The notes under the pieces: model-generated
What the model was told of the DNA's origin: nothing
What the model saw: the letters and a program-made list of their open reading frames with translations, nothing else
The model's database searches: none
Position numbers and translations under genes: made by a program
Part shown: positions 1 to 64,000 of the stretch, one piece after another
How positions within the stretch are numbered: the stretch's first letter is position 1
Layout: each line of letters opens with the position of its first letter
From: Candidatus Binatia bacterium
Lineage (GTDB): Bacteria > Desulfobacterota > Binatia > UBA9968
Assembly: GCA_036504975.1 (NCBI GenBank)
Contig: DASXUF010000173.1
Span: 2,745 to 66,744, forward strand
DNA length: 64,000 nucleotides
Reading direction: 5' to 3'

Positions 1-193
1 GGGCGGCTCCATCTTGATCCAGTTGGTGCTGGAAAATTCGTAGACCGACGTTCGCGGGTGATCGTGCCAGTCCTTGCACGCGTGAACGCACTGGCGGCAG
101 CCGATGCACTTGGAGGCGTCGAAAAGAATCGTTCTCGGCTTGCCGTCGAGCAGTTTCGCGGTCGGTATCAACGTGCCGTATTTTTCACTCATA
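1..193 (-). CDS. 4Fe-4S dicluster ferredoxin-type protein, N-terminal 64 codons (continues beyond window start)
   Basis: Reverse complement of 1-193 reads MSEKYGTLIPTAKLLDGKPRTILFDASKCIGCRQCVHACKDWHDHPRTSVYEFSSTNWIKMEPP. CIGCRQCVHAC is a classic CxxCxxCxxxC Fe-S motif of HybA/FdhB-like electron-transfer subunits. Not in the ORF track because no stop lies in the window. Confidence 0.5.
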
Positions 194-332
194 GGGTGAT
201 CTCCGTTGTAAGCGGAATGATATTAGTGTCCCCGTTCCGATGCTGTCAAGGCTTTTGGCGATGTCCGTTTGACAACCGCCCTCATCTGCGAGAGAAAGAT
301 TAAGTAACAACAACAGCGGGAGGATATTTTCG

Positions 333-1268
333 ATGAGCGACAAGAAAAAATTGAGAATCATTTACCGATCCAACGCCCACGCGCCTCTTTGGGTCGTCGC
401 CGAGAAGAGCGGGATATGGGGAGAGAACGGTTTGGAAGTGGACACCAGTCCTCAGTTGGTCCGTGAAAAAGCCGTCGAGACGCTTAAGAGCGGAAGCACG
501 GACCTGATCTCCGGAAATCACCATAATCTTTACGAAAGAAACGCCCGCGGGGAAGACTTCGTGCACTTGGCCCAGGCGGCCAACACCTGGACGGACAATT
601 TCCTGGTCGTGAAGAACGGCATCAAGAGCGTTCAGGACCTGCGCGGGAAAACCATCGTCGTCGATAAACCGAGCTCCCATTCGGGACTCAACGTCTGGCT
701 CTTTTTGCGCCAGGAGGGACTCGACGTCGATCGTGGCGACGTCGAAATCGTAAGCTGTCCCGGGCCCGCAGAGGAAAGATACAATCGTGTCCTTCAGGGG
801 GAATTCGGCGCTACGTTCGTTTGCATTCCCCATGACGCGCGCGTGGCCAAGGCCGGCGGCCGCGTCATTCCCGTGCGCGCCATGCCGATGATCCGCGGCG
901 TCACGCTCACGACGACCATGACTTTTGTGAAGAGCCACGAAGAGGAAATCCGGCGCCTGATTCGCGGCTTCGTGGATACAATCCACTTCTTTCTCACCCG
1001 CAAGGAAGAGACGATCAAGATCTTAAAGAACCACTTGCCCGCCGCTCTCGGCATCAAAACGGACGAAGAAGTCCACGCTTTGTACGGCGAGTGGGAGCAA
1101 TCGCTGGAGCGTAAGCCATATCCGTCGATGGAGGCGATGGCCAACGTGTTTCAACTGGCAGTGCGCCGCAATCCCGAGGTTGCCAGCTACAATCCCGTGG
1201 CGATGTGGGACACGCACTATGTCCGCGAGCTGGACGACAGCGGATATATCGACAAGCTGTATCAATAG
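333..1268 (+). CDS. NMT1/THI5-like (SsuA/TauA family) ABC-type substrate-binding protein, no signal peptide evident
   Basis: 311-aa ORF with NMT1-like SBP architecture (DLRGKTIVVDKPSSHSGLNVWLFLRQEGLD). ATG follows GGGAGG-like RBS. Confidence 0.7.
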   Translation: MSDKKKLRIIYRSNAHAPLWVVAEKSGIWGENGLEVDTSPQLVREKAVETLKSGSTDLISGNHHNLYERNARGEDFVHLAQAANTWTDNFLVVKNGIKSVQDLRGKTIVVDKPSSHSGLNVWLFLRQEGLDVDRGDVEIVSCPGPAEERYNRVLQGEFGATFVCIPHDARVAKAGGRVIPVRAMPMIRGVTLTTTMTFVKSHEEEIRRLIRGFVDTIHFFLTRKEETIKILKNHLPAALGIKTDEEVHALYGEWEQSLERKPYPSMEAMANVFQLAVRRNPEVASYNPVAMWDTHYVRELDDSGYIDKLYQ

Positions 1269-1344
1269 GAATTAGGAATTACGGGTTAGGAGTTGGGGTT
1301 CGCAGTTGCCCATTCCCAATTCCTAACTCCCGATTCCCGTCCAT

Positions 1345-2409
1345 TCATCGCGCCCCCGGAAAGATTTCCCGGTACTGATTCCCGATCGCGTTATAGCGCC
1401 GGCCGATGTCGAGGATGTTGGGCATGCGGATGTCCAGTCCCTCGACCATCTGCGCTTCTTTTCCCCTGACTTGGCTGTGCGCCGCCATGCGGTTGGTCGA
1501 GACGATGACGCGCTGGCCGTCTTCCGAGAGCAGATAATCGATGAAGAGCGCGCCGGCGTGCGGGTGCGGCGCTCCTTGCGCGAGAAAGACGAGACTGGGG
1601 CTGTAGAAGAGCGGCTGGATGGGAGCGAACCAAACCGGAGCCCCCTGGCCGGCGAACGTCAGCACCGAATTCAAATTAGTCTCGACGGTCATGTCGAACT
1701 CGCCGGCGGCGACGAGCTGGCTCGCGAGGCGCCGGCCGCGGACGTGTCTTAGATCCTGCTCGTTCAGTTTCTTCATGAAGCGGAGCCCCGCTTCTTCGCC
1801 GAGAAACTGCATCATCGTCCCGAACCACACGTAGGACTGGCTGTCCATCGCGAGCTTGCCTTTCCAGCGCGGCTTCAAGAGATCGTCGAGCTTCGTCGGC
1901 GCTTCCTCCTTCTTTACCAGTCGCGTGTTGTAGGCGCTCACCATGACGTTCGTCAGGTAAGCGGTCCAGTAACCCTCCTTGTCTTTGAATCCCTCGCGGA
2001 AAAATTCCCTCTGCGGCGAGCGATAACGCGCCATCATTTTCTTGTCCATCAGCGCCAGCATGCCGAGCTGGCCGCTGTCGATCACGTCCGACACCACCTT
2101 CCCCGCGCGAGCTTCCGCTTCCACGCGCGTAATGATGCCCGCGCCCGAGATGCGAACCGGACTCGCTTTGATGAAAGGATATTTTTTCATAAAGTTGTCC
2201 GCGACGGCCTGCGCCGCGGCCGAGTCCAGGTTGCCATAAGCGATGACTTCGCCTTCTTTGCGCGCCGCCTCGACCAGCCGGGCTTGCCGCTCCTGCCGCG
2301 GAACGGAATCAAGCCAGGCGAGCCTGGATTCCGTCGTCTGGCCGTAAAGATGAGGCACGCCGGGAAGAAGGCAAAGTAGAAAACTAAACCACGCGCTTCG
2401 CTTCGCCAT
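1345..2409 (-). CDS. extracellular solute-binding protein family 1 (Fe3+/AfuA-like ABC SBP) with signal peptide
   Basis: Real start is MAKRSAWFSFLLCLLPG, the in-frame ATG at 2409 (cat at 2407-2409). Motifs KGKLAMDS and PHPHAGALFIDYLLS. The 724-aa track ORF is an artefactual 5' extension. Confidence 0.75.
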   Translation of the reverse strand: MAKRSAWFSFLLCLLPGVPHLYGQTTESRLAWLDSVPRQERQARLVEAARKEGEVIAYGNLDSAAAQAVADNFMKKYPFIKASPVRISGAGIITRVEAEARAGKVVSDVIDSGQLGMLALMDKKMMARYRSPQREFFREGFKDKEGYWTAYLTNVMVSAYNTRLVKKEEAPTKLDDLLKPRWKGKLAMDSQSYVWFGTMMQFLGEEAGLRFMKKLNEQDLRHVRGRRLASQLVAAGEFDMTVETNLNSVLTFAGQGAPVWFAPIQPLFYSPSLVFLAQGAPHPHAGALFIDYLLSEDGQRVIVSTNRMAAHSQVRGKEAQMVEGLDIRMPNILDIGRRYNAIGNQYREIFPGAR

Positions 2410-2420
2410 ACTTTCCTCCG

Positions 2421-3434
2421 TTATAAGTATCCCTGCTCCCGATAGTATTTCTTCGCCCCGGGATGCAGCGGGATCGTGAGCGGCCCGCTCTCGCTGCCGC
2501 GGCAGAACTCTTCCATCGTCATCGTCGTGCGGTCGAGGTGATCGGCCTCGATCTTGTCGCGGCAGCGGTCGATCGCCTTGGCCATCGTGTAGGCGATCGC
2601 TGCGGCGAGTTTTTGCCGGCAGAAGAAAACCCAGCCGCTGAAATCGACCGTGGCGATTTCCCGCTCCAAGCCGGGAAACGCGGCATTCGTGAGCGGGGCG
2701 CCGCCGAAACCCAGCCGCTGCATTTTTCTCAGCACGTCGTCGCGCACCGGCAGGAACTTCATTCCCGATCCCAGCGCAAGCGCGCCCCAGCTCTTGATCC
2801 CCTCGTCGAAGACCGCATGAACCTTTCCCGAGCGGATTTGCTCCGCGCGCGCCGGGTCGCTCGGGCTCTGGGCGCGGAGAACCTGGCCGCCCCATTTCGC
2901 GATGTCCTCGAAGCTGAAGCCGTGGGCCTTCAGGATCTCGTTGATGACGTAGAGCGTCGTGTGATATTTGCCGCCGGCGCGCGTGGAGACGACCAGCGGA
3001 TATCTTTTTTCTTTGATATCGTCGAGAGAGTGAATTCCGGAATCTTTCCGTACGGCGAAAGCGAGCCGATCCCAGGAAGGAAAGACGCCGATGGCCCGCA
3101 GATTCAGTTTTTTCTTGTACGGTCCGACGCCGAGCAGCGCCATGCGCGCGAGGCCCGCCGGATTGGCGAAGCCGAAGTCGTATTTCTTTTGATTCACAAG
3201 AAGGGGAATCGCCGTACCGCCGAGCTCCGAGTCCCGATATCCCATCCCGAGGTTGACCTGCGAGGTGGGCGATAGCGTCGCGCAACGGTAAAACGAATAA
3301 GCGACGTCGCGCGCGATTTCCGCTCGCCTGGAGGTCGTCGCGATGGAAATACTTGTTTCGCGACTCACGACGCGGCTCGCCGGGCTTTCGATGGCGCGAG
3401 GTGCCTGGCGAAGAAATCCAGCGTCCGCGGCCAT
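2421..3434 (-). CDS. TAXI-family TRAP transporter solute receptor-like protein, N-terminus atypical (no signal peptide)
   Basis: C-terminal PLHPGAKKYYREQGYL and central NLGMGYRDSELGGTAIPLLVN match the TAXI fold. The 5' end overlaps the upstream hydrolase gene by ~70 nt, so the true start may be an internal GTG/TTG. Confidence 0.55.
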   Translation of the reverse strand: MAADAGFLRQAPRAIESPASRVVSRETSISIATTSRRAEIARDVAYSFYRCATLSPTSQVNLGMGYRDSELGGTAIPLLVNQKKYDFGFANPAGLARMALLGVGPYKKKLNLRAIGVFPSWDRLAFAVRKDSGIHSLDDIKEKRYPLVVSTRAGGKYHTTLYVINEILKAHGFSFEDIAKWGGQVLRAQSPSDPARAEQIRSGKVHAVFDEGIKSWGALALGSGMKFLPVRDDVLRKMQRLGFGGAPLTNAAFPGLEREIATVDFSGWVFFCRQKLAAAIAYTMAKAIDRCRDKIEADHLDRTTMTMEEFCRGSESGPLTIPLHPGAKKYYREQGYL

Positions 3435-4090
3435 GCGGCGGCGGCTGATTGCGGCCGGTATTTACTGCCGTAGGGATCCATGAACGCGTGGCCGGTGGCG
3501 GCGTAAGAATAAAATTCATGGACCTTGCCGTGCTTCGTCAGCTCCGCGTCGAGCTTGCGCACGTCTTCCGGCGACGGGTTTTCATCTTCCACGCCGAAAT
3601 GGCCCATGATCGGGCAATGGATCTCGGGCGTGCGCTCAAACGGCGACGGTCCGTCGCCCCAAGGCGAGAAGGCGTTGCCGCCGTAGTGATCAACCGCGGC
3701 TTTGATTGCAGGGCCGGCGGAGGCCATCAAATACGAAACGCGGCCGCCCATGCAAAAGCCGACAATTCCGAGTCGATCGCCGTCCACCGACGGCTGCCGC
3801 TGGAGAAACTCTGCCGTCGCGTTGACGTCGCTGATGACCGTTCGGTCGCGGAGTCTTTCTCTCTTCGTCGGAGCGTCGTCTTTGCAGTCGGGGCTCTCCC
3901 GATAATAAAGATCGGGCGCAGCGGCAACGTAGCCTTCGGCGGCAAGCCGTTGGGTGAACTCCTCGATGAAGCGATCGACTCCCTTCTGGCCCTGAATCAC
4001 GACGATGCCCGGAAACGGACCCGATCCATCGGGGCGGCTTACGTAAAGATTCATCGTTCCATCGTTAGTCTTTGTCGATTCCCAGCCCAT
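3365..4090 (-). CDS. dienelactone hydrolase family protein
   Basis: 241 aa. GFCMGG nucleophile elbow, catalytic His near the C-terminus (ATGHAF); DLH-family length. Confidence 0.8.
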   Translation of the reverse strand: MGWESTKTNDGTMNLYVSRPDGSGPFPGIVVIQGQKGVDRFIEEFTQRLAAEGYVAAAPDLYYRESPDCKDDAPTKRERLRDRTVISDVNATAEFLQRQPSVDGDRLGIVGFCMGGRVSYLMASAGPAIKAAVDHYGGNAFSPWGDGPSPFERTPEIHCPIMGHFGVEDENPSPEDVRKLDAELTKHGKVHEFYSYAATGHAFMDPYGSKYRPQSAAAAWPRTLDFFARHLAPSKARRAAS

Positions 4091-4109
4091 AACAAACCTC
4101 CATGTCCGT

Positions 4110-5081
4110 TCAGCGTTTGATTTCCAATTCCTTTTTGACCTCGGCGGCGAGCCGCAGGCTCAAAAACTTCTCCGGCGCCACATCTTCCTTTATTTTAAGC
4201 GGCGCCTTCACGTCAAACTCGATAACGTTTTTTATTCCCTGCGGCGACGGCAGTCCGGGAACGCCGTCCGGCAGAGCTTTCGCAAAAAGGCGCACGCCTT
4301 CGACCAGCATCGGCCGGGTGAGATTTCCTAACGGCAGCTTCTTTTGCGCGATGTCAGCCGCTTCTTCCGGCTTTTGCCGGATGAAGACCAGCGCGCGCAT
4401 CATCGCCCTGAGCCACCTTTTGATCTCGCCGGGCTTCTCCGCGATCTTCTTGTCCGTCGTCAGAAATCCCTGAAAAGGGTAAGGGAAAAGATCGCCGATG
4501 AAGGCGAGGGTATTCAACCCTTCTTTTTCGCCGAGCAGCGCCTCGTCTCCATTGACGACAGCGGCCTGAACTGCGCCGGTTTTGAGCGAGAGGAACGTCG
4601 TGACGGTATTTCGCGACGGCATCGCGACGCGCGTAACGTCGCGCGCCGACAAACCGTTGCGCTCGACCAGCATCGTGAGCAGCGTGTCCTGCGTGTCGCC
4701 GATCGTTCCGACCGCGATCCTTTTTCCCTTGAGATCGGAAATTTTTCGAATTTCGGGGGCGGTCAGCAGGTACCAGGTGACTTTTTCCGTCTGGAACATG
4801 ATCGCTTTGATCGGCGCGCCCCGTAGCGCCGCGCGCATCCCGCTTCCGCCCGCGCCGCTGTAATCCACTTCGCCGCTCACAAGCGCGGCGATCGCCGTCG
4901 TTCCTGGAATCACGATCGTTTCATTTTCCAGGTTCTCGTCGCGAAAGAACCCCTTCACTTCCGCCACCGGCACCGAGAGATAATTGAGCGTCGCCCGCGG
5001 TGTGATCGTCCGAACTTTCTCGGCGTAGACAGGTATTGCCAGCACGGTGATGGAAAGAGTTATCAAGAGGCGCACAACCAT
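4110..5081 (-). CDS. NMT1/THI5-like ABC substrate-binding protein with signal peptide
   Basis: Start refined to MVVRLLITLSITVLAIPVYA (cat at 5079-5081); SBP fold motifs follow. Confidence 0.7.
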   Translation of the reverse strand: MVVRLLITLSITVLAIPVYAEKVRTITPRATLNYLSVPVAEVKGFFRDENLENETIVIPGTTAIAALVSGEVDYSGAGGSGMRAALRGAPIKAIMFQTEKVTWYLLTAPEIRKISDLKGKRIAVGTIGDTQDTLLTMLVERNGLSARDVTRVAMPSRNTVTTFLSLKTGAVQAAVVNGDEALLGEKEGLNTLAFIGDLFPYPFQGFLTTDKKIAEKPGEIKRWLRAMMRALVFIRQKPEEAADIAQKKLPLGNLTRPMLVEGVRLFAKALPDGVPGLPSPQGIKNVIEFDVKAPLKIKEDVAPEKFLSLRLAAEVKKELEIKR

Positions 5082-5085
5082 TGCC

Positions 5086-5553
5086 TTAGCTTCGCGACGG
5101 TCCAATGCCGCCTGCTGCGAGAAGTCGCTGACGGTTCCTAAACCACTTGGAGGCCCGCTCGTTCCAAGGCCAGATGCCGTCTGTCGTGGGATATACCACC
5201 TGGAGCGTCTTAAATTGATCGCCGCCATAAAGCCATCGATTCCAACCGAGATACTCTGGGTAGTGCTCTGACCCTACCGGCACAAAGAGCACCTCGAAAC
5301 CTTCGAGGAAACCGGGGTAAAGGCGATCCGTCTCAAATGACTCACCTGAACGTATGCGGCTGTTATATTCGTTGATGGTGAAATGAGCGATGTCTTTCTT
5401 TAGGCCGATGACAATTACTTCAGGTGCGCCTGAAGACTTTTGGATTCCAACTGAATACGAGAAGGGAGGAAGATCCCCTTCTTCGAGTACATGTATAATA
5501 TGGCATCCGTGCTGCGCGATGTCCGCTAGGACCTTTTCGTCGTTTGAGTCCAT
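5086..5553 (-). CDS. DUF4262 domain protein
   Basis: 155 aa; first gene of the minus-strand SBP operon. Confidence 0.5.
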   Translation of the reverse strand: MDSNDEKVLADIAQHGCHIIHVLEEGDLPPFSYSVGIQKSSGAPEVIVIGLKKDIAHFTINEYNSRIRSGESFETDRLYPGFLEGFEVLFVPVGSEHYPEYLGWNRWLYGGDQFKTLQVVYPTTDGIWPWNERASKWFRNRQRLLAAGGIGPSRS

Positions 5554-5698
5554 CTCGGACCTTCTTGGGAATCGGCGGAGTTCCTTGAGCTGGAGCGGGG
5601 TGACGATCGTCGTCGATATTTTTGTACGGGGATTTGTCGCCGCCGACGCCTTTTAAGCCAACTTGCGTTTCGGATGTGCCCGGCCCGCTTCGTCCAGA

Positions 5699-5896
5699 TT
5701 ACTTCTCGGCGGCGCGTCGCCATTTTTTGCGAAGCTCTGCCGCCACTTCCGCGTGCGTCATCGTCCGGCCTGCTTTAGCATCGGCGCGGCCTTTGTCGAT
5801 TTCCTGCAGCACGTAGAGATGGTACAGGACTTCGTCCACGCTGCAATCGTTGGGGAGACGATCCAGGAGAGCTCGCACGGTTTCTTTAGCTTTCAT
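5699..5896 (-). CDS. small hypothetical protein (65 aa), possible antitoxin-like DNA-binding protein
   Basis: Compact ORF between DUF4262 and an SBP gene. Charged helical C-terminus (HAEVAAELRKKWRRAAEK). No firm family. Confidence 0.3.
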   Translation of the reverse strand: MKAKETVRALLDRLPNDCSVDEVLYHLYVLQEIDKGRADAKAGRTMTHAEVAAELRKKWRRAAEK

Positions 5897-5975
5897 ATCG
5901 TGTAATCCTTGGGGTGAATCCTACATGATCCGAGGCTTCTCTTCCACCTGTAGCCGATCTCTGCCGGCAGGCTAT

Positions 5976-6974
5976 CTATCTCCCCACTCCCACTTCCTTC
6001 TGCGCTTCTCTGAGCAGCGAGAAATCTACCAGCTTGGCGATCGGCGGGGCTTCTTTGAGGTTGAGCGGGGTAACGATCGTGTCGTTGATATTTTTGCGCA
6101 GCGATTCGTCGCTGGCGCCGCCGGGATCGCGCGGGTCGATGGCGCGGATGCAGACGGCCGACGCACCCTCGGCCACGTCTCGCGGATGATTGAACTCCTG
6201 CATCGCGATCTTGATCGTCTCCTCCCTCTTGTTCAGCATAAAGAGAAGCGCTTTCACCATCGCCCGCGTCCAGCGCTTGATCTTGTCGCGCTCCTGCGCG
6301 AGCTTGGCGTCGGTCGTGGCGTAGCCGGCCCACGGCCACGCGCCCATCTCCGCCAGCGAAGCCAGCTCGTTGAAGCCCTTTTTCTTCAGCAGAAAGGCTG
6401 CGTCGGGATTGAACGCGCGCGCGTGGATGATCTTCTGCTGCATCGCCAGCACGGAGGTCTCGGAGCCGCCGGTGGAAAAGAACGTCACGTCCTTTTTGGG
6501 GTTGAGTCCATGATGTTCGAGCACCATGCTGGCCGCCAGCTCGGTGCTGCTTCCCGGAGAGGTGATGCCGATGACTTTGCCTTTCAGGTCTTGAACCTTT
6601 TTGATCTCCGGAGCGCCGATCAGAACGAACGTCGATCGCTGGTGCGTGAAGAAGATTCCTTTAAGCGGCGCGCCTCGGGCCGCGGCTCTCATCGCCGAGC
6701 CGGCGGCGCCTGCGACGTCGAGCTCGCCGCCCATAAGTGCCGTAATAACGATGCTCGTATTGACAACCAGCCACTGCACTTCCAGCCCTTCTTCTTTGAA
6801 CAGGCCGGCGCGCATGCCGACGAAGAGCGGCAGGTAGCCGTAGTCTTTGGTGGACATGGCGACGCGGACTCTTTCCAGCGCCGGCGCGGCTGCGGACTCA
6901 CGCGGTAAGTTTGAAGACGAGGCCAATATGAAAAACGCCAACGCTGAAAAGATCCTGCAGGAGACTTTGTTCAT
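5976..6974 (-). CDS. NMT1/THI5-like ABC substrate-binding protein with signal peptide
   Basis: Start refined to MNKVSCRIFSALAFFILASS (cat at 6972-6974). Paralogous to 4110-5081 (same GxxDxxGAxGSxMRAAxRGAPxK block). Confidence 0.7.
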   Translation of the reverse strand: MNKVSCRIFSALAFFILASSSNLPRESAAAPALERVRVAMSTKDYGYLPLFVGMRAGLFKEEGLEVQWLVVNTSIVITALMGGELDVAGAAGSAMRAAARGAPLKGIFFTHQRSTFVLIGAPEIKKVQDLKGKVIGITSPGSSTELAASMVLEHHGLNPKKDVTFFSTGGSETSVLAMQQKIIHARAFNPDAAFLLKKKGFNELASLAEMGAWPWAGYATTDAKLAQERDKIKRWTRAMVKALLFMLNKREETIKIAMQEFNHPRDVAEGASAVCIRAIDPRDPGGASDESLRKNINDTIVTPLNLKEAPPIAKLVDFSLLREAQKEVGVGR

Positions 6975-7096
6975 GCCTTGGAGTCCTTCTGTCATCCTGG
7001 AGCCCTTCGGCTTCGCTCAGGGTAAACTCCGCGAAGGATCTCTCTTTTTCTTCGGAGAGATTCTTCGGCTTCGCCTCAGAATGACATTCTTTGTCC

Positions 7097-7522
7097 CTAA
7101 GCTGTTTTCTGCGGCGGCGCGAAATGAAGCTCCAGATAATTTCCCTCGCTGTCGAACATGTAGATTGTCTTGCCGCTGTTGCGCTCGACGATGCGATGAA
7201 ACTTCTTTAGCTCTTTAGCCTTCTTTAGAGCTTCTTCGTACTCATTCCAGTCCATCTCGAACGCCTGGTGCGCGATGCCGTCCTGGTCGAGCGCGTCTCT
7301 CTGAATCGGCTTCGGCCGCTCGAACAGGACGACGTCGTCGTCGCCACAGCGCAAACGGTCCAGCCGCTGTACTTTGCCGTGAATTTCCAGGGCGTCGGGA
7401 TTTTTCGGATTGCCGCCGACGCGCCCCATGAACTCCATGCCCAGGACCTTGGTATAAAATTCCTGCGCCCGGTCGATATCATCGACCGGAATTCCGACGT
7501 GGTAGAGTTTCGTGACTTTCAT
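7097..7522 (-). CDS. VOC family protein (glyoxalase/bleomycin-resistance/dioxygenase fold)
   Basis: 141 aa. MKVTKLYHVGIPVDDIDRAQEFYTKVLGMEF is a typical VOC N-terminal module. Confidence 0.7.
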   Translation of the reverse strand: MKVTKLYHVGIPVDDIDRAQEFYTKVLGMEFMGRVGGNPKNPDALEIHGKVQRLDRLRCGDDDVVLFERPKPIQRDALDQDGIAHQAFEMDWNEYEEALKKAKELKKFHRIVERNSGKTIYMFDSEGNYLELHFAPPQKTA

Positions 7523-7555
7523 CGTTTTCCTCCTTCCAACTATTCACTTTCTTGC

Positions 7556-8563
7556 TTACTGTAGAAATAACTTCGCGTATTCCTTTCTCTTCTCCGCAAA
7601 AGCCGCCGTGTCCAGCTCGTCCATCTCGATGACTTGAATCTTATCAGCATCGGCGAGCGGCGGATAGATTCCTTTGCGGGTCACAAATTCGCCCATCCTG
7701 GCGATGGCCTTCATGCTTTCTTCGTTGAGAAAAAAATCGATAAAGACTTTGGCCGCATTCGGATGAGCGGCCTTGTTGTCGAGAGCGATGTAATGGCCGT
7801 GGCCGAGCATCTTATCCTGCCGCACGTAATCCATCGGCGCGCCCTTCTGGCCGAAGGCCACGACATATTTCAGGTAGGTGATACCCAGCGGCGTCTCGCC
7901 GGTCGTGATGCGCTCGGCGGCGTTCAGCACACCCTCCACGATCACCGGTTTGGTGGCCGCGAGATCGCGAATATATTTTTCCGCCTTATCTTTGCCCATG
8001 AGCTTGTAGAGGCTCGCCGGCCAACTGGCCGCGATCACGCCGCGAGTGGGATCGGGCATCGCCAACTTGCCTTTGTATTCCGGCCTCAGCAGGTCTTCGA
8101 GGGATTTCGGCGCCGCCTCCGGCTTCATGATGCTCTTGTTGTAGACGATCCCCACGACGCCCGTGCGATATCTCGGCCCAAGCTCGGGGTGGATCAGGTT
8201 TTGCGGAAAATCTTTGCCGGCCGGCGAGCCGTATTTTGCGAAAATATTTTCTTTAAGAAGGATCAGCATCGGGCCGGAATTGGTCGCTACCACGTCGGAG
8301 ATCACCTTGCCGGCCCGGTGCTCGGTGACGACGCGGTCCGTGACCGAGGCGGCCGACGCCCGCCAGTAGTCTACGGTTATGCCGGTTTTCTTTTCGAAGG
8401 ATTTCTTGATGTCCTCGAAGATGTCCTGCTCCATCGATCCATAGACCACGACCTTACCCTCTTTTTTGCCTTCGGCGATGAGCTTGGCGTCCTGGGCCAA
8501 GAGCGGCTGCGTCAGGCAAAGTAGAAAAAAGACAATCGCGCCGCTCATTGTCCGATCACTCAT
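7556..8563 (-). CDS. extracellular solute-binding protein family 1 (Fe3+-type ABC SBP) with signal peptide
   Basis: 335 aa. Signal peptide AIVFFLLCLTQPLLAQ. Motifs KGKLAMPDP and HPNAAKVFIDFFL. Confidence 0.75.
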   Translation of the reverse strand: MSDRTMSGAIVFFLLCLTQPLLAQDAKLIAEGKKEGKVVVYGSMEQDIFEDIKKSFEKKTGITVDYWRASAASVTDRVVTEHRAGKVISDVVATNSGPMLILLKENIFAKYGSPAGKDFPQNLIHPELGPRYRTGVVGIVYNKSIMKPEAAPKSLEDLLRPEYKGKLAMPDPTRGVIAASWPASLYKLMGKDKAEKYIRDLAATKPVIVEGVLNAAERITTGETPLGITYLKYVVAFGQKGAPMDYVRQDKMLGHGHYIALDNKAAHPNAAKVFIDFFLNEESMKAIARMGEFVTRKGIYPPLADADKIQVIEMDELDTAAFAEKRKEYAKLFLQ

Positions 8564-8579
8564 TTCGCCTCCCTGAATC

Positions 8580-10481
8580 TCACTCGCCTAGGTGGCTCCA
8601 TTCGGAGAATTCTTCCAGCCTGAGCCGCGCGAGCGTATCCTTGAACGGCCGGCCGCTTCTCTCGTGTCTCCCCGATAAACGGTAATATTCGAAAATCATG
8701 TCCGGCAGCCATTTGGCGATGGTAAAGCCCTGATATTTCCCGTCGGGAATCGGCTCGAGAAAGCGCGCGCCGACGTCCTTCCAGTCGTGGTCGGCGATCC
8801 AGCCGCGCTGCGTGGCGAAAATGCTTTGCAGCAGCATGCTGCGATGGCCCGCCTCCAGCGCCTGATCGAGAGTAAAATTCCAGCCGGTGATCGCGTTGAA
8901 CGCATCGACGATGCTGTTGAGGCCGTCCGGCTTGTGTTGCATCTGCGCGAACCAGCAGCCGCCGAAGATTCCGGTGAACTGCCGGTGCTGCTCGGAGAGA
9001 ATGTGCGACCACGCCCAGCCGTCGGGGCTGTCGTCGGCCAGCGGGCCCCACTTTTCCCGGTAGCGCAAGTCCGGCGGCGGCTTGGCCGACCCGCCGCCCT
9101 GCGGTTTCATGCCGCCGCTCGCGACCAGCTCGCGGAGCATCTCGCCGAGCTTCGGGCGCCACTCGTGCATCGCCGGCGTCCCGCCTTTGGTGTGCACCGC
9201 CCACTTGGGCGCGTCGCCGCCGATCGCCTCCGCCACCTGCTTGGGACCGTCCGCTAAAAGATTCCCGAGCCAGCCCTCGCGCCGGGCCGCCATCTCCAAA
9301 AGTTTCTCCACCGCCTCGACGTTGCCCCATTCGAGCCGGAGTCCGTTGGTCCGCTCCGGACCGAGAAGGCCTTTCTCCCACGCCTCGAACGCCACGCCCG
9401 CGCCGCAGGAGAAATGGCTGCACTCGATGCCGAGGTCGTTGATTCGCTCCGCCAGATAGAGGGCGGCGTTTCCTTTGACGCCGAGGTTAAAAAAAGTATC
9501 GAGCCACTCGCCGCCGGCATTGAAGCGCACGGTGGTTCCCTTGTAAGGCCCCTCGCCGAGCGTCGCGTCCCAGGGGCAGAGTCGCTGGCACTGAAAGCAG
9601 GGGCGCAAAACCACGTCGTTCTTGTCGAAGCCGCGGATGTGCTCGGGATTCAAGTCGGTGCTGCGCCAGTTCAAGTTATTCAGCGCGCCCCACGATTCGC
9701 CGTGGCCATACTTGGTTTTTTTCTTCTGCACGTCGTGGACTTGCAAAATAGCCCGCCAGCGCATGCCCGCTTCGATCAGCTTCGCCTTGTCGCGAGCCGA
9801 AGGCCGGGCCGTGCCGCTGACGATAACGGCCTTCAATTTCTTGGAGCCGAAGACGGCGCCGCCGCTGTGGGCGGCGAAATGATTATAATCGTTCGCCAGC
9901 ATCGCCGCGCGGTTGAGATTCTCGCCCGCCGGTCCGATGCACAGTATCTTCGCGTCTTTGATACCGACCTCTTCGCGCAGCCGGTCTTCGGTTTGGCGAG
10001 TGCCCAATCCCCAGACCCGGCTCGCATCGCGTAGTTCGGCTTCTCCGTCGTGAATATATAGGTAGTATGGCTTCTCGGCAGCGCCGCTGATGATAAGTCC
10101 GTCGTAGCCCGCGGCTTTGAGATAGGTCCCCCAAAAGCCGCTGGTGGCGCCTCGGCCGAGCGTATAGCGGGTCAGCGGGCTGAGATAAACGGCGGTCATC
10201 TTGGTGCCGCCGGGCGTGAAGCCGTTGCCCGTGAGAGGGCCGGTCATGATGACGACGCGGTTTTCCGGGCCAAAGGGCTCGGCGTCGAGCGGTAATTCTT
10301 TAAGAAGAATGTAGGAAGCCAGCGCCTGCCCGCCAATGAATTTCTCCAGCACATGGGATTCGGGCAGGTTCTCGTCGTTGAGAGCGCCGGACGTGAGATC
10401 GACGCGGAGCAGTTTCCCCATGTAGCCGCCGGGAAGGGGGCTCTTGCGCGATGAAGGAAAAAGGTCGGAGTTTGCTGCCAT
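8580..10481 (-). CDS. tungsten-containing aldehyde:ferredoxin oxidoreductase (AOR family)
   Basis: 633 aa. AOR N-terminal domain (GKLLRVDLTSG; true start possibly the internal M of GYMGKLL) and CFQCQRLC (Cx2Cx3C) 4Fe-4S ligand motif. Size fits the AOR family. Confidence 0.85.
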   Translation of the reverse strand: MAANSDLFPSSRKSPLPGGYMGKLLRVDLTSGALNDENLPESHVLEKFIGGQALASYILLKELPLDAEPFGPENRVVIMTGPLTGNGFTPGGTKMTAVYLSPLTRYTLGRGATSGFWGTYLKAAGYDGLIISGAAEKPYYLYIHDGEAELRDASRVWGLGTRQTEDRLREEVGIKDAKILCIGPAGENLNRAAMLANDYNHFAAHSGGAVFGSKKLKAVIVSGTARPSARDKAKLIEAGMRWRAILQVHDVQKKKTKYGHGESWGALNNLNWRSTDLNPEHIRGFDKNDVVLRPCFQCQRLCPWDATLGEGPYKGTTVRFNAGGEWLDTFFNLGVKGNAALYLAERINDLGIECSHFSCGAGVAFEAWEKGLLGPERTNGLRLEWGNVEAVEKLLEMAARREGWLGNLLADGPKQVAEAIGGDAPKWAVHTKGGTPAMHEWRPKLGEMLRELVASGGMKPQGGGSAKPPPDLRYREKWGPLADDSPDGWAWSHILSEQHRQFTGIFGGCWFAQMQHKPDGLNSIVDAFNAITGWNFTLDQALEAGHRSMLLQSIFATQRGWIADHDWKDVGARFLEPIPDGKYQGFTIAKWLPDMIFEYYRLSGRHERSGRPFKDTLARLRLEEFSEWSHLGE

Positions 10482-10779
10482 CTTTATTCCGTTTCGACTG
10501 AAACATAGGAGAAGAGGCAGTTTGCGTCAAGAGCAATTCGGCTTAATCGCAAAAAATGCGCGCTGTCGAGGGGGGCCTGCGCCTCAGCGGGAGCCGATAG
10601 GCCTCTACTTGTCTGCTTCAAAGTGCCGTTTGGCTCGCCGGTTCTCTCTGTGAACCTCTATTGTCGGACGTCTCCCTGTCTTCGGCGCAGGCTCCCCTTC
10701 GCGCGCTCAAGTCCCTGGGTTCCGAAGGAGGAAACCTGAAGGCCGCAGACGCAGGGACGAGGAGGTTTCGGTAGGCCCG

Positions 10780-10915
10780 GACGGTGGGATTTAATCAGAC
10801 AAAGGGATGGGCGAGGGCGGTCCTCGAGGCAGAAAACTATCGTCTGCGGCCGGAAGGTTTTCTCCGAGGAACCGTACTTTGGGCCGAAGGCGAGCAATTC
10901 GCTTGCGGCAAAGGA
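10780..10915 (+). ncRNA. candidate Moco/Tuco-type riboswitch in the moeA 5' leader (tentative)
   Basis: ~490-nt untranslated gap between divergent AOR and moeA. Contains CTCCGAGG and GGGCCGAAGGCG elements and nested stems reminiscent of the Moco RNA motif; its gene context (moeA, AOR) is canonical for that riboswitch. Not verified by a covariance model. Confidence 0.25.
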
Positions 10916-10970
10916 TTTGGTCATTTGCTTACCGGCGAAGCTTTTGAATATACTTCTTGCGAGTGAAGCG

Positions 10971-12209
10971 ATGGCGAAGGCATTTTTCAAAGTCGTAACG
11001 CCGAAGGAGGCGCGCGAGATTCTGCTCAGGGCGCTTCCGGTGGGGACCGAACCGGTCGAAACCGTTCGCGCGCGCGGCCGCGTTCTTGCGGAGGACCTGT
11101 ACTCAAAAGTCGATCTGCCGCATTTCAGCCGCGCGGCGATGGACGGCTACGCCGTGATCGCCAAAGACACTTTCGGCGCGAGCGCGAGCCAGCCTGGTTA
11201 TTTGAAGCTCGTCGGCACTGTCGAGATGGGAAAGGAAGCGACGCGCCCGCTCAGCAAGGGTGAAGCGATGCGGATCTCAACCGGCGGCATGCTGCCGCCG
11301 GGAAGCGACGGCGTGGTGATGGTCGAATATACGGAAGAGGCGGGCGCAGACACGGTGGAGATCCATCGCGGCGTGTCGCCATGGCAAAACGTGATCCAGA
11401 TCGGCGACGACATCCAAAAAGGCGCGCCGGTTTTCCCGCGCGGGCGGCGCCTGAGGGCGCACGATCTCGGCGCGCTGACCGGCATCGGACTCTCCGCGCT
11501 GCCGGTTTACAAGAAGCCGCGCGTCGCGCTGATCTCGACGGGCGACGAGATCGTCGAAGCGGAGCGCGAGCCGCTCCCCGGCCAGGTGCGCAACATCAAC
11601 CAGCACTCGCTCGCCGGTCTCATCGACGAGTGTGGCGGCGAGCTGAAGGACTTCGGCGTGATTCGCGACGACCGGGACGCTCTTCGTGAAGCGCTCGATC
11701 AAGCGCTTCGCTGGGCGGATCTCGTGCTTCTCTCCGGCGGCAGCTCGATGGGCGCCAAGGATATCGCGCTCGACGTGATCCTTTCTTTCCCCCAGGCCGA
11801 AATGGTTTTTCACGGTATTTCCGTGAGCCCGGGTAAGCCGACGATCTTCGCGCGCGCCGGCGGCAAGCCGGTGCTGGGACTTCCGGGCTATCCGGTCTCG
11901 GCGCTCGTCATCTTCGAGCTTTTCGCCGCGCCGCTGATCCGCACCCTCGGCGGCGAGGATGCGGCGGCCGCATGCGAGTTCAAAAAGACCACGCGCGCCG
12001 TTCTCAAAACCAACGTCGCGTCCCAAGCCGGGCGCGAAGATTACATTCGCGTCTGCCTTGAGCAGGCGAACGGCAAGCTCTACGCCCAGCCGCTGCCGAG
12101 CAAGTCGGGCGCGATTTTTACGCTGGTGAAAGCGGACGGCATGATCCGGATCGATTTAAACCAGGAAGGGATCGAGCAGGGAGAGGAAGTCGAGGTAATA
12201 CTTTTTTAG
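10971..12209 (+). CDS. moeA: molybdopterin molybdotransferase MoeA
   Basis: Start refined to MAKAFFKVVTPKEAREILL (ATG 10971). Full MoeA N, MoCF-biosynthesis and C domains (SGGSSMGAKD, GLPGYPVSALV). Confidence 0.85.
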   Translation: MAKAFFKVVTPKEAREILLRALPVGTEPVETVRARGRVLAEDLYSKVDLPHFSRAAMDGYAVIAKDTFGASASQPGYLKLVGTVEMGKEATRPLSKGEAMRISTGGMLPPGSDGVVMVEYTEEAGADTVEIHRGVSPWQNVIQIGDDIQKGAPVFPRGRRLRAHDLGALTGIGLSALPVYKKPRVALISTGDEIVEAEREPLPGQVRNINQHSLAGLIDECGGELKDFGVIRDDRDALREALDQALRWADLVLLSGGSSMGAKDIALDVILSFPQAEMVFHGISVSPGKPTIFARAGGKPVLGLPGYPVSALVIFELFAAPLIRTLGGEDAAAACEFKKTTRAVLKTNVASQAGREDYIRVCLEQANGKLYAQPLPSKSGAIFTLVKADGMIRIDLNQEGIEQGEEVEVILF

Positions 12210-12348
12210 GGAGAGATCCTTCACGGAGTTTACCCTGAGACTCTTCCTTCGTTCAGAGTGACAAACGAAGGGTTCAGGATGACAAATTCAACGCTGTCAT
12301 TCTGAGCGCAGCGAAGAATCTCTCTTTTCCCGAACGTTATTTTTCACG

Positions 12349-14280
12349 ATGGCGCGCAAACGATACCTCAAGAAAACTCCGCTCAAAGAAGCTCGCGAGC
12401 TTTTTTTGAGCCGCGTCGATCCGCGCGCGCTCGCGAGCGAAGAGTTGCGCATGGATCAGGCGCTCCATCGCGTCACTTCCGACCCGGTCTTCGCGCGTAT
12501 CTCCTCTCCCCACTATCACGCCGCCGCCATGGACGGGATCTGCGTGCGCGCAGAAGATACCTTCGGCGCGACCGAGTTCGCGGCAAAAAAGCTCAGGTGG
12601 ACGCCGCGCGAGGGGGGAGGGGAGGGAGCTTTCGCTTACGTCGACACCGGCAACTCGATTCCGCTCTGGGCCAACGCCGTCATCATGATCGAAAAAGTCC
12701 ATCAGCTCGACGACGGCAACGTGGAAATCTTCGACTCCGTCGGCCCCTGGAACCACGTGCGGCTCGTCGGCGAAGACGTCGTCGCGACCGAGCTGCTGCT
12801 GCCGCGCGCGCACCGGCTTCGCCCTTACGATCTCGGGGCGCTTTTGGCCGCGGGCCATACGACGGTAAACGTCAAAGAGAAGCCGAGAGTGGCGATTCTC
12901 CCGACCGGCGACGAGCTGATCGAGCCTGGCGACGAGCCGAAACCCGGAGCGGTGATCGATTTCAACTCCAGCGTGCTCGGGGCTTTCATCCAGGAATGGG
13001 GCGGCGAGCCGGTCAAGTCGCCGCGGGTCAAGGACGATCCGGCCGAGCTCGGCGCGGCATTGAGAGCAGCGCTGGAAAAAAATCACGTGGCCGCGATCAT
13101 CGCCGGCTCGTCCGCCGGCGAGCACGACTTTACGGCGGAGGTTATTGCCAACGCCGGCGAGCTGCTGGTCCATGGCATCGACGTGATGCCGGGAAAGCCG
13201 GCGGTCCTGGGAATTGTGGACGGGAAACCCGTCATCGGCATACCCGGCTATCCGGTCTCGGCGATCGTCATCGCGCGCGAGATACTCCGGCCCGTCATCG
13301 AAAAACTGTTGGGCGCCGGCCCGCAGTCGGCGCCTTCGGTTAAAGCCGTGGTGCCGAAGAAGATCCCTTCGCACCTCGGCCTGGAGGAATTCGTCCGGGT
13401 TAATTTGGGCCGCGTGGAATCCAAGCTTGTCGCAGTGCCGCTCGGCCGCGGCGCCGGCGTCATCACGACGATGGTCCACGCCGACGGTTTGATGCGCATT
13501 CCGAGTCTTGTCGAGGGCATCAACGGCGGCGACGAGGTGGAAGTCGAGCTGTTGCGGCCGATCGAAGAAGTCGAGAACACGATACTCTGCACTGGCAGCC
13601 ACGATCTCGCGATCGGCGTGCTCGAAGACCAGCTCAAGATGAGTTATCCGGAATTGAAAATCGCGGCGACCAACGTCGGCAGCGTCGGTGGTTTGCTGGC
13701 GCTTAAGCGCCGCGAGACGCACATCGCCGGCAGCCATCTCCTCGACCCGGACACTGGCGCGTATAACGTCCCCGACATCAAGCGCCTCATCCCAGGCACT
13801 CCGTTGGTTCTGGTTCATCTGGCGCGGCGCGAGCAGGGGCTGATCGTCAAGAAGGGCAACGCGAAAAAGGTTTCGGGCCTGCAAGATCTGTTGAGACCAG
13901 ATCTAACTTTCGTCAACCGCCAGCCAGGCTCAGGCACACGCGTTCTCCTCGACTACGAGCTCAAGCGACTCCAACTCGATTCGGCGCAAATCCGCGGCTA
14001 CGAGCGCGAGGAATTCACGCACATGTCGGTCGGCGTGGCGATCGCGAGCGGGCTCGCGGACGTCGGCTTGGGCGTGCGCTCCGCCGCCAACGCCCTCGGC
14101 CTCGACTTCATCCCTGTCGGCAACGAGCAGTACGACCTCGTCGTGCTGCGATCGTTTTTCGAGTCGGAAAAAGGGGAGAGGCTCGTTGACGTGATCCGCT
14201 CCGACGGCTTCAAAAAGGCTGTCACGGCGCTGGGCGGATACAATACGGGTAGAGCGGGAGAAGTTCTTTACCGTCAGTGA
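12349..14280 (+). CDS. MoeA-like molybdopterin molybdo-/tungsto-transferase fused to a C-terminal PBP-like (substrate-binding-like) domain
   Basis: 643 aa. The N-terminal ~400 aa are a MoeA paralog (GIPGYPVSAIV). The C-terminal ~240 aa are a periplasmic-binding-protein-like domain of the kind fused to MoeA in tungsten-utilising organisms. Confidence 0.8.
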   Translation: MARKRYLKKTPLKEARELFLSRVDPRALASEELRMDQALHRVTSDPVFARISSPHYHAAAMDGICVRAEDTFGATEFAAKKLRWTPREGGGEGAFAYVDTGNSIPLWANAVIMIEKVHQLDDGNVEIFDSVGPWNHVRLVGEDVVATELLLPRAHRLRPYDLGALLAAGHTTVNVKEKPRVAILPTGDELIEPGDEPKPGAVIDFNSSVLGAFIQEWGGEPVKSPRVKDDPAELGAALRAALEKNHVAAIIAGSSAGEHDFTAEVIANAGELLVHGIDVMPGKPAVLGIVDGKPVIGIPGYPVSAIVIAREILRPVIEKLLGAGPQSAPSVKAVVPKKIPSHLGLEEFVRVNLGRVESKLVAVPLGRGAGVITTMVHADGLMRIPSLVEGINGGDEVEVELLRPIEEVENTILCTGSHDLAIGVLEDQLKMSYPELKIAATNVGSVGGLLALKRRETHIAGSHLLDPDTGAYNVPDIKRLIPGTPLVLVHLARREQGLIVKKGNAKKVSGLQDLLRPDLTFVNRQPGSGTRVLLDYELKRLQLDSAQIRGYEREEFTHMSVGVAIASGLADVGLGVRSAANALGLDFIPVGNEQYDLVVLRSFFESEKGERLVDVIRSDGFKKAVTALGGYNTGRAGEVLYRQ

Positions 14281-14287
14281 GCTTGAA

Positions 14288-14318
14288 TGGTGCGCCCGCC
14301 GAGATTCGAACTCGGACT
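14288..14318. repeat. direct repeat copy 1: 3'-terminal 31 nt of tRNA-Arg(CCG) incl. CCA (att-like)
   Basis: tggtgcgcccgccgagattcgaactcggact. The 28-nt core is identical to 15238-15265 and differs at one base from the 3' end of the intact tRNA at 22249-22279. No 5' tRNA half upstream. Confidence 0.7.
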
Positions 14319-14338
14319 CGCCTTCATTGAGGTGCGAT

Positions 14339-14872
14339 TCAAGCAGATCCGAAAGTGTCGATGGTTTTCTCCACGGCTCGTCGGAAGGCCGGCGCGTCGA
14401 TAGCGGGATAGCGATACAATTGCGGTTCGATCGCTTCGAAAAGTTTTCGGAGTTCGACCGGCTCAATAAGGCCGCGTCGGAACATTTCCTGGACATCCGT
14501 AACATCGAGCGCATGGCCGCGCTCGATCTTCGCCAATGCCTGCGCGTAAAGATCATAGTGGTAGAAGCTCAACGGCCCCTCTTGGACGATGAAAAGGCTC
14601 CGCTCTTCCCAATGCGGCAGTTCGGGAATGAAATGGGCCGGACAGGCCAACTCCAGGTTGATTTCAAGCTCTTCCTTCAGCGCCGGTAGCGCTCGTAGAA
14701 CCGCGTCTTCCTCCGGAACAAGGAGTATGTCAACGTCGATCGTGCTGGAACGCCAGCCCAGTAACACGGCAGTTGCCCCGCCGGTGAAGTAAAGACGGGC
14801 ATTGCGTGCGGCTTTGGCGCTGATGGCTTTGATGAAACGTTGGATGTGATCGCGGCCGGCTAGGCGACGCAT
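14339..14872 (-). CDS. putative nucleotidyltransferase (DUF6036/MNT-like), toxin-antitoxin-like cassette component
   Basis: 177 aa; overlaps the upstream 107-aa ORF by 13 nt (translationally coupled pair). Lies between two tRNA-Arg 3' repeats. Confidence 0.45.
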   Translation of the reverse strand: MRRLAGRDHIQRFIKAISAKAARNARLYFTGGATAVLLGWRSSTIDVDILLVPEEDAVLRALPALKEELEINLELACPAHFIPELPHWEERSLFIVQEGPLSFYHYDLYAQALAKIERGHALDVTDVQEMFRRGLIEPVELRKLFEAIEPQLYRYPAIDAPAFRRAVEKTIDTFGSA

Positions 14873-15183
14873 TCGAGGGCTCGTTCGAAGCGCACCAACC
14901 GGCGCAGCAGCGCGTTGTAACGCGAGTGCGCCGAGTCGGGATTGGAGGAGGCAAGGAGCCGATACAGTTCGTGTTCAGGAATCTTTAAACCGGGTTCCGG
15001 CACCTTAAATCCAAGCCGGCGTAGTCGTGGAGCGCCGATAAGAACAAGGAGAGCTGCCTCTGATTCCCGCCCTGCGGCCAGATCTTCAAGCCCTTTGCGG
15101 ACCAACTCGCCGCCGGGGAAAGGACTGAAATCCTTGAGATCCATATACGCACTTTCGTACCACGCAGGACCGCGCCGTTTCAA
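14860..15183 (-). CDS. small partner protein of the NTase cassette (hypothetical, 107 aa)
   Basis: Co-oriented, overlapping the downstream NTase gene. No other family evidence. Confidence 0.35.
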   Translation of the reverse strand: MKRRGPAWYESAYMDLKDFSPFPGGELVRKGLEDLAAGRESEAALLVLIGAPRLRRLGFKVPEPGLKIPEHELYRLLASSNPDSAHSRYNALLRRLVRFERALECVA

Positions 15184-15237
15184 GGATCTTCAACCAAGCT
15201 CAACGCCGAGGATGTTCAGGAATTTTTGCTGCACTCA

Positions 15238-15267
15238 TGCGCCCGCCGAGATTCGAACTCGGACTTA
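15238..15267. repeat. direct repeat copy 2: 3'-terminal 30 nt of tRNA-Arg(CCG) (att-like)
   Basis: tgcgcccgccgagattcgaactcggactta; identical core to copy 1. Shares the ggactTA extension with the intact tRNA-Arg at 22249-22323. Confidence 0.7.
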
Positions 15268-15374
15268 AGATCACTAACTAAGAATCAGCTTACTTACCCG
15301 AGGCGCATTTCAAAACTTGACGAGTCAGTCGTCAAATGTCATGATTATCGTCGGAAAGGCGCCAAGCGTGGCAA

Positions 15375-16520
15375 ATGGACGTGCCGGTCATTCAACGCAT
15401 CGTCAACCTACCGGAATGGCTGAAGAAGAAGTCCCATTTTCTCTTTGGCCCGCGCCAGACTGGAAAGACTTTCCTGGTTCGCCAGGTCCTGCCCCAAGCG
15501 CGAGTCTACGACCTGCTCGACAGTTCGGTTTACCTGGCTCTCAGCCAGCGGCCCAGCCGGTTGGCGGAAGAACTGACGCCTCGGGATAAGCTGGTCGTCA
15601 TCGACGAGGTCCAGCGCCTGCCGGAACTTCTCAACGAAGTCCATCGCCTGATCGAGCAGCGCGGCATCTGTTTTCTTCTCACCGGCTCGAGCGCGCGCAA
15701 GTTGCGCCGCGGCGGCGTCAACCTTCTTGGCGGCCGCGCCCGCACGCGTCATCTGCACCCGTTGACCTACCGCGAGCTGGGAGAGCACTTTGAGTTATCG
15801 CAGGCCATCGAGCGCGGGCTGTTGCCGTCGATTTATTTCTCTGACGATGCGAAAGCAGACCTCGACGCGTACACCGGCACTTACTTGCAGCAGGAAATCG
15901 TTGCGGAGGGGTCCACGCGAAACGCGCCGGCCTTCAGCCGCTTCTTGCGCGTCGCCGCCCTGTGCAACGCGACGCTCGTCAACTTTACCAACGTGGCTAA
16001 CGACGCCCAGGTGCCGCGAACGACCGTCTACGAATATTTCGAAATTCTGAAGGATACACTGCTGCTGCATGAACTCCCGGCGTGGCGGTCGTCGAAGAAG
16101 CGCAAGCCGGTGGTCTCGTCCAAGTATTACTTCTTTGACGCGGGAGTCGCTTCGGCTCTGCAAGGGCGGCTGGTGAAACAGGGCGCACCTGAATTCGGCG
16201 GCGCCTTCGAGACTTGGCTGTTTCATGAACTCATCGCCTGGCGGGACTATGCGTCGGGCGAAGCGTTGAGCCACTGGCGCTCCACTTCCGGCTTCGAGGT
16301 GGACTTCATTCTCGGCGATCACACCGCCGTCGAGATCAAGGCTAAGGAGAACGTGTCCCCGCAAGATCTCAAATCGCTGCGGGCGCTAGCCGAAGAACAA
16401 AAGCTGAAGCGGTATCTTTGCGTGAGTTTGGAGCCGCGTCCGCGCGAGCTTGAGGGAATCGCAATCCTCCCCTACAAGCAGTTCCTCGATGCGCTGTGGA
16501 CCGGCGAATTCTCGTCCTAA
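15375..16520 (+). CDS. AAA family ATPase (DUF4143-type, archaeal-ATPase-like)
   Basis: 381 aa. Walker A GPRQTGKT, Walker B LVVIDEV, DUF4143-like C-terminal region. This family is frequent on genomic islands. Confidence 0.75.
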   Translation: MDVPVIQRIVNLPEWLKKKSHFLFGPRQTGKTFLVRQVLPQARVYDLLDSSVYLALSQRPSRLAEELTPRDKLVVIDEVQRLPELLNEVHRLIEQRGICFLLTGSSARKLRRGGVNLLGGRARTRHLHPLTYRELGEHFELSQAIERGLLPSIYFSDDAKADLDAYTGTYLQQEIVAEGSTRNAPAFSRFLRVAALCNATLVNFTNVANDAQVPRTTVYEYFEILKDTLLLHELPAWRSSKKRKPVVSSKYYFFDAGVASALQGRLVKQGAPEFGGAFETWLFHELIAWRDYASGEALSHWRSTSGFEVDFILGDHTAVEIKAKENVSPQDLKSLRALAEEQKLKRYLCVSLEPRPRELEGIAILPYKQFLDALWTGEFSS

Positions 16521-16659
16521 CTGCGCGTGCCGTATGCTGGAATCATCTATCTTTGAATGATACGTGATTGCACGCTGCGCTGTATTGTCGGAATCTTAGG
16601 AGAGAGAAAAATCCTCACCGCCATAGATCTGTAGGCGTTCATAAAAAAGGAGAAATATT

Positions 16660-17217
16660 ATGGCAGACAACGAGAACAAAGAACTATGGGAACAGGGACA
16701 GTCTTCGCTTTTCAAGGCGCGGCTCGAGCGTCGCAAAGCGGATACAGCCCGACGCAAGGCGGGCCGCAAGGCGCTCACGGCCGAAGAGGTCAAGATGGAG
16801 TGGGAGCCGACCAACGGCGTTTGGTTCGGGAGTCTCTGCACGCGAGAGCTGGGCTTCGACAATCGGATCATCGAAGTCGATTGCCACATCTACCCGCCGC
16901 ATTCGCATTCGGTCACGCACAAGCATAACGAAGCGATCATTATCATTCTAAGAGGGAGAGGCTACAGTATTCTGGACGGCGAGCGCATCGACTGGAAGCC
17001 AGGCGATACTCTCTACATCGGCCAGGGAGTCTGGCACCAGCACCACATCACCAGCGACGAGCCGGCTATGGCATTCGCCATCAAGCCGCTGCCGCTGCAA
17101 GAGTATCTGGGCGAGCTGAATATCATCTACAAGGGCGACAAGCCCAAGATCAACGAGACTTTTAAAGCCAAATCGTTCGTCGAAGAGTTCGCGAAGATTA
17201 ACAACGAGAAAAAGTAG
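16660..17217 (+). CDS. cupin domain protein
   Basis: 185 aa. HIYPPHSHSVTHKHNEAIIIILRGRGY...GQGVWHQHHITS matches the two-motif cupin signature. Confidence 0.6.
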   Translation: MADNENKELWEQGQSSLFKARLERRKADTARRKAGRKALTAEEVKMEWEPTNGVWFGSLCTRELGFDNRIIEVDCHIYPPHSHSVTHKHNEAIIIILRGRGYSILDGERIDWKPGDTLYIGQGVWHQHHITSDEPAMAFAIKPLPLQEYLGELNIIYKGDKPKINETFKAKSFVEEFAKINNEKK

Positions 17218-17460
17218 ACGACCTTCCGTCGGGAACAAGCTATACGATCTCGCCAGCGTCAAACAACGTGTGATCTACGGCGCGGCGGCTACATCTTTGT
17301 TTGGTGGAAAGGAGATCACCCGCCCAGGCATGTGCACGTTTACAGGGACGAAAGGCTTGTCGTGAAGTGGGATATCGATAACCATAAAGCCATGAAAGGA
17401 GATGCGTCGAAAAAGGTCGTTAAGCTCATCGAGGAACTCGAGTCGGAAGGGTTGCTATGA
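17218..17460 (+). pseudogene. DUF4160-like small ORF lacking a canonical start codon (possible pseudogene or unconventional start)
   Basis: Frame reads ...GGYIFVWWKGDHPPRHVHVYRDERLVVKWDIDNHKAM...ELESEGLL, matching the DUF4160 GDHxPPHxH core. It opens directly after the cupin stop with no ATG/GTG/TTG in frame. ATGA overlap with the next gene. Confidence 0.35.
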
Positions 17461-17924
17461 AGGTTAGGTCGGTAAGTTTCAATAACAAGAGGAAGGATTT
17501 CGTTGTCAAAGCATCCGGCAAGACGTATGCCTTTCCTTACGTCAAAGCCAGGCCGAGTCCGACTTCGGACGATCCAGTCGCCCAGGTCTATGTCGACAAA
17601 GAGCTTGGCGGCGAAGGGTTCACGTACAAGCTTCAATCGGGAAAGACGGGAACCGTACATGTAGAGCAGGTGCTGGAATACAATCGAGATCCGAACTATC
17701 TGAGAGATCTCATGCTGTATAAATTAACATTGGAGGCTCAAAGGCGCATCGCTGAAAGCCCGCTCTCCAAGCGCGAAATCGTTCGCAGGTTAGGCACTTC
17801 TGCGACTCAGCTCTATCGGCTGCTGGACCAAACCAATTATCAGAAGTCGGTGGACCAGCTTGTCTCTCTGCTTCAACTCCTGGAGTGCGACGTCGATCTG
17901 GTGGTGCGGAAGAAGTCGGCGTAG
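17457..17924 (+). CDS. DUF2442-like N-terminal domain / C-terminal HTH protein (partner of DUF4160 cassette)
   Basis: 155 aa. MKVRSVSFNNKRKDFVVKASGKTYAFPY resembles a DUF2442 beta N-terminus. SKREIVRRLGTSATQLYRLLD is an HTH. Start overlaps the upstream stop (ATGA). Confidence 0.4.
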   Translation: MKVRSVSFNNKRKDFVVKASGKTYAFPYVKARPSPTSDDPVAQVYVDKELGGEGFTYKLQSGKTGTVHVEQVLEYNRDPNYLRDLMLYKLTLEAQRRIAESPLSKREIVRRLGTSATQLYRLLDQTNYQKSVDQLVSLLQLLECDVDLVVRKKSA

Positions 17925-17951
17925 TTCTCTTCAGCGCTTCAATCTTATAAT

Positions 17952-19043
17952 TTACTTTCCCTGCTCTCTCGACTTCATTATGGATTTGGCGAGCTCGAAG
18001 ATCGGCGCCATGTCGGCGTACTCCGGCCGCGCGACGTCGAGGTATTTTCTTCCCTCGACGATTCGATTGTCCGGCGGAACGTCACCTTTGGGAATATCGA
18101 TTCGCCTGGAGTTCGGCGGGTTTTCCGGATAACCGTATTTCTGTAAAGCGATTTGTCCCTTGCGCGAGAGAAACCAGTTGATGAAAACCTTCGCCGCGTT
18201 CGGATGTGGCGCCTGATTCATGAGACTGAGAGAGCCGTTCCGTACTCCAAAAGCGCTGCCTTCTTTCCAACCGCTCGTGTCCAGAGTCTCTATGGGAAGA
18301 CCCTGAGCTCTAGCCATGGATGCGGCGCAACCGAGGCAAAGAGCAAACTTGCCCTGAGCGAGCCAGTCCGTCATCTGCCGCTGGTCCCGGCTGAATGTTA
18401 CGTCCATCCGACCGAAGAACCGCTTGATGAATTCAGGGCCCAAGTCGGGATGATGAAAGAAAAACTGCATCGGGATGCCGATGCCGGTGTTGGTAGGCTC
18501 AAACGAGACGATCTTTCCTTTCCACTTCGAATTCAAAAGATCCCAGTACGATTTGAATTCCTTCGGCTCGACCAGCGTTTCGTTGTAGGCGAGCCGCATC
18601 GCGCTGGGATTGACTTCGTACGCGAAGATGTATTTTCCCTCGGCGTCGATGTATCGGTGTTCTCCTCCGTACCAGTGAGACTGTTCCACAACTTCGGGCA
18701 ACACGAGACTCGGCTTGATGGGATCGAGCGCCTTGCCTTTATAAAGAACGTTGTAGCTGGTGTTGGCGCCACTACTGAAAACGTCCGGGATGAATTTTCC
18801 GCCCCGCCTTTCAGCGACAACCCGGCTTCCCAACTGCGAACCCGGCGCCGCCAGCGAGTTCACCTTTATTTCCGGAAACTCCTTCTCGAACCATTTTACC
18901 GCTGGCTCGTACTGGTAGATGTAAATCGTCACCTGCCCGTCTTTTTTCGCCGCTGCCAAAGTTTCGGTCCACGTCTCTGATGAGCCGGCATAGCCGGAAC
19001 CGGTAAAGGTAAGAAGAGATAGCAAAGCCCGATACAACTTCAT
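17952..19043 (-). CDS. extracellular solute-binding protein family 1 (Fe3+-type ABC SBP) with signal peptide
   Basis: Start refined to MKLYRALLSLLTFTGSGYA (cat 19041-19043). Motifs KWKGKIVSFEP and HPNAAKVFINWFLS. Confidence 0.75.
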   Translation of the reverse strand: MKLYRALLSLLTFTGSGYAGSSETWTETLAAAKKDGQVTIYIYQYEPAVKWFEKEFPEIKVNSLAAPGSQLGSRVVAERRGGKFIPDVFSSGANTSYNVLYKGKALDPIKPSLVLPEVVEQSHWYGGEHRYIDAEGKYIFAYEVNPSAMRLAYNETLVEPKEFKSYWDLLNSKWKGKIVSFEPTNTGIGIPMQFFFHHPDLGPEFIKRFFGRMDVTFSRDQRQMTDWLAQGKFALCLGCAASMARAQGLPIETLDTSGWKEGSAFGVRNGSLSLMNQAPHPNAAKVFINWFLSRKGQIALQKYGYPENPPNSRRIDIPKGDVPPDNRIVEGRKYLDVARPEYADMAPIFELAKSIMKSREQGK

Positions 19044-19248
19044 CCGCGATTTCCAATTGCGCATACTGTCACGCATTCGAAATCGGAGATAACCCACTTT
19101 TGTAAGAGCTGTCAAACAAAAAAGACGTATAGAGGAAGTCCGCAGGGGGATCTATTAAACGGACTTCGAGTCGTGTTATCTGTTGCCAGTGCTTCGCGCC
19201 GAAAAAGCGTCCCAGGGCGTCCCCTTCGCCGTAAAGGAGGGAGTCTTT

Positions 19249-20193
19249 ATGTTGTATGTGCTTTATGTCGGCCTCATCCTTTTTCCCTCGTTGTGTTTCT
19301 CCGCAGAAAAGGTTCGGCTTGCCTACCCGGCCCGCTCTTTGAGCGCGCTCCATATTCGGATCGCGCAAGAGAAAGGCTTATATCGCAAATACGACTTGGA
19401 GGTCGAAGCGATCCAGATGCGCCCGACTATCAGCGCCGCCGCGCTCATCAGCGGCGAGGTGCGTTATCTCGCCTCCGTGGGGTCCGCTATCCGTTCGGCG
19501 GGAATGGCCGCTCCCGTGAAGATCGTTTCCGTGGCGAACGTCGCCCCTTTCTTTAGCCTAGTAGCACGACCGGCTTTTGCGAAGATCGAAGCGCTTAAAG
19601 GCAAAGAGATCGGCCTTACCGGCAACCCGGGCGGCACCAACGACCGAGTCATGCGGTTCATTCTCAAGGAGGCGGGGCTCGATCCCCAAAAGGATGTTCA
19701 ACTTATCTACGCGGGCGATCCGCCGCTTCTTTATTCGTCCTTTCAGGGCGGACGTTTTGACGCGATGTTCGTAAGCCTTCCCTTTCCCGTTCTGGCGGAA
19801 CAACAAGGCTATCGGATTCTGGTCAATGCGGCGGAGCGGATCAGGGTTCCGCTATCGGGCCTGGCGGTCACCGAAAGCACGCTCAAGGCCGGCCGAGATC
19901 AGGTGAAAAGAATGATCAAGGCCGATGTCGAGGCGCGCCGGTTGATCAGAAGAGAAAAGGAGACGGCCGTCGAGGTCATGGTCGGTTGGCTAGGCCTGGA
20001 TCGCCCCGTCGCACGGCGTTCCTATGATCTCTACCTTCCGGCTGTGAGCGGAGATCCTACTGTGGAACGGGAAGGCGTGCGCCTCATTTTGGATATGGAA
20101 GTGGAGAGCGGAGTTCCGATCAAAATTAGGGACCCGGATCAGATCGTCGACGCCAAGATCGTCGAAGAGGTCAGGAGAGAACTCTCGCAGTGA
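19249..20193 (+). CDS. NMT1/THI5-like ABC substrate-binding protein with signal peptide
   Basis: Start refined to MLYVLYVGLILFPSLCFSAEK (ATG 19249), preceded by a perfect AAAGGAGGG Shine-Dalgarno at 19233-19241. Confidence 0.7.
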   Translation: MLYVLYVGLILFPSLCFSAEKVRLAYPARSLSALHIRIAQEKGLYRKYDLEVEAIQMRPTISAAALISGEVRYLASVGSAIRSAGMAAPVKIVSVANVAPFFSLVARPAFAKIEALKGKEIGLTGNPGGTNDRVMRFILKEAGLDPQKDVQLIYAGDPPLLYSSFQGGRFDAMFVSLPFPVLAEQQGYRILVNAAERIRVPLSGLAVTESTLKAGRDQVKRMIKADVEARRLIRREKETAVEVMVGWLGLDRPVARRSYDLYLPAVSGDPTVEREGVRLILDMEVESGVPIKIRDPDQIVDAKIVEEVRRELSQ

Positions 20194-20304
20194 ACAGGCG
20201 TGCATGATCGATGCTGACCCTCGGAGTACGCGCCTGACCGCTAAGAGTCGAAGGCGGCCTGCCTGCTCACAGGCGAGATTCGGAGCCATCGATTGCAACC
20301 AACC

Positions 20305-21213
20305 ATGAGCAAGCTCTGTACTCTTGGAGAAGCGATCTCCAGCATTCCAAACGGCGCGGCGGTGGCGATGGGCTGCGGCCTTGAGTCCCTGATTCCCTTT
20401 GCCGCCGGCTATGAGATCATGCGTCAGAAGAAACGCGACCTCACGCTGATCGCGCCGATCTCGGATATCCAGTTCGATCAGCTCATCGGCGCAGGCTCGG
20501 CGAGAAAAATCATCGCCGCCTGGGTGGGCAACGTCGCCGCCGGGCTGGGGCACAATTTTCGCCGGGCGATGGAAGAGGGCGTTCCGCGGCCGCTCGAAAT
20601 CGAAGAGCACTCCAACTTCACGATCGCTCTCGCTCTCAAGGCCGCCGGCATGGGCGTGCCCTACCTGCCGACGCGCACGGCGCTCGGGAGCGATTTCAGC
20701 CGCGCGCCGCATTTCAACGCGATCACCTGCCCGTTCACCGGCGACAAGCTGCTCGCCGTGCGCGCGGTCGCGCCGGACGTGGCGATTCTCCACGTCCAGC
20801 GCGCGGATGACGAAGGCAACGCTCACCTCTGGGGCAACCTCGGCGTGGTGCGCGAAGCGGCGTTAGCGGCGAAGCGCGTGATCCTGACTTGCGAAGAGAG
20901 AGTCGATCACGAGATGATTCTCAGCGATCCCAACCGGACTCTGATTCCGGGATTTCTCGTTTCCCATGTGGTCAAGGCGCCGTTCGGCTCGCACCCGTCG
21001 CCAACTCAGGGCTATGCCAGAAGGGACGACGGGTTTTATTTCGACTATCACCGGCAATCGCGCGCCCTTGAGGGTTTTCAAGAATGGCTCGGCAAGTGGG
21101 TTTTCGGAACGGGCGGACACGACGGCTATCTCGATCTTCTCGGCAAAGAGCGGCGCGAGCGGCTCACCCCCGGAAAAGAGGTTTTCTCGCCGGCGGTCAA
21201 TTTCAGCGTGTAG
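20305..21213 (+). CDS. CoA-transferase subunit A (glutaconate/3-oxoacid CoA-transferase family)
   Basis: Start at MSKLCTLGEAISSIPNGAAVAMG; CoA-transferase family I alpha-subunit N-terminus. Confidence 0.8.
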   Translation: MSKLCTLGEAISSIPNGAAVAMGCGLESLIPFAAGYEIMRQKKRDLTLIAPISDIQFDQLIGAGSARKIIAAWVGNVAAGLGHNFRRAMEEGVPRPLEIEEHSNFTIALALKAAGMGVPYLPTRTALGSDFSRAPHFNAITCPFTGDKLLAVRAVAPDVAILHVQRADDEGNAHLWGNLGVVREAALAAKRVILTCEERVDHEMILSDPNRTLIPGFLVSHVVKAPFGSHPSPTQGYARRDDGFYFDYHRQSRALEGFQEWLGKWVFGTGGHDGYLDLLGKERRERLTPGKEVFSPAVNFSV

Positions 21214-21383
21214 CACGGGTGGCTAACGCTCTCGGGAGCGAGCCTATTCGGGCAACGGCAATAGATCCTGCCATTAGGCGACCTTCGCGATCGGTGCCGT
21301 TGCCCGTCGCGACTCGCCCCGTCGATCGCCGCACGGCATGATTTTTTCTCGCACCATGAGAGTGCCGGGCTAGGTGACGGCAG

Positions 21384-22142
21384 ATGGACTATACGCTCAA
21401 AGAACTGATGGTGATCGCGGCGGCCCGGGAGATCCGCGATGGAGAGATCGTCTTCGTCGGGATGCGGCTGCCGCTTCTGGGCTTCGCCGTCGCCAAAGAG
21501 CTTCATGCGCCGCGCGCCGTCGGCCTCTTCGAGAACGGCGTCATCCGCGACTGGCCCGCGCTCGCGCCGATCTTCACGATGAGCGATCCGCCCAATGTAA
21601 GCCGCTCGCTTTCATGTTGCGGCCTGGTCGACGTGATGTCGCTCCTGCAAGCCGGTCGCGTCGATCTCGGCTTCATCGGCGGCGCCGAGATCGACCGCTT
21701 CGGCAACCTCAATACGCACTGGGTCGAGGAAAACGGCAGGCGCGTGCGGCTTCCGGGAAGCGGCGGCGCGGCGGACATCGCCAGTCTGGCCGGGCGCTGC
21801 ATCATTATTATGAACCACGAGCGGCGACGTTTTCCGTCGAAAGTGCACTTCATCACCTCGCCCGGCCACGGAGAAGGGAAAGGCTGGCGCGAGGGAAAAA
21901 ATCTCAAGGGAGGCGGCCCGGCGCGAGTGATAACGAGCCTGGGGATTTTTTCCTTTGACCCGGAGAGCCGCGAGATGGTTTTAAGCTCGTTCCATCTCGG
22001 GCTCTCCATCGAGAAAATCCGGCAGGAAACCGGCTGGGCTCTCAGGGTTGCCGATGAGGTTCGCGAGACCCAATCGCCATCCGCCGAAGAGCTTGTCGCA
22101 GTGAGAAAGTACGACCCAAATGGAGTTTGGACCGGGAATTAG
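21384..22142 (+). CDS. CoA-transferase subunit B
   Basis: 252 aa. MDYTLKELMVIAAAREIRDGEIVFVGMRLP...FIGGAEIDRFGNLN...GSGGAADIA is a beta-subunit signature containing the catalytic Glu region. Confidence 0.8.
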   Translation: MDYTLKELMVIAAAREIRDGEIVFVGMRLPLLGFAVAKELHAPRAVGLFENGVIRDWPALAPIFTMSDPPNVSRSLSCCGLVDVMSLLQAGRVDLGFIGGAEIDRFGNLNTHWVEENGRRVRLPGSGGAADIASLAGRCIIIMNHERRRFPSKVHFITSPGHGEGKGWREGKNLKGGGPARVITSLGIFSFDPESREMVLSSFHLGLSIEKIRQETGWALRVADEVRETQSPSAEELVAVRKYDPNGVWTGN

Positions 22143-22248
22143 GCGGGAGATCGCCGTTCAACGCGGTGGGTCGGAAGCGCGGCAGGGGGTCCAAGATCGC
22201 CATGAGCGTCATCCCGCGGGCCCTTTAAGGAAAGTCACAGGCGAGATG

Positions 22249-22323
22249 TGGTGCGCCCGCCGAGAGTCGAACTCGGACTTAAGGCTTCGGAGGCCTTCGT
22301 GATATCCGTTTCACTACGGGCGC
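22249..22323 (-). tRNA. tRNA-Arg (anticodon CCG)
   Basis: Reverse complement folds as a 75-nt cloverleaf. Acceptor GCGCCCG/CGGGCGC, D-stem GTGA/TCAC, anticodon stem AAGGC/GCCTT with loop CTCCGAA (CCG), T-arm CCGAG-TTCGACT-CTCGG. CCA encoded. Confidence 0.85.
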
Positions 22324-22466
22324 GCGAAGATTGTTCTATCAACCGACTTCCGCTCAGTCAATGTTGTCGCTCTGTTGTTCGCTCTCGGGAGGCGCGCTCT
22401 CAACTGCGGCCGATAGGGCGGTCATCCGGAGTGTGGTGTTTCAGAAATTCGCCGTCCATGTCAGAC

Positions 22467-22557
22467 CGTCATTCCGGCCGAGCGGGCCGATGCTCGCGAG
22501 AGCCGGAATCCAGGGAATTCAAAAAGGGTCTGGATTCCCGCTTTCGCGGGAATGACG
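22467..22557. repeat. MITE/REP-like element with 9-bp terminal inverted repeats (CGTCATTCC / GGAATGACG)
   Basis: Internal hairpin GGATTCCCGCTTTCGCGGGAATGAC. It generates the spurious ...DSRFRGND... ORF (22248-22580) characteristic of dispersed repeat elements. Lies next to tRNA-Arg. Confidence 0.45.
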
Positions 22558-22576
22558 CTGATGGACTACCGGAACA

Positions 22577-23368
22577 CTAACGACTCTGTTTTACTTCCTT
22601 GAGCGCTTCGAGCATCTCGGCGTGGATCAGGCCGTTGGACGCCAGCGTCTCTTCGCCCGAGATCGAAAACGGCTTGCCGGAAAAATCCGTGACGGTGCCG
22701 CCCGCTTCGCGGACGATCAGCGTCCCCGCCGCCGTGTCCCAGGGATGTAGCTTCAGCTCCCAAAAGCCGTCCAGCCGGCCGCAGGCCAGATAACAGAGAT
22801 CGAGAGCCGCCGCTCCCGCGCGTCGGATCCCCTGGCTGCGCTTGGCGAAGGCGCGAAAGAACTTGAGATAGAAATCGATATTCTCGCGATGATCGTAGGG
22901 GAAGCCGGTCGCCAGCAGAGCCTTATCAAGCTCTGGAATCTTTGAGGTGCTGATCGGCCTGTCGTTCAGCAGCGCGCCTTCCCCTTTGATCGCGCTGAAG
23001 CCTTCTTCGCGCAGCGGATCATAGACGACGCCGAGAACGACCTGTCCCTCGTGCTCCAGCGCGATCGAGACGGCGAACTGCGGATAGGAATGGGCGAAGT
23101 TGGTCGTGCCGTCGAGCGGATCGATGAGCCAGCGATAGTCGCTGCCGGGCGCCACGATCGCCGTCTCTTCCTCGGCGAGAATCGAGTGGTCGGGAAAGTT
23201 CTTGAGCAACAAATCGACGATCTTTTCCTCCGCCTGCCGGTCGGTCGCGGTCACGAGGTTGATGGTCGATTTGTAATGCACTTCTTTGGCCTGTTGCCAG
23301 TTTTCCCGGATCAAACCGCCCGCAAGTCTCGCTGCCCGCCACGCGACCGAGAGAAATTTTTTCATCAT
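22577..23368 (-). CDS. suhB: inositol monophosphatase family protein (SuhB-like)
   Basis: 263 aa. IMPase motifs AEEE, WLIDPLDGTTNF, WDTAAG. Confidence 0.85.
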   Translation of the reverse strand: MMKKFLSVAWRAARLAGGLIRENWQQAKEVHYKSTINLVTATDRQAEEKIVDLLLKNFPDHSILAEEETAIVAPGSDYRWLIDPLDGTTNFAHSYPQFAVSIALEHEGQVVLGVVYDPLREEGFSAIKGEGALLNDRPISTSKIPELDKALLATGFPYDHRENIDFYLKFFRAFAKRSQGIRRAGAAALDLCYLACGRLDGFWELKLHPWDTAAGTLIVREAGGTVTDFSGKPFSISGEETLASNGLIHAEMLEALKEVKQSR

Positions 23369-23423
23369 CGCTCCATGCTTTCCGTCTTGGCAAAGGTGAA
23401 TACCCTATGTTACCTAATCGAGC

Positions 23424-24278
23424 ATGAGGATTCGAGCGCCCGCGAAGATAAATTTATCTTTGCGGGTGGTGGGGAAGAGGCGCGACGGTTACCATCTCCT
23501 CGACACCCTCATGATCCCGATCGGCCTGTACGATGAAATCGAGATCACGAGGCCCAAGCGCCGTCATGCGGCGAAGGGTCTTACCGTTACTTGCGACCAT
23601 TCGCTGGTCCCGTCGGGAAAACGGAACCTGGCCTATCGAGCGGCCGAGGTGCTGCTCGGAAAGCGAGCCGCTCGCGAGGCTCTTCATATCGACATCCGGA
23701 AGAACATTCCGGTCGGCGCCGGGCTTGGCGGCGGCAGCAGCGACGCCGCGGCGGTTTTGCTGGGGCTCAACCGGCTGTTCCAGCTTAAAAAAACCCGGCG
23801 CGAGCTTCTTTCGCTGGCGGCCGCGCTCGGCGCGGATGTGCCCTTTTTTATCTACGGTCGCCCCGCCAGGGCGCGAGGGATTGGGGATGAAGTCCATCCA
23901 CGGCGCACCCACCGGCGGTTTTGGGTAGTCATCCTGTATCCCGGGTTCCCTATATCGACCTCATGGGTGTATCGGAATCTGTCTTACACGTTGACAAAAG
24001 GTATTGAAAATACTAGCCTTAATTTTTCGGCACGCAGTGGCAAAAAGCTTGCACGATCGTTGGTCAATGACCTGGAAAAGGTTGTTTTTCGCCGCTACCC
24101 TAAAGTCGCCTTTCTCAAAAAGCGGCTGCTCCAGGAAGGCGCTGCGGGGGCTCTGATGTCGGGGAGCGGCTCATCGGTGTTTGGGATTTTTTTTACCGGA
24201 GACAAGGCCAGAAAAGCGTTTCTCCGTTTGCGCAAGGAGGATGGGACACAAGCGTATCTTGTGCGATCATTGAGCTGA
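23424..24278 (+). CDS. ispE: 4-diphosphocytidyl-2-C-methyl-D-erythritol kinase
   Basis: MRIRAPAKINLSLRVVGKRRDGYHLL N-terminus and GHMP kinase motif PVGAGLGGGSSDAAA. Confidence 0.85.
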   Translation: MRIRAPAKINLSLRVVGKRRDGYHLLDTLMIPIGLYDEIEITRPKRRHAAKGLTVTCDHSLVPSGKRNLAYRAAEVLLGKRAAREALHIDIRKNIPVGAGLGGGSSDAAAVLLGLNRLFQLKKTRRELLSLAAALGADVPFFIYGRPARARGIGDEVHPRRTHRRFWVVILYPGFPISTSWVYRNLSYTLTKGIENTSLNFSARSGKKLARSLVNDLEKVVFRRYPKVAFLKKRLLQEGAAGALMSGSGSSVFGIFFTGDKARKAFLRLRKEDGTQAYLVRSLS

Positions 24279-24341
24279 GACAGAAAGCCTAACGTACAAC
24301 TCGCTGAGCACCCTGGCAGGCTCGACGCAAAGGGGGTCCCT

Positions 24342-24629
24342 ATGGAGATTACGGAGGTTAGGGTCTTTCCTGTCAACGAGGAAAAGCTCAGGGCTTACGT
24401 TACGATCACGTTTGACCAGTGTTTCGTCATCAGGGATCTCAAGATTATCCAGGGCGCAACGGGCCTGTTTGTTTCGATGCCGAGCAAGAAGCGCAAGGAC
24501 GGCACGTATAGAGACATCGCTCATCCCATCAACAACGAGACTCGCAGGATGATCGAAGAAAAGATCATCGCCGAATATCACAAAGTGGTCGCTGAGGGCG
24601 GTGGAGAGCGAGCGCTAGGCGGTCAATGA
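24342..24629 (+). CDS. spoVG: septation protein SpoVG
   Basis: 95 aa. MEITEVRVFPVNEEKLRAYVTITFDQCFVIRDLKIIQG is near-consensus SpoVG. Confidence 0.85.
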   Translation: MEITEVRVFPVNEEKLRAYVTITFDQCFVIRDLKIIQGATGLFVSMPSKKRKDGTYRDIAHPINNETRRMIEEKIIAEYHKVVAEGGGERALGGQ

Positions 24630-24675
24630 TGAGAGTTCCTCGAAGAGCGCGCGAGCTCTTTGAGGAGTTCGGGGT

Positions 24676-24749
24676 TGGGCGGTCGCCAAGTGGTAAGGCC
24701 CCGGACTTTGGATCCGGTATCGAAGGTTCGAATCCTTCCCGCCCAGCCA
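24676..24749 (+). tRNA. tRNA-Gln (anticodon TTG)
   Basis: 74-nt cloverleaf. Acceptor TGGGCGG/CCGCCCA, D-arm GCC-AAGTGGTAA-GGC, anticodon stem CCGGA/TCCGG with loop CTTTGGA (TTG), T-arm GAAGG-TTCGAAT-CCTTC. CCA encoded. Confidence 0.85.
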
Positions 24750-24827
24750 GTTTTTCCAAGATGATGGAGATGCCGGAGTTGATTTGACACTCCGGCTGTT
24801 CTATTTTTAACGGGTTCGCCGTAAGCC

Positions 24828-25781
24828 ATGAGCCAGCATCAAGACGACTTGAAAATCTTCGCCGGCAATTCGAATCTGCCGCTCGCGCAGGAGATTTGCC
24901 AGCACCTCAAGATCCCGCTCGGCCAGGCGACGGTGGAAACCTTCAGCGACGGGGAAAGCCGGGTCGAGGTCAAAGAAAACGTGCGCGGCGGCGACGTGTT
25001 CGTGATCCAGTCCACCTGTTCGCCGGGAAACAACAACCTGATGGAATTGTTGCTGATGCTGGACGCCTTCAAGCGCGCCTCGGCGAAGCGGATCACCGCG
25101 GTCATCCCCTATTATGGCTACGCCCGGCAGGACCGCAAGGTCGCGCCGCGGGTCCCCATCAGCGCGAAGCTGGTGGCCGACCTGATCACGACCGCGGGGG
25201 CATCGCGAATTCTCACGATGGACCTCCACTCGGGACAGATCCAGGGATTTTTTAACATCCCCGTGGACAATCTCTACGCGACCCCGGTGCTGCTTCAGTA
25301 CTTGAAGCGACGGCTCAATCACAGCGAGGTGACGATCGTCTCGCCGGACGCCGGCGGCGTGGAGCGGGCGCGCGATTTTGCGACTAGGCTCGACGCTTCG
25401 CTCGCGATCATCGACAAGCGGCGGTCGGGTCCCAACGTCGTTGCCGAGATGAACATCATCGGCGAGGTCAAGGGACAGATCGCGGTGCTGCTCGACGACA
25501 TGGTGGACACGGCCGGGACGTTGACGATGGCCTCCGGCGCGCTCAAGCGCGAAGGGGCCAGGAGAATTCTCGCGTGCTGCACGCATGCGGTATTGTCCGG
25601 GCCGGCGATTCAGAAGATCAATGAGTCGCCCTTGGAAGAGTTGATCGCCACAAATTCCGTTCCGCTCAGCCCGCAATCGGCAAGCTGCAACAAAATCAAA
25701 GTTCTTTCCGTCGCCCACCTGATCGGCGAAGCGATCCGGCGCACGCACGAGGAGCGGTCGATCAGCTCGCTCTTCGACTGA
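24828..25781 (+). CDS. prs: ribose-phosphate pyrophosphokinase
   Basis: 317 aa. PRPP synthetase signature DLHSGQIQGFF and PRPP-binding loop VLLDDMVDTAGT. Confidence 0.9.
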   Translation: MSQHQDDLKIFAGNSNLPLAQEICQHLKIPLGQATVETFSDGESRVEVKENVRGGDVFVIQSTCSPGNNNLMELLLMLDAFKRASAKRITAVIPYYGYARQDRKVAPRVPISAKLVADLITTAGASRILTMDLHSGQIQGFFNIPVDNLYATPVLLQYLKRRLNHSEVTIVSPDAGGVERARDFATRLDASLAIIDKRRSGPNVVAEMNIIGEVKGQIAVLLDDMVDTAGTLTMASGALKREGARRILACCTHAVLSGPAIQKINESPLEELIATNSVPLSPQSASCNKIKVLSVAHLIGEAIRRTHEERSISSLFD

Positions 25782-25812
25782 GCGAGCGGAAAAATTTTAG
25801 GAGGTCGTATCA

Positions 25813-26484
25813 GTGGAAACCGTCGAGATAAAGATCGAACCGCGCGAGACCGGGGCCAAAGGCAAAGCGAAGCGTCTGCGCCGCGACGGCAAGCTGCCGG
25901 GCGTTTTTTACGGACCCAAGACCCAAACGGTTCCGCTGGAGGTCGATAGGAAGGACTTTCTCACCCGCGTCGCCGATCTGGAGGGGTCGCATCTCATCCG
26001 CATCAAATCCGCGTCGCCGCTGCTGGCGGACAGGGTCGCGCTCGTGAAAGAGATGCAGTTCCATCCCGTTACGGGCGAAATCGTCCATGCGGATTTCTAT
26101 GAAGTCGATCTCTCCGCGAAGATCCGCGTCAAGGTGCCGCTCCACTTCGTCGGCAAGGCGGCGGGCGTCGTCCGCGGCGGGATTCTCCAGCCGGTCGTGC
26201 GCGAAGTCGAGGTCGAATGTCTGCCGATGGATATACCGGAGTTTTTCGACGTCGAGGTTTCGGCGCTCGATATCGGCGATTCACTGCACGTTACCGAGCT
26301 GACTATGCCGGAGGGCGTTACCGCCGCCTCTGAATCAGACCTGACGCTCGTCACGGTTGTGCCGCCCAGCATCGAAGAGGCGCCGACGCCGGTCGAGGCG
26401 CCTGTCGTTGCGGTCGAGGGAGCGGAAGCGCCTGCGGCCCCCGTCGAGGAGAAGAAAGAGGAAGAGGGCAAAGAGGAGAAATGA
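25813..26484 (+). CDS. rplY: 50S ribosomal protein L25 / general stress protein Ctc
   Basis: GTG start after AGGAGG. N-terminal L25 domain (RRLRRDGKLPGVFYG) plus acidic C-terminal extension. Confidence 0.85.
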   Translation: METVEIKIEPRETGAKGKAKRLRRDGKLPGVFYGPKTQTVPLEVDRKDFLTRVADLEGSHLIRIKSASPLLADRVALVKEMQFHPVTGEIVHADFYEVDLSAKIRVKVPLHFVGKAAGVVRGGILQPVVREVEVECLPMDIPEFFDVEVSALDIGDSLHVTELTMPEGVTAASESDLTLVTVVPPSIEEAPTPVEAPVVAVEGAEAPAAPVEEKKEEEGKEEK

Positions 26485-26570
26485 TCGTGTTTCGTGTTCG
26501 TGCTGAAATCACCGACGCGCCTACGAATACGGCATGCGGCGAGCGCGGTTTCTCTCAGAAACTCTGATCA

Positions 26571-27128
26571 GTGAAGGTCGTTGTCGGGCTGGGCAATCCG
26601 GGAAAGAAGTACGAGCGAACGCGACACAACCTGGGTTTCATGGTTGTGGATCGCCTCGCCGCTGAAAACCGAGTCGCCTTCACGGAAAAAGAGAGGCACG
26701 ATGCTCTCATCGGCGAGTGGAACCGGGATGGCGAAAAGGTTCTGCTGGTCAAGCCGCTGACTTACATGAACCAAAGCGGCAAGACGCTCGAGAGCCTTCC
26801 AGTCGAAAAAGAAAATATTGTCCTGATCCACGACGATCTCGACCTTCCCTTCGGCCGCATGCGAATTCGTCAGCAAGGCAGCCCCGGCGGTCACCGCGGC
26901 ATGATTTCTGCGACGGGAGTGTTGGGTGAACAGGGTTTTTCACGCCTGCGGATCGGTATCGGCCGCCCGCCGCCAGGAGTCGATCCTACTGTTTTCGTCT
27001 TACAGAAATTTTCTCCAGATGAAGCGGCGAGGCTGGACGAAATTATCTCCAAGGCGGTCGAGGCGGTTCAATGTTTGCTCGATGAAGGCGCTCGGCGGGC
27101 GATGGAAAAATTCAACCGGGCGGAGTGA
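26571..27128 (+). CDS. pth: peptidyl-tRNA hydrolase
   Basis: MKVVVGLGNPGKKYERTRHNLGF and HDDLDLPFGRMRIR...GGHRG (Pth catalytic His/Asp motifs). Confidence 0.9.
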   Translation: MKVVVGLGNPGKKYERTRHNLGFMVVDRLAAENRVAFTEKERHDALIGEWNRDGEKVLLVKPLTYMNQSGKTLESLPVEKENIVLIHDDLDLPFGRMRIRQQGSPGGHRGMISATGVLGEQGFSRLRIGIGRPPPGVDPTVFVLQKFSPDEAARLDEIISKAVEAVQCLLDEGARRAMEKFNRAE

Positions 27129-27242
27129 TCGAGCATCACAATGAATGAGGTTGATCCCCTCTCAAGTCACGCGCGTCGTATTTGTATCACGCTCAATTGT
27201 AAAGCCCAGACGCTTGTGATAAGCCACAAGTAACAATTTTTT

Positions 27243-27638
27243 ATGGCGACAAAACCGACAGTGGCGCTTTACGAGACGATGTTCATACTCCATCCCGACA
27301 GGGGAGGGACGGTAAAGGAGTACATCGAAAGATTCAAGAAAATCGTCGAAGAGCAGGGCGGAACCGTCGCCCACCTGGAAGAATGGGGGCTCAAAGATCT
27401 GGCCTACCGCATCGGCAAGCAGATGAAGGGCTACTACACGTTGCTCCAATACAACTCCCCGGCGCGCGCGGTGGACGAGTTGGAACGCACGATGAAGCTC
27501 ACCGACGGCGTGCTGCGGTATCTTACCGTGCGTGTAGACGAAAGCGCCCAGACGGCCCCGCAAACCACGGCCAAGAAGATTTCCGGAGAAGCCGGCAAAA
27601 AGGAAGAGGACGCCGCGAAGGCCGAGCCGCAAGCGTAA
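27243..27638 (+). CDS. rpsF: 30S ribosomal protein S6
   Basis: [10 protein letters not shown]...[12 protein letters not shown] signature. Confidence 0.9.
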
Positions 27639-27693
27639 GCGCGGGACGAGTAAGAGCGTTTTCCGACTGAACACAGCGAGGGAAAATCAGACC

Positions 27694-27987
27694 ATGGCCC
27701 AGCCATCTTCATATTCCCGGCCGCCCCGTGAGCGATCCGACGAAGAGAAGGGCGGTGGCCGCCGCCGGCCCATGATGCGGCGCAAAGTTTGCCGCTTTTG
27801 CGCCGATAAAGAGGCCAGGATCGATTACAAGGACATCAGAATTTTGACCCAGTTCGTCACCGAGAGAGGAAAGATCACTCCCAGCCGGATCACCGGCACG
27901 TGCGCGCGTCATCAGCGACTTCTCACGGTCGCGATCAAGAGGGCGCGCAGCGTCGCCCTCCTGCCGTTCACCACAGTCAAAAACTGA
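27694..27987 (+). CDS. rpsR: 30S ribosomal protein S18
   Basis: [53 protein letters not shown]. Confidence 0.9.
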
Positions 27988-28011
27988 GCGGGTTCTACTC
28001 TGCGGCTCGTT

Positions 28012-28965
28012 ATGAGTTGGCAAGTCGCCAAGAGCTTTTTACTGGCTTTAGCCTCCACGGTTTTGCTCGCTCTTTGTGGAGCCGTGATTCCGCTGGCCGG
28101 CATGTTGTTGATTCCGCTGATTCCCCAGCCGGCGCTCGCTTTCGGACTGCGGCACGGAAGAGCTCAAGCGACCGGCCTGCTATTGCTGGCGCTGGCATTG
28201 GTTGCGTCACTCGGGGGGAGGGAACTGGGCCTCGCCTATTCTTTCCTGGCGCTGATGGTGCTTTTGCTTTTTCTCTGTCTCGGTCGCGATTGGTCGATCG
28301 AACGGGTTGTGGCCAGCACGGCGGCAGGAATGCTCGCCGCTCTGGCCGCCGCTCTCTTGCTGGTGTTCGGTTCCGTATCCGGCATTCAGCAGGGCATCCG
28401 CGCGGCGCTCCAGGAAAATTTGCACGCCTCGATCGAGGTTTACGGCACGGTTGGTTTTTCTCCTCAGGGGTTGGAGTTCTTAAAAGAGAACGCGCCGCAG
28501 ATGATCGACATGACTCTCAGAATCCTGCCGGCGCTGGCATTCGCCGGGTTTGTGACGCTGGTCCTGATCAATCTTTTTTTGCTCCTGCGCCGTTTCCCCG
28601 ATCGCTATGCTTTTTTCTTCGGCGCGAGCCAGGATTTGAGGGAATGGCGCTCGCCGGAATTTCTCGTCTGGTGCTTCCTTGCGTCAGGCTTCGCCCTGTT
28701 TGTTCCGGGCGCGGAAATCGTGAAGACACTCGCCTTGAATCTTTTCCTCGGGATCGCGCTCTTTTATTTCTTTCAGGGGCTTTCGATCATCGCGTATTAT
28801 TTCCATCACAAGCGCGTGCCGTATTTTTTCCGCAGCCTGGCGTACATCTTGATCGTGTTCGAGCAGGTATGCACGGTTTTTGTGGTCGCGCTCGGCCTGT
28901 TCGATCTGTGGGGCGATTTTCGCCGCTTGAAGAAAAAGGATTTCAATCCGGGCCGGGTATCTTGA
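28012..28965 (+). CDS. DUF2232 (YybS-like) polytopic membrane protein
   Basis: 317 aa with multiple hydrophobic helices. Position between rpsR and rplI mirrors the Firmicutes yybS-gdpP-rplI arrangement, but no GdpP gene follows. Confidence 0.65.
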   Translation: MSWQVAKSFLLALASTVLLALCGAVIPLAGMLLIPLIPQPALAFGLRHGRAQATGLLLLALALVASLGGRELGLAYSFLALMVLLLFLCLGRDWSIERVVASTAAGMLAALAAALLLVFGSVSGIQQGIRAALQENLHASIEVYGTVGFSPQGLEFLKENAPQMIDMTLRILPALAFAGFVTLVLINLFLLLRRFPDRYAFFFGASQDLREWRSPEFLVWCFLASGFALFVPGAEIVKTLALNLFLGIALFYFFQGLSIIAYYFHHKRVPYFFRSLAYILIVFEQVCTVFVVALGLFDLWGDFRRLKKKDFNPGRVS

Positions 28966-29052
28966 AAAAAGCGGCTTTCAGCGGTTAGCCGTCTCCGCCC
29001 AAGGCGGATCAGCCTCCGGCTGAAGCGATGAGTTGAAAAGAAGGAGCAAGCC

Positions 29053-29508
29053 ATGGAAGTGATTTTGAAAGAAGACATCCCCAACGTGGGAAAGATGGGC
29101 GAGGTGGTGCGGGTGCGCGACGGCTACGCGCGCAACTATCTTCTGCCGCGCGGGCTGGTTCTCGTTGCCAATAAGAAAAACCTCAAGGGCTTCGAGCATC
29201 AGAAACAAGTGGTTCAGTCGCAGAAAGCGCGGGTCGTCAATCAAGCCCAGGCGCTGGCGGAAAAGCTGTCTCAAGTCTCTCTCGTCATCCAGGTCAAGGC
29301 GGGCGAAGAGGGCAAGCTCTTCGGCTCGGTGACCAACATCGACATCGAGAAGGCGCTTAAAGCCAAGGGCATCGAGATCGAGCGGCGCAAGATCCATCTG
29401 AGCGAGCCGATCAAAATGGTCGGCGACTATCAGGTGCCGGTCCGCTTCACGTCCGAAGTGCAGGCCAACGTGCAAGTTTCGGTGGTTGCCGAGCAGGAGA
29501 AAAAGTAA
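29053..29508 (+). CDS. rplI: 50S ribosomal protein L9
   Basis: MEVILKEDIPNVGKMGEVVRVRDGYARNYLLPRGLV. Confidence 0.9.
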   Translation: MEVILKEDIPNVGKMGEVVRVRDGYARNYLLPRGLVLVANKKNLKGFEHQKQVVQSQKARVVNQAQALAEKLSQVSLVIQVKAGEEGKLFGSVTNIDIEKALKAKGIEIERRKIHLSEPIKMVGDYQVPVRFTSEVQANVQVSVVAEQEKK

Positions 29509-29562
29509 GGGCCTTGTTTTTTTGGAGAGGTGTCCGCAGCGCCGGTTTCGAATGAGACCGAT

Positions 29563-30642
29563 ATGGCTTCGCGAACTCTGGCCCGCCTAACGGTAAGATC
29601 ACTCATCCTCTTCACCTCGCTTGCCTTTCTGTGCGTTCCCAGACCGCTGGACGCGCGCAACGAATATTATATCGGAGAGAAGCTTGTCTCCTATCAGGTT
29701 TACCGGGCCGCAATTCTCGTCAACGAAACCCTTCCGCTTATCAACTCAAACCGCCTGGAAGAAGCGAAAGAGAAACTGCTGAACGCCCTCAAGCTAGCCC
29801 CGGATTTTCCCGAGGCTCACTATAATTTAGCGTTGGTTCTGTCGCGACTCGGTAAGACCGAGGAGGCTTTACAGCGATTGAGGGCGCTCGTAGCCATGAA
29901 GACAGAGCTTCCGGTGGCCTGGTTGCTGCTCGGCAACCTCTATCTTACCACTGGACAGCTCGAGGAAAGTGTCAAGTATTCCCAGGAATTCGTTCGGCGA
30001 TTTCCCAATGATCCGGAAATTCCGTTGGTGGTCGATGAGATCAAAATTTTGGAACGGGAGTTGGAACAGTCGAGGCTATATGTTAACAGCGCAGACCGGG
30101 CAAAAACCGGCGAAGATTACTTTTTTAAAGCCACCCGGAATGGAACGAAAAAATGGCCGGCCGAGTCGATGCCGTTACGAGTGTATATTCATCCGTCCCA
30201 AGGCATAACGGGATTCCACCCCCGGTACGACGATATACTCAGGGCCTCTTTCGACAATTGGGCCGCAGCCTCTCGTGGGGCGGTGGCGTTCAGGTTTGTC
30301 GAGGACCTTGCGCAGGCCGATATTGCATGTCTCTGGAGCGGCGATCCGTCGCAACTTAGCAATCGCGTCGAGGCGGGCGAAGCGATGGTATTCTTTCAGG
30401 AAGACGGCCTTATCAAGAAAGCCGCCATGGTTATCTTGACGGTTCCGGTCAGCGCCATGCGCCCGATCGACGACGATTTGATAAGAGCCACCGCGCTTCA
30501 CGAGATCGGGCACGTTCTCGGTATTCTCGAGCATAGCGACAATCCCGTAGATATCATGTTCCTCTCCATGAGCCATAGGAATAAGAGCGGTCTGTCGGAG
30601 CGCGACAGAAAAACTTTAATTCGCCTCTACTCGGTCAAGTAG
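29563..30642 (+). CDS. secreted TPR-repeat / metzincin-type zinc metalloprotease fusion protein
   Basis: Signal peptide MASRTLARLTVRSLILFTSLAFLCVP. TPR repeats (AHYNLALVLSRLGKTEEAL). C-terminal HEIGHVLGILEH (HExxHxxGxxH zinc site, matrixin/M10-like). The alternative GTG at 29530 would add 11 aa. Confidence 0.65.
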   Translation: MASRTLARLTVRSLILFTSLAFLCVPRPLDARNEYYIGEKLVSYQVYRAAILVNETLPLINSNRLEEAKEKLLNALKLAPDFPEAHYNLALVLSRLGKTEEALQRLRALVAMKTELPVAWLLLGNLYLTTGQLEESVKYSQEFVRRFPNDPEIPLVVDEIKILERELEQSRLYVNSADRAKTGEDYFFKATRNGTKKWPAESMPLRVYIHPSQGITGFHPRYDDILRASFDNWAAASRGAVAFRFVEDLAQADIACLWSGDPSQLSNRVEAGEAMVFFQEDGLIKKAAMVILTVPVSAMRPIDDDLIRATALHEIGHVLGILEHSDNPVDIMFLSMSHRNKSGLSERDRKTLIRLYSVK

Positions 30643-30656
30643 CTGCATGAGGATCG

Positions 30657-31367
30657 TCAAATATTCATCGCCGCGCGAAAGCCGTAATCCGCGTACTTGA
30701 AAGCCGGGTTGAGCGAGCTGCGCGCAGCGCAGCGGCTGAATTTGATCTTGTGCCGCCACGATCCTCCGCGCGAGACTTTTCTCGGTCCGGAGGACGGGCC
30801 GGACGGATTCTTTTCCGGCGATATCTGATAATAGCTTGGATCGTAAAAGTCGCTGCACCATTCGTGAACGCTCGCGCTGATGTCGTAAAGACCGAACCCG
30901 TTCGGCTGGTTGGCGCCGACGCGCTCCGGGCCGCCGTGCTCGAGGTCATAACCAGCATATCCTCTCTCCTCCGGCGTCACGTCGCCCCACGGATATTTCC
31001 GGCTTTCCCTGCCACCGCGGGCGGCGCGCTCCCATTCCGCTTCCGTGGGAAGACGAAATGTTTTTTCGGTTCGCTCGCTCAACCAACTACAGTAGGCAGT
31101 GGCATGGTGCCAACTGACACCGACCACCGGCTTTTCCGGATGAGAGAACATCGGTTCCAAGCAAAAAGGCGGCGGCACGGATTTCGTCTGTTCGACGAAA
31201 ATTCGGTATTCGCGGTTGGTCACGGGGAACTTGCCGATTGAAAAACCGTCCACCCACACCCGGTGCACCGGTTTTTCGTTATCCATCCCGTCTTCGCTCC
31301 CCATGAGAAAATCGCCTTCGGGGATAGGGATCATCACCGGAATAAATTCTTTTTCCAGACGTGCCAT
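30657..31367 (-). CDS. formylglycine-generating enzyme (SUMF1/FGE) family protein
   Basis: Start refined to MARLEKEF (cat 31365-31367). Motifs GDFLMGS, RLPTEAEWERAARGG, RGGSWR. Confidence 0.8.
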   Translation of the reverse strand: MARLEKEFIPVMIPIPEGDFLMGSEDGMDNEKPVHRVWVDGFSIGKFPVTNREYRIFVEQTKSVPPPFCLEPMFSHPEKPVVGVSWHHATAYCSWLSERTEKTFRLPTEAEWERAARGGRESRKYPWGDVTPEERGYAGYDLEHGGPERVGANQPNGFGLYDISASVHEWCSDFYDPSYYQISPEKNPSGPSSGPRKVSRGGSWRHKIKFSRCAARSSLNPAFKYADYGFRAAMNI

Positions 31368-31398
31368 GATAGAAACGCTGTAATCGGGCACAAATTGT

Positions 31399-32258
31399 AT
31401 GTCAAACGGCGAAGAAAGGATTCTGACGACTGCGGATGCGGGCCGCGGCAGGCTTCTGATCCTCGTCACGGCGGTTTTGTGGAGTCTCGCCGGGGTTTTC
31501 ATCAAGTTTCTCGAGCTTCATCCGCTGACGATCGTTTTTTACCGCAGTCTTTTCGCCGGGATTTTTTTTCTGCCGCTGATCAAGGGAAAAAGCTGGAAGA
31601 TCAACCTGCCGGTTTTGGTATCCGCTCTGAGTTATACGGCCGCGATCAGCTCTTTCGTCTCGGCGAACAAGCTCACCACGGCGGCGAACGCGATCGTCTT
31701 GCAGTACTCGGCGCCGATCTTCGTGTTTATTTTCGCCCGCATCTTGTTTCGCGAGCCCATATCAAAACTCAATCTGCTGACGTTGATCGCGGGCACGGTG
31801 GGAGTGGGGGTGATATTTGCCGGCAGCGCCGGTCTTCCCGACATCGGCGGTGTCGGCGTCGCGCTTTTGAGCGGGCTTTTTTTTTCGATTTACATGACGA
31901 ATCTCAGGTTTTTGAAAGAGACCGATCCGGCGTGCTTGACGCTCGTGAACAATCTCGCCTGCTGCATCGCGCTTTTACCCTGGATCCATTCGCGGCTTAC
32001 CCTGACCGCGGTAGAGACGGTGACGCTATTCGTGATGGGCGTGATTCAACTAGGGATTCCGTACTTTCTCTTTTCCAAGGGGCTGGAAAAAATCCCGCTG
32101 CAAGAGGCGTCTCTGATCGTTCTCGTCGAGCCGGTCTGAATCCGATCTGGGTGGCGCTGGCTTTCGGCGAGATCCCTTCGAGCGCCACTCTGATCGGCGG
32201 CGGGATTATTTTGTTGAGCCTGGGAATCCGCTACGCCTGGCCGCCAAAAAAATGTTGA
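31399..32258 (+). pseudogene. EamA/DMT-family transporter interrupted by a 1-nt frameshift near 32134-32139
   Basis: Frame 1 ends ...SLIVLVEPV* at 32139. The downstream frame continues LNPIWVALAFGEIPSSATLIGGGIILLSLGIRYAWPP, the normal EamA C-terminus. Restoring one base in ccggtc-tgaat gives the contiguous VEPVLNPIW. Confidence 0.6.
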
Positions 32259-32317
32259 ATTTTGAGTTTTGAATGATGAATTGAATTCAAAATTAAGAAT
32301 TCAACATTCAACATTAT

Positions 32318-32731
32318 TTACCGGATGCTGCCGCCGTGTCGGATCCGCTCCGTTTCCTCGGGCGAGAGCTGCTTGATGTCCTTGCGCAGCTCGTAGTTGA
32401 TGTGCTGAATCGCTTCGCTTGCGCCGGAGCGATTGCCCATCATCACCATCGGTCTGCTGCCGCTGTTCTCCAACTGGTAGAATGAGCCGCCGGTGATCAA
32501 CGCCGCCATCCCCGGCGTCATCACGGCCTTGCCGCCGTCGGGGAAATGCATCGTGCACTCGCCCTCGATCACGTAAAAAGTCTGATCGGCATTGTGGCAA
32601 TGCATGTCGTCCTTGTCTCCGGGATTGGGATAATAATGGACCCAGGCGTGGAACCTCGGCGTGTTGAGCACGACCTTTCTCTTTTTTAAATGATGCGCCA
32701 TTTTTACGGTGTCGATGATTTCGATCGGCAT
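32318..32731 (-). CDS. cupin 2 barrel protein
   Basis: Start refined to MPIEIIDTVK (cat 32729-32731). Cupin motifs HYYPNPGDKDDMHCH and PGMAALITGGSFY. The 62 upstream codons of the track ORF are spurious. Confidence 0.6.
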   Translation of the reverse strand: MPIEIIDTVKMAHHLKKRKVVLNTPRFHAWVHYYPNPGDKDDMHCHNADQTFYVIEGECTMHFPDGGKAVMTPGMAALITGGSFYQLENSGSRPMVMMGNRSGASEAIQHINYELRKDIKQLSPEETERIRHGGSIR

Positions 32732-33039
32732 AGTCGCTCCTCCAAGCTTGATGCGAGAGCCTAGCAATCTACAGGCAGCCGTGTCAACTATAAGGCGCGT
32801 TTGGAAACCGTCCACCTGGGAGTCTCTCTCCGGGCCGATGCGATACGTTTGTTTTACGCCCGACAAAAATGATGAGGGTATCTCCCCGGTACGCTTGGTT
32901 CTCCTCGTCCCACACATCGGCCCTTCAAGAAACCCCCAGGCGGACGGTTACAATAGTTGGGCGATGACCGTTTCACTTTTTGCGGAATTTTATGATAGGT
33001 TCGTTCGGTCATCATCACGTTACAAGGAGGCTCGCACAG

Positions 33040-33843
33040 ATGGATTGGGGAATGAAAAACAGACTGGCAAGGATCATCAAGCCGGAGGACGGCCGGGCGG
33101 TGATGCTCGCCGTGGATCACGGCTATTTCTTGGGCCCGACGAGCGGACTCGAAGAGCCGCGCAAGACGATCGAGCCGCTTTTACCTCACGCGGATTCGAT
33201 CATGCTCACGCGCGGCGTGCTCCGGACCTCCGTCGATCCGAACGCGAACGTCCCGGTGGTGCTGAGAGTTTCGGGCGGGACGAGCATCTTGAAAGAGCTT
33301 TCCAACGAGGACATTACGGTTTCGATCGAGGACGCCGTTCGGTTGAACGTCTCGGCGATGGCTTTGTCGATTTTCGTCGGATCGGAATTCGAGAAGCAGA
33401 CGCTGGTGAGCCTCGCGAAGCTCGTCGACGAAGGTGAGAGGCACGGGATTCCGGTCTTGGCTGTCACCGCGGTGGGCAAAGATATGGCGCGCGACGTTCG
33501 TTATCTCGGTCTCGCCTGCCGCATCGCAGCCGAGCTCGGCGCCCACGTCGTCAAGACGTATTATTGCGCAGAGTTCGAAAAGCTGGTCGAAAGCTGCCCG
33601 GTCCCGGTGATCGTCGCCGGAGGCAAGAAGACTCCCGAGAGGGAAGCGTTGGAGCTGGCCCACAACTCCGTTCGGGCCGGCGCCGTGGGCGTGGATATGG
33701 GGCGAAATATTTTTCAGTCCGACAGCCCGGTCGGAATGATCCGCGCCGTGCGCGCCATCGTCCACGACAAAGCTTCCGTCGCCGACGCCTATAAGATCTA
33801 CGAAAGCACGAAGGGTGTAAAAGCCAGAAGAGCGGCAGGATGA
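33040..33843 (+). CDS. class I fructose-bisphosphate aldolase family protein (DhnA/LsrF-type)
   Basis: Start at MDWGMKNRLARII after AAGGAGG (33024-33030). AVDHGYFLGP and VKTYY (Schiff-base Lys region) are typical of the DhnA-type aldolase fold. Confidence 0.75.
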   Translation: MDWGMKNRLARIIKPEDGRAVMLAVDHGYFLGPTSGLEEPRKTIEPLLPHADSIMLTRGVLRTSVDPNANVPVVLRVSGGTSILKELSNEDITVSIEDAVRLNVSAMALSIFVGSEFEKQTLVSLAKLVDEGERHGIPVLAVTAVGKDMARDVRYLGLACRIAAELGAHVVKTYYCAEFEKLVESCPVPVIVAGGKKTPEREALELAHNSVRAGAVGVDMGRNIFQSDSPVGMIRAVRAIVHDKASVADAYKIYESTKGVKARRAAG

Positions 33844-33941
33844 CCGCCCGTGTTCGTGCGCCGTGCTCGTGTTCGTAAATGCGAGCCCGGATTCCTGATC
33901 ATCAGGGCACGAGCACGAAACACGACCACGAACACGATCTC

Positions 33942-34970
33942 ATGCGCGTCGCGATGTACTACAACAACCGGGACGTTCGCCTCGAAGAGATGGCGGTTCC
34001 CTCAATCGGTCCCGGCGAGCTCTTGGTGCGGGTCAGGGCAAGCGGCATCTGTGGCACGGACGTCATGGAATGGTACCGCATACAAAAAGCGCCGCTGGTG
34101 CTGGGCCATGAGATCGCCGGCGAGGTTGCGGCTGTCGGCGAAGGAGTGAAGGACTACCACACCGGCGACCGCGTTTTCGTCTCGCATCACGTTCCCTGCA
34201 TGAGCTGCCGCTACTGCCGCGCCGGCCATCATTCGGTGTGCGACACCCTGCGCCGGACCCATTTCGACCCCGGCGGCTTTGCCGAGTACATCCGCGTGCC
34301 CAAGATCAACGTCGAGCTGGGAACCTCCCGCTTGCCCGACGAGGTCTCTTTCGAAGACGGCTCGTTCATTGAACCCCTGGGCTGCGTCGTGCGGGCGCAG
34401 AGATTTGCCCGGGTGGGCGCCGGTCTAAGCGTTCTCGTCGTCGGCAGCGGCATCTCCGGCCTGCTGCACGTGCAGTTGGCGCGCGCGCTCGGCGCGGCAT
34501 TGATCGTCGCTACCGACGTCAACGATTTTCGCCTCAAGGCGGCGCGCGAGTTGGGTGCCGACGTTGTCCTTCATGCCGCCGAGGACGTGCCGCAAAAAAT
34601 GCGCACAGCGAACGATGGACGATTGGCTGACGTGGTCATCGTCTGCACGGGAGCGACACCGGCGGTGGAGCAGGCGTTCAAGTCGGTCGAAAGAGGCGGG
34701 ACGATTCTTTTCTTCGCGCCGACCGCGGCGGGCGTCAACGTGCCGGTCCCGCTTTACGAGTTGTGGCGCGATGAAATCACGGTCACGACGTCGTACGCGG
34801 CGAGTCCTCAGGATATTGCGGCGGCCATCGAGTTGATCCGCACCCGGCGCGTGCGCGTCAGCGAGATGATCACGCACCGGTTAAGTTTGGCGGAAGCGGG
34901 ACTTGGCTTCGAACTGGTGTCGAGCGCGCGCGATTCTATCAAGGTGATCATCGATCCCCAGCGTCTTTAA
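33942..34970 (+). CDS. zinc-dependent alcohol dehydrogenase family (threonine/sorbitol dehydrogenase-like)
   Basis: Motifs GICGTDVMEW, GHEIAGEV, structural-zinc CMSCRYCRAGHHSVC, Rossmann GSGISGLL. Confidence 0.8.
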   Translation: MRVAMYYNNRDVRLEEMAVPSIGPGELLVRVRASGICGTDVMEWYRIQKAPLVLGHEIAGEVAAVGEGVKDYHTGDRVFVSHHVPCMSCRYCRAGHHSVCDTLRRTHFDPGGFAEYIRVPKINVELGTSRLPDEVSFEDGSFIEPLGCVVRAQRFARVGAGLSVLVVGSGISGLLHVQLARALGAALIVATDVNDFRLKAARELGADVVLHAAEDVPQKMRTANDGRLADVVIVCTGATPAVEQAFKSVERGGTILFFAPTAAGVNVPVPLYELWRDEITVTTSYAASPQDIAAAIELIRTRRVRVSEMITHRLSLAEAGLGFELVSSARDSIKVIIDPQRL

Positions 34971-35274
34971 AGACATAAATTTCCTCGAAAAAGCCTCGAT
35001 CCCGGCGGTTTTTTCCGCCTAAATGGGCACATTTTTTCCCTCGGTATCGGCCTTTTGGCCTCATCCGCCACTCGTGTCTAAGGTTCTGCCCTTCCTGTCC
35101 TATCGGGGGCTCGGATAGCAAGTTTTGTCAACGCTTTTGTCGTGGATTGTCCTCGGATTCCACGCCCATCTTGTCCTGACCTGAGTAGACGCCTTTAAAA
35201 ATAGCCGGTTAGAAGGCTGACCCGTCCTGGCATATGGCTTGCTCCGATGTCCAGCTTCGTGGAGGTGCGAAAAC

Positions 35275-35478
35275 ATGAACGGTGAGCAGACCGAACTCAA
35301 ATTCCTGACCCTGGCCGAGGCTGCAACGATCCTGCAGGTGTCTAAACGGACTATTCTCAGGATGATCCAAAAGAAAGATGTCCCGGCGTTGAAAGTCGGC
35401 GGTCAGTGGCGGCTGCGAGAGAGCCAGTTGAAGAAATGGGCGGAGGAAAAAGAGGGCTTACTGGCGGCTTTCGAATAG
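35275..35478 (+). CDS. helix-turn-helix DNA-binding protein, excisionase/MerR-type (TIGR01764-like)
   Basis: MNGEQTELKFLTLAEAATILQVSKRTILRMIQKKDVPALKVGGQWRLRESQLKKWAEE. ATG 35275 preceded by GGAGGTG. No integrase nearby. Confidence 0.65.
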   Translation: MNGEQTELKFLTLAEAATILQVSKRTILRMIQKKDVPALKVGGQWRLRESQLKKWAEEKEGLLAAFE

Positions 35479-35589
35479 CGCTCCGGGAAAATAGGTTCAC
35501 TCAGCAAGCAATCGTCGTTTCAAAAGCAAGTCCAATGGCGCTTCATCGAGCCGATCAGCGGCGCAACGGACAGCCGAGGAGTAATTGAC

Positions 35590-38500
35590 GTGGGTCTCTC
35601 CGACCGCATGGCCGAAGCCTTACAAGAATCTTATCAAGGCTTAGAGAGAAAAATTACCGAAAGAACGCGGGACCTTTCGGCCCTCTATGCGGCTCTGGCG
35701 CCTTTGGCGTCTGCGGATCCCACCCGCTTGCTTCAACAAATCGTGGAGCGGCTCAAAGAGGCAACGGGCGCCGACGCCGCGCTCATTCGTATTCTCGACA
35801 AAGAAACAAAATCTCTTCGTTCTCCGGCTCACGTCGGGTTTTCTTCCGCTTACTTGCAGTCGACGCAGGATCTCGACGAAGGCTCGGCCGTCCGCGCCGC
35901 CTTCACGTCGGGCGAGCCGATCATCGCGGCGGATATTTCAAAAGATTCGCGGCTGAAGGGTAAGAAGCAAATAGAGGCGGGATTTCGCTCGTGCGCTTTT
36001 CTGCCCCTGAAAGTATCCGGCGAGCTGCGCGGAGTCGTCCATCTTGCCAGTGGCAAGGCCGGGCACTTCAGCGCGGATAAGATGGACAACCTCATGGCGA
36101 TCGCCCGTCAAATGGGCGTGGCCATGGAGAATCGCGAGCTGCTCGAGGAAACCAAGCGGCGCGCGGAACAGCAGGAGGCATTGGTCAAGTCGCTGAGCTT
36201 GCTCATCGGCGCGTCGCAGAAGCTGGTTGCGCGGGTCGATATCGACACGCTGGCTCAAGATATTTTGACAACCGTCGTGACCTCTTTCGGCATACGTTTG
36301 GCTTGGATCGGCAGCGCCGAATCCGACGGCCGAGTACGCCCGCTTTATTGGGCGGGAGACGTAGCGGAGTATCTGAGGCACGTCGAAATCCGCTGGGACG
36401 ATTCCCCGCTTGGACAAGGACCCGCCGGACGCGCCATCCGGACCGGCCGGCCGGTTGTCATGGACGTTGCCACCGATCCTGGATTTGAGCCGTGGCGCAA
36501 GCCGGCTCTTGACCATGGCTATCGCGAGGTCGCCGCATTTCCTCTTATGCGCGGCGCCACGCCGTTCGGCCACCTGATTCTCTACAGCAGCCAAAACGGT
36601 TTTTTTACTTCCGAGCGAGTGGAATTGCTGCAAACCTACGCGAATATCGCCACCGGCGCCCTCGAGAGCGCCCGTCTCTTTGAAGAGACCAAGCGCCAGG
36701 CGCAGGAAAAAGCGGCTTTGAACACGATCGCCACGGCTGTGAGCCAGTCGCTCGACGTGCAACAGATCCTAAACATCGCCATCGAAAAAGTGCTGGAAGT
36801 TACCGGCCGCGAGCGGGGTTACATCCGACTTAAAGATCTGGTTACTGGCGAGGTCACGCTGGCGGCCCACAAGGGGATCTCCGAGGAGTACGCTAACGTT
36901 CTCATTCACCAAAGGACTCCGGGAGGCAAGACCGATCAGGTCTTTACAACCGGGAAGCCCGTGATCATCAACGATCCCACGGCGATACCGCTCAAAGGAG
37001 AGACGCGCCGCGAGGGGCAAAATGTCGTGGCTTGGATTCCTGTGAAGGCGCGCGGCGAAGTGATCGGGATTCTCAACGTCGCCTCGGCGCGGCTGGTCCC
37101 TTTCTCGACTCAGGAAGTGGAGCTGCTCCAATCGATCGGGAATGTTATTGGAGTAGCCCTGGAAAACGCCTGGCTCTATAAAGAGTCGCAGCAGCATCAC
37201 GATATCCAAAAGCTTCTGAAGGAGGTGAGCCAGGACGTTACGGTTCTCGGTCTCGACCGCTCGCTCACGAAGATCGCAGATAAGGTTCGGGAGATGTTTA
37301 AAGTCGACATCGCCGATTTCCGGATTATCGAGGCAGGGGCCGCGAAGTACATCGGCCGGTCGGGGCAATGGTCCGAGCTTCTCGTGGGATCCGGTAAGAT
37401 GAGAGGGCGGATGAAATGGATTTTAGAGCATCGAACTCCTCTCATCATTCCGGATATCAACGTAGAGACGAACCTTCCCAGCGGCGATTCTATCCGGCAT
37501 CTCGGCCTCAGGGGTTTTCTCGCGGTGCCTCTCTTGTCGAGGAGCGCGGAGGTCATCGGCGTTCTCAGAGCGCTGACTTATTTGCCCCGAGACTTTAGGC
37601 CGGAACAGGTCGATTTTCTCCAGCAGTTGGCCAACGGGGTGGCCATTGCGATCGAGAATGCGCGCCTCTTCGAAGAGACCGTGCAGCGGGCGCAAGAGCA
37701 GGCAGCTCTTAGCGCGATCGCGACGGCGACCAGCCAATCACTTCACATCGACGAAATGCTCCATTTAGCGTTGGACAAGGTGTTGGAGGTCACAGGGCGT
37801 GAAAAGGGTTACATCAGGCTGAAGGATCCACTCACCGGCGACGTCAAGTTAGCAGCCCACCGGGGCATCTCCGATAAATACGTCACGCTTCTGCAACGCC
37901 GGACTCCGGGCGGTAAAAGCGATCAGGTTTTTGAAACGGGAGAACCGGTCATCATCAACGCTCCCGAAAAAGCGCTTCTCAGGGAGGAAACCCGTGATGA
38001 AGGCAACAGCTCCATCGCCTGGATTCCACTGAAGGCGCATGGGAAAGTCGTGGGGATCCTCAACGTCTCTACGGCTCAATCGGGTTTTTTCACCTCGCGT
38101 GAGGTGGATCTCTTGCAGGCCATCGGAAACGTGATCGGAGTCGCGGTTGAAAACGGCTGGCTTTACCAGGAATCCCAGCGGCAGGAGGAGATTCAAAAAC
38201 TCCTGAAGGAATTGAGCCAGGACATCACCTCTCTCGACATCAAATCTTTTTTTCAAAAGGTCACGGACAAAGTCCGCGAATACTTCAAGGTCGATATCTC
38301 GGACATCCGGCTGATCGAGCAGGGCGGGATTCTGCCGCCGGTCGGCTTGTCGGGTGCAGATTCCAAGCCTCTGTACAAATTGGGCGGACTGAGGGGACGA
38401 GCCGGATGGATCGTCAAAAATCGGCGCGCCGCGGTTATTTCGGATACCTCGAAAGACACGACTATTCCGGCCGGCGATACGACGCGTGAGATCGGTATCC

Positions 38501-41064
38501 GCGGCTATCTCGCCGTGCCGCTGTTCGCGCGGAGCGGCGAGGTCATCGGCATTCTCAGGGCGCTCACTTATAAACCGCGCGAGTTCAGCCAGTCCGAAGT
38601 CGATCTCGTCCAGCAGTTGGCCAACGGCACCGCGATCGCACTCACCAATGCCCGCCTCTTCGAGGAGACCGAGCGCCGGGCGCGCGAGCAGGCGGCTCTC
38701 TATGGCGTGACCGCGGCGGTCAGCGGCTCTTTCGATATCGAACAGATTCTTCTCAAGGGTCTCGATGCGGTCCTCGAAGCGACCGGCATGGAAGGGGGAT
38801 ACATCCAGTTTCTTGATGGAAACCCTCCGAAGCTCGTCCTTAGAGCGCATCGCGGGATGTCCCAGACCTTCATCGCGAAGACTCGCGATGAAATTCGTCC
38901 GGGCGGCAAGACGCAGCAGATTATCGCGACGAAACAGCCCCTGGTGCTGGAAGATATCGCTCCCGATCACGGAAAATTTCAGGGCGAGAACATCACCGCC
39001 GCCGCGTGGGTGCCGATCGTGGCGAAAGACAAAGTGATCGCGGTTCTCGCCGTCAGCACCAAGACCAAACGCCATTTTCCCCAGGCCCAGCTCCCGCTCC
39101 TGGTCTCGATCGCCAACGCCCTCGGCGTGGCGCTGGAGAACGCCCGGCTGTTTCAGGAGACCGAGCGCAACCTCGAGCGCATCCGCGCGCTCCGAGAGAT
39201 CGACCAAGCCATTTCCTCGACCCTGGACCTGCGCAACGTCCTCGATGTTTTGCTCGAGAAGATCGATCTCTCCCTTCCCTACGCGACGGCTACCATCAGG
39301 CTGTTTAACAAAGAGAACGGCATGTTGGAGCCGGTCGCCTGCCGGAATCTGGACGAAAACGAATGGAAGCTCGAGCAATGGAAACCGGGCCGCGGCATCG
39401 CCAATGTCGTGTTCGAGACCAAGACCCCTTTGATCATCCCGAACGCGCAGGCCGACCCGCGCGTGCTCGACGCCGAGTTTTACCGCAAGCACAGGCTCAC
39501 CTCCTATGTCGGCGTTCCGTTGATCGTGAAAGAGGAGGCGCTTGGGGTGCTTGGGTTTTACACCAAGGAGGAGCACGACTTCACCGGCGAGGAAGTCGAT
39601 TTTCTCGCCACCCTGGCGGGTCAGGCGGCGATCGCCATTCACAATTCGCAGCTCTACGAGAATGCCCGCCTTAGAGAAAAGCAACTGGAGGAAACCAACC
39701 GGATGCTTTCGGCGCTCCATGCGGTGGCGGCGACGGCGAGCCAATCGCTGGATCTGGATCGGGTCTTTCAATCGGCCATCGGGAAGATCACCGACATTTT
39801 CGGCTTCGACGCCACCCATATTCATATCTACAACGAGCGCACGGACGAGCTGGCGTTAAGAGCCAGTTTCGAGAGCGATCCGAATCGTTTCGTCCCGGTC
39901 CAGTCCTTCCAGAGGGGCCAAGGCATTGTCGGCGAGGTGGCGGAATCGGGCCGATCTATGATCTTTGAAGACGTTCAGACCGATCCCACATACCAAAAGC
40001 TCAGCCGCAGCAAGACCTCGGGCTGTGCCGGCTATCATCTTTTCGCGGTCTTCCCGATCAAGGGCAAGCTGAGAAACTTGGGCACTCTGGCATGCACCGG
40101 CATAGACCCGCGAAAATTGACTCCGGGCGAAATCCAACTCCTCGAGGCGGTCGCGGACCAAGTCGCCGTGGCGATCGAAAACGGCCAGCTTTACGAGCAG
40201 CTCCGACAGAAGGTCGAAGAGCTGATGCAGGCGAACAAAGTCAAAGACGAATTCTTGAGCGTCATGTCGCATGAGCTGAGGACGCCGCTGAACGTGGTCA
40301 TGGGCTACGCGGCGATGATCAAGGACGAGATGCTGGGGGTCGTCAATCTGGAGCAGAAGCGGGCGTTGGAGAAAGTCATCAGCCGCTCGAGCGATCTTTT
40401 GAACATGATCACAAGCATTCTCTACGCCACCAGCATTGAGGCCAAAGAGGTCCGGGTGCAAAACAGCGAGTTCGGCTTGAGCGATCTGCTCGACGAGCTC
40501 AAGAGAATCTACGACATCTCTCTGCTCAAGCCGATTGCGCTCGACTGGGATTACGCTCCCGGCTTGCCTCAGGTGTTTTTGGATCGCGACAAAGCGCGGG
40601 TCGTACTGCAGAAACTCATCGACAATGCGACCAAATTCACCGAGACCGGCGGCGTCACCGTCACCGCGCGCCTGAGCGAGGGCCGGAAGCAGAATCCGGA
40701 AAACAGTCGGCGCGAGGCGCCGCTTCCCGAACCTGCCAACGGCTGGTTGTTCTTGGAGCCGCCGTGGCTGGAAGTGAAGGTGACCGATACCGGGGTGGGA
40801 ATAGCCAAGGACAAGCTCCCCGTTATCTTCGACAAGTTCCGCCAGGCCGACAGCTCGGAGACCCGGCGTTATGGCGGCGTCGGCCTGGGACTTTATATCG
40901 CCAAGCACTTCACCGAATTGCTGGGCGGTCATATCGAAGTCGAGACGGAGGAAGGAAAAGGATCGATTTTTACACTCAAGGTACCGTGCCCGATCTTGCC
41001 GTCGTCGGCGAGTTCAAAGAGCGAAAATATCGAATTGACCGGCCATGTGTCCCAGATTCACTAA
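35590..41064 (+). CDS. cytoplasmic sensor histidine kinase with nine tandem GAF domains + HisKA + HATPase_c (HK1)
   Basis: 1824 aa. Nine repeats, each ending in a linker of the form ...IENARLFEET... C-terminal H-box LSVMSHELRTPLNVVMGYAAMI and G1/G2 boxes (DTGVGI, GGVGLGLYIAKHF). No TM or receiver domain. Confidence 0.85.
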   Translation: MGLSDRMAEALQESYQGLERKITERTRDLSALYAALAPLASADPTRLLQQIVERLKEATGADAALIRILDKETKSLRSPAHVGFSSAYLQSTQDLDEGSAVRAAFTSGEPIIAADISKDSRLKGKKQIEAGFRSCAFLPLKVSGELRGVVHLASGKAGHFSADKMDNLMAIARQMGVAMENRELLEETKRRAEQQEALVKSLSLLIGASQKLVARVDIDTLAQDILTTVVTSFGIRLAWIGSAESDGRVRPLYWAGDVAEYLRHVEIRWDDSPLGQGPAGRAIRTGRPVVMDVATDPGFEPWRKPALDHGYREVAAFPLMRGATPFGHLILYSSQNGFFTSERVELLQTYANIATGALESARLFEETKRQAQEKAALNTIATAVSQSLDVQQILNIAIEKVLEVTGRERGYIRLKDLVTGEVTLAAHKGISEEYANVLIHQRTPGGKTDQVFTTGKPVIINDPTAIPLKGETRREGQNVVAWIPVKARGEVIGILNVASARLVPFSTQEVELLQSIGNVIGVALENAWLYKESQQHHDIQKLLKEVSQDVTVLGLDRSLTKIADKVREMFKVDIADFRIIEAGAAKYIGRSGQWSELLVGSGKMRGRMKWILEHRTPLIIPDINVETNLPSGDSIRHLGLRGFLAVPLLSRSAEVIGVLRALTYLPRDFRPEQVDFLQQLANGVAIAIENARLFEETVQRAQEQAALSAIATATSQSLHIDEMLHLALDKVLEVTGREKGYIRLKDPLTGDVKLAAHRGISDKYVTLLQRRTPGGKSDQVFETGEPVIINAPEKALLREETRDEGNSSIAWIPLKAHGKVVGILNVSTAQSGFFTSREVDLLQAIGNVIGVAVENGWLYQESQRQEEIQKLLKELSQDITSLDIKSFFQKVTDKVREYFKVDISDIRLIEQGGILPPVGLSGADSKPLYKLGGLRGRAGWIVKNRRAAVISDTSKDTTIPAGDTTREIGIRGYLAVPLFARSGEVIGILRALTYKPREFSQSEVDLVQQLANGTAIALTNARLFEETERRAREQAALYGVTAAVSGSFDIEQILLKGLDAVLEATGMEGGYIQFLDGNPPKLVLRAHRGMSQTFIAKTRDEIRPGGKTQQIIATKQPLVLEDIAPDHGKFQGENITAAAWVPIVAKDKVIAVLAVSTKTKRHFPQAQLPLLVSIANALGVALENARLFQETERNLERIRALREIDQAISSTLDLRNVLDVLLEKIDLSLPYATATIRLFNKENGMLEPVACRNLDENEWKLEQWKPGRGIANVVFETKTPLIIPNAQADPRVLDAEFYRKHRLTSYVGVPLIVKEEALGVLGFYTKEEHDFTGEEVDFLATLAGQAAIAIHNSQLYENARLREKQLEETNRMLSALHAVAATASQSLDLDRVFQSAIGKITDIFGFDATHIHIYNERTDELALRASFESDPNRFVPVQSFQRGQGIVGEVAESGRSMIFEDVQTDPTYQKLSRSKTSGCAGYHLFAVFPIKGKLRNLGTLACTGIDPRKLTPGEIQLLEAVADQVAVAIENGQLYEQLRQKVEELMQANKVKDEFLSVMSHELRTPLNVVMGYAAMIKDEMLGVVNLEQKRALEKVISRSSDLLNMITSILYATSIEAKEVRVQNSEFGLSDLLDELKRIYDISLLKPIALDWDYAPGLPQVFLDRDKARVVLQKLIDNATKFTETGGVTVTARLSEGRKQNPENSRREAPLPEPANGWLFLEPPWLEVKVTDTGVGIAKDKLPVIFDKFRQADSSETRRYGGVGLGLYIAKHFTELLGGHIEVETEEGKGSIFTLKVPCPILPSSASSKSENIELTGHVSQIH

Positions 41065-41108
41065 GGCGGTTGCGGCTTCGTCGTTTCGACCGCCGGCGCG
41101 CTAAATCT

Positions 41109-43796
41109 ATGCGGCAAAAACTCGTACAGTTAACGCTCGGCAACATCGCGGGTCGCCTCTGGTCGCTCCTGCCCTCGGGCGGCTCCCTGCCCGACGAGGT
41201 CTGGCGCAACCGGCACCGCTTTCTCGTCGGGCTCACGTGGTTCCATGCGGTCATCATCGCTCTTCTGGGGCTGATATTGAGCGAAAACTGGGAAGTGAGC
41301 CTGAGCGCGATTTACCATGAAGACACCCTGCTCCACGCGGTTTCCGAAGGATTGCTGGTCGGCGGGTTTGCGTTCTTGGGCAGCAGGCTCAAAGCCAGTC
41401 GCGCCTTGCGCGCCGCGCTCGTGGGCTTGGGACTGATCAGTTCCTCCGCCATTCTCGTGCATCTTTTTGGCGGCTACATCGAGCTTCATTTCCACTTCTT
41501 TGTCATGCTCACCTTTCTCGCGCTCTACCAGGATTGGTTCCCCTTCGGACTATCGATCTTGTACGTCGCGGTGCATCACGGCGTGGTGGGCGTCCTGTGG
41601 CCCACGGAAGTCTACAATCATCCCGCGGCGATCGAATCTCCCTGGACGTGGGCCGGCATCCACGCTTTCTTCGTGCTCTGGGCTTCCGTCGGAAGCGTGA
41701 TCGCCTGGCGTCTGAACGAGGCGGCGATCGCCCGCACCAAACTCATTTTGAACTCGGCCGGCGAAGGCATCTTCGGCGTCGACGCCGACGGCAAAGCTAT
41801 TTTCGTGAATCCGGCGGCGGAGAAGATGCTCGGCTATCAGATGACGGATCTGAACGGCCGGAGCATGCACGACGTTCTGCGCCATGCGCGAGCGGATGAG
41901 ACGCCATGCGCCGGTGAAGAATGCCCCGTATGCGCCGTGTTGAAGGACGCGACCGTCCACCAGGCAAGCGAGGAAGTGTTCCGGAGTAAGGACGGCACGG
42001 GCTTCCCCGTGGATTACGTGAGCACACCCATCATCGAAGGCGGGGAATTGCGCGGCGCCGTCGTGACTTTTCGAGACGTGAGCCAGCGCCAGCAAGCGGA
42101 GAGGGCGCAGAGAGAAAGCGAGCTCCGATTTCGCCAGATGGCTGAGAACATCAAGCAGGTTTTTTGGATAACCGATACGCTGACTAACGCGTGGCTCTAC
42201 GTCAGTCCCGCCTACGGTGAAATATGGGGGCGCAGCGCCGAAGCGCTCGGCCCGATGGCCCAGTCCTGGCTTGGCGCGATCCACCCGGAAGATCTCGAGC
42301 GGGTGCTCGCCGCCGTACGAACGAAGCAGGTCACGGGAAGCTACGACGAGGAGTACCGGATCGTGCGGCCCGACGGATCGATCCGTTGGATTCGCGACCG
42401 TGCCTTTCCGGTAAGAAACGACTCGGGCAGGAACTATCGCGTCGCGGGCATCGCCGAGGACATCACCGAGCGCAAGCGCGCGGAAGAGGACGCGGAGCGC
42501 AATTTGGAGCGCTTGCGGGCGCTCAGGGATATCGATCATGCCATTTCTTCGAGTCTGGATCTCCGGACGGTCCTCGCCGTGCTGATGGAGAAGATCGATC
42601 TCGTTCTGCCTTATGCCGTCGTTACCGTGAGGCTTTTCAATAAGGCGAGCGGCCTGCTCGAGCCCGTCGCCTGCCGAAACCTGGACGAAAACGAATGGAA
42701 AGAAGCTCAGTGGAGAGGCGGGCGGGGCATCAGCAACGTCGTGTTCGAGGGCAAGGCGCCGCTCATCATCCGGGACACCCTGGCCGACGCTCGAGTCGTG
42801 GACGGTGAATTTTACCGCAAGCATAGCCTGATTTCATACGTCGGGGTTCCATTGACCGTCAAAGAAGACACTCTAGGCGTGCTCGGCTTCTACACCAAAG
42901 AGGAGCACGATTTTACCGGCGAGGAAGTCGAGTTTCTCATGACGCTCGCCGGCCAGGCGGCCGTCGCGATCCATAATTCCCAGATCTACGAGGAGATGGC
43001 GCAATTGGCGGTCGACTTGGCGAGCTCCAACAAGGTGAAGGACGAATTCTTGAGCGTGATGTCGCATGAGCTGAGAACGCCGCTGAACGTGGTGATGGGC
43101 TATGCAGCGATGATCAAAGACAAGCTGCTCGGCGAGGTGAGTCCGGAGCAGAGCCATGTCCTGGATAAGTTGATGAGCCGGATGCGCTCCCAACTGGATA
43201 TGGTCAACGGCATCCTGCAGGCGACCCAGATCCAGGCGCACAATGTCACGATCGATCAAGAAGAGGTGAGCGTGGCCAATCTTTTAAACGAGCTTCAATT
43301 GGCTTACAGGGCTGCCCTGGACAAGCCGGTCAAGCTCATCTGGGACTATTCCCCGGATTTGCCTGCGATCCAGAGCGACGGCAAGAAGTTGAAGCAGATT
43401 CTGGCGAACCTGGTGGATAACGCCATCAAGTTCACCGACGAAGGCCGCGTCACCGTCTCTGCCAGAGTAAAGGAAGGCGACAAGGCTGTGGAGTTGCGGG
43501 TCGAGGACACCGGCCGCGGGATTCCGGCCGAAGCGCTGCCCATTATTTTCGAAAAATTTCGCCAGGCGGATAGCTCGGAGACGCGCCTCCACGGCGGGAT
43601 CGGTCTGGGACTCTACATCGCCAAGAACTTCGCCGAGCTTCTCGGCGGCGCGATCAAAGTCGAGACCGCGGTGGGGAAGGGGTCGGTCTTTACCGTGACG
43701 ATCCCGTGCTCGGAGCATTCGTCGAAAACATATCCTCCGGGAGACAAATCGACGGCGAGCGGTCACGCCCGGGAGTTCGGGCCGGTGTCGTTTTAG
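41109..43796 (+). CDS. membrane sensor histidine kinase: His-rich polytopic TM domain + 2 PAS (one Cys-rich) + GAF + HisKA + HATPase_c (HK2)
   Basis: Real start MRQKLVQLTL at 41109; the upstream 115 codons of the 1010-aa track ORF overlap HK1. TM region with many conserved His. PAS with PCAGEECPVC. Confidence 0.85.
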   Translation: MRQKLVQLTLGNIAGRLWSLLPSGGSLPDEVWRNRHRFLVGLTWFHAVIIALLGLILSENWEVSLSAIYHEDTLLHAVSEGLLVGGFAFLGSRLKASRALRAALVGLGLISSSAILVHLFGGYIELHFHFFVMLTFLALYQDWFPFGLSILYVAVHHGVVGVLWPTEVYNHPAAIESPWTWAGIHAFFVLWASVGSVIAWRLNEAAIARTKLILNSAGEGIFGVDADGKAIFVNPAAEKMLGYQMTDLNGRSMHDVLRHARADETPCAGEECPVCAVLKDATVHQASEEVFRSKDGTGFPVDYVSTPIIEGGELRGAVVTFRDVSQRQQAERAQRESELRFRQMAENIKQVFWITDTLTNAWLYVSPAYGEIWGRSAEALGPMAQSWLGAIHPEDLERVLAAVRTKQVTGSYDEEYRIVRPDGSIRWIRDRAFPVRNDSGRNYRVAGIAEDITERKRAEEDAERNLERLRALRDIDHAISSSLDLRTVLAVLMEKIDLVLPYAVVTVRLFNKASGLLEPVACRNLDENEWKEAQWRGGRGISNVVFEGKAPLIIRDTLADARVVDGEFYRKHSLISYVGVPLTVKEDTLGVLGFYTKEEHDFTGEEVEFLMTLAGQAAVAIHNSQIYEEMAQLAVDLASSNKVKDEFLSVMSHELRTPLNVVMGYAAMIKDKLLGEVSPEQSHVLDKLMSRMRSQLDMVNGILQATQIQAHNVTIDQEEVSVANLLNELQLAYRAALDKPVKLIWDYSPDLPAIQSDGKKLKQILANLVDNAIKFTDEGRVTVSARVKEGDKAVELRVEDTGRGIPAEALPIIFEKFRQADSSETRLHGGIGLGLYIAKNFAELLGGAIKVETAVGKGSVFTVTIPCSEHSSKTYPPGDKSTASGHAREFGPVSF

Positions 43797-43820
43797 CAAA
43801 GCGTCGCGCTGGAAAAGATT

Positions 43821-46800
43821 GTGAAGTCCAAGAAAAAAACTGCTGCGCTCGCCGAAAGAATCGCCGAAAGGAATTCCGATCTTTCCGCTCTCGCCCGAGA
43901 ACAACAGGCGCTCAACATGATCGCCCAGGCCGTCAGTCAATCGCTGCACCGCGACGAGCTGCTGGAGATCGCGCTCGACAAGGTTCTGGAGGTCACCGGC
44001 CGCGAGCGGGGAACGATCAGGCTCAAAGATTCGGTCACCGGCGACGTCAAGCTGTCGGCCCACCGCGGCTTCTCCGAAGAGGAAATAGCGGAGCTGCGTC
44101 GCAACATGCCGCATCGAATCAGCGAGCAGATTTTTGCTTCCGGCCAGCCGCTCGTCGTCAACGATCGGGCGGAGCTCCGTAACACGCAGTCTCTGTTGCC
44201 CCAAAGCCGCTCGGTCGCCTGGATCCCGATCAAGGCGCGGCAAAAAGTCGTCGGCGTGCTCGGGGTTTCCGCGGGCCGGCCCATACCATTTAGGCAACGC
44301 GAGGTCGATCTTCTTCAGGCGGTTGGCAGCGTCATCGGCGTCGCGATCGAAAATGCCCGGCTCTTCGAAGAAACCGGACGCCGGGCGCGCGAGCTGGCCG
44401 CGCTGCATGCGGTGACGGCCGCGGTCAGCGGCTCTTTCGATCTCGATCAGATTCTCCTCAAGGGTCTCGACGCGGTCCTCGAAGTAACGGAAATGGAAGT
44501 GGGTTACATCCAGTTTCTCGATGGCCACCCGCCCAGGCTTCTCCTCAAGGCGCATCGCGGCATGTCCGAATTGTTTCTCACGAGGTTCCAGGGCCGAGTT
44601 CGTCCGGGCGGCAAGACCGAGCAGATCATCGCGACGCGACAACCGCTGGTGCTGGAAAATATTCCCGCCGATCACGTGGGAAAATTCTCGGGCGAAAGAG
44701 TCACCGCGGCGGCGTGGGTGCCGATCACGTCGAAGGACAAAGTCATCGGCGTTCTCACCATCAGCACCAAAACCAGACCGACCTTTCCCCTGGCCCACCT
44801 TCCGCTGTTGGCCTCGATCGGCAATACGCTCGGGGTCGCGCTGGAGAACGCCCGGCTTTTCGAAGAAACCAAACAGCGCGCTCACGAGCAAGCGGTGCTC
44901 TCCGCGGTTGCCATGGCGATGAGCGAGTCGCTTCAGCTCGACGAGCTTCTGCGGATCGCGTTGGACCGGGTGCTCGAGGTCACCGGGAGGGAGCAAGGAT
45001 ATATACGGCTAAAAGATCCCGTCACCGGCAACCTAACGCTCGCCGCCCACCGCGGCGTTTCGGAAAATTATCTCCAAACGCTGCTGCATGGGCGCACGCC
45101 GGGCGGCAAGAGCGACCGCGTTTTCAAATCGGGGGAGCCGCTGGTCATCAACGATCCCGAAGGCTTTCAGCTCAAGGAACAGACCCGCCGCGAAGGAAAC
45201 CGCTCCTTCGTATGGGTTCCGTTAAAGGTGGGAGGAAAAACGGTCGGCATCGTGAACGTCTCGACGAGCCGGCCGCTTCCGTTCCAGCCGCGAGAAGTGG
45301 AGCTTTTGAAGGCGATCGGCAACGTGATCGGCGTGGCGCTGGAGAACGCGCGTCTCTTCAACGAAACCGAGCGGAGTCTGGAGCGCATCCGGGCGCTGAG
45401 AGAAATCGACCAGGCCATCACCACGAGTCTGGATCTGCGCACGATCCTGGACGTGCTGATGGAAAAAATCGATCTCGTCCTCCCGTACGCCGCGGCGACG
45501 GTGCGATTGCATAACAAGGAAAGCGGCTTCTTGGAACCCGTCGCCTGCCGAAACCTGGACGAAGAAGAATGGAAGAAAGCGCAGTGGAAAGGCGGACGGG
45601 GCATCGCCAACGTCGTTTTCGAAAAGCGGGCGCCGCTGATTATCCGCAACGCCCAGGCGGACGCGCGCGTGCTCGACGCCGCGTTTTACCGCAAGCACAG
45701 CCTGACCTCATACGTGGGAGTTCCCTTGCGGGTCAAGGACGAGGTCCTGGGGGTGCTCGGTTTCTACACCAAAGAGGAGCACGAATTCACCGGCGAGGAG
45801 GTCGAGTTCCTGATGACGCTGGCGGGGCAGGCGGCCATAGCGATCCACAAGTCCCAGCTTTACGAGGAGGCGCGTACTCGGGAAAAGGAAATGCAAGAAA
45901 CCAACCGCATGCTCTCGGCGTTGCATGCGGTGGCCGCCGCGGCGAGCCAATCGCTGGACCTCGACCGGGTCGTGCGCGCGGCGATCGAGAAAATTACCGA
46001 AATATTAGGCTTCGACGCGACGCAAATCCACGTTTACAACGGGCGCTCGGACGAGCTGGTCATGCGCGCCTACTACGAGATGGACCCGAAACTTTTCGTT
46101 TCGGTCCGAGCATTTAAGGTCGGACAAGGCATCGTCGGCAAAGTGGCCGAATCGGGCCAGCCGTTGATCTTCGAGGACGTCCTTACCGATCCGTTGTATC
46201 AAAGTCTCAGCCGCACGAAAGCGTCGTACCAGTTGGGCTATCATTTCTTTGCCGTCTTTCCGATTCGCGGCAAGCTCAGAAGCTTGGGCACGCTCGCCTG
46301 CACCGGCATCGACTCCCGGCGTTTGAGCTCCGGCGAGGTCCAACTGCTCGAGGCTATGGCGGACCAGATTGCCGTGGCGATAGAAAACACCGGGCTCTAC
46401 GAGCAGTTGACGCAGAAAGTCGACGAGCTGCAATTCAAGACCGAAGAGCTCCAGCGCGCCAACAAAGTCAAGGACGAATTCTTGAGCGTGATGTCGCACG
46501 AGCTCCGAACGCCGCTGAACGTCGTCATGGGTTATACCGCGATGATCAAGGACCAGATGGTCGGCGCGGTGAATCCGGAGCAGAGTCAAATTCTGGAGAA
46601 GCTGATGAGCCGCGTGCGCTCTCAGCTCGACATGGTCAACAGCATATTGCAGGCGACCCAGATTCAGGCGGCTACCGTCGCTCTCGAGCGCGAAGAAGTC
46701 AAGTTGAAAGATCTTCTCGACGGTCTCAAATCGGACCACAGCGCCAATTTGACCAAGCCCCTGACTCTGATCTGGGACTATCCACGGGACTTGCCCGCGA

Positions 46801-47276
46801 TCCAGAGCGACGGCAAAAAGCTGAAGCAGATTCTGGAGAACTTGATCCACAACGCCATCAAGTTCACCGACCAGGGCTGTGTGACCGTCTCGGCGAAGAT
46901 AACAGAAGGCGGTATGCGGAAAGCAGTAAGCAGCGGGCACGAAGCTGAGATTCTGCCTGCTGCCGACCGCCTGCTGGCTACGGGGAGGCGGTGGCTGGAG
47001 TTGCGGGTTGCGGACACCGGGCGCGGGATTCCGGCGCAAGCGCTGTCCATTATTTTCGAAAAATTTCGCCAGGCGGACAGCTCCGAGACCCGGCGCTACG
47101 GCGGCGTCGGCCTGGGACTTTATATCGTCAAGAACTTTACCGAACTCCTCGGCGGCGCGGTCGAGGTCGAGACCGAGGAAGGAAAGGGATCGATCTTTAC
47201 TGTGACGATTCCTTGCACGGTCTCGTCTTCGGCTGCGGAACGCCCGGAGGAATCCAAAAGGCTGAAATCCGCGTGA
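43821..47276 (+). CDS. cytoplasmic sensor histidine kinase with five tandem GAF domains + HisKA + HATPase_c (HK3)
   Basis: 1151 aa; same module grammar as HK1. H-box LSVMSHELRTPLNVVMGYTAMI. Confidence 0.85.
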   Translation: MKSKKKTAALAERIAERNSDLSALAREQQALNMIAQAVSQSLHRDELLEIALDKVLEVTGRERGTIRLKDSVTGDVKLSAHRGFSEEEIAELRRNMPHRISEQIFASGQPLVVNDRAELRNTQSLLPQSRSVAWIPIKARQKVVGVLGVSAGRPIPFRQREVDLLQAVGSVIGVAIENARLFEETGRRARELAALHAVTAAVSGSFDLDQILLKGLDAVLEVTEMEVGYIQFLDGHPPRLLLKAHRGMSELFLTRFQGRVRPGGKTEQIIATRQPLVLENIPADHVGKFSGERVTAAAWVPITSKDKVIGVLTISTKTRPTFPLAHLPLLASIGNTLGVALENARLFEETKQRAHEQAVLSAVAMAMSESLQLDELLRIALDRVLEVTGREQGYIRLKDPVTGNLTLAAHRGVSENYLQTLLHGRTPGGKSDRVFKSGEPLVINDPEGFQLKEQTRREGNRSFVWVPLKVGGKTVGIVNVSTSRPLPFQPREVELLKAIGNVIGVALENARLFNETERSLERIRALREIDQAITTSLDLRTILDVLMEKIDLVLPYAAATVRLHNKESGFLEPVACRNLDEEEWKKAQWKGGRGIANVVFEKRAPLIIRNAQADARVLDAAFYRKHSLTSYVGVPLRVKDEVLGVLGFYTKEEHEFTGEEVEFLMTLAGQAAIAIHKSQLYEEARTREKEMQETNRMLSALHAVAAAASQSLDLDRVVRAAIEKITEILGFDATQIHVYNGRSDELVMRAYYEMDPKLFVSVRAFKVGQGIVGKVAESGQPLIFEDVLTDPLYQSLSRTKASYQLGYHFFAVFPIRGKLRSLGTLACTGIDSRRLSSGEVQLLEAMADQIAVAIENTGLYEQLTQKVDELQFKTEELQRANKVKDEFLSVMSHELRTPLNVVMGYTAMIKDQMVGAVNPEQSQILEKLMSRVRSQLDMVNSILQATQIQAATVALEREEVKLKDLLDGLKSDHSANLTKPLTLIWDYPRDLPAIQSDGKKLKQILENLIHNAIKFTDQGCVTVSAKITEGGMRKAVSSGHEAEILPAADRLLATGRRWLELRVADTGRGIPAQALSIIFEKFRQADSSETRRYGGVGLGLYIVKNFTELLGGAVEVETEEGKGSIFTVTIPCTVSSSAAERPEESKRLKSA

Positions 47277-47286
47277 TGGTGGACGA

Positions 47287-49530
47287 ATGAATAGATTTTC
47301 CTTCTCGGGGCTCCGCGTCCGCTTGATCCTGCTGGTTCTTTTGGCCGTGATCCCGGCCTTGGGACTGATCTTCTACGCGGCCTCTGCGCCGGACGAGCAT
47401 AACATGGCGCACAGTCTGGTTTGGCTCATGATCGTTTTGCTGTTGACCCTGGCCGGCGCTTGGTGGGGCGGTAACTGGCTGATCGTCGGGCAATTGAAGA
47501 GATTGATGGAAGCGACTGAAAAGCTCGGCACCGGTGATCTCGACGCGCGGGTTGCCGTTTCGAACGGCGACGGCGAGCTGCAAAAACTTGCCCGAGGGTT
47601 CAATCAAATGGCCGAAGGCCTGCAACGTCGCGACGCCGAGACGAAGCTGGCGCAAAGCGAGCTCAAGCGGCTGCTGCGGCAGAGCACGGCGCTGCGCGAG
47701 ATCAACCTCGCCGTCACCTCGAGTCTGGATTTACGCGCGGTATTGGGGGTCTTGATGGAGAAAATCCAGATCCTGCTTCCTTACGCCGTGCTTCTCGTCT
47801 GGCTCAGGAACCGCGAGACCGGAGAACTGGAGCGGACGGCTTGCTGGAACATCGATGAAGCCGACTGGAAGCGGCGGAAGAACAAGGACGCGCCGCCGAT
47901 TATCAAAGCGGCGATTGAAAATCAGAGTCCGGTTTCCGTCCTCGACGTGCCCACCGATCCCCGGACCGAGAATCCGGAGTTCTACCGCCGGAACGGCGTG
48001 GTCTCCTATCTCGGAGTCCCCCTGATCGTCAAAGGCGAGGCGCTGGGGGTTTTGGCCTTTCTGACACGCGAGCGGCACGAATTCACCGCCGAGGAGGTAG
48101 AGTTCTTGTCCTCCCTGGCGGGCCAGGCGGCGGTGGCGATCCATAACTCTCAGCTTCACGAGCAGAGCAAAAGACAGGCGGTCGAGCTCGAGAAAGCGAA
48201 CAAGGATTTAAGTCGAAAGGAAGCGATCCAGGCGCTGCTCAAGGAGCTAAGCCAGGACATCGCGTCTCAGGACGTGGGAAGCTTGCTTAAAAAGCTCACC
48301 GACAAAGTGTGCGAGTTCTTCAAAGTGGACATCGCCGACGTGCGCATCATCGACAACGGCGTGCCGCGCATCCTCGGCGTCTCCGGCGTCGACGAAGAGA
48401 AGATGCGGCTCGGCAGCACCGGCAGCGGCAGAGGCGCATCGGGATGGATCGTCGCAAACCGCAGACCGCTCGCGATAGCGGACTTGACGAAAGTAAAAAA
48501 TCCTCCGATCGGCCGGACGACGCGCCGCATCGGCATCCACGGCTATCTTGCCGTGCCGTTTTTTTCCCGCAGCGGAGAAGTCCTGGGCGTTCTCCGGGCG
48601 TTGACCTACCGGCCGAGAGAGTTTCTCCAGGAGGAAATAGATCTGTTGCAGCAGATGACCAACGGCGCCGCCATCGCGTTGGAAAACGCCCGGCTTCTGG
48701 AGCAGACCCAGACCCAGGCGGCCGAGCTCAGGCAGGCGAACAAGGTCAAGAACGAGTTTCTGGGCTTCGTGTCGCACGAGCTGAGGACGCCGGTGAACGT
48801 CATCATGGGTTATGCGGCGATCCTGCAAAGCAAGATGCTGGGCGAGATCAACGCCGAGCAGGACAACGCGCTGGAAAAAATGAGCGTCAATTCGAAAGAG
48901 CTGCTGAGCATGATCGAACTGCTTTTGGAGGCGACCAAGATCGAGGCCGGCGCCGCGGCGGTGGAGATCGCGGAAGTCAATTTGTCCGATTTTCTCGAGG
49001 ATCTAAAATCCGCCTACTCCATTCCGTTGAAGAAGCAGATACGTCTGGATTGGGATTGGCCCAAGAACTTTCCCGTTATAAAAACCGACCGCGAGAAGCT
49101 GAGACACATCCTGCTGAACGTCATCGGCAACGCGGTCAAATATACCGAGCAGGGCAGCGTCGGCGTTTCGGCGCGCTATCTGGTCGAACAGGGGCGGGTC
49201 GAGTTCGAAGTCACGGACACCGGGATCGGCATTCCGAAAGAGGAGCTGCCGCGCATCTTCGAGATGTTCTCTCAAGTCCGCAGCGCCCGGTCCAAGTCTT
49301 CCGGCGGAGTGGGCCTCGGCCTTCACATCGTCAAGAAGTTTACCGAGCTGCTCGGCGGAGACATCCGCGTGACGAGCGAAGAGGGCAAAGGATCGACGTT
49401 TGCGATAAGGTTGCCCACCGGCGGCCAGGCCGGGCAGGCGCCCGACCGTCAGGACTTTCGCGCGGATGAATCTTCGGCTGCGCGAGAAAAAGAAAGCGCC
49501 GAGCGTCCGGTCCCGGCGGGGGATTCTTGA
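47287..49530 (+). CDS. membrane sensor histidine kinase: 2 TM + HAMP + 2 GAF + HisKA + HATPase_c (HK4)
   Basis: 747 aa. Two hydrophobic helices, HAMP (GDLDARVAVSNGDGELQKLARGFNQMAEGL), H-box FVSHELRTPVNVIMGYAAIL. Confidence 0.85.
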   Translation: MNRFSFSGLRVRLILLVLLAVIPALGLIFYAASAPDEHNMAHSLVWLMIVLLLTLAGAWWGGNWLIVGQLKRLMEATEKLGTGDLDARVAVSNGDGELQKLARGFNQMAEGLQRRDAETKLAQSELKRLLRQSTALREINLAVTSSLDLRAVLGVLMEKIQILLPYAVLLVWLRNRETGELERTACWNIDEADWKRRKNKDAPPIIKAAIENQSPVSVLDVPTDPRTENPEFYRRNGVVSYLGVPLIVKGEALGVLAFLTRERHEFTAEEVEFLSSLAGQAAVAIHNSQLHEQSKRQAVELEKANKDLSRKEAIQALLKELSQDIASQDVGSLLKKLTDKVCEFFKVDIADVRIIDNGVPRILGVSGVDEEKMRLGSTGSGRGASGWIVANRRPLAIADLTKVKNPPIGRTTRRIGIHGYLAVPFFSRSGEVLGVLRALTYRPREFLQEEIDLLQQMTNGAAIALENARLLEQTQTQAAELRQANKVKNEFLGFVSHELRTPVNVIMGYAAILQSKMLGEINAEQDNALEKMSVNSKELLSMIELLLEATKIEAGAAAVEIAEVNLSDFLEDLKSAYSIPLKKQIRLDWDWPKNFPVIKTDREKLRHILLNVIGNAVKYTEQGSVGVSARYLVEQGRVEFEVTDTGIGIPKEELPRIFEMFSQVRSARSKSSGGVGLGLHIVKKFTELLGGDIRVTSEEGKGSTFAIRLPTGGQAGQAPDRQDFRADESSAAREKESAERPVPAGDS

Positions 49531-49545
49531 GGGAGGCCTCAGAGT

Positions 49546-51642
49546 TTGATGGAAGTTAACGCTCTCGTTCGAATCAGTCGAGTCATGCGACGCGCTCTCG
49601 GACAGGCGCGTGCCGCGGTCGCCTACCTGATTTACGAGCACACGATTCTCCTGCTGACCGTCATGTTTTGCGCCGCAGGGGCGGCGACGCTGTGGCATTT
49701 GTCCCGCCTGTCGGCAACTCTAGTCGAGTCCGGAGCGTTACAGGGAACCGTGCTCTATTCCGGATCTCTCACCGAGCTGCGCACCTTCTATGGCTCCGAG
49801 GTCGTGGATAGGGTCAGGTCGCGCGGCATCGAGGCCACCCACGACTACGCCGGCAAACAAGGCGCAATCCCGATTCCGGCGACATTCACGATCGAGTTCG
49901 GCAAGCACATGGGCGCGATCAGCCCCGGGATGCAGATCCGCCTCTACAGCGATTATCCTTTTCCGTTCAGGAAAGACGGCGGTCCGAGAGATGGTTTCGA
50001 GCGCGACGCTCTTCTGGAGCTGAGAAAAAATCCCGGCCAACCTTATTTTCGTTTTGAAGATTTCCAGGGCAGAGCGTCCTTGCGCTATGCCACCGCGGTC
50101 CAACTGCGCGCCGGGTGCGTCTCCTGCCACAACACTCATCCCGAGAGCCCCAAGATCGATTGGCAGGTCGGCGACGTAAGAGGAGTCCAGGAGATTATTC
50201 GCCCCTTGGACAGCGCCATCGCCGAGACCCGCTCGGGCCTCCAAAGCACCTTTGTCCTTCTCGGCACGATGGGACTTTTGGGAGTGGGCGGCCTAGCCAT
50301 GGTGATCGGCAGGATGCGCCGCACCTCGGTGGAGTTGCAGCAGCGGGTCGCCGAGCGCACCGCCGCCGAGGCCCGTTTGGCGGCGTTACATGAAATCAAT
50401 CTGGCCGCGACCTCGACCCTGGATCTGCCTAACGTCTTGAGAGTGTTGTTGGAAAAAATCGGCGTCTTCCTACCCTATGCCGCGGCCACCGTCCGTTTAT
50501 TCAATGAAGCGAGCGGTCTCCTGGAGCCGATTGCCTGCCTGAACCTCGACGAAGAGGAATGGAAGGAAGAGCAATGGAAAGGCGGCCGCGGATTGCCGAA
50601 CGTGATCTTCAAAAATAGGGTGCCTTGGATGGTGCGGAATATTCAAACCGACTCGCGCGTCCAGGACCCCGATTTTTTTCGCCGGCAGGGTTTGGTTTCC
50701 TATCTGGGAGTTCCTTTGATCGTGAAAGACGAGATCTTCGGGGTCATTTCCTTTTATACGAAAAAAGAGCACGATTTCAGCGACGACGAAATCGAATTTC
50801 TCAACACGCTCGTCGGACAGGCGGCCATCGCGATCAATAATTCGCAGCTCTTCGAGCAGACCCGAAGCCAGGCGGTCGCGATGGAGAAATCAAACAAGGT
50901 CAAGGACGAATTTTTGAGCGTCATGTCGCATGAGCTGAGAACTCCGTTGAATGTGGTCATCGGCTATACCGGACTGATGAAAGAAGGAATATTGGGCGCC
51001 GTCAGCGAAGAGCAAACCAAAGCCTTGGACAAAATCGGCGATCGGGCCAAGGACCAATTGACCATGATCGACAGTATTTTGTTCGCTACTTCGGTCGAGA
51101 CCCGCGAGATCAAGGCGGAGTCCCAGGAGTTGAACCTGGCGGCGTTTCTCGACGATCTCAAGTCAAGCTATGAAGTTTCGGTGGAAACGCGAATCCGTCT
51201 GAATTGGATCTACGCGGCGGATTTGCCGGTGGTCCAGTTAGACGTGGCAAAGCTGAGACACGTCCTGCAAAATCTCATCAATAATGCACTCAAGTTCACC
51301 CGCGAGGGCGAGGTGGCGGTATCGGCGAGAATGATGGGAAACGGACAGCACGCAGGGGGCAATGGGTATCCGGCATTTATAGAATTCAAGGTGGCCGATA
51401 CCGGTATCGGCATTGCGGAGTCGCATGTGCAGGTCATCTTCGACAAGTTCCGCCAGGTGGACAGCTCCGAGACGAGACCGTACGGAGGCGTCGGCATCGG
51501 CCTTTACATCGTGAAAAAATTCACCGAGATGCTCGGCGGCACCGTCGATGTCGAGAGCAAGCCCGGCGAAGGATCGACGTTTACGGTCCGAGTGCCTTGC
51601 GCCGTCGCCAATGTTAAGGGTCAAGGCGCCGATTGGATATAA
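49546..51642 (+). CDS. sensor histidine kinase with periplasmic DUF3365 (CXXCH, putative heme-c) domain + GAF + HisKA + HATPase_c (HK5)
   Basis: 698 aa. N-terminal TM, periplasmic domain containing GCVSCHNTHPESPKIDW (CXXCH), second TM, then the conserved C-terminal GAF and kinase core. Confidence 0.85.
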   Translation: MMEVNALVRISRVMRRALGQARAAVAYLIYEHTILLLTVMFCAAGAATLWHLSRLSATLVESGALQGTVLYSGSLTELRTFYGSEVVDRVRSRGIEATHDYAGKQGAIPIPATFTIEFGKHMGAISPGMQIRLYSDYPFPFRKDGGPRDGFERDALLELRKNPGQPYFRFEDFQGRASLRYATAVQLRAGCVSCHNTHPESPKIDWQVGDVRGVQEIIRPLDSAIAETRSGLQSTFVLLGTMGLLGVGGLAMVIGRMRRTSVELQQRVAERTAAEARLAALHEINLAATSTLDLPNVLRVLLEKIGVFLPYAAATVRLFNEASGLLEPIACLNLDEEEWKEEQWKGGRGLPNVIFKNRVPWMVRNIQTDSRVQDPDFFRRQGLVSYLGVPLIVKDEIFGVISFYTKKEHDFSDDEIEFLNTLVGQAAIAINNSQLFEQTRSQAVAMEKSNKVKDEFLSVMSHELRTPLNVVIGYTGLMKEGILGAVSEEQTKALDKIGDRAKDQLTMIDSILFATSVETREIKAESQELNLAAFLDDLKSSYEVSVETRIRLNWIYAADLPVVQLDVAKLRHVLQNLINNALKFTREGEVAVSARMMGNGQHAGGNGYPAFIEFKVADTGIGIAESHVQVIFDKFRQVDSSETRPYGGVGIGLYIVKKFTEMLGGTVDVESKPGEGSTFTVRVPCAVANVKGQGADWI

Positions 51643-51838
51643 CCCGCCAAAACGTTTCCTTTTCCGCCGCTTTTTGTTTGAGGAACACAGGGACCGGCAT
51701 GCCGCCGCGATAGTTGCGGATTTGCGCAATTGAGCAAACGTGACAAAGCCGCTTTTTCTCAGGCCATCTGACCCGCCATAGGTTTTTCCGCGCGTCGGAG
51801 TAGAATTCAAATGAGACTTAGGAAAGGGGGACGAGCCC

Positions 51839-52735
51839 ATGGCGCTATCCGACGTTATTGGATGGGTTGAATACTTCATTAATTTGAGGCTTTTCGAGGT
51901 CAACAAAACAGCGATCACGCCCGCTTCGATCCTCATGTTTGTCGTCGTTATCGCGGTGTTTGGCGTGACTTCGCGTTTGCTGCAACGGCTGCTGAAGGCG
52001 CAACTTTTTTCTCACATGAGGATCGATGAGGGCATCCAGTATACTCTGATCCGCATCAGCCACTATCTCATCATGATCGTCGGCGCCGTAGTCGCCTTTC
52101 AGTTCATCGGCATCGATCTCACCGGCCTGGCGATCATTCTCGGCTTTTTATCCGTCGGCATCGGCTTTGGATTGCAGAACATCACTTCCAACTTCGTCGC
52201 CGGTCTTATTCTTCTTCTCGAGCGGCCGATCAAGGTCGGGGACAGGGTCATGGTCGGCGAGCAGGAAGGAGATGTGGTCGAAATCAAGATGCGCTCGACG
52301 ACGATTAACACCTTGAACAACGTCGCGTTGATCGTGCCGAATTCGGAGTTTGTTTCTGCGAAGCTGGAGAACTGGTCTTATGGCGACCAGAAGATCAGGC
52401 TGGACATCGACCTGGGCGTCTCGTACCGATCCGACCTGGAAACCGTTATCCGCTCTCTAAAGGAGGTGGCCGCAGAACATCCGGAGGTCCTGAAGCATCC
52501 CGCTCCCGATGTGCTGCATAGAGGATTCGGGGACTCGGCATGGAACATGCGGCTTCGGGTTTGGATCGGTCATCCGCGGCGGCATCTAGAGGTCGAATCG
52601 GATATCCATTGCGCGATTGTGCGAAAGTTCCAGCAGAACAGCGTGGAGATTCCGTTCCCCCAGCGCGACTTGCACGTGCGATCTCCTCTTCCGGTTCCCA
52701 TATCGACGGGCACTGAATTTCGACGCCCGGCTTAA
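51839..52735 (+). CDS. mechanosensitive ion channel family protein (MscS-like)
   Basis: 298 aa. TM helices and the MscS signature ...GFGLQNITSNFVAGLILLLERPIKVGDRV. Confidence 0.8.
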   Translation: MALSDVIGWVEYFINLRLFEVNKTAITPASILMFVVVIAVFGVTSRLLQRLLKAQLFSHMRIDEGIQYTLIRISHYLIMIVGAVVAFQFIGIDLTGLAIILGFLSVGIGFGLQNITSNFVAGLILLLERPIKVGDRVMVGEQEGDVVEIKMRSTTINTLNNVALIVPNSEFVSAKLENWSYGDQKIRLDIDLGVSYRSDLETVIRSLKEVAAEHPEVLKHPAPDVLHRGFGDSAWNMRLRVWIGHPRRHLEVESDIHCAIVRKFQQNSVEIPFPQRDLHVRSPLPVPISTGTEFRRPA

Positions 52736-52760
52736 TGTAGGGGGAAAGCGTAATTCCGCT

Positions 52761-53798
52761 CTAGATTTCGCTGCCGATCCCGGCTTCGCGTGCTTTGTCA
52801 TGCGCCAATCGGGCCAGAGCCATGAAGCCGACTCCCTGATCGCTGTTTTGTTTGAAGAGCGTGATCTGCTTTGCGTTTGAGCGGCCGGCGGCCTTTTGAG
52901 CCAGAAGAGAGCTTAGATCGTTGATATCTTCCCACTGAAGCAATCCTTTGCCGATCGGCTCGACAAAATCTCCCTGCTCGTCGTGAATGCCTTGCTGCCG
53001 CAAGGTCGCGATTATGACGTCGGCGCGAGTAAGAACTTTGTCGTCCAACTCCCGTCTCGGACTACTGACGAGTCCTTCCTGCAAAAGCTCCTTGTTGCTG
53101 CCAACGATCGACGTTACGTGCTGGCCTTCATCGAGCCAATCGCCGTACAGCACCGGTACGTTGCTCCCCGTGGCGCAGACGATCAAGTCGGAACCGACCG
53201 CAACATCGCGTGGATCGTCAACCGGCACGAGTTCAGCATCGACGTGCGGACGCATGAGATCGCAAAAGGTCTTGCGGTTCTCCCGGCTTCGGCTGAACAC
53301 TTTGACCTTTTGGATCGGCCGAAGTGTGCACATGACTTTTAAATGACGCCGGGCTTGGCGACCCGTGCCATAGAGGCCCAAGACCCGGCAATCTTCGCGC
53401 GCCAAATATTTCGTTCCCACCGCGCTGGTGATGGCCGTCTCGGTAGCGATATCGTTGTCGTCGAAATCGTAGAGAGGTATGCAACCGACGATGATCGTGA
53501 GAAGCGCCGCGGTCTCGCTGTCGTAAGCCATGTACACGCGCTTACCAACGGCGGCGTAGGTCTGATCCTCTTTGGTATAGCGATGACGTTCGTAGTGGAT
53601 GAACGTCCCGGCGACGCGCAGATCGACTGAGCCGCCCGAGTGGATGTTGATGCGCCGATCGCCCGCCATCATACGCTGGCGCGGCAGGCTGAATTGCGGA
53701 TGCCGTGCCTGATCGCGAAACCCATTCTCGACGGCGCTGATCGCCTCCTCGATCGAAATCAGCCCTTTCATCTCTTCCGCTTTGAGTAGTAGTGCCAT
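52761..53798 (-). CDS. ornithine cyclodeaminase / mu-crystallin family protein
   Basis: 345 aa. OCD family Rossmann core (GLYGTGRQARRHL). Call is family-level only. Confidence 0.7.
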   Translation of the reverse strand: MALLLKAEEMKGLISIEEAISAVENGFRDQARHPQFSLPRQRMMAGDRRINIHSGGSVDLRVAGTFIHYERHRYTKEDQTYAAVGKRVYMAYDSETAALLTIIVGCIPLYDFDDNDIATETAITSAVGTKYLAREDCRVLGLYGTGRQARRHLKVMCTLRPIQKVKVFSRSRENRKTFCDLMRPHVDAELVPVDDPRDVAVGSDLIVCATGSNVPVLYGDWLDEGQHVTSIVGSNKELLQEGLVSSPRRELDDKVLTRADVIIATLRQQGIHDEQGDFVEPIGKGLLQWEDINDLSSLLAQKAAGRSNAKQITLFKQNSDQGVGFMALARLAHDKAREAGIGSEI

Positions 53799-53951
53799 GC
53801 TATTCCTCCACGATGATGCATCCCTTACGTCTTTCGGTCTCTGAGGTCAAACGGATTATTTCCGCCCTATGTACCGCAAAAATCTGGAACATGACCGTGC
53901 GGCAAGCGAAGCAGGTCTTGACCGAGGGTCGACGTTCAGTTTCATTAAGGC

Positions 53952-54353
53952 ATGCAGAACGATGAACAATCGATTCGCGAGTTAGTCGCCGAATGGCAGG
54001 AGGCCGCCGCGGCCGGGAATTTATCGAGACTTCTCGAGTTAATGGCGGATGACGTCACCTTTTACGTAGTGGGTCAGCCGCCCATGCGCGGCAAGGAGGC
54101 GTTTGCGGCGGCGTTCCGAACCGCCGTGGAGCGTGTCCGCATCGAATCGACCGCAAAAATCGAAGAGCTCCAGATCGCAGGCAACTTCGCGCATCTGGCA
54201 AATTATCTAGTGGTGACGATGACGCCGCTCCACGGCGGGTCAATCATGCGCCGGTCGGGGCACACGCTCACGATCCTGCGCAAGGAAGTCGATGGGCGTT
54301 GGATCCTATTCCGCGATGCCAACATGCTGGCGCCGGAAAAATCGAATGCGTGA
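53952..54353 (+). CDS. SgcJ/EcaC-like NTF2-fold protein (DUF4440/SnoaL-like)
   Basis: 133 aa. IRELVAEWQEAAAAGNLSRLLELMADDVTFYV is a typical NTF2-like opening. Confidence 0.55.
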   Translation: MQNDEQSIRELVAEWQEAAAAGNLSRLLELMADDVTFYVVGQPPMRGKEAFAAAFRTAVERVRIESTAKIEELQIAGNFAHLANYLVVTMTPLHGGSIMRRSGHTLTILRKEVDGRWILFRDANMLAPEKSNA

Positions 54354-54391
54354 GACCTTACTATGACCGCGACTCTCGACGTAATTCTTTC

Positions 54392-55519
54392 ATGAAGCTT
54401 TCAAGCACGGCAGCCCTGGGATTTGTCTTTTGCCTTTGGCTGACGTCGGGCCACGCCGCCGAGTCCAAAGCGGCGTGGCAAGCGGAATGGGACGCGATCG
54501 TCGGAGAGGCGGCCAAGAAGGACGGGCAGATCGCGATCTACCACACCCGCGGTCCCTTCGAAAATGTCTTCGCCGAATTCTCTAAGCGTTATCCCGCGAT
54601 CAAGGTCGTCTCGGTCTCCGGACGAGGCGGCGAGCTGATCTCACGGATCATGACCGAGAGGAGGGCCGGCAAGCAGGTGGCCGACGTTTATTTGGGCGCA
54701 ACGGGCACGCCGATGGACGTTCTCTATCCGGGCAAAGTTTTGGAGCCGGTCCCGCCGCTGATGATCTTGCCCGAGGTCAAAGACGCGTCGAACTGGTTCC
54801 GAAAACAACACCACTACGCCGATCCCGAGGGCAAATACATTTTTGTTTTCGAAGGCGTGGTGCGCTCCGACATGGCTTACAACACCAAGCTGTTAGATCC
54901 CAAGGAGGTCGGCTCTTATTGGGACTTGGTGAAGCCCAAATGGAAAGGAAAGATCGCCGCGATGGATCCCAAGCTCTCGGGCTTCCCGAGCGGACTCCTT
55001 CAGTTCGCTTACTATCATCCCGAGCTCGGCGCGAAATTTTTAAGAAAACTCTTCGGCGAAATGGATGTCACTTTGTCGCGCGACGGCCGGCAGATTGTCG
55101 ATTGGCTCGCCGTGGGGAAATTCGCCATCGCGCTGGCGCCGTCTGCCAGCGACGTTCAGGCGGGCATGAAGCAGGGCCTGCCGTTGTCGCGGTTCGAGCC
55201 GCGGGTCTTTAAAGAAGGACTCTACATGCGCGCCACCCAGGGATCGCTCAGCGTCCTCAGCCAGTCACCGCATCCGAGCGCGACGAAGCTCTTCGTCAAC
55301 TGGCTCCTCTCGAAGGAAGGGCAGACGCACTATCAGAAGCAGTTTTTGCGAATCGATCCGATCTTCACTTTGCGCGAAGACGTCCCCGCAGATCCAGCCT
55401 TCGAGTCCTACCGGCCAAAGCCAGGCGACAAATTCATGGCCGTGTATCGCCCGGAATTTAGAGACCTCGATCCGGCGCTCAGGGTGATCGACGAGGTTTT
55501 GAAGCGTGTGGAGAGATAG
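54392..55519 (+). CDS. extracellular solute-binding protein family 1 (Fe3+-type ABC SBP) with signal peptide
   Basis: Start refined to MKLSSTAALGFVFCLWLTSGHA (ATG 54392). Motifs KWKGKIAAMDP and HPSATKLFVNWLLS. Paralog of 17952-19043 and 59780-60928. Confidence 0.75.
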   Translation: MKLSSTAALGFVFCLWLTSGHAAESKAAWQAEWDAIVGEAAKKDGQIAIYHTRGPFENVFAEFSKRYPAIKVVSVSGRGGELISRIMTERRAGKQVADVYLGATGTPMDVLYPGKVLEPVPPLMILPEVKDASNWFRKQHHYADPEGKYIFVFEGVVRSDMAYNTKLLDPKEVGSYWDLVKPKWKGKIAAMDPKLSGFPSGLLQFAYYHPELGAKFLRKLFGEMDVTLSRDGRQIVDWLAVGKFAIALAPSASDVQAGMKQGLPLSRFEPRVFKEGLYMRATQGSLSVLSQSPHPSATKLFVNWLLSKEGQTHYQKQFLRIDPIFTLREDVPADPAFESYRPKPGDKFMAVYRPEFRDLDPALRVIDEVLKRVER

Positions 55520-55533
55520 ATTTGGGTAGAATA

Positions 55534-56307
55534 TTACTCTGAGGCTTCAGTGAAGCTAACCGACAATTCTTTTACTCTGAAAACGGGAATAGTTGTCGGC
55601 AGTCGATACCAGCTCAAAGTTGTCTCAATCAAACGTTCTTCGCCGGGAGTTAGAACAAACTGTGTTACCCGACTCTCGTGGAGTTTCCAGCCTGATGAAT
55701 CCGATAGAAGCGCGTTTCGAGGTTGATGCCCGCTCGATGTAACAAGTTGCGTTTTCACGGCACGATCACACCCATTCTGGTAGACAGTCGCCTTCTTCAG
55801 GAGATTATTATCCGAATGTGCGTACCAAATCGTTAGGTCACGTTTGGCTTGAATACATCTTTTAGCCGTCGCCGTGGCGTTAAGAAGAGCAGGCGTATTA
55901 TGCAATCGTTCAGCTTCCCTTTCGTCCTGACGATGGATGCGTTGTCCTTGCGACACGGCTGATCTCGTATCGACCTCTGTAGCCAAATATAGTTCGTTGC
56001 CATCATATATTTGCAATAAATAGATTCCACGTTCAAGCCCTTTGAATTCGTAACGTCCATTGTGAGAAGTACTGGAATGTGCCGTAGAACCGGCAACAGC
56101 GGGTAAAGCCTGAAGTCTCACGGTTAGATTAGGACGACCACCGGGATTTTTTTCGTTGTCTATATTTCTCGCGTTGGTTTCATCCGCAACGGAGATCCTC
56201 AGCTCTTCCCCGAGATGGCGGATCTCCAGCGCGATAAAATGGGACGAGATAACCGGCAACCCTCCATCGCTTGTGAAATGGGTGAACGTGGCGAAACAGA
56301 ATGACAT
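55534..56307 (-). CDS. hypothetical protein with carboxypeptidase-regulatory-like beta-sandwich segment, in locally low-GC DNA
   Basis: 257 aa. NGRYEFKGLERGIYLLQIY resembles a CarboxypepD_reg-like fold. Region is visibly more AT-rich than the surrounding ~62% GC. Confidence 0.4.
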   Translation of the reverse strand: MSFCFATFTHFTSDGGLPVISSHFIALEIRHLGEELRISVADETNARNIDNEKNPGGRPNLTVRLQALPAVAGSTAHSSTSHNGRYEFKGLERGIYLLQIYDGNELYLATEVDTRSAVSQGQRIHRQDEREAERLHNTPALLNATATAKRCIQAKRDLTIWYAHSDNNLLKKATVYQNGCDRAVKTQLVTSSGHQPRNALLSDSSGWKLHESRVTQFVLTPGEERLIETTLSWYRLPTTIPVFRVKELSVSFTEASE

Positions 56308-56562
56308 CCGAAACAGGTTGCCAGTGACAGCAGGAACAACTTTGTCAGCGTGCTGAACAGCCTGCCGCCGCGATCATTTGTCCTGATGCAACGGAATATC
56401 ATCTCAGATCCGCCTCAACTCCCTCCTGTGATACTAATGGCTGCCGCCTTGGATGGCCAAAACCGAGCCCCTGCTTGTTAGATAGTTAGCGGGGGACTGA
56501 TTTCTAACCTCTTCGTAGAGATACAGTCAAGCCCCTTAGGAAACTGAGTCGGGATTATTTCG

Positions 56563-56722
56563 TCCCAAAAATTTTATGGAAAAGCTTAACGTAGCGGTCG
56601 AAGTCGGCATAGACCTCGTCGGGAGTGAAAACTGCGGTGAATCCCTGCGCCAGTTTGGGGGTATCGGGCGAGACGTCGGTGCGGTCGGGCACGCGCCGCT
56701 GGGCGCGGATACTGTCTGGCCG
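56563..56722. repeat. gene-remnant repeat copy 1 (C-terminal ~50 codons of an unidentified gene, minus strand)
   Basis: ~88% identical over ~160 nt to 57548-57710. Minus-strand translation ...IRAQRRVPDRTDVSPDTPKLAQGFTAVFTPDEVYADFDRYVKLFHKIFGTK*. Confidence 0.6.
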
Positions 56723-56830
56723 GCCTAAAAATAAAACGGACAGGCAGACAAGCCGATTGGATTCCTCATTTGCCTCGAAGATTTCAATCTGATACGCATG
56801 TCAACGTTTGAGACGAAGGAGGCAGCGGAT

Positions 56831-57175
56831 ATGAGATTAGCCAAAGCAATCCCTTTGATGTTGATGACGCTGACGTTGCCGGCCTTGATCGGTTGTGGAA
56901 CCATGGGCGGCAAAACTCCTCCCCCAGAACAGCCTGTGGCTCGGCCGATGGGCGTCGAGACGCCTGAGGACGCAGCTCTTAGCAAAGCGGTCAAGCAACG
57001 ACTTTCAGCGGAGAAAGCCGTCAACCTATCGCCCGTGGTCGTGGAAGCGAGAAAAGGGACGGTCTACCTGAGCGGGCGCGTGTCGTCTTTAGATGCGCGG
57101 GAGCAAGCGACCAAAATTGCATGGCAGGTAGCGGGCGTTCAAACGGTTTTGAATCATCTCGAGGTTGGAGAATAG
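56831..57175 (+). CDS. BON-domain lipoprotein
   Basis: Start MRLAKAIPLMLMTLTLPALIGC (lipobox LIGC) after GAAGGAGG. BON domain (VVVEARKGTVYLSGRVSSLDAREQATKIAWQVAGVQTV). Confidence 0.7.
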   Translation: MRLAKAIPLMLMTLTLPALIGCGTMGGKTPPPEQPVARPMGVETPEDAALSKAVKQRLSAEKAVNLSPVVVEARKGTVYLSGRVSSLDAREQATKIAWQVAGVQTVLNHLEVGE

Positions 57176-57547
57176 CAAGTCTACGAGGTCATCACTGAGT
57201 CATCATTTCGACGCCAAAGCCAGCCCTGGTCGGCCCGCAGGGTCAGACTTTCTCAGACTGTTGAAAAAGTCCTACTCGTGCTTCGACAAGCTCAGCACGA
57301 ACGGAAATTACTCAACGATTCCAATACTAGGTCCGTTCGCCCTGAGACTCTCGAAGGGTGAACGGGGGTTTTTCAACAGTCTGTTCTATTCTAAAGAATC
57401 TTCCTCATGTGAGTTGTTTTACACCGCGATCGATTCGATCCGCTGGAGCGGAGAGTGAAAGCCGTTCGGCTTGGAGGTCTTCTTTCAGACGTTGCTGGCG
57501 CGTGGTTTCGGTCCAACAACCCCGTGCCCCTGCGGATTCTCAGGCCG

Positions 57548-57710
57548 ATTATTTCGTCCTAAAAATATTCTGGAAAAGCTTCACGTAGCGGTCAAAGTCG
57601 GCGTAGGCCTCATCGGGAGTGAAAACCGCGGTGAACCCTTGCGCCGGTTTGGGAGGATCGGGCAGGACATCGGTGCGGTCGGGCACGCGCCGCTGCGCGC
57701 GGATAATCTC
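57548..57710. repeat. gene-remnant repeat copy 2
   Basis: Minus-strand translation ...IRAQRRVPDRTDVLPDPPKPAQGFTAVFTPDEAYADFDRYVKLFQNIFRTK*. Paralogous to 56563-56722. No intact parent gene in the window. Confidence 0.6.
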
Positions 57711-57825
57711 CTACCCGGCTTTTGACAGCACGAAATCGATGAACAATTTTCCCGCACTGGGGCGGCGCGCTTGACTCGAAATCAAGTGTTGCGATTGCGC
57801 GTTAACCCCCTGGATGCCAACTTCC

Positions 57826-57849
57826 ATGTTTCCGGAATTCCGGAAACGT
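57826..57849. promoter_or_regulatory. palindromic operator copy A (core GTTTCCGGAATTCCGGAAAC, outer arms imperfect)
   Basis: Located 28 nt downstream of the ArsR stop. Followed by the conserved GTGAGATATAACG tail shared with copies B and D. Confidence 0.55.
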
Positions 57850-57876
57850 GAGATATAACGTCATCGTTGTCTGTCT

Positions 57877-58179
57877 CTAGCGCCGTACCGGAGAAGCCGC
57901 TTTCACAAAGCGCGAAAGCGCGGTTAGAACACTCTTAACCTCACTCGGATGTTTGAGCCGGTACTGATTCCGCCTGCCATCCATCTGGTAGCGCACAACC
58001 TCGGCCACCCGCAGCACGCCGAGCACGGTGCTGACCCGCTGCACGCTCCTGCCGAGCGCGCGGGCGATTGCGCCGACGCTCAGCTCTTTGTTCTCCGCCA
58101 GCAGTTGAACGACGGCGAAGGCCAGCGGATTCCCGAGCAAGCGACAGAGCCGCGATTGTCTGTAGCTCCCTTCCTCCAC
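57877..58179 (-). CDS. ArsR/SmtB-family transcriptional regulator (no canonical metal-binding Cys pair)
   Basis: 100 aa. Winged HTH (LSVGAIARALGRSVQRVSTVLGVLRVAEVVRYQ). GTG start 14 nt downstream of palindrome B. Confidence 0.8.
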   Translation of the reverse strand: MEEGSYRQSRLCRLLGNPLAFAVVQLLAENKELSVGAIARALGRSVQRVSTVLGVLRVAEVVRYQMDGRRNQYRLKHPSEVKSVLTALSRFVKAASPVRR

Positions 58180-58192
58180 GCCGGCTTATGTA

Positions 58193-58220
58193 TCACGTTT
58201 CCGGAATTCCGGAAACGTGA
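58193..58220. promoter_or_regulatory. palindromic operator copy B: perfect 28-bp palindrome TCACGTTTCCGGAATTCCGGAAACGTGA
   Basis: Self-complementary over all 28 nt. Immediately upstream of arsR (minus) and in the divergent region toward the bicupin gene (plus). Confidence 0.65.
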
Positions 58221-58632
58221 GATGTAACGTAGTCGCTGCCCCCCTACCGGACCTCGGACGCGGACTGTACAAACGGGAAAGAACGCTGAGAACACTTCAA
58301 TTACCGGCTCAATATCACCGACCAACCTAAGTCCACCGCCTCGCCAACTGCTCGTATCGAACGGATTTACGGATATCGCTAGTTGGTCGGAAATCCCGCT
58401 GCCGCCGCCGGCAATAATTGCGGTGCGATCTTCCAAGGAAAAGCGACAGAGATCAATGCAAAGAGGAAGATGGGCCGGTGTGGAGAAGACGGCTTGCCTT
58501 CTTTCTCCAAATGGTGTCTTCTCTTTTGCGAGTGGCTATTTTTTTTAAACGGATCCAGCGCGGATCATTCCGCGGTGGCTCCACTCAGCCAAATCTCAAC
58601 TGAGTCGGGACAGATCAGGAGGCACGGAACCC

Positions 58633-59757
58633 ATGGAAGCACGGAGCGAGGATTTCCCGCGCGAGCGGCTCACGCCCAAGACCGCTTACGAAAAGTGGCA
58701 GGAGGAAGAGAAGATACCGATCCTCAAGGCTTTCTACATCGAAGATGTCCTCAAAGTGGAGCTTGAACCATGGGAAAGGGTGGGGGGGAAAGGCGCGTTT
58801 CTCAACATGGCGGGATCCGAGAATACCAACGGCGCGTATCTCTGCGAAATACCTCCGGGCAAAGGGCTAAAGCCGCAAAGGCATCTTTACGAAGAGATGA
58901 TCTATGTCTTGAGCGGCCGGGGAGGGGCCACGATATGCAACGAGGGAGGAGCCAAGCAGACCTTCGAGTGGCAAGCCGGAAGTCTCTTCAGTCCGCCGCT
59001 CAATTGTTGGTTCCAGCTCTTCAACGGCTCGGGCGGCGAGCCCGCCAGGTTTCTCTCCGTGACTACCGCGCCGCTGGCGATGAACTTGTTTCATAACGCG
59101 CATTTCATCTTCCACTCCGATTATAATTTTACCGACCGTTTCGACGGGCAGACAGGCTATTTCACCGAAAAGAAGGAGCCGGCGCGAACTCATGTCTGGG
59201 AAACGAACTTCGTTTCCAATCTCGGCACGTTCGAGCCGCGGAGCTCGCTCGAGGCTACGGGCAAAGTGGAGAAGCGCGGGGTGGGCATTCGTCGGGCCAT
59301 CTTTGAGATGGCCAGCAATGTCCTTTGCGCCCATATCTCCGAATGGAAGCCCGGGGTTTACAAAAAGGCCCACCGTCACGGCCCCGGCGCCAATATTTTG
59401 ATCCTTGCGGGGCGCGGCTATTCGCTCCTGTGGCAGGAGGGAAGACCGCGCCAAAGAGTCGACTGGCGTCCCGGGAGCCTCTTTGTCCCGCCGCCCCAAT
59501 GGTTCCATCAGCATTTCAATACTTCCCCCACTCCGGTCAGGTTCGTCGCTTTACGCTGGAGCAATAAATTCAGTCTGGGAAGCGTCTTCGGATACGAGGG
59601 CTTCAACACCGACGTCAAGGAGGGGGGCAACCAGATCGAATGGGAGGACCAAGGCCCGGAGATCCATGAACTTTTCGTCAAGGAATGCGCCAAGGCGGGA
59701 GCGCAGGTAGCGCCTGAATTACAACAGATATTCGATCAAGGAAAAGCGCGAGGGTGA
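58633..59757 (+). CDS. bicupin protein, gentisate/hydroxynaphthoate 1,2-dioxygenase-like
   Basis: 374 aa with two cupin modules. The second carries His-rich motifs (KKAHRHGPGANILI...PPPQWFHQHFN) typical of ring-cleaving bicupin dioxygenases. Confidence 0.55.
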   Translation: MEARSEDFPRERLTPKTAYEKWQEEEKIPILKAFYIEDVLKVELEPWERVGGKGAFLNMAGSENTNGAYLCEIPPGKGLKPQRHLYEEMIYVLSGRGGATICNEGGAKQTFEWQAGSLFSPPLNCWFQLFNGSGGEPARFLSVTTAPLAMNLFHNAHFIFHSDYNFTDRFDGQTGYFTEKKEPARTHVWETNFVSNLGTFEPRSSLEATGKVEKRGVGIRRAIFEMASNVLCAHISEWKPGVYKKAHRHGPGANILILAGRGYSLLWQEGRPRQRVDWRPGSLFVPPPQWFHQHFNTSPTPVRFVALRWSNKFSLGSVFGYEGFNTDVKEGGNQIEWEDQGPEIHELFVKECAKAGAQVAPELQQIFDQGKARG

Positions 59758-59779
59758 GGGTCTGCAGGGAACAAACGAC

Positions 59780-60928
59780 ATGAAGAACGATGCCTTGTCT
59801 ATTCTAGCCCGCTGCGCCGCCATCGGACTCTTTTGTTACGGCCTTGTTCCGTTCGGAAAAGGCGTATCGCCGGCGCTCGCGGCGGAGATAAAACCGGACT
59901 GGCGCGCGGAGTGGGAGAGGACGCTGGCGGCGGCGAAGAAGGAAGGCGAGGTTTCTATATACGGACCTTCGAACCGCGACGAGCAAAACGCATTGGTCGA
60001 CGCTTTTCAAAAAGCCTACCCGAATATCAGGGTCAAGTACGTCACGGGAAGACTCAGCGAGCTGGCCAGCAGGATCATGGCGGAGCGGCGGGCGGAAAAA
60101 TTTATCGTCGACATTCTCCTCGGCTCCACCACGACCCCCAACCGGACGCTCAAGCCGGCGGGAGTTTTCCAGCCGATCCACAGCGCTCTGATCCTGCCGG
60201 AGATCTTGGACGCCTCCGCATGGTTCAAAAAGAAACTATGGTTCGGCGACAACGAGGAGCGCTTTTTGATACTCTGGCGCGGCGGTTCCTCGGGCTCTTT
60301 CATGATCAACACCAATCTGGCAAAGCGCGAAGAATTCAGCTCCTATTGGGACCTGCTGAACCCGAAGTGGAAAGGGAAGATTACGGCGCAAGACCCGCGA
60401 GTGACCGGAAGAGGCTACAGCACCTCGGTCTTTTTATACTATGCGAAGGACTACGGCCCCGACTACTTGAAGCGGCTCTTGGGTGAGATGGAAATTGTGC
60501 TCTCGCGCGACAGCCACCAGATCGTCGATTGGCTCGGTCAGGGTAAATTCGCCGTCGCTCTGTTCGTCGGGAGCCAGGGGGAAGGCGACGTCGCGATCCG
60601 ACAGGGCTTGCCGATCACTGAAATCGAGCCCACCAAGGGAAGCGGCGCGTTGGGAACGCCGCGAACCGTTACCTTTGTCAATGGCGCGCCTCATCCCAAC
60701 GCGGCCAAGATATACATCAACTGGCTCCTGTCGCGCGAGGGGCAGATCGCTTACCAGAAAGCGACCGGGACCAATTCCTTAAGAACGGATATACCCAAGA
60801 ACGACGTCAATCCCGCGGAGATGTTGCGGGATGACCGCGACTACATACCGCAGAACCTGGAGAAGTACGAAGAGGGCGCGCGGCCGGGCCTGAAGCAGGT
60901 TTTCGACGCGGTTCTGCCGCAGCGCTAA
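59780..60928 (+). CDS. extracellular solute-binding protein family 1 (Fe3+-type ABC SBP) with signal peptide
   Basis: 382 aa. Signal peptide ILARCAAIGLFCYGLVPFG. Motifs KWKGKITAQDP and HPNAAKIYINWLLS. Confidence 0.75.
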   Translation: MKNDALSILARCAAIGLFCYGLVPFGKGVSPALAAEIKPDWRAEWERTLAAAKKEGEVSIYGPSNRDEQNALVDAFQKAYPNIRVKYVTGRLSELASRIMAERRAEKFIVDILLGSTTTPNRTLKPAGVFQPIHSALILPEILDASAWFKKKLWFGDNEERFLILWRGGSSGSFMINTNLAKREEFSSYWDLLNPKWKGKITAQDPRVTGRGYSTSVFLYYAKDYGPDYLKRLLGEMEIVLSRDSHQIVDWLGQGKFAVALFVGSQGEGDVAIRQGLPITEIEPTKGSGALGTPRTVTFVNGAPHPNAAKIYINWLLSREGQIAYQKATGTNSLRTDIPKNDVNPAEMLRDDRDYIPQNLEKYEEGARPGLKQVFDAVLPQR

Positions 60929-60944
60929 ATGGCTGGAGGTTACG

Positions 60945-61655
60945 ATGGACTGGCTACAAGAATGCCGACAAGAGCTGGACCGCATGGCCAACGAAGTATT
61001 CGAGACGCCGGAGCTGAAGCGCTATTTTTCCAGCCCTCTCACCTGGGCCGGCTATCATGTGAAAAGGACCATGTGGAGCCGCTACGCCAATCCCACACAC
61101 CGGGATTGTTGGGCCTATGTCATGGGAGCCGCTCCGATAGACGTGAAGCAGGTGATCTGGCGCCACGAAGAGGATGAGCTGATTTTTGACGAGCGGCTCG
61201 GGCGAGCGCACGTGGCCTGGGATAAAGAGGAGGAAGAGGAAAAATCTCGAGACAAAGGCTTCGAGGTCCCCGAGGCTCCGCCTGGAGTGCGGGTCGCTTG
61301 TTGGGGGCGGGTTCATATTGCAAAGAACAGCCCATGGCTGGAAGGATTGGCCGCCTCGCACATCATTGAGCGCCTCAATAATCCTAAAGTCGTCAAAGAG
61401 GGGCTGACGCTTTCCCGCCGGGGAGTGAACCAGGTGATGAACGATCTTAAAGTTCCTTTTGACAAGTTAAGTCCCAGCGCACGGGTGCATCTGGACGCGG
61501 ACGAAGAGCACAGCGCTCTTACGTGGAGCGTATTCGAGCGGCACGTCAAGGGCGAGGAGGCATTCAGTCAGTCGATCCAGGGCGCAAAGAGGTCGTTGGA
61601 TTGTTTTAGGGTTTATGCCGACGCGGTGGGGAATCTGATGGCCAGTGTTTCGTGA
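60945..61655 (+). CDS. heme-oxygenase-like fold protein (TenA/PqqC/CADD superfamily, iron-containing redox enzyme family)
   Basis: 236 aa, helical. Paired acidic/His residues (HEEDE...H, E..H) are consistent with di-metal HO-like oxidases. Family-level only. Confidence 0.45.
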   Translation: MDWLQECRQELDRMANEVFETPELKRYFSSPLTWAGYHVKRTMWSRYANPTHRDCWAYVMGAAPIDVKQVIWRHEEDELIFDERLGRAHVAWDKEEEEEKSRDKGFEVPEAPPGVRVACWGRVHIAKNSPWLEGLAASHIIERLNNPKVVKEGLTLSRRGVNQVMNDLKVPFDKLSPSARVHLDADEEHSALTWSVFERHVKGEEAFSQSIQGAKRSLDCFRVYADAVGNLMASVS

Positions 61656-61710
61656 CAATCGCTACCGTGATCGAAGAAATCGTTCAACGAACGTCACGGT
61701 CTTAGTGAAG

Positions 61711-61832
61711 CAGCAGTTGAACGACGGCGAAGGCCAGCGGATTCCCGAGCAAGCGACAGAGACGCGATTGTCTGTAGCTCCCTTCCTCCACGGCGGCTTA
61801 CGTATCACGTTTCCGGAATTCCGGAAACGTGA
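61711..61832. repeat. duplicated arsR 5' end + operator module (copy of 58099-58220), ending in palindrome copy C (61805-61832)
   Basis: ~122 nt with 3-4 mismatches versus 58099-58220. Contains a degenerate arsR N-terminus (GTG EEGSYRQSRLCRLLGNPLAFAVVQLLLH*) and a perfect 28-bp palindrome. Confidence 0.7.
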
Positions 61833-61871
61833 ATACAATCGGCTTGACGTGTCGCGTGCCGTGGATTCCCG

Positions 61872-62096
61872 CTAGCGCGGGATCGCCGGCTTGTCGGAAT
61901 AGCCGTAGCCGCGGAGATCGATATTGATGACTTTGAAGAACGCGGAGAAGTGCGCCGCCTGATGGATGAACATGCGCCGGTCGAACGGGTTGGCATGAAC
62001 CATGATCAGCGGGTAACCCTCGCCTGAGGTCTCGTAATAAATCTTGACCCCGTTTCTCGCGCAGTAAGGCATGGTTTCCTCCCGGAGTAGCGGCAC
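61872..62096 (-). pseudogene. alpha/beta-hydrolase fold protein, N-terminal 74-aa fragment only
   Basis: MPYCARNGVKIYYETSGEGYPLIMVHANPFDRRMFIHQ...INIDLRGYGYSDKP is the canonical start of an ~280-aa alpha/beta hydrolase. The ORF stops after 74 aa exactly where the duplicated arsR/operator module begins. Confidence 0.6.
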
Positions 62097-62103
62097 AGAC
62101 GGC

Positions 62104-63108
62104 TCACTGAATCGCGGCGGCTTTCAGGTATCTCAAGTCGACGAAGCGCTCCGCCGCCGGGACCGGCGTCGGGATCACACCCGCCTCGCCCATCAGAGCC
62201 AGCACGCGATTAAATGCCGCGAGATCCAGTTCGCCCTTCTTCGGCAAGACGTTTTTGCCGGGCTCGAGATAAGGCGCGAAAATCTCGCGCGCGACATCGT
62301 CGGAAATTTTAAGATATTCCTTGATGATGTTCGTGACCTCGTCGCGATTCTTGGGGTCGTTGATGAACATGTAGGAAGCGGCGAACGCGCGCGTGAACCG
62401 GACCAGAGCGTCCTGGTTCTTCTCTCCCCAGGCGCGGCGCGTCATGTCGACGTTGAAAATCAGATCCGTGCCCGCCTCATAGGTGAAGCTGAGTCTGGGA
62501 AAGCCCTGCTTGACCGCGCCCAGGTCTTCCGGCTGGCCCATCGGCACCGCGGCGCATTCTCCCGCTTTGAGACAGTCGAAGCGGGCGGCGGTGCCGACGA
62601 CGGCCTTGGCGCGAAAATCCGCCGCCTTGATGCCTTTGGCGGCAAGCAGCCTCAACGTCGACAACGTGATCGTATCGCCCGTCGTCGACAGACCCAGCAC
62701 CTTCTCTTTCAAATCGGCAAAGCTCTTGATCTCGGGTCTCACGATCAGGCTGTAGACGGGATTGGTCGTTTGGGCGAGGATCGCCACCGCGTCGGAGCCC
62801 TTGAGCGCCGCCTGGATCAGGTAGGGCGTGGCGTTCCTGCCCGCGTCGATCTCGCCCTTGTCGAGCGCTGCGACGATCCTGTCCGTGCCGCCGGGAATCG
62901 GAACCACGACTAGATTGATCCCCTCACGGACGAAGAAACCCTTGCGCTCGGCAACGGTCAGCGGGAGCGACGACAGGCTGCCGGCCGAGGCAGCGTTTTG
63001 CCCGTAGCGCAAGGTGAACGGCTCCGCGGCGAGCGCCGCCTCGATCATGCCTGCGCAGAATAGCGCGGCGAGGGAGAGAATGCGCCGAATCATGATGGCC
63101 TTCGTCAT
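62104..63108 (-). CDS. NMT1/THI5-like ABC substrate-binding protein with signal peptide
   Basis: 334 aa. Signal peptide MIRRILSLAALFCAGMIEAALA. GGGGAGG Shine-Dalgarno upstream of ATG 63108. Palindrome copy D lies ~60 nt upstream. Confidence 0.7.
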   Translation of the reverse strand: MTKAIMIRRILSLAALFCAGMIEAALAAEPFTLRYGQNAASAGSLSSLPLTVAERKGFFVREGINLVVVPIPGGTDRIVAALDKGEIDAGRNATPYLIQAALKGSDAVAILAQTTNPVYSLIVRPEIKSFADLKEKVLGLSTTGDTITLSTLRLLAAKGIKAADFRAKAVVGTAARFDCLKAGECAAVPMGQPEDLGAVKQGFPRLSFTYEAGTDLIFNVDMTRRAWGEKNQDALVRFTRAFAASYMFINDPKNRDEVTNIIKEYLKISDDVAREIFAPYLEPGKNVLPKKGELDLAAFNRVLALMGEAGVIPTPVPAAERFVDLRYLKAAAIQ

Positions 63109-63168
63109 AGACTGCCTCCCCTGGCACGTCTCAATTTTTATATCTTCGACTCCACGCCGGCTTATGTA

Positions 63169-63196
63169 TCACGTTTCCGGAATTCCGGAAACGTGA
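63169..63196. promoter_or_regulatory. palindromic operator copy D: perfect 28-bp palindrome TCACGTTTCCGGAATTCCGGAAACGTGA
   Basis: In the divergent intergenic region between the NMT1-like SBP (minus) and the reductase-like gene (plus). Flanked by the same CTCCACGCCGGCTTATGTA and GTGAGATATAACG arms as copy B. Confidence 0.65.
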
Positions 63197-63298
63197 GATA
63201 TAACGCATCCGTAATCTCAACCGACTTCGCGACAGCGTAGTTGACTCAACACCCGCCCGTGCAGTAGGGGTATGGTTAACCCTAAAAGGAACTCTGTC

Positions 63299-64000
63299 AT
63301 GACGAATCATGCTGTCTCAAATCGAAGTCACCGCGCGTCTCACCGCATCGTCGCAATCGCCGCGTTAATTCTTGCGTTAGGAACTTTGCCGCGGACGGTT
63401 TTTGCCCAGGCGGCCACCGGCGGCTCTGCCGTCAAGATCGGGATCGTCGGCTCCGGCAATTTGGGCGGCGCGGTGGGAGCGCTGTGGGTGAAGAGCGGCC
63501 ATCCGGTGCTGTTCTCTTCCCGGCATCCCGAAGAACTCAAAAAACTCGTCGACGGTCTCGGACCGTTGGCGCGCGCCGGCACGGTGCGCGAAGCGCTCGC
63601 GTTCGTCGACGTCGTTTTCGTCGCGGTGCCCTACGCCGCCTACCCGCAGCTCGGCAAGGATTACGCGCGGGAGTTTGCCGGCAAGATTGTCATCGACGCC
63701 GGCAACGCGGTGCTCGCGCGCGATGGCGAGATCGCCAAAGAAGCGCGCGAGAACGGCATCGGCATCACGTCGGCGAAATATCTCGCCGGGGCGCGCATCG
63801 TTCGCGCGTTCAACACGATGAACTTTCGCCGGCTCGCGAGCAACGCCAACCGACCCGAAGGCCGCATCGCCATCCCCATGGCCGGCGATGACAAGGAGGC
63901 GCTAGCGGTGGCGTCGGCCCTGGTGCGGGACGCGGGCTTCGATCCAGTGATTATCGGCCCGCTCGAACGCGCGAAGGACTTTGCGCAAGGCGCGCCTCTA
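63299..64000 (+). CDS. NADP-binding Rossmann protein of the F420-dependent NADP oxidoreductase / pyrroline-5-carboxylate-reductase-like family, with N-terminal signal-like peptide (partial, continues beyond window)
   Basis: Manual translation: MTNHAVSNRSHRASHRIVAIAALILALGTLPRTVFAQAATGGSAVKIGIVGSGNLGGAVGALWVKSGHPV... GIVGSGNLGG is the dinucleotide-binding motif. No stop before 64000. Confidence 0.6.
   Translation, partial: MTNHAVSNRSHRASHRIVAIAALILALGTLPRTVFAQAATGGSAVKIGIVGSGNLGGAVGALWVKSGHPVLFSSRHPEELKKLVDGLGPLARAGTVREALAFVDVVFVAVPYAAYPQLGKDYAREFAGKIVIDAGNAVLARDGEIAKEARENGIGITSAKYLAGARIVRAFNTMNFRRLASNANRPEGRIAIPMAGDDKEALAVASALVRDAGFDPVIIGPLERAKDFAQGAPL

Follow-up and report, generated by a model that had tools for sequence, protein, structure and literature searches.

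In this study, we show that the window, the whole 64-kb stretch of Candidatus Binatia DNA analysed here, carries a gene for a large subunit of the AOR/WOR family that is divergently transcribed from a moeA gene, itself followed by a second moeA with a PBP-like domain. As the initial annotation had described, all three genes are intact (ORFs, Pfam), and their Pfam scores are far above chance. However, both moeA genes lie on one side of the AOR, upstream and divergent, and the AOR is not flanked by them as had been claimed. The features of the region are the following:

192-1, minus strand: N-terminus of a WorS-like Fer4_11 polyferredoxin, truncated at the window boundary (73% identical by tblastn to the Fer4_11 protein of related locus L027)
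333-1268, plus strand: NMT1/SsuA-type SBP (this and the next five genes by Pfam and by gene calls in L082, a locus of the same organism)
1345-2409, minus strand: Fe3+-type SBP
2421-3434, minus strand: NMT1/SsuA-type SBP
3365-4090, minus strand: dienelactone hydrolase
4110-5228, minus strand: NMT1/SsuA-type SBP
5976-6995, minus strand: NMT1/SsuA-type SBP
7097-7522, minus strand: Glyoxalase/VOC-family protein (Pfam Glyoxalase), conserved partner gene downstream of the AOR in this ortholog group
7556-8563, minus strand: exported SBP of the Fe3+-binding-protein type (Pfam SBP_bac_6/11/1/8; signal peptide present)
8580-10481, minus strand: AOR/WOR-family large subunit, 633 aa (Pfam AFOR_N E=4e-62, AFOR_C E=1.5e-46)
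10482-10970: divergent intergenic spacer, 489 bp (promoter scan, Rfam scans)
10971-12209, plus strand: short moeA, archaeal MoeA2-type metal insertase, 412 aa (MoeA_N, MoCF_biosynth and MoeA_C, E=1.6e-46 to 3e-20)
12349-14280, plus strand: long moeA, whole gene, 643 aa (MoeA_N, MoCF_biosynth, MoeA_C, PBP_like)
12349-13629, plus strand: MoeA portion of the long moeA, MoeA1-type, domains I-IV, residues 1-427 (MoeA_N 11-169, MoCF_biosynth 182-318, MoeA_C 332-402)
13630-14280, plus strand: PBP_like domain (residues 428-617) and tail, C-terminal of MoeA1, cytoplasmic (PF12727 E=1.2e-74, 250 bits)

The ORF of the short moeA spans 10917-12209 (+), with the likely ATG at 10971, the same start as in the public contig call. 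In the AOR-moeA spacer, the promoter scan gave one sigma70-like match for the AOR at 10530-10502 (-) and no sigma54 -24/-12 match, and Rfam scans returned neither a Moco riboswitch nor another Rfam element. The length of this spacer is not conserved, since the closest relatives have only 98-343 bp.

The AOR is a true member of the AOR/WOR family by its domains, its Fe-S cysteines and its fold. It matches P. furiosus AOR (1aor) at E=1.5e-64 with 31% identity, and its AF2 model (pLDDT 94.8) shares the three-domain fold of the AORs sensu stricto, with TM 0.85-0.90 to 1aor, 9g7j and 9mqx. The four Fe-S cysteines of the CxxCxxxC...C pattern (Cys295, Cys298, Cys302 and Cys509) and Glu325, which is Glu313 in P. 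furiosus, are invariant among 92 clade members, and Arg430 is also kept; the predicted cofactor is a metal-bis-pyranopterin with one [4Fe-4S] cluster. The protein has no signal peptide or Tat motif and is cytoplasmic. Relative to the P. furiosus AOR, Thr243 is replaced by His260, Glu311 by Gly323, Tyr312 by Gly/Ser and His448 by Lys459/Pro460, with Thr344 to Cys354 and Ser346 to His356 as further changes, and altered pterin contacts (R76K, R182H, D343E and D489G) are invariant within the clade. Tyr427 has become His, as in the AOR of C. formicoaceticum. Because Thr243, Glu311, Tyr312, His448 and several pterin contacts are replaced, "aldehyde:ferredoxin oxidoreductase" is a family label for an enzyme that is only ~30% identical to the AORs sensu stricto and whose activity is predicted; aldehyde oxidation and even the cofactor geometry are extrapolations. 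The family assignment in the earlier description, a tungsten-type aldehyde:ferredoxin oxidoreductase, is therefore upheld, whereas the remainder goes beyond the evidence.

The AOR belongs to a discrete, uncharacterised Binatia clade, and no sequence beyond this clade exceeds 44% identity to it. This clade collapses into one cluster at 50% identity, the next full-length relatives being 44, 42 and 41% identical, and the relatives of the window AOR are nearly all Binatia MAGs. A YdhV/BamB-like identity, which would have put the AOR in a Mo-using group, is ruled out. E. coli YdhV and Geobacter BamB are the AOR-family members that have a Cys as metal ligand. YdhV and the window AOR belong to the same superfamily and share the N-terminal domain, but only these 221 aa align (35% identity), the C-terminal domains being unaligned by BLASTP; moreover, the insertion that holds the metal ligand Cys336 in YdhV is missing, and the YdhV equivalog model, which has a cut-off of 868 bits, gives a score of 170 bits. 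BamB is among the weakest PDB matches, by sequence and by fold.

The window moeA pair is an archaeal-type MoeA2/MoeA1-PBP tandem, a known arrangement of which this is a new example. Adjacent MoeA1-PBP and MoeA2 genes have been documented in archaea and in some bacteria, and it was hypothesized that they are tungsten-specific (PMC11291035). The window pair resembles that tandem in having a ~400-aa MoeA and a ~640-aa MoeA with a C-terminal cytoplasmic PBP-like domain, in the contiguity of the two genes on the same strand, in that archaeal MoeA is a closer match to both copies than the E. coli protein, and in the co-occurrence of TupA in at least one sister genome. It differs in its host, a lineage of aerobic soils, whereas the bacterial carriers described are anaerobic or facultative, from thermophilic and methanogenic niches (PMC11291035), and in its physical linkage to a candidate client enzyme. 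The short MoeA scores 282 bits against P. horikoshii MoeA 1uz5, its best PDB match, and 187 bits against E. coli MoeA, and the long MoeA scores 217 and 129 bits, respectively. For both copies the top-scoring model is the fusion family NF011068, which the long MoeA matches over its full length at 756 bits (cut-off 534). Thus, the short copy is not the canonical moeA that it was taken for. The MoeA1/MoeA2 orthology suggested here draws on architecture and scores only.

The MoeA portions of the two copies are 37-38% identical. The motifs AMDG, TG, TGDE, DD, PGKP and PGYPVS of the catalytic site are invariant in the long MoeA among 26 orthologs, and the short MoeA has PGKP and PGYPVS (pattern search) as well as AMDGY, STGDE and IRDD (by eye). 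Both are conserved at 65-95% in at least 16 related genomes, and an annotated MoeA-PBP from a Candidatus Binatia MAG is identical to the window copy. Judged by these sequences, neither MoeA is a pseudogene, in line with the earlier expectation of two functional copies. The aerobic bacterium Methylorubrum extorquens likewise has two MoeA paralogs, which genetics assigns to the W branch (MoeA1) and the Mo branch (MoeA2) (PMC13197769); these belong to a different, bacterial-type lineage with no PBP fusion, and the client in that system is a W-bis-MGD formate dehydrogenase. The W-biasing Arg291 and Ala312 of M. extorquens MoeA1 are absent from both window copies, which have the PGKP Lys and the PGYPVS Ser at these positions, so that sequence assigns neither MoeA to the AOR.

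With regard to the fused domain, the next-nearest Pfam families when it is searched alone are SBP_bac_11 (ModA/WtpA; 27.4 bits) and PBP_like_2 (TupA/PstS; E=0.004); beyond PBP_like itself, its nearest families are the oxyanion-binding SBPs. Its Ser/Thr/Gly-rich loops GSHD, TNVGSxGG and NRQxGSGTR are invariant, and the domain is a candidate for the capture of an oxyanion, tungstate or molybdate. The initial annotation had proposed such a role, and the match to oxyanion SBPs agrees with it, but the idea is not new: selection or channelling of tungstate by the PBP fusion is a hypothesis already published for exactly this pair (PMC11291035), and we offer no new lead in this respect. The AF2 model of the MoeA-PBP fusion (pLDDT 53.6) is too poor for viewing the proposed channel.

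On our best reading, the region forms the right-hand border of a catabolic gene island that is conserved in Candidatus Binatia. Synteny with positions 333-6995 occurs in L003-L007, L042, L045, L053 and L057, and class II aldolase, DeoC aldolase, Zn-ADH, DLH and glyoxalase genes recur. Of the related loci, 41 have Fer4_11 and 20 have Fer4-NrfD. Just beyond the left end of the window come Fer4_11 and a second AOR paralog (AOR2); in L082 the Fer4_11 gene is complete (265 aa) and is followed by AOR2 (618 aa), and the partial 4Fe-4S protein noticed earlier is the N-terminus of this polyferredoxin. Glyoxalase copies, 71-87% identical, adjoin or lie near the AOR in many loci. The SBP at 7556-8563, directly downstream of the AOR and probably co-transcribed with it, occurs in some but not all of the orthologous loci; it is of the Fe3+ type, as first described, and identity as ModA, WtpA or TupA was rejected since iron-binding proteins are its best PDB matches (E=5e-19).

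Pfam scans and tblastn searches with E. coli ModABC and a Binatia TupABC gave no tup, wtp or mod transporter gene in the window, which extends to mod the earlier remark that tupABC and wtpABC are missing, nor were any found in an extra 5 kb of the window contig. The Binatia AOR neighbourhoods, 1.13 Mb in total, yielded no ModA homologue. A sister genome with the shared island synteny (L053) has tupA-like (TTTS motif, 210 bits to NF041772), tupB-like and wtpC-like genes between the two AORs; L003 is part of the same contig and contains the AOR ortholog of this genome, which shares 92% identity with the window enzyme. TupB and TupC are present in L062, and L074 has a weaker TupA-like gene ~4 kb from its moeA pair. 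The TupA-like matches, at 210 and 117 bits, are under the NCBIfam equivalog cut-off of 400, and tup genes lie inside the island in only 2-3 of ~80 loci. Co-occurrence of MoeA-PBP with TupA is known from the literature (PMC11291035), and tungsten is a plausible candidate for the cofactor metal of the AOR.

Of the 80 related loci, 18 show linkage of moeA and AOR. In a ~5 Mb genome, a neighbour within +/-10 kb would be expected by chance ~0.4% of the time. The short and long moeA co-occur in 16 related loci; the short form is alone in only two, where nothing was found beyond it, and the PBP form was never seen alone among these loci. Among the 18 loci with enough upstream flank, 10 have the pair upstream of the orthologous AOR, divergent from it and no more than 10 kb away, and 8 have no pair in that interval. 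In four loci (L059, L063, L071 and L074), the pair is downstream of another AOR paralog and convergent with it. Immediate adjacency is confined to the five closest relatives, which, together with the eight orthologs with no pair, indicates that the linkage signal is partly inherited synteny and not a series of independent events.

Our overall best explanation, to which we give a probability of roughly 0.55, is that of an island enzyme, the AOR, as the client of a tungsten-linked MoeA tandem with a PBP-like capture domain. The island encodes at least two paralogous AOR/WOR-family enzymes, of which the window AOR would be a cytoplasmic enzyme of single-subunit layout that most likely oxidises an aldehyde or related carbonyl made by neighbouring aldolases and hydrolases. 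Its electrons would pass to ferredoxin or a polyferredoxin and, in relatives, possibly on to a Fer4-NrfD membrane module. The tandem of MoeA2 and MoeA1-PBP would perform the metal-insertion step of cofactor synthesis, with the PBP-like domain probably capturing tungstate (molybdate less likely) and delivering it to the MoeA active site, and the short MoeA may serve the other metal or act jointly with the long one. The gene content, the intact state of the genes, their family and fold membership, the distinctness of the AOR clade and the recurrent linkage of the pair to AOR genes are shown here; we infer tungsten as the cofactor metal, the AOR substrate and how the two MoeAs divide their labour.

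It is possible, if on balance unlikely, that the tandem is instead the general MoeA set for all Mo and W enzymes, its proximity to the AOR being synteny inherited at the island boundary. The pair sits at the island edge beside housekeeping genes, namely flotillin, PspA and ispE in L004 and carboxyltransferase in L025, and has no further Moco genes clustered with it; the eight orthologs with no upstream pair fit this view, as does the fact that a related locus has one tandem at most, the complete chromosome OZ244621.1, sampled at the AOR loci L039 and L074, having a tandem at just one of the two. In archaea, this tandem is ancestral and general (PMC11291035). However, the linkage survives rearrangement, whether adjacent and divergent, separated by 2-6 kb of island genes, or convergent beside another AOR paralog, and MoeA genes beside WOR operons are known from other published cases. 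Moreover, a general pair may still serve the AOR, which makes this account compatible with the client explanation.

We regard as distinctly unlikely a Mo enzyme in place of a W enzyme, in which the AOR clade would bind Mo-bis-MPT like YdhV, the tandem would make Moco and the PBP-like domain would bind molybdate. In oxic soils, the home of Binatia, molybdate is usually the more available oxyanion, and this habitat, the window and its contig with no tungstate transporter, the retained Lys and Ser, which are the Mo-type states in M. extorquens, and the ModA/WtpA family as the best non-self Pfam match of the fused domain would all fit, as would YdhV itself, an AOR-family member using Mo (PMC12096430). 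The AOR, however, lies outside the YdhV/BamB group, the other characterised AOR/WOR clades are all W enzymes according to a review, one of them from an obligate aerobe, and the M. extorquens determinants stem from another MoeA lineage and may not transfer; tupABC-like genes inside the same island of the sister genome and the lack of ModA in the AOR neighbourhoods likewise argue against Mo. PF12727 domains are reportedly also fused to DNA-binding domains in tungstate-responsive regulators, which would suit a sensor, store or regulator role in which MoeA-PBP is not an insertase, its PBP_like domain acts as in the HTH-PBP_like TunR, and only the short MoeA is catalytic; the long copy is also the more divergent MoeA by its score to 1uz5. 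We consider this highly improbable: all four MoeA domains are full length in the long copy, its catalytic-site motifs are invariant, Pfam finds no DNA-binding domain in it, and in a published AlphaFold dimer model the ligand site of the PBP domain lies on a groove that runs to the active site of MoeA (PMC11291035).

This Candidatus Binatia soil MAG offers an uncharacterised AOR beside a known metal-loading pair, a new example of a published arrangement. Published WOR loci with tupABC and moeA alongside include that of Cetobacterium somerae CsWOR41 (PMC13328260). This enzyme is of Class V (Tat/membrane) and falls in the YdhV-related clade 41, whereas the window AOR has the Class I layout, with no adjacent small subunit, and its paralog outside the window has the Class II layout, with a Fer4_11 partner and no Tat signal. 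Both systems nevertheless have a WOR-family gene clustered with MoeA, and in L053 also with a tungstate ABC transporter.

In this study, we show that an AOR/WOR-family gene is transcribed divergently from a short moeA, which is followed on the same strand, after a gap of 139 bp, by a long moeA with a C-terminal PBP-like domain. This arrangement, reported by the initial annotation, is confirmed by the ORF map and Pfam with three intact genes, but its description of the AOR as "flanked" by two MoeA paralogs is inaccurate because both moeA genes lie on one side of the AOR.

Genes of the AOR-moeA locus
7097-7522, AOR strand: glyoxalase-family gene, downstream of the AOR
7556-8563, AOR strand: exported Fe3+-binding-protein-type SBP, downstream of the AOR (Pfam, homologues)
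8580-10481, minus strand: AOR-family gene, 633 aa, intact (ORF map; AFOR_N E=4e-62, AFOR_C E=1.5e-46 by Pfam)
10971-12209, plus strand: short moeA (MoeA2-type), 412 aa, intact; ORF from 10917, ATG at 10971 as in the gene call of the public contig
12349-14280, plus strand: long moeA (MoeA-PBP, MoeA1-type), 643 aa, intact; last ~230 residues PBP_like (PF12727, E=1e-74)

The spacer between the AOR and the short moeA is 489 bp long, varies in length among relatives, and contains one sigma70-like promoter match, for the AOR, in the promoter scan. A Moco/Tuco riboswitch or other structured RNA in this spacer was rejected on Rfam scans: nothing in the window reached a gathering threshold, and relaxing the limit to E≤10 in 10380-11080 brought up noise alone. 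The island has a sigma54 activator; a sigma54 search found no -24/-12 match for the AOR or moeA in the spacer, and such matches across the whole window were fewer than expected by chance.

The AOR is a genuine member of the AOR/WOR family by its domains, cluster ligands and fold. The N-terminal AFOR_N domain (PF02730, 209.9 bits) and the C-terminal AFOR_C region (domains 2 and 3; PF01314, 159.8 bits) both score above the cut-offs, and C295, C298, C302 and C509 align to the [4Fe-4S] ligands C288, C291, C295 and C494 of the P. furiosus AOR (PfAOR; 1aor), the four cysteines (CxxCxxxC...C) being invariant in 92 clade members. Moreover, the AF2 model (pLDDT 94.8) superposes on the P. furiosus AOR, the C. 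autoethanogenum AOR and the bifurcating WOR at TM 0.85-0.90 (Foldseek, 0.85/0.89 to 1aor and 0.86/0.90 to 9g7j), and E≤0.001 was reached solely by AOR-family chains. The designation "tungsten-type aldehyde:ferredoxin oxidoreductase" is supported as regards family membership but claims too much for metal and activity, the name itself being a family label and not a demonstrated activity. The window AOR is ~30% identical to the solved AORs, and its clade is a discrete one, which collapses in a library clustered at 50% identity to one representative, 69% identical to the window AOR; the next full-length relatives outside the clade are 44, 42 and 41% identical, after which comes the bulk at 29-38%. 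Nearly all relatives of the window AOR come from Binatia MAGs, some of them still carrying the older labels "Deltaproteobacteria" or "Syntrophobacter", and NCBI names the clade members only [quoted passage not shown]. No Binatia or RIFCSPLOWO2 MAG names occur in the text or supplements examined of the published WOR classification, and we found no paper linking Binatia or Binatota with AOR or tungsten.

It is documented that aldehyde-oxidising AORs (AOR sensu stricto) carry the second-shell residues Thr243, Glu313, Tyr427 and His448 in PfAOR numbering (PMC12096430, PMC13328260). Active-site positions were compared in MAFFT alignments of PfAOR, the window AOR and 49-73 family representatives; the placement of Glu313 is ambiguous, as the HMMER pairwise alignment lies two residues off, and the MAFFT multi-sequence placement with 50-80 family members (E325) was preferred.

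Active-site positions in PfAOR and their equivalents in the window AOR
Glu313: Glu325, kept; ≥90% conserved family-wide
Tyr427: His439, a known conservative variant; His is the commonest state among aligned relatives
Thr243: His260; Thr in 57 of 73 relatives
His448: Lys459/Pro460, without a His equivalent; His in 45 of 73 relatives
Glu311: Gly323
Tyr312: Gly/Ser
Thr344: Cys354
Ser346: His356

The window AOR thus departs from the sensu stricto set, with Glu313 kept, Tyr427 represented by His, and Thr243 and His448 replaced; its pterin contacts also differ from those of PfAOR (R76K, R182H, D343E, D489G). Among 92 clade members drawn from the loci, all of these second-shell and pterin-contact states show little or no variation, and the active-site residues of the clade differ from those of every characterised AOR. 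A Glu-Cys-x-His motif (E353, C354, H356; ~9416-9427), invariant in the clade, stands where classical AORs have the Asp-Thr-x-Ser of the first pterin-binding motif, and could provide an additional ligand or a proton relay.

The enzyme is not of the YdhV/BamB kind, and a grouping of the AOR with Mo-dependent members was therefore not seen. The extra Cys ligand of those proteins (YdhV Cys336, BamB Cys322) has no counterpart in the window AOR, Cys336 sitting in an insertion that neither the window AOR nor PfAOR shares; BLASTP aligned YdhV to the N-terminal part alone (residues 16-235, ~221 aa), and the YdhV model NF007354 scored 170 bits against a cut-off of 868. According to a review, all characterised AOR/WOR clades other than YdhV use W, among them one from an obligate aerobe. 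The window AOR has the Class I layout (Putumbaka et al. 2026), with no adjacent WorS, WorN or WorABC subunit gene and with SBP, glyoxalase and moeA genes as neighbours; a second AOR paralog (AOR2), left of the window beside a Fer4_11 polyferredoxin, has the Class II layout of the same scheme.

Neither MoeA is a pseudogene, both being intact with their catalytic-site motifs kept. The short copy has MoeA_N, MoCF_biosynth and MoeA_C at full length by Pfam, with PGKP and PGYPVS found by pattern search and AMDGY, STGDE and IRDD recognised by eye in the sequence; in the long copy, where MoeA domains I-IV precede PF12727, none of the motifs varies among 26 orthologs. The two copies share 37-38% identity. 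The short moeA had been called canonical, a description that does not hold, as both copies score higher against the archaeal MoeA of P. horikoshii (1uz5; 282 bits for the short and 217 for the long) than against that of E. coli (187 and 129 bits). The long MoeA matches NF011068 (PRK14498) at 756 bits, cut-off 534, over query residues 1-641 and model positions 1-645 of 647, and is 100% identical to a protein annotated from a Candidatus Binatia MAG; the best model for the short MoeA is the MoeA part of the NF011068 family.

An ancestral archaeal duplication gave rise to MoeA1, fused to a cytoplasmic PBP-like domain, and MoeA2, whose genes are usually contiguous, a contiguous pair being present also in some bacteria (PMC11291035). 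The same study reported that MoeA-PBP co-occurs with TupA, described in an AlphaFold dimer model a groove that connects the ligand site of the PBP with the active site of MoeA, and stated explicitly the hypothesis that MoeA1-PBP makes the tungsten cofactor (PMC11291035). By architecture and scores, the Binatia moeA pair is exactly this unit. The proposal that the PBP fusion discriminates or senses oxyanions is right about the presence of the domain, but re-derives a hypothesis already in print. That MoeA paralogs can split the W and Mo pathways has been proven genetically in M. extorquens (PMC13197769). However, the M. extorquens MoeA belongs to a different lineage and its selectivity residues Arg291 and Ala312 are Lys and Ser in both Binatia copies, so that these determinants are uninformative here.

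Scanned alone, the fused domain matches PBP_like at 253 bits, followed by SBP_bac_11 (ModA/WtpA family; 27.4 bits, above cut-off), PBP_like_2 (TupA/PstS family; E=0.004) and Phosphonate-bd in Pfam, and reciprocally a Binatia TupA-like protein matches PBP_like weakly (E=6e-4). These matches lend family-level support, and nothing more, to a predicted oxyanion-type binding domain. Direct comparison of the domain profile gave no significant match to either E. coli ModA or the Binatia TupA, the resemblance of a short FVxRxxxSGT loop to TupA reaching E=0.14, and no solved structure matches the domain by sequence. The AF2 model of the MoeA-PBP fusion was poor (pLDDT 53.6) because the alignment lacked diversity, its sequences being 72-93% identical.

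Among 80 related genome loci, the short and long moeA occur together in 16, the PBP form alone in none and the short moeA alone in two, where nothing was found beyond it. When loci were restricted to those with an AOR ≥80% identical to that of the window and ≥9 kb of upstream sequence (n=18), the pair was upstream and divergent in 10; the expectation for a random gene pair to fall within ±10 kb in a ~5 Mb genome is ~0.4%. AOR and moeA are 98-343 bp apart in the five closest relatives, whereas in the other loci 2-6 kb with further island genes separate them. Four loci have the pair in convergent orientation, ~3-6 kb downstream of another AOR paralog, which shares 69-71% identity with the window AOR. 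Synteny inherited within one class accounts for much of this signal. That the linkage survives rearrangement still argues for a functional tie between the moeA pair and the AOR, with no implication of exclusive service to it.

Tup, Wtp and Mod transporter genes are absent from the window by Pfam scans and by searches with ModABC and TupABC, which agrees with the lack of tupABC/wtpABC remarked on before, and are absent from its contig as well. The AOR-adjacent SBP (7556-8563), an orphan of the Fe3+-binding-protein type as had been noted, was considered as a hidden tungstate binder and rejected, its homologues binding Fe3+, PLP or phosphonate; it is also missing from some orthologous loci. In a sister genome, locus L053 shares a contig with L003, where the AOR and short MoeA have 92% identity to the window copies; at L053 three tup/wtp-like genes (6326-9021) lie exactly between the NMT1 gene and the Fer4_11-AOR2 pair.

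tup/wtp-like genes of L053
tupA-like: 282 aa, TTTS motif, 210 bits to NF041772
tupB-like: 168 bits
wtpC/modC-like ATPase (tupC-like): 277 bits

The syntenic spot in the window (192-333) is only 140 bp, a presence/absence polymorphism relative to L053. Locus L062 has TupB and TupC, and L074 a weaker TupA-like gene ~4 kb from the moeA pair; the TupA-like scores fall below the equivalog cut-off, and no more than 2-3 genomes have tup genes in the island. In favour of tungsten stand the W enzymes of the other characterised clades, the published co-occurrence of MoeA-PBP with TupA, and these tup-like genes; against it stand the low TupA scores, the rarity of tup genes in the island, their absence from the contig of the window, and the chemistry of soil oxyanions, which favours Mo. 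We would give tungsten roughly even-to-better odds as the cofactor metal of the AOR.

Overall, the observation made by the initial annotation is confirmed, and its interpretation finds support in part. In the moeA pair we see a further instance of a unit that, like the hypothesis attached to it, is already in the literature. The AOR represents a clade, new and uncharacterised, within a known family, and its active site is visibly altered; nothing at the locus is categorically new, and no new principle is added. The locus contributes three things: the MoeA1-PBP/MoeA2 tandem is physically coupled to a likely client enzyme, it is occasionally coupled to tupABC in a soil phylum of high abundance, and a variant AOR clade is brought to attention. 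In archaea, the MoeA1-PBP fusion is the leading candidate for the step that steers tungsten rather than molybdenum into the shared pyranopterin cofactor. Here the archaeal-type tandem is found in an abundant, largely aerobic soil phylum. Since it adjoins a probable client enzyme and, in one sister genome, lies within ~12 kb of a tupABC-like transporter, the Binatia sequences are a reasonable choice for expressing and studying the PBP domain and both MoeAs.

The AOR clade is large, with thousands of metagenomic copies and at least two paralogs per genome in several MAGs. Because its invariant second shell (His260, Glu325, Glu353-Cys354-x-His356, His439, Lys459) replaces the classical Thr/Glu/Tyr/His set, the enzyme might catalyse a reaction other than simple aldehyde oxidation or tolerate oxygen. 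That the clade constitutes a new functional subtype of pterin-metal enzyme in aerobic soil bacteria with either property, hard-wired to a dedicated W-insertion MoeA1-PBP/MoeA2 pair and in some cases to tupABC, seems to us unlikely, with a probability near 0.15; if true, it would offer a natural, genetically compact system to test how cells choose W over Mo.

The AOR-moeA locus is the right-hand edge of a conserved island, as the same gene set recurs across the 80 related loci. The public contig L082, which stems from the same organism, continues beyond the left window end and shows that the partial 4Fe-4S protein recognised earlier, a 192-bp fragment at the window edge, is the start of a polyferredoxin.

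Genes of L082 at and beyond the left window edge
Starting in the 192-bp left-edge fragment: Fer4_11 polyferredoxin, 265 aa (L082 gene calls)
Beyond the edge, after Fer4_11: AOR2 paralog, 618 aa
Further left: more NMT1-type SBPs, class II aldolase, BNR protein, sigma54 response regulator

Related loci have at least two AOR paralogs, which share 64-67% identity and are spaced 4-7 kb; Fer4_11 proteins occur in 41 and Fer4-NrfD fusions in 20 of the 80, and NMT1/SsuA-type and Fe3+-type SBPs, dienelactone hydrolase, glyoxalase, class II and DeoC aldolases and Zn-ADH recur. The fusions, in which a four-cluster ferredoxin (Fer4_11) is joined to an NrfD-type membrane domain (L027, 743-2179, and 19 other related loci; none in the window), suggest electron transfer to quinone in the AOR islands of these relatives.

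Beyond the moeA pair, relatives carry unrelated housekeeping genes and no other Moco gene, the neighbours being flotillin, PspA, ispE and carboxyltransferase. In the window, the pair is followed by a toxin-antitoxin-like pair (a DUF6036 nucleotidyltransferase and a 94-aa ORF) and an AAA_14/DUF4143 AAA ATPase, then cupin, HTH, SBP and CoA-transferase genes, this segment (14339-23400) ending near tRNA-Arg (22249-22323). Since in L004 the pair is followed by flotillin and PspA and then ispE, 14339-23400 may be an insertion.

Elsewhere the window holds housekeeping genes, numerous orphan SBPs and a series of GAF histidine kinases, with no Mo/W transporter, other Moco gene or other Mo/W enzyme. At least 11 SBP genes (NMT1/SsuA-type and Fe3+/PhnS-type) lie at 333-8563, 17952-20193, 54299-55519, 59780-60928 and 62104-63108, and the 64 kb yielded no gene for an ABC permease or ATPase; left of the AOR a signal peptide was present in five of five SBPs checked, and the SBP at 333-1268 has none. 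A 724-aa ORF at 1345-3519 (minus strand) was discarded as a high-GC artefact, as were several other long, spurious antisense ORFs in the region; the public gene calls split it into two genes.

Public gene calls within the artefact ORF
1345-2409: Fe3+-type SBP
2421-3434: NMT1_3 protein

Five consecutive sensor histidine kinase genes occupy 35590-51642 (plus strand). The first encodes 1824 aa with nine GAF domains and has upstream of it, at 35228, a sigma54-like -24/-12 match, TGGCATATGGCTTGCT; the others have 1-5 GAF domains, combined with PAS, HAMP or Tll0287-like domains. A formylglycine-generating-enzyme-like gene (FGE-sulfatase domain; 30657-31505, minus strand) and a pair of family I CoA-transferase subunit genes (20293-22142, plus strand) appear to be unrelated to the AOR-moeA locus.

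Follow-up and report, generated by a model that had tools for sequence, protein, structure and literature searches.

The 3' end of an intact tRNA-Arg(CCG) gene recurs twice as a direct repeat in a stretch of Binatia DNA, and the genes enclosed by these repeats include no recombinase. How such an arrangement arose is the question considered here. The first-pass annotation had offered three answers: the integrase was lost, the elements are mobilised in trans, or a different mechanism of att duplication was at work. The window, meaning the whole 64-kb stretch that was analysed, comes from Candidatus Binatia, a bacterium of soil or groundwater that has not been cultured.

The tRNA gene, its partial copies and the islets

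The presence of an intact tRNA-Arg gene with two direct repeats of its 3' end, as first described, is borne out by ARAGORN, Rfam, sequence reading and a pattern search, the last of which gave three matches to the tRNA 3' end in the window and 0 in 100 shuffles; no such repeat would be expected by chance. No further copy was detected in the window at thresholds of at least 16/22 or at least 23/35 matches. The gene runs with its 3' end toward lower coordinates, and this end forms the attL-type junction for the innermost insertion, which has left the tRNA gene intact, and a direct repeat of the tRNA 3' segment is present at the distal boundary. The features of the locus are collected in Table 1.

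Table 1. Features of the tRNA-Arg(CCG) locus in window coordinates
Feature	Position	Strand	Evidence or description
MoeA-PBP fusion gene (left flank)	12349-14280	+	Pfam
Copy 1 of the tRNA 3' end, TGGTGCGCCCGCCGAGATTCGAACTCGGACT	14288-14318	-	31 nt, including the CCA complement
Islet 2 (E2)	14319-15237	-	0.9 kb; GC 57%; bounded on both sides by att-type copies
DUF6036 nucleotidyltransferase	14339-14872	-	Pfam, 3e-06
Partner ORF, 94/107 aa, overlapping the DUF6036 gene	14860-15144/15183	-	With the DUF6036 gene, layout of a TA pair
Copy 2 of the tRNA 3' part, TGCGCCCGCCGAGATTCGAACTCGGACTTAAG	15238-15269	-	32 nt, without TGG/CCA
AAA_14/DUF4143 ATPase	15375-16520	+	Pfam; PADLOC PDC-S01, 7e-58
Cupin gene	16660-17217	+	Common to the window and L138, 92% nt identity
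DUF4160 ORF without a recognisable start codon	17275-17460	+	DUF4160, 6e-08
155-aa HTH protein	17457-17924	+	Weak HTH_37 match only
Solute-binding protein (SBP), SBP_bac_8/1	17952-19115	-	GC 54%; 92% nt identity with L138
NMT1-type SBP	19183-20193	+	Pfam
CoA-transferase A	20293-21213	+	Pfam
CoA-transferase B	21384-22142	+	Pfam
tRNA-Arg(CCG), intact	22249-22323	-	ARAGORN; Rfam RF00005, 65.5 bits; sequence reading
Insertion of 228 nt between the tRNA and the inositol monophosphatase gene	22366-22593	.	Contains a palindromic MITE/REP-like element, 22467-22557

Read in the tRNA sense, copy 1 is AGTCCGAG...GCGCACCA, retains the CCA and lies 7 nt from the moeA-PBP stop codon. Copy 2 (CTTAAG...GGGCGCA) goes 5 nt deeper into the tRNA, terminates without CCA where islet 2 starts, and forms the border between that islet and the inner mosaic originally named islet 1. 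Its start is where it had been placed, but its end had been set 2 nt short of the true one. The copies had also been called identical to each other and different from the gene at one base, which holds over their 28-nt overlap. The differing base, T versus G at position 22266, occupies a T-loop position where, in the tRNA sense, all fragment copies carry A and the resident gene carries C; about 30 orthologous tRNA genes carry G or T there, never A. A base confined to the fragments implies that they derive from the attP of an element, and by this sign the copies look element-derived. The fragment-specific core TTCGAATCTCGGCGGGCGCA is a handle for finding the integrase responsible. The copies each begin at a different tRNA depth (35/32, 31 and 22 nt), and such nested boundaries fit serial integration.

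Islet 2 holds a gene pair with the layout of a toxin-antitoxin (TA) pair, and this pair of 94 aa and 177 aa is kept as a unit in other genomes. Thousands of homologues exist at 65-89% identity, mostly on contigs of about 1 kb. The gene content reported for islet 1 was confirmed by Pfam, with the exception of the DUF2442 assignment of the 155-aa protein. Its DUF4143 ATPase is a candidate single-gene defence protein, while the DUF4160 ORF and the HTH protein form a putative TA-like pair. On the other side of the tRNA, the 228-nt insertion is missing from four relatives (L138, L088, L089 and L007) and has partial relatives at two other Binatia loci (L025 and L005).

Arrangement of the site in related genomes

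In the related Binatia genome L007 the site is empty: the moeA-PBP stop codon is followed by 23 nt and then by tRNA-Arg(CCG), and synteny is conserved on both sides, with the same downstream order as in the window (IMPase-ispE-tRNA-Gln-prs). This evidence comes from one genome at 75-82% nt identity. Copy 1 of the window is the positional orthologue of the tRNA 3' end at this empty site, and the flank beside it (gcttgaa) is similar to the L007 flank (cgttgag). The DNA immediately after the CCA is different in every relative examined.

Where two tandem islets had been described, the population holds three repeat-bounded ones. The third (E3), of 2.1 kb and with a single 640-aa TPR gene, is present in L084, a strain that is 99.4% identical; its borders coincide exactly with copy 1 of the window on one side and with an additional 22-nt copy on the other. 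In L084 and L086 the order is ...GCGCACCA, E3, TCGAATCTCGGCcGGCGCACCA and then ttcaagc-moeA, and the window has a single copy on the same flank. E2, and E3 in L084, have att-type copies on both sides and contain no recombinase or transfer gene. E3 also lies beside moeA in L178, a relative at 92% nt identity, with a perfect 23-nt copy; E3 is therefore old, and the window most likely lost this outermost islet. Co-occurring strains thus differ by a repeat-bounded islet. Alignment and the SNP profile revealed a recombination mosaic in the final ~60 nt of moeA-PBP among strains that are nearly identical elsewhere, with about 14 differences between E3+ and E3- haplotypes within these 60 nt. Because of this mosaic, the E3 indel is not a clean recent excision and gives no proof of active att sites. 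One contig (L087) stops 3 nt past copy 1, and those of L081 and L083 break near the islets. Contigs often break at the tRNA-Arg(CCG) site, and its recognition helps the annotation of Binatia MAGs.

Islet 1 had been taken for one element of about 7 kb, which does not survive comparison with L138 (~90% nt identity). Between its tRNA and moeA-PBP lie the SBP and cupin genes alone, to which the window adds three separate blocks. The block at 14272-16645 includes the DUF4143 gene (blastn), the 670-nt block at 17281-17950 contains the DUF4160/HTH pair, and the 3.2-kb block at 19079-22248, directly at the tRNA 3' end, contains the NMT1 and CoA-transferase genes, with no repeat copy found at its distal side. 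The SBP and cupin genes of L138 are as diverged from those of the window as the flanks are, which makes them old residents; the cupin gene was present before the two lineages split. Of the repeat scar, L138 has at best a 14/23 trace. Base composition differs along the locus: GC content is 46.6% in E3, 51% in the HTH block, 54% in the SBP/cupin segment, 57-58% in E2 and the DUF4143 gene and 60% (host-like) in the CoA-transferase block, with flanks and genome at about 58-60%. The lower values of E3, the HTH block and the SBP/cupin segment would fit a foreign origin of these parts.

Two other Binatia loci show the same kind of scar. In one (L094), a single DAHP synthase gene is enclosed by a 36-nt fragment that lies 1.45 kb away from the tRNA-Arg orthologue; in the other (L169), a 19-nt fragment of tRNA-Leu(GAG) encloses HicA/HicB alone.

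Origin of the islets

As the first-pass annotation had stated, there is no tyrosine or serine recombinase: Pfam and the gene tables gave no such domain in any islet ORF or in the larger ORFs of the window. In 13 more distant Binatia loci, inspection by eye showed no integrase-bearing element downstream of the orthologous tRNA, and none with a matching att core occurred among the 192 loci examined or in IMG/VR (one chance match). The islets contain no integrase pseudogene or other debris, and their cassettes are very compact, the distance between gene and repeat staying below 110 nt, a tightness that random decay would not obviously produce. No motifs are shared by the element-side flanks of the three islets. 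The exact 26-mer of the attP junction, searched for E3 only, had 0 matches in assembled metagenome contigs.

We consider it fairly probable that the locus consists of tandemly accreted integrative elements that decayed to compact cargo resembling CIMEs and were then remodelled by deletion and homologous recombination. The earlier proposal of serial integration into the tRNA 3' end fails for islet 1 as a single element. Its reading of the repeats as att-type scars is largely supported by the empty site, by the E3 indel with repeats at its borders, by the nested ends and by the T-loop A. Under the proposed history, the tRNA-Arg(CCG) 3' end would be a recurrent site-specific integration site in this Binatia lineage, whose ancestor would have been arranged like L007, with the tRNA abutting moeA-PBP. 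At least three circular elements, with attP sites mimicking the tRNA's T-arm and acceptor end, would have been integrated successively, presumably by tyrosine-type integrases, each new insertion pushing the older ones outward and marking its own distal end with a partial tRNA copy (attR). E3 with its TPR gene would have come first, then E2 with the DUF6036 pair, then E1, of which the DUF4143, cupin and SBP genes and possibly more would be remnants. Later deletion of the integrases and any transfer genes would have left att-flanked cargo, mostly TA-like or defence-type, equivalent to a CIME. L138 would then have lost the DUF4143-E2-E3 block, indels of the TA-like pair and of the SBP/CoA-transferase block would have remodelled the remnants, and the window lineage would have lost E3 via recombination between the 22-nt repeats in the homologous-recombination mosaic region. 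Among the three initial answers, loss of the integrase fits best; mobilisation in trans and a different att-duplication mechanism are unlikely.

The islets could instead be still-mobile miniature att-flanked cassettes, moved in trans or in cis by an integrase that is encoded elsewhere in the genome or arrives on an element with the same att specificity. Such 'non-autonomous' integrative elements would correspond to MITEs among transposons or to CIME mobilisation. This appears unlikely, although the att-type repeats are intact, with 28 nt identical between copies, the presence or absence of E3 in co-occurring strains is exactly repeat-bounded, contigs break at the site (L087, L081/L083), and the units are compact without decay debris. 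Similar tiny islets at other tRNAs, and the very wide distribution of the DUF6036 pair and DUF4143 across phyla (65-85% identity, mostly on cassette-length contigs), point the same way. However, E3 occupies the same site in the 92% relative and so has long been immobile, its exact attP junction is not found in the metagenome contig collection, and the mosaic of the moeA tract explains the polymorphism without site-specific activity; moreover, homologous cassettes elsewhere are mostly not beside tRNAs or repeats, and no candidate integrase was found. Quite unlikely, in our judgement, is an integrase-free, Campbell-type route, in which a circle of one repeat plus cassette, released from a donor when its flanking repeats recombine, would re-integrate by a RecA-dependent single crossover at any sequence that is similar enough. 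The highly conserved 3' end of a tRNA, or that of a conserved protein gene, would then act as portable homology, duplicated upon integration. Repeat lengths at tRNAs do vary (19, 22, 31, 32 and 36 nt), a DUF4143 gene (L180) is flanked by repeats of an HD_5 gene end that are about 490 nt long, and 167-nt SBP 3' ends come after a DUF433/DUF5615 pair and a p94/DUF6036 pair (L190/L191). The missing recombinase, the lack of shared arm motifs and the homologous-recombination mosaicism evident at the junction also agree with this route. Against it, the minimal efficient processing segment for RecA recombination is commonly put at about 23-27 bp in E. coli, a minimum that the 19-32 nt of the repeats match or fall short of. 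The SBP fragments of L190 differ by 20-30% from the genes next to them, start at differing positions and may be remnants of tandem paralogues. Around the DUF6036/DUF4143 loci L185 and L186 there are no direct repeats at all, and at L184 and L179 there are only short or chance-level ones, none bracketing the gene. Targeting of a tRNA from T-arm to CCA is, furthermore, the classic footprint of tyrosine integrases.

Highly improbable is an explanation without insertion, in which the repeats would be local duplications or pieces of tRNA pseudogenes within an ancient and fixed gene order. The SBP and cupin genes of L138, diverged like the flanks and lying between tRNA and moeA without a clear repeat, would agree with it, as would the host-like composition of the CoA-transferase block. 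This explanation is largely refuted by the L007 empty site, the E3 indel with its repeat borders, the occurrence of E3 in L178 and a T-loop base that only the fragments carry. Repeat ends that are sharp and nested, the low GC content of E3 and the differing DNA right after the CCA in every relative also stand against it.

Beyond the accreted and decayed elements favoured for this locus, compact one- or two-gene TA/defence cassettes (the DUF6036 pair, the DUF4143 ATPase, the TPR protein, HicAB and others) might form a class of recombinase-less non-autonomous elements, a generalisation we regard as decidedly doubtful. Each would be a circle of cargo plus a short copy of a conserved gene's 3' end, inserting at tRNA or protein-gene 3' ends via a trans-acting integrase or a homologous single crossover and building integron-like arrays split by gene-end fragments. 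The recurrence of compact recombinase-free cassettes with gene-end repeats in several loci is the sole aspect that merits a dedicated survey.

Relation to known integrative systems

Williams reportedly described, in NAR in 2002, sublocation classes of tRNA-targeting islands and prophages, with att cores in the T-loop and 3' end. As in these classical tRNA islands, the identity block at our locus runs from the T-arm through the acceptor 3' strand (with or without CCA) in direct orientation, and the tRNA is regenerated; in contrast to them, no integrase adjoins the tRNA, and phage or conjugation genes are absent. Integron arrays likewise consist of compact, TA-rich cassettes of one or two genes with a short recurring hairpin site, here the T-arm. 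The likeness is one of resemblance only, as the interval has no IntI, attI or Pc, its genes have mixed orientations, and the recurring site is a tRNA fragment rather than attC.

Tycheposons of Prochlorococcus are tandem elements separated by partial tRNAs, accompanied by degenerate remnants (bioRxiv 10.1101/2020.12.28.424599). Their islands share with our locus the position beside a tRNA, partial tRNA copies between elements, newer elements that push older ones outward, degenerate remnants with scattered partial tRNAs, and subpopulations differing by element presence. However, a tycheposon by definition has a tyrosine recombinase and replication modules of its own, and the interval contains no domain of such a recombinase or of a replication/packaging module. 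Binatia also belong to a different phylum, and most of the cargo at our locus consists of TA-like or defence-type genes.

CIMEs retain attL and attR after the loss of integration and transfer genes, and their tandem accretion has been described (PMC5704250), as has that of ICE/IME-derived islands in general (Pavlovic 2004; Bellanger 2011; reviewed in PMC5704250). The locus matches them in the loss of these genes, in the retention of attL and attR, in the tandem arrangement at a tRNA 3' end with chimeric att sites between units, and in the newest insertion lying beside the intact gene. It differs in that no parent ICE, IME, prophage or integrase of matching specificity was found for the islets, the units, at 0.9-2.1 kb with one or two genes, are much smaller, and the innermost 'element' is mosaic, with host-like metabolic genes among its parts. 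Compared with these systems, the locus is a fairly ordinary, already known kind of genomic-island remnant and by itself reveals no new mechanism; what is new is a tRNA-Arg(CCG) integration hot spot in the uncultivated phylum Binatia, with TA-like and candidate defence genes as att-flanked remnants.

Partial tRNA copies and the site they occupy

The tRNA-Arg(CCG) gene, recognized by both ARAGORN and Rfam, is oriented with its 3′ end toward lower coordinates, and the plus-strand sequence beginning at 22249, TGGTGCGCCCGCCGAGAGTCGAACTCGGACTTAAGG, is found again at two sites. A 26-mer pattern allowing up to three mismatches matched exactly three sites, the gene and copies 1 and 2, with 0 matches in 100 shuffles. 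In both copies a G of the gene is replaced by T, which in the tRNA sense is a C to A change in the T-loop. The repeats reported in the first-pass annotation are thus borne out. Further degenerate tRNA fragments (at least 16/22 or at least 23/35) that might delimit the CoA-transferase or HTH block were not found in the window. An Rfam match to the Lysine riboswitch at 14223-14399, seen at a permissive threshold, was dismissed as chance (17.4 bits versus 30 needed, E = 0.65).

Coordinates of the features discussed (window coordinates, except for L169, a contig of a relative)
Feature	Position	Strand	Description
tRNA-Arg(CCG)	22249-22323	-	ARAGORN; Rfam 65.5 bits
Copy 1	14288-14318		TGGTGCGCCCGCCGAGATTCGAACTCGGACT, 31 nt, complement of CCA included
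Copy 2	15238-15269		TGCGCCCGCCGAGATTCGAACTCGGACTTAAG, 32 nt, without CCA; 5 nt deeper into the tRNA
Block (i)	19079-22248		NMT1-type SBP, CoA-transferase A/B; GC 60%; abuts tRNA 3′ end; far side without repeat
Block (ii)	17281-17950		DUF4160 ORF without recognizable start codon, HTH protein; GC 51%
Block (iii)	14272-16645		DUF4143, copy 2, islet 2, copy 1
DUF4143/AAA_14 ATPase	15375-16520
94-aa + DUF6036 pair	14339-15183
228-nt block	22366-22593		between tRNA-Arg and inositol monophosphatase
Palindromic core of 228-nt block	22467-22557		GTCATTCCGGC...GCGGGAATGAC
tRNA-Leu(GAG) in L169	15047-15133	-

Relatives of the MoeA-PBP fusion protein, encoded on the left flank, come nearly all from Candidatus Binatia MAGs. 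The empty site proposed as a check of integration was present in one of 80 loci, L007 (MGSS01000127.1; ~75-82% nt identity), where 23 nt separate the moeA-PBP stop from the 3′ end of tRNA-Arg(CCG); the other 79, in which moeA-PBP lies away from this tRNA, are uninformative on this point. Beyond the tRNA, L007 carries inositol monophosphatase, ispE, tRNA-Gln, and prs, in an order identical to that of the window; the L007 spacer opens with cgttgag, similar to the gcttgaa that stands in the window between the moeA stop and copy 1. Copy 1 therefore sits where the original tRNA 3′ end was, and ~8 kb of inserted DNA now separates it from today's tRNA gene.

The 228-nt block on the other side of the tRNA is missing in four relatives (L138, L088, L089, and L007) and is thus a genuine insertion. 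Its palindromic core has partial relatives in Binatia (74% over 90 nt in L025; 28 identical nt in L005), and a similar tandem motif, GTCATGCCGGC...GCCGGCATCCAGG, occurs in another contig (L184, 7323-7402). Farther along the window (35590-51642), five large, GAF-rich sensor histidine kinases stand in a row, one of which has 1824 aa and nine GAF domains.

Number, age, and composition of the islets

Contigs of the same population were collected through exact-protein look-ups. Two are practically the window itself (L081, 100% identical; L083, 99.99%), while in L084 (JGI 3300036860) and L086, both ~99.4% identical, a 2.1-kb segment, E3, stands between copy 1 and moeA-PBP, with one gene for a 640-aa TPR-repeat protein (GC 46.6%; weak TPR matches only). 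E3 ends in a further copy, TCGAATCTCGGCcGGCGCACCA, joined to the same flank, ttcaagc-moeA. The population thus holds three repeat-bounded islets, where two had been described at first. In L178 (92% identical) E3 also adjoins moeA, with a perfect 23-nt copy, and hence E3 is old.

The window lacks E3, the outermost of the three, precisely at the repeat, an absence most simply explained by loss through recombination between repeats. Judging from the adjoining gene end, this is not a clean recent excision: in the last ~60 nt of moeA-PBP (window ~14226-14280) the window differs from L084 at ~14 positions and resembles L178, while L084 is partly like L138, so that the islet junction is a short homologous-recombination mosaic. 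Contig L087 stops 3 nt past copy 1, as expected if haplotypes with and without E3 co-occur. The circular (attP) junction of E3, CTCGGCCGGCGCACCAGTTAAAAACC, had no match in assembled metagenome contigs; the junction of an E2 (islet 2) circle is predicted as ...GAAGGCG-AGTCCGAGTTCGAATCTCGGCGGGCGCA-TGAGTGCAGC.

The orthologous locus was retrieved from many Binatia by searching metagenome contigs with inositol monophosphatase. In L138 (~90% nt identity) the order is inositol monophosphatase, tRNA-Arg, 82 nt, SBP, cupin, ~38 nt, and moeA-PBP. The SBP and cupin genes of the window and L138 are 92% identical and the flanking genes 88-92%, which places both genes already in the common ancestor, and the window has three extra blocks, (i) to (iii). 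Islet 1 is therefore not one 7-kb element, as had been assumed. A clear tRNA fragment is missing from L138, where the 14 nt past the moeA stop (ACTGCCGGCCGGCA) match the outer copy only at 14/23 positions. In the simplest reconstruction, which leaves block (i) unaccounted for, SBP, cupin, and DUF4143 would be parts of the innermost old element (reconciling L138 with L007), a single deletion would have removed DUF4143 through E3 in L138, and blocks (i) and (ii) would be separate indels.

The DNA directly past the tRNA CCA (window 22143-22248) differs among all five of the window, L007, L138, L088, and L089, so that the tRNA end stands out as a hot spot of recombination. Many metagenome contigs stop at or just past this tRNA (e.g., L088, L092, and L096). 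NMT1-type and SBP_bac genes are abundant throughout the window, and a second cupin and SBP_bac_1 pair, paralogous to the islet SBP, lies at 58633-60928 (84% identical to the SBP of L138 over 56 nt).

Cargo genes and similar scars at other tRNAs

The gene content listed in the first-pass annotation was confirmed, except that the 155-aa HTH protein showed no DUF2442 in Pfam. In PADLOC, the DUF4143 ATPase matches a candidate system, PDC-S01 (7e-58). Other genomes likewise keep the DUF6036 nucleotidyltransferase together with the overlapping 94-aa partner, in the neighbourhood of VapBC-, DUF433-, and DUF2442-type modules, and TPR protein homologues are found amid HicAB, HigBA-like, and DUF4258 modules. 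From these matches and neighbourhoods, the retained genes are mostly toxin-antitoxin (TA)-like or defence-type; such genes often outlast the decay of mobile elements. Searches of NCBIfam and PADLOC left the DUF6036 pair, HTH protein, and TPR protein without a name, beyond weak TPR matches and one PD-T4-6 match at 7.5e-4. Searches against plasmids (tblastn) returned distant, uninformative matches only (DUF6036 ≤46%, DUF4143 ≤38%).

Two of the cargo families are widespread. More than 7,800 homologues of the ATPase reach E ≤ 1e-60; the top 120 are 76-85% identical and labelled Binatia, Betaproteobacteria, Polarisedimenticolia, and Nitrospirae; they lie mostly on 1.3-3 kb contigs of about gene length, like a multi-copy or mobile gene. 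The 94-aa/DUF6036 pair has thousands of homologues, 65-89% identical and mostly on ~1-kb contigs.

Scars of the same kind occur at other tRNA genes. In a distant Binatia contig (L094, 10827-12376), a 36-nt fragment with 3 mismatches lies 1.45 kb past the orthologous tRNA-Arg(CCG), with DAHP synthase I as the sole gene in between; a related contig, L090, has the gene and lacks the fragment. In L169, the 3′ 19 nt of tRNA-Leu(GAG) are repeated 765 nt downstream (14282-14300), and repeat and tRNA (14282-15133) enclose only a HicA/HicB (HicA/UPF0150) pair; farther out lie a homologue of the TPR protein (62% identity with the E3 gene), DUF6942, and a HicB-like gene. Neither islet encodes a recombinase.

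Origin of the repeats

The T-loop base (tRNA sense) is A in all three fragment copies, C in the resident gene of the window and L084, G in L007, L138, L088, and L089, and T in orthologues farther off; A is absent from ~30 orthologous tRNA genes. The fragment copies thus appear, from this base, to derive from elements. If the crossover lay close to the acceptor end, the T-arm part of every attR copy would come from the incoming attP, and the one mismatch of the L084 outer copy is placed compatibly with a crossover within the last 9 nt. Given such a crossover, the shared A implies an attP core common to the successive elements. The copies start 32-35, 31, and 22 nt from the tRNA CCA end, and the end of copy 2 (...GCGCA) is the exact start of islet 2; this nesting is what serial integration would predict.

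No integrase accompanies the repeats, in agreement with the initial reading: Pfam and gene tables revealed no recombinase domain, whether among the ORFs of the interval or among the larger ones of the whole 64-kb window. In 13 Binatia loci that are more distant, too, no integrase was recognized beyond the orthologous tRNA-Arg (judged from their sequences, with Pfam on some); the ORFs there encode metabolic proteins (DAHP synthase, UbiD-like, HAD, and others). The DUF4143 ATPase was considered as the missing recombinase and rejected, as no tRNA lies close to the homologous genes of L179, L180, and L183. The fragment-specific core, TCGAATCTCGGCSGGCGCA, served as the search sequence, the form expected in a candidate attP or attL being TTCGAATCTCGGCGGGCGCA(CCA). 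Its single IMG/VR match, in a phage structural ORF without a tRNA, was attributed to chance, leaving no phage or provirus carrying it there, and the A-variant core was absent from the other fetched loci. On the element side of their boundaries, the three islets share no arm-type motif, the sole common word being one 9-mer.

Two other explanations are less likely: mini-cassettes still competent for mobilization in trans, and Campbell-type recombination through a conserved gene end without an integrase. The cassettes are unusually compact, and in a few loci duplicated 3′ ends of protein genes flank the same cargo families. In L180, the DUF4143 gene lies between two directly repeated copies (~490 nt) of a GAF-HD_5 gene's 3′ end. 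In L190 (5241-8791) and L191, the 94-aa/DUF6036 pair and a DUF433/DUF5615 pair each have an ABC_sub_bind SBP gene before them and an SBP 3′-end fragment of ~170 nt after them (four copies, 71-87% identical). However, other loci of these families lack such repeats, and the L190 fragments, 20-30% diverged, may be paralogue remnants. Mobility of the cassettes themselves is a speculative and rather improbable reading. In L183, 43-nt inverted repeats (98% complementary) bracket the DUF4143 gene and one ORF.

The best-supported account remains tandem accretion at the tRNA 3′ end, in which integrative elements would have been added one after another and then lost their integration modules, with lineage-specific deletions, indels, and homologous recombination overlaid later. 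The integration reading was essentially right, but its anatomy of two islets with a 7-kb islet 1 was wrong in detail. Such accretion followed by loss agrees with the three-step history of CIMEs (PMC5704250) and with islands of successive elements separated by partial tRNAs (bioRxiv 10.1101/2020.12.28.424599). On this reading the tRNA hot spot holds att-flanked remnants of decayed islands, a new example of an already known kind.

Follow-up and report, generated by a model that had tools for sequence, protein, structure and literature searches.

How does a bacterium use five neighbouring sensor kinase genes when none of them comes with a receiver? This question is raised by a locus of Candidatus Binatia, an uncultured soil or groundwater bacterium, which we analysed within a stretch of 64 kb (the window). 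The five consecutive genes, HK1–HK5, were confirmed as open reading frames on the + strand. The intergenic gaps are 44, 24, 10, and 15 bp, and terminator-like sites in the array show no excess over shuffled sequence. Judged from this spacing, the genes are probably co-transcribed as one operon which begins with a small HTH_17 gene or directly behind it. Taken as a whole, we consider it quite probable that the locus represents a conserved expansion, specific to its lineage, of a single sensor histidine kinase family, organised in a probable operon and signalling to one or more distal receivers.

Pfam annotation places HisKA (PF00512, 51.9–59.1 bits, cut-off 26.9) and HATPase_c (PF02518, 81.9–110.3 bits, cut-off 26.4) at the end of each protein, behind sensor parts which differ, as a first reading of the sequence alone had proposed. 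In the alignment all five kinases have in common the H-box core SHELRTP, the N box xNAxK[FY]T, the G1 box DTGxGI, the F box F[DE]xFxQ, and the G2 box GGxGxGL. By these motifs HK1–HK5 are predicted to be catalytically intact HisKA-type (class I) sensor histidine kinases. The entire H-box had been described as identical in all five, which is correct for HK1–HK3 only, as HK5 reads ...NVVIGY and HK4 reads LGFVSHELRTPVNVIMGY. In NCBIfam the cores match best the transmitters of LuxQ, TorS, BarA, and ArcB, all of them far under the cut-offs. A hybrid kinase architecture is not seen, as HK1–HK5 have no Response_reg match (Pfam) and none of the frames of the window contains a REC.

The inputs of the kinases differ from each other and comprise long cytoplasmic GAF chains, a His-rich six-helix membrane region with PAS domains, an intramembrane/HAMP sensor, and a periplasmic c-heme sCache domain. 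HK1 (35590–41064, +, 1824 aa, cytoplasmic) carries nine GAF domains which according to Pfam, GAF typing, and HMM mapping are arranged X-X-A-B-A-B-C-D-E, followed by HisKA and HATPase_c. Its D-type signature GAF lies at 39142–39648 and its transmitter at 40231–41061 with the phospho-acceptor histidine at 40270–40272; a duplicated A–B pair of GAF domains causes an internal period of 990 nt, and no convincing transmembrane segment was found in this protein. HK2 (41109–43796, +) has 895 aa from the ATG in a frame that is open from 40764. Behind its six-helix membrane domain (41109–41760) Pfam finds two PAS (about 41736–42455) and one GAF of type D (42474–42980), the order thus being 6TM-PAS-PAS-D, and the transmitter follows at 43026–43778 (histidine 43065–43067). 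HK3 (43821–47276, +, 1151 aa) is cytoplasmic and by the same methods as HK1 has five GAF domains in the order A-C-A-D-E, with the D-type GAF at 45348–45854 and the transmitter at 46458–47273 (histidine 46497–46499). HK4 (47287–49530, +, 747 aa), the most diverged of the five, has two transmembrane helices, the outer loop between them being very short, and, according to Pfam, a HAMP domain (about 47476–47625) and two GAF domains of types D (47644–48150) and B (48193–48687), i.e. HAMP-D-B, before its transmitter (48736–49491, histidine 48775–48777).

HK5 (49546–51642, +, 698 aa) combines a Tll0287-like domain with one GAF (Pfam; sCache_heme-D). The PF11845 match (61.1 bits, 2.1e-16, cut-off 24.1), the CXXCH motif, and the position outside the cytoplasm all identify it as an sCache_heme/Tll0287-like sensor: the periplasmic domain (about 49825–50205) contains CVSCH at 50116–50130 (aa 191–195) and is flanked by transmembrane helices at aa 24–42 and 236–254. 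The D-type GAF (50338–50844) and the transmitter (50890–51636, histidine 50929–50931) follow. Domains of the Tll0287/sCache_heme family bind c-type heme and behave like NO sensors, and in GSU0582 and GSU0935 from Geobacter the domain (DUF3365/Tll0287) likewise lies between two transmembrane helices and has a CXXCH motif (PMC12889525). Unlike in these sensors, the domain is found here on only one of five array kinases, and binding of heme or another ligand by HK5 is putative.

GAF types A–E are re-used in different orders across the array, and only the D-type signature GAF is common to all five kinases. It had been placed directly before HisKA throughout; this is the case in HK2 and HK5, whereas a type E GAF intervenes in HK1 and HK3 and a type B GAF in HK4. 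In addition, the similarity of the modules is in conflict with the similarity of the cores: HK1 and HK3 agree to 81% in GAF D and to 56% in the core, and the HK2 core is nearest to that of HK3 (69%). The GAF typing and this disagreement between modules and cores support the view that the paralogous kinases share a transmitter chassis on which the sensor modules were swapped. A nucleotide identity of 80–85% between the kinase cores, also proposed at first, was not reproduced. We measured 56–76% at the nucleotide and 44–69% at the amino acid level for the cores and 57–76% and 47–81%, respectively, for the signature GAF; 84–85% nucleotide identity is reached only over stretches of at most 225 nt between HK2 and HK3. 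In a neighbour-joining tree of 57 transmitter cores HK1, HK3/HK2, HK4, and HK5 each group with cores from other genomes. Because the identity at third codon positions is as low as 42–64% and the cores cluster with those of other genomes, HK1–HK5 are old paralogs, and between species the array has gained and lost members and members have recombined. The picture of a battery in recent or active diversification is not supported, as orthologs of each paralog occur in further Binatia genomes.

An ortholog of HK2 is found in locus L054, the HK3 ortholog is L005:2058–6236 (66% identity), HK4 has orthologs in L003, L005, L007, L011, L014, L024, and L054, and the HK5 ortholog is L005:9246–11315 (80% identity). 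The order DeoC–ADH–HTH_17–kinase array is syntenic in related Binatia genomes with two to six kinases per array, and the longer order cupin–DeoC–ADH–HTH_17–giant GAF kinase is present in L004, L006, L007, L016, L018, L024, and L060–L063. Membership varies: the array is 1-2-4 in L054, 1-4 in L003, comprises two kinases in L062, and reads 1-3-4-5, a kinase of a second type, and REC across the contig break between L004 and L005. The GAF chains in these arrays range from 5 to at least 13 domains per protein. In a survey which was seeded with the D-type GAF and is therefore biased towards the HK1–HK5 family, nearly all members came from MAGs of Binatia or 'Deltaproteobacteria'. Lineage clustering, changed sensors, and orphan status, which characterise a lineage-specific kinase expansion (sensu Alm et al. 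2006), are all observed.

A custom REC HMM, run with filters off over the complete 64 kb in six frames, confirmed that the kinases have no receiver domain and found none elsewhere in the window, and Pfam detected neither REC nor Hpt in any of the window ORFs scanned. It had been stated that no response regulator lies within 15 kb on either side. No REC is found in the 35.5 kb upstream or in the visible 12.4 kb downstream; the locus is thus not a classical two-component operon over this range. Of the cores of the HK1–HK5 type, 50 of 53 have no adjacent REC gene. The orphan state is a trait of the whole kinase type and not a peculiarity of this locus.

A second core type, which is phytochrome-like and has the H-box SHDLQEPLR, has a single-domain REC directly behind it in 15 of 20 cases. 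In several relatives the syntenic array ends with a GAF kinase of this second type, a single-domain REC, and a REC-GAF-kinase, and given this terminal receiver module the array is not intrinsically receiver-free. As the module is absent from the window, the circuit in our organism may differ from that of its relatives. A phytochrome-type kinase with a single-domain receiver is also the composition of Cph1/Rcp1-type pairs. The arrays of the relatives resemble these in that the SHDLQEPLR kinase is followed by a receiver of about 125–150 aa; in contrast to Cph1/Rcp1, their pair senses via Tll0287 or PAS plus D-type GAF and not via a bilin-binding PAS-GAF-PHY unit. No such pair is present in the 64-kb window. 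A lead to a partner comes from four loci out of about 38: in L022 a REC domain is fused C-terminally to a core of the HK1–HK5 type, and this REC clusters with single-domain receivers, one of them directly after an HK1–HK5-type kinase (L028) and another beside HTH_17 and an HK1–HK5-type kinase (L009).

We suggest that each kinase would autophosphorylate on its H-box histidine upon its own cue and that the phosphoryl group would be passed to one or few receiver proteins encoded elsewhere. The likeliest partner would be a stand-alone CheY-like receiver which starts a phosphorelay, because the transmitters resemble those of hybrid kinases and because in relatives such a receiver is now and then found next to a transmitter of this type or fused to it. 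Multikinase networks are an established concept, for example, KinA–E acting on Spo0F in Bacillus, LuxN/LuxQ/CqsS acting on LuxU in Vibrio, and GacS/RetS/LadS in Pseudomonas (PMC5992135). The array is similar to them in that several kinases with different inputs plausibly converge on one relay and in that LuxQ, TorS, BarA, and ArcB have the transmitters closest to its own; unlike these mostly genome-dispersed networks, HK1–HK5 are non-hybrid and clustered in one operon-like array. The conserved co-location and the DHp helix-1 positions +7, +8, +11, +12, and +15, which read NVGY[M/I/L] in HK1–HK5, would fit such a network and lend it indirect support; these residues are poor discriminators since they are common throughout this HisKA subfamily. 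The DHp helix-2 specificity positions vary among the five (LVS, LLM, LLV, LMS, LIA), as would be just as expected if the partners were separate.

These varying positions are an argument for a wiring in which each kinase has its own distal regulator and the array is a genomic nursery of duplicates without signal integration. Such a one-to-one wiring, which we regard as possible though rather doubtful, would also agree with DHp identities of merely 46–71% (except HK2/HK3 with 84%) and with the report that the numbers of orphan kinases and orphan regulators correlate across genomes, from which limited cross-talk was argued (PMC1630713). It does not account for helix-1 positions that are the same in all five, nor for genes kept together and in order across species, which suggests a shared function, and the receivers near family members are single-domain, as is typical of convergent relays.

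It is improbable that the array is instead a new kind of unit which works without any receiver through kinase–kinase heteromers. REC is absent from the 64 kb, arrays of several relatives (L054, L062/63) likewise end without REC, HK2 and HK3 could heterodimerise as their DHp domains are 84% identical, and regulation between kinases is known for GacS/RetS (PMC5992135). Nevertheless, all five retain the complete catalytic and phosphatase motifs (HELRT) which phosphotransfer to a receiver requires, the identity of most DHp pairs is only 46–71%, in other genomes some kinases of the family carry a receiver or lie next to one, and kinase expansions characteristically include orphan kinases (PMC1630713).

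The small gene at 35275–35478 (+), 111 bp upstream of HK1, codes for a single-domain protein of 67 aa, an excisionase/MerR-like, BldC-like small DNA-binding protein with matches to PF12728 (59.7 bits, 3.2e-16, cut-off 27) and TIGR01764 (57 bits, cut-off 28.8) above the family cut-offs. Those of its 127 homologs that are named in their source are an 'excisionase family DNA binding protein' or a helix-turn-helix protein, and some come from Candidatus Binatia. The nearest solved structure is BldC (6AMK/6AMA), but with an E-value of only 0.1–0.2, so that a specific kinship with BldC is at best weakly indicated and not established. Since neither an integrase nor a mobile-element gene lies nearby, the protein is unlikely to act in recombination directionality. 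The gene had been regarded as a mere tiny neighbour, whereas no other gene turned out to accompany the arrays so constantly: in 15 fetched loci a homolog is found immediately upstream of a kinase cluster, and one again precedes the cluster in further loci with a visible downstream gene, with the exception of L064, where two binding-protein genes lie in between. One could therefore imagine that this protein, bound or non-canonically phosphorylated by the kinases, replaces the response regulator as direct output. It is the sole non-kinase gene constantly linked to the arrays, on the same strand and usually 20–130 bp upstream across homologs of 63–99% identity, and the receivers of the relatives are single-domain without DNA-binding output. 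On the other hand, the protein has no receiver domain, there is no precedent, the similarity to BldC is weak (E 0.1), and a small autoregulatory or operon-regulating HTH protein upstream of its operon is the simpler explanation. We consider this output role very unlikely, and equally so its extension to a Binatia-wide device of HTH_17 protein and receiver-less multi-GAF kinases in which the BldC-like protein and not a classical response regulator would be the output, possibly via kinase heteromers. Finally, in spite of the metagenome source and the repeated modules, an assembly artefact of collapsed or chimeric copies of one gene can practically be dismissed, since the paralogs differ in 24–44% of their nucleotides without long identical stretches in common and are far too diverged for collapsed copies, the HK3–HK4–HK5 junctions (the end of HK3, then HK4 and HK5) are reproduced at 99.9–100% in two independent Logan assemblies, and the same gene order is kept in other genomes.

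Lineage-specific histidine kinase expansions, whose hallmarks are domain shuffling and orphan kinases, have been described, for example, in Desulfovibrio (Alm, Huang and Arkin 2006; PMC1630713), and together with the published multikinase networks (PMC5992135) this speaks against the assertion of the sequence-only reading that the array is undescribed as a unit. As in those expansions, paralogous transmitters have rearranged N-terminal sensors, membrane and soluble members are mixed, and a regulator is missing next to most members, one or few of them sharing an operon with a receiver, here the second-type kinase and REC of the relatives. Different from them, the Binatia paralogs are kept class-wide as one contiguous, ordered, syntenic array with a conserved HTH_17 gene at its head and GAF chains of unusual length. 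Kinase duplication with swapped sensors is a well-known route to sensory expansion, and in this respect the finding is real but ordinary and opens no new class of signalling system. It is a clean and conserved example of how the sensory repertoire of Binatia is formed, with a kinase chassis duplicated and GAF, PAS, HAMP, heme-Cache, and membrane modules re-dealt. The array offers natural chimeras for the study of signal transmission from GAF chains to the kinase, and both the HTH_17 gene as its constant companion and the class of CheY-like candidate receivers lead to testable wiring hypotheses in a phylum without genetics.

Besides the array-linked HTH_17 gene, the membrane domain of HK2 merits attention. 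The N-terminal 217 aa of HK2 match no family in Pfam or NCBIfam, the membrane region contains 11 histidines in 215 aa, and an AlphaFold2 model has a pLDDT of 90.8. This His-rich membrane sensor domain is apparently uncatalogued; domains of the same type are also carried by chemoreceptors and diguanylate cyclases.

The five sensor histidine kinase genes HK1 to HK5 follow each other on the forward strand with gaps of only 44, 24, 10 and 15 bp, and their coordinates match exactly the positions at which they had been read from the sequence. HK1 (35590–41064) codes for nine GAF domains, HK2 (41109–43796) for two PAS and one GAF domain, HK3 (43821–47276) for five GAF domains, HK4 (47287–49530) for HAMP and two GAF domains and HK5 (49546–51642) for a Tll0287-like domain and one GAF domain, each followed by HisKA and HATPase_c. 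This domain content, assigned with Pfam, bears out what had been proposed. The open frame of HK2 begins at 40764 and the ATG of the 895 aa protein lies at 41109. All five kinases retain intact H-box, N, G1, F and G2 motifs. According to hydropathy HK1 and HK3 are cytoplasmic, HK4 is a kinase with two transmembrane helices and a nearly absent outer loop, and the heme domain of HK5 with its CVSCH motif (aa 191–195) sits between two transmembrane helices, which is the placement that a c-type heme requires. In the alignment 25–28 aa are inserted between the N box and the G1 box of the catalytic domain of HK1 (∼40660–40790) and HK3 (∼46890–47000); the insertion measures 11 aa in HK5 and is missing in HK2 and HK4. 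NCBIfam offered no named equivalog for any of the kinases; every match remained far below its cut-off. A sequence search of the PDB with the D-type GAF, the signature GAF common to all five kinases, returned only generic GAF relatives (cGMP phosphodiesterase, PtsP, DevS), so that no ligand can be assigned, and a promoter and terminator scan of the locus gave the same counts as shuffled sequence.

The sequence-only reading had described the kinase cores as 80–85% identical at the nucleotide level. By codon-aware alignment the cores of the paralogs share 56–76% of their nucleotides and 44–69% of their amino acids, and the signature GAF 57–76% and 47–81%, respectively. Values of 84–85% were returned by the repeat finder only between HK2 and HK3 and over stretches of at most 225 nt. 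Thus, the observation of a paralogous array is real, but the identity figures were overstated. Likewise, the supposedly identical H-box is the same string in HK1, HK2 and HK3 but not in HK4 and HK5, and the signature GAF directly precedes HisKA in HK2 and HK5 but not in HK1, HK3 and HK4. Assembly collapse is ruled out by the divergence of the paralogs and by independent assemblies. A recent duplication or gene conversion can also be rejected, as the third-position identity between the paralogs is 42–64% and none of the repeats over 225 nt in length is more than 85% identical.

Shuffling of sensors on one kinase chassis is supported by re-used GAF types and changed N-termini. Typing of the GAF domains took in 16 of the 18 domains, since the linker pattern missed the second GAF and the D-type GAF of HK1, the latter being placed by alignment, and yielded five re-used types, A to E. 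The resulting orders are X-X-A-B-A-B-C-D-E-core for HK1, A-C-A-D-E-core for HK3, HAMP-D-B-core for HK4, membrane-PAS-PAS-D-core for HK2 and heme-D-core for HK5. In HK1 the A-B pair is duplicated internally. An internal period of 990 nt is seen in HK1 (36699–38699) and of 987 nt in HK3 (43892–45065), with ∼70% identity. Orthologs of HK1 range from ∼1480 aa to an estimated length of at least 2800 aa and carry from 5 to at least 13 GAF domains; the GAF number is therefore highly variable.

The membrane part of HK2 deserves separate mention. Hydropathy shows four or more strongly hydrophobic segments in it, AlphaFold2 models it as a confident bundle of six long helices (pLDDT 90.8), and no Pfam model, NCBIfam model or PDB sequence matched aa 1–217. 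For these N-terminal 217 aa 142 homologs were found, whose fusion partners are PAS-kinases, HisKA (joined directly), proteins named methyl-accepting chemotaxis proteins in the source, and GGDEF. Conservation is complete or almost complete for eight histidines (H46, H76, H118, H127, H129, H156/H157, H171, and H185), and E80, E125, QDW141–143 and N170 are conserved with them. The domain looks like an uncatalogued membrane sensor module which probably binds a cofactor or a metal.

Exact copies of HK4 and HK5 were recovered on two 4.6-kb Logan metagenome contigs by an exact-protein look-up of HK5. A scan of the GTDB species representatives seeded with the five D-type GAFs, a choice that biases the survey, found 50 loci, nearly all from MAGs of Candidatus Binatia or "Deltaproteobacteria" from soil and groundwater. 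Mapping of all loci with three HMMs, for the transmitter of the window type (K), for the D-type GAF and for the receiver domain (REC), showed that K-type kinases often stand in tandem arrays, 13 loci having at least two of them. A search with the window's flanking genes (tblastn) found the order cupin-DeoC-ADH-HTH_17-giant multi-GAF kinase kept in synteny in L004, L006, L007, L016, L018 and L024, and the same order recurs in further contigs reached via the small DNA-binding HTH_17 protein. Upstream of the array the order S6/SSB-S18-DUF2232-L9 ... FGE-sulfatase-EamA-cupin-DeoC-ADH is kept; the surroundings of the array are thus a stable part of the chromosome and not a mobile island. The DUF2232 membrane protein gene of the window occupies 28012–28965 (within 27900–29510), and its equivalent in the relatives lies between the genes of the ribosomal proteins S18 and L9.

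The loci L004 and L005 come from a single MAG, are separated by a contig break inside an HK1-like core, and read when joined HTH-HK1-HK3-HK4-HK5-(second-type kinase)-REC. L054 has HTH-HK1-HK2-HK4 and then ends (77–85% nucleotide identity to the window), L003 has HK1-HK4, and L062/63 has two kinases. Judged from these gene orders the membership of the array is fluid. In a neighbor-joining tree of 57 transmitters every window paralog groups with cores from other genomes, which indicates that the paralogs are older than the species splits; the picture of a diversifying battery has to be amended in that the array is not recent. In the same tree HK2 falls with HK3 and the HK3 ortholog of L005, and by this grouping HK2 joins a different N-terminus to a core of the HK3 type.

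The proposal that no receiver domain or response regulator lies near the array holds for the 64-kb window, of which 12.4 kb are visible downstream of the array. An HMM for REC, derived from six textbook receivers and run with all filters off over every open frame of at least 50 aa in the six frames, gave no match below E = 8.5, and there was neither a REC nor an Hpt domain among the Pfam-matched ORFs of the window, about a dozen ORFs being without any family match. The ORFs with a family match serve metabolism, transport, and housekeeping and include PRPP synthetase, L25, Pth, aldehyde:ferredoxin oxidoreductase, MoeA, DeoC aldolase, ADH, MscS, ornithine cyclodeaminase and many solute-binding proteins. 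The MscS gene starts 196 bp after HK5, and no remnant of a terminal kinase and REC module, and no REC in any frame, was detected 3′ of HK5.

This type of locus does, however, not always lack receivers, and several arrays of the relatives end in a module that includes a REC. These relatives carry a second transmitter type. K-type genes have the H-box FLSVMSHELRTPLN..GY and second-type genes the phytochrome-like H-box FAYVASHDLQEPLRMV.SY, and Pfam describes both as HisKA and HATPase_c. A single-domain receiver directly follows 15 of 20 second-type genes. Of the 53 K-type genes whose downstream sequence was long enough, 50 have no adjoining receiver gene; the orphan state is therefore a property of the family. 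Fused REC domains are N-terminal in seven K-type genes and C-terminal in one. In five loci (L005:11654–14258, L015:11779–16269, L014:5095–9341, L011:5135–7759, and L024:14693–17337) the array ends with a conserved module of three genes, a Tll0287- or PAS-GAF(D)-second-type kinase with a SHDLQEPLR H-box, a single-domain REC, and a REC-GAF(D)-K protein. The module appears to form a kinase-to-kinase cascade; the window does not have it.

The 55 REC domains of the loci might give a hint to the partner of the window kinases. Their tree has three relevant clusters: the N-terminal RECs of REC-GAF-K proteins, the receivers directly following second-type kinases, and a third, CheY-like cluster. The latter comprises, in L022 (138–2882), a REC attached to the C-terminus of a K core, in L028 (2390–2842), a single-domain receiver encoded immediately 3′ of a K-type kinase gene, in L009 (323–688), a receiver whose gene neighbors those of HTH_17 and a K-type kinase, and in L023 the first REC. 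A frameshift or deletion has removed most of the catalytic domain of the L028 kinase. This third cluster is the candidate partner class of the window kinases. In addition, the K cores resemble the transmitters of LuxQ, TorS, BarA and ArcB, with scores far below the NCBIfam family cut-offs. At the positions of the DHp (the dimerization and phospho-acceptor part of HisKA) which we take from HK853 numbering to determine specificity, helix 1 reads NVGY[M/I/L] identically in all five window kinases and helix 2 differs, an argument that is weak since NxxxGY is widespread among members of this HisKA subfamily. Taken together, the third cluster, these resemblances and the shared helix 1 suggest that the most likely target of HK1 to HK5 would be a CheY-like receiver that stands alone and feeds a relay.

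The HTH_17 gene upstream of HK1 (35275–35478, same strand, 67 aa, start at 35275 in public gene calls) has 127 homologs with 63–99% identity; those with a name in the source are termed excisionase family or helix-turn-helix proteins, and some of them come from Candidatus Binatia. At 13 places with a visible downstream gene the homolog usually lies 20–130 bp 5′ of a large, same-strand kinase ORF, GAF-rich wherever Pfam data exist; in one further case two binding-protein genes intervene before the kinase. By tblastn HTH_17 precedes the kinase clusters in 15 GAF-seeded loci. The linkage to GAF-kinase clusters is constant across Binatia and is found in the window and in L004, L006, L007, L009, L015, L016, L018, L024, L029, L033, L038–L041, L046, and L054–L064. 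No integrase or mobile-element gene lies near HTH_17 in the window, and its nearest solved relatives are BldC structures, at E 0.1–0.2 only. HTH_17 and HK1 share a reading frame in the window, with the HTH_17 stop codon as the sole stop between them; in L060 the frames differ, so that this is probably coincidental. It is very unlikely that HTH_17 is the direct output of the receiver-less kinases; the simplest reading is that it regulates the kinase operon.

Expansions of kinase families marked by domain shuffling and orphan kinases, of which one or few members often sit beside a receiver, have been described (Alm et al. 2006, PMC1630713), and the same pattern is seen here. The kind of unit can thus not be called undescribed, as had been suggested, and multikinase networks are an established idea (PMC5992135). 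The Tll0287 domain was recently re-described as sCache_heme with NO-sensor properties (PMC12889525). For the locus itself no earlier description was found: a literature search on Binatota histidine kinases gave no paper, and one on HTH_17 with histidine kinases none that, judged by title and abstract, seems to treat this subject.

Two further features of the window are worth recording. At least nine genes of periplasmic solute-binding proteins (NMT1/THI5-like and SBP_bac families) are spread over the 64 kb (333–1268, 1345–3519, 4110–5228, 7556–8563, 17952–19115, 19183–20193, 54299–55519, 59780–60928, and 62104–63108), mostly without detected adjoining permease or ATPase genes. Between 8580 and 14280 two MoeA genes, one fused to a PBP-like domain of the molybdate/tungstate-binding type, adjoin the aldehyde:ferredoxin oxidoreductase gene, and this region probably forms a gene cluster for a tungsten or molybdenum cofactor.
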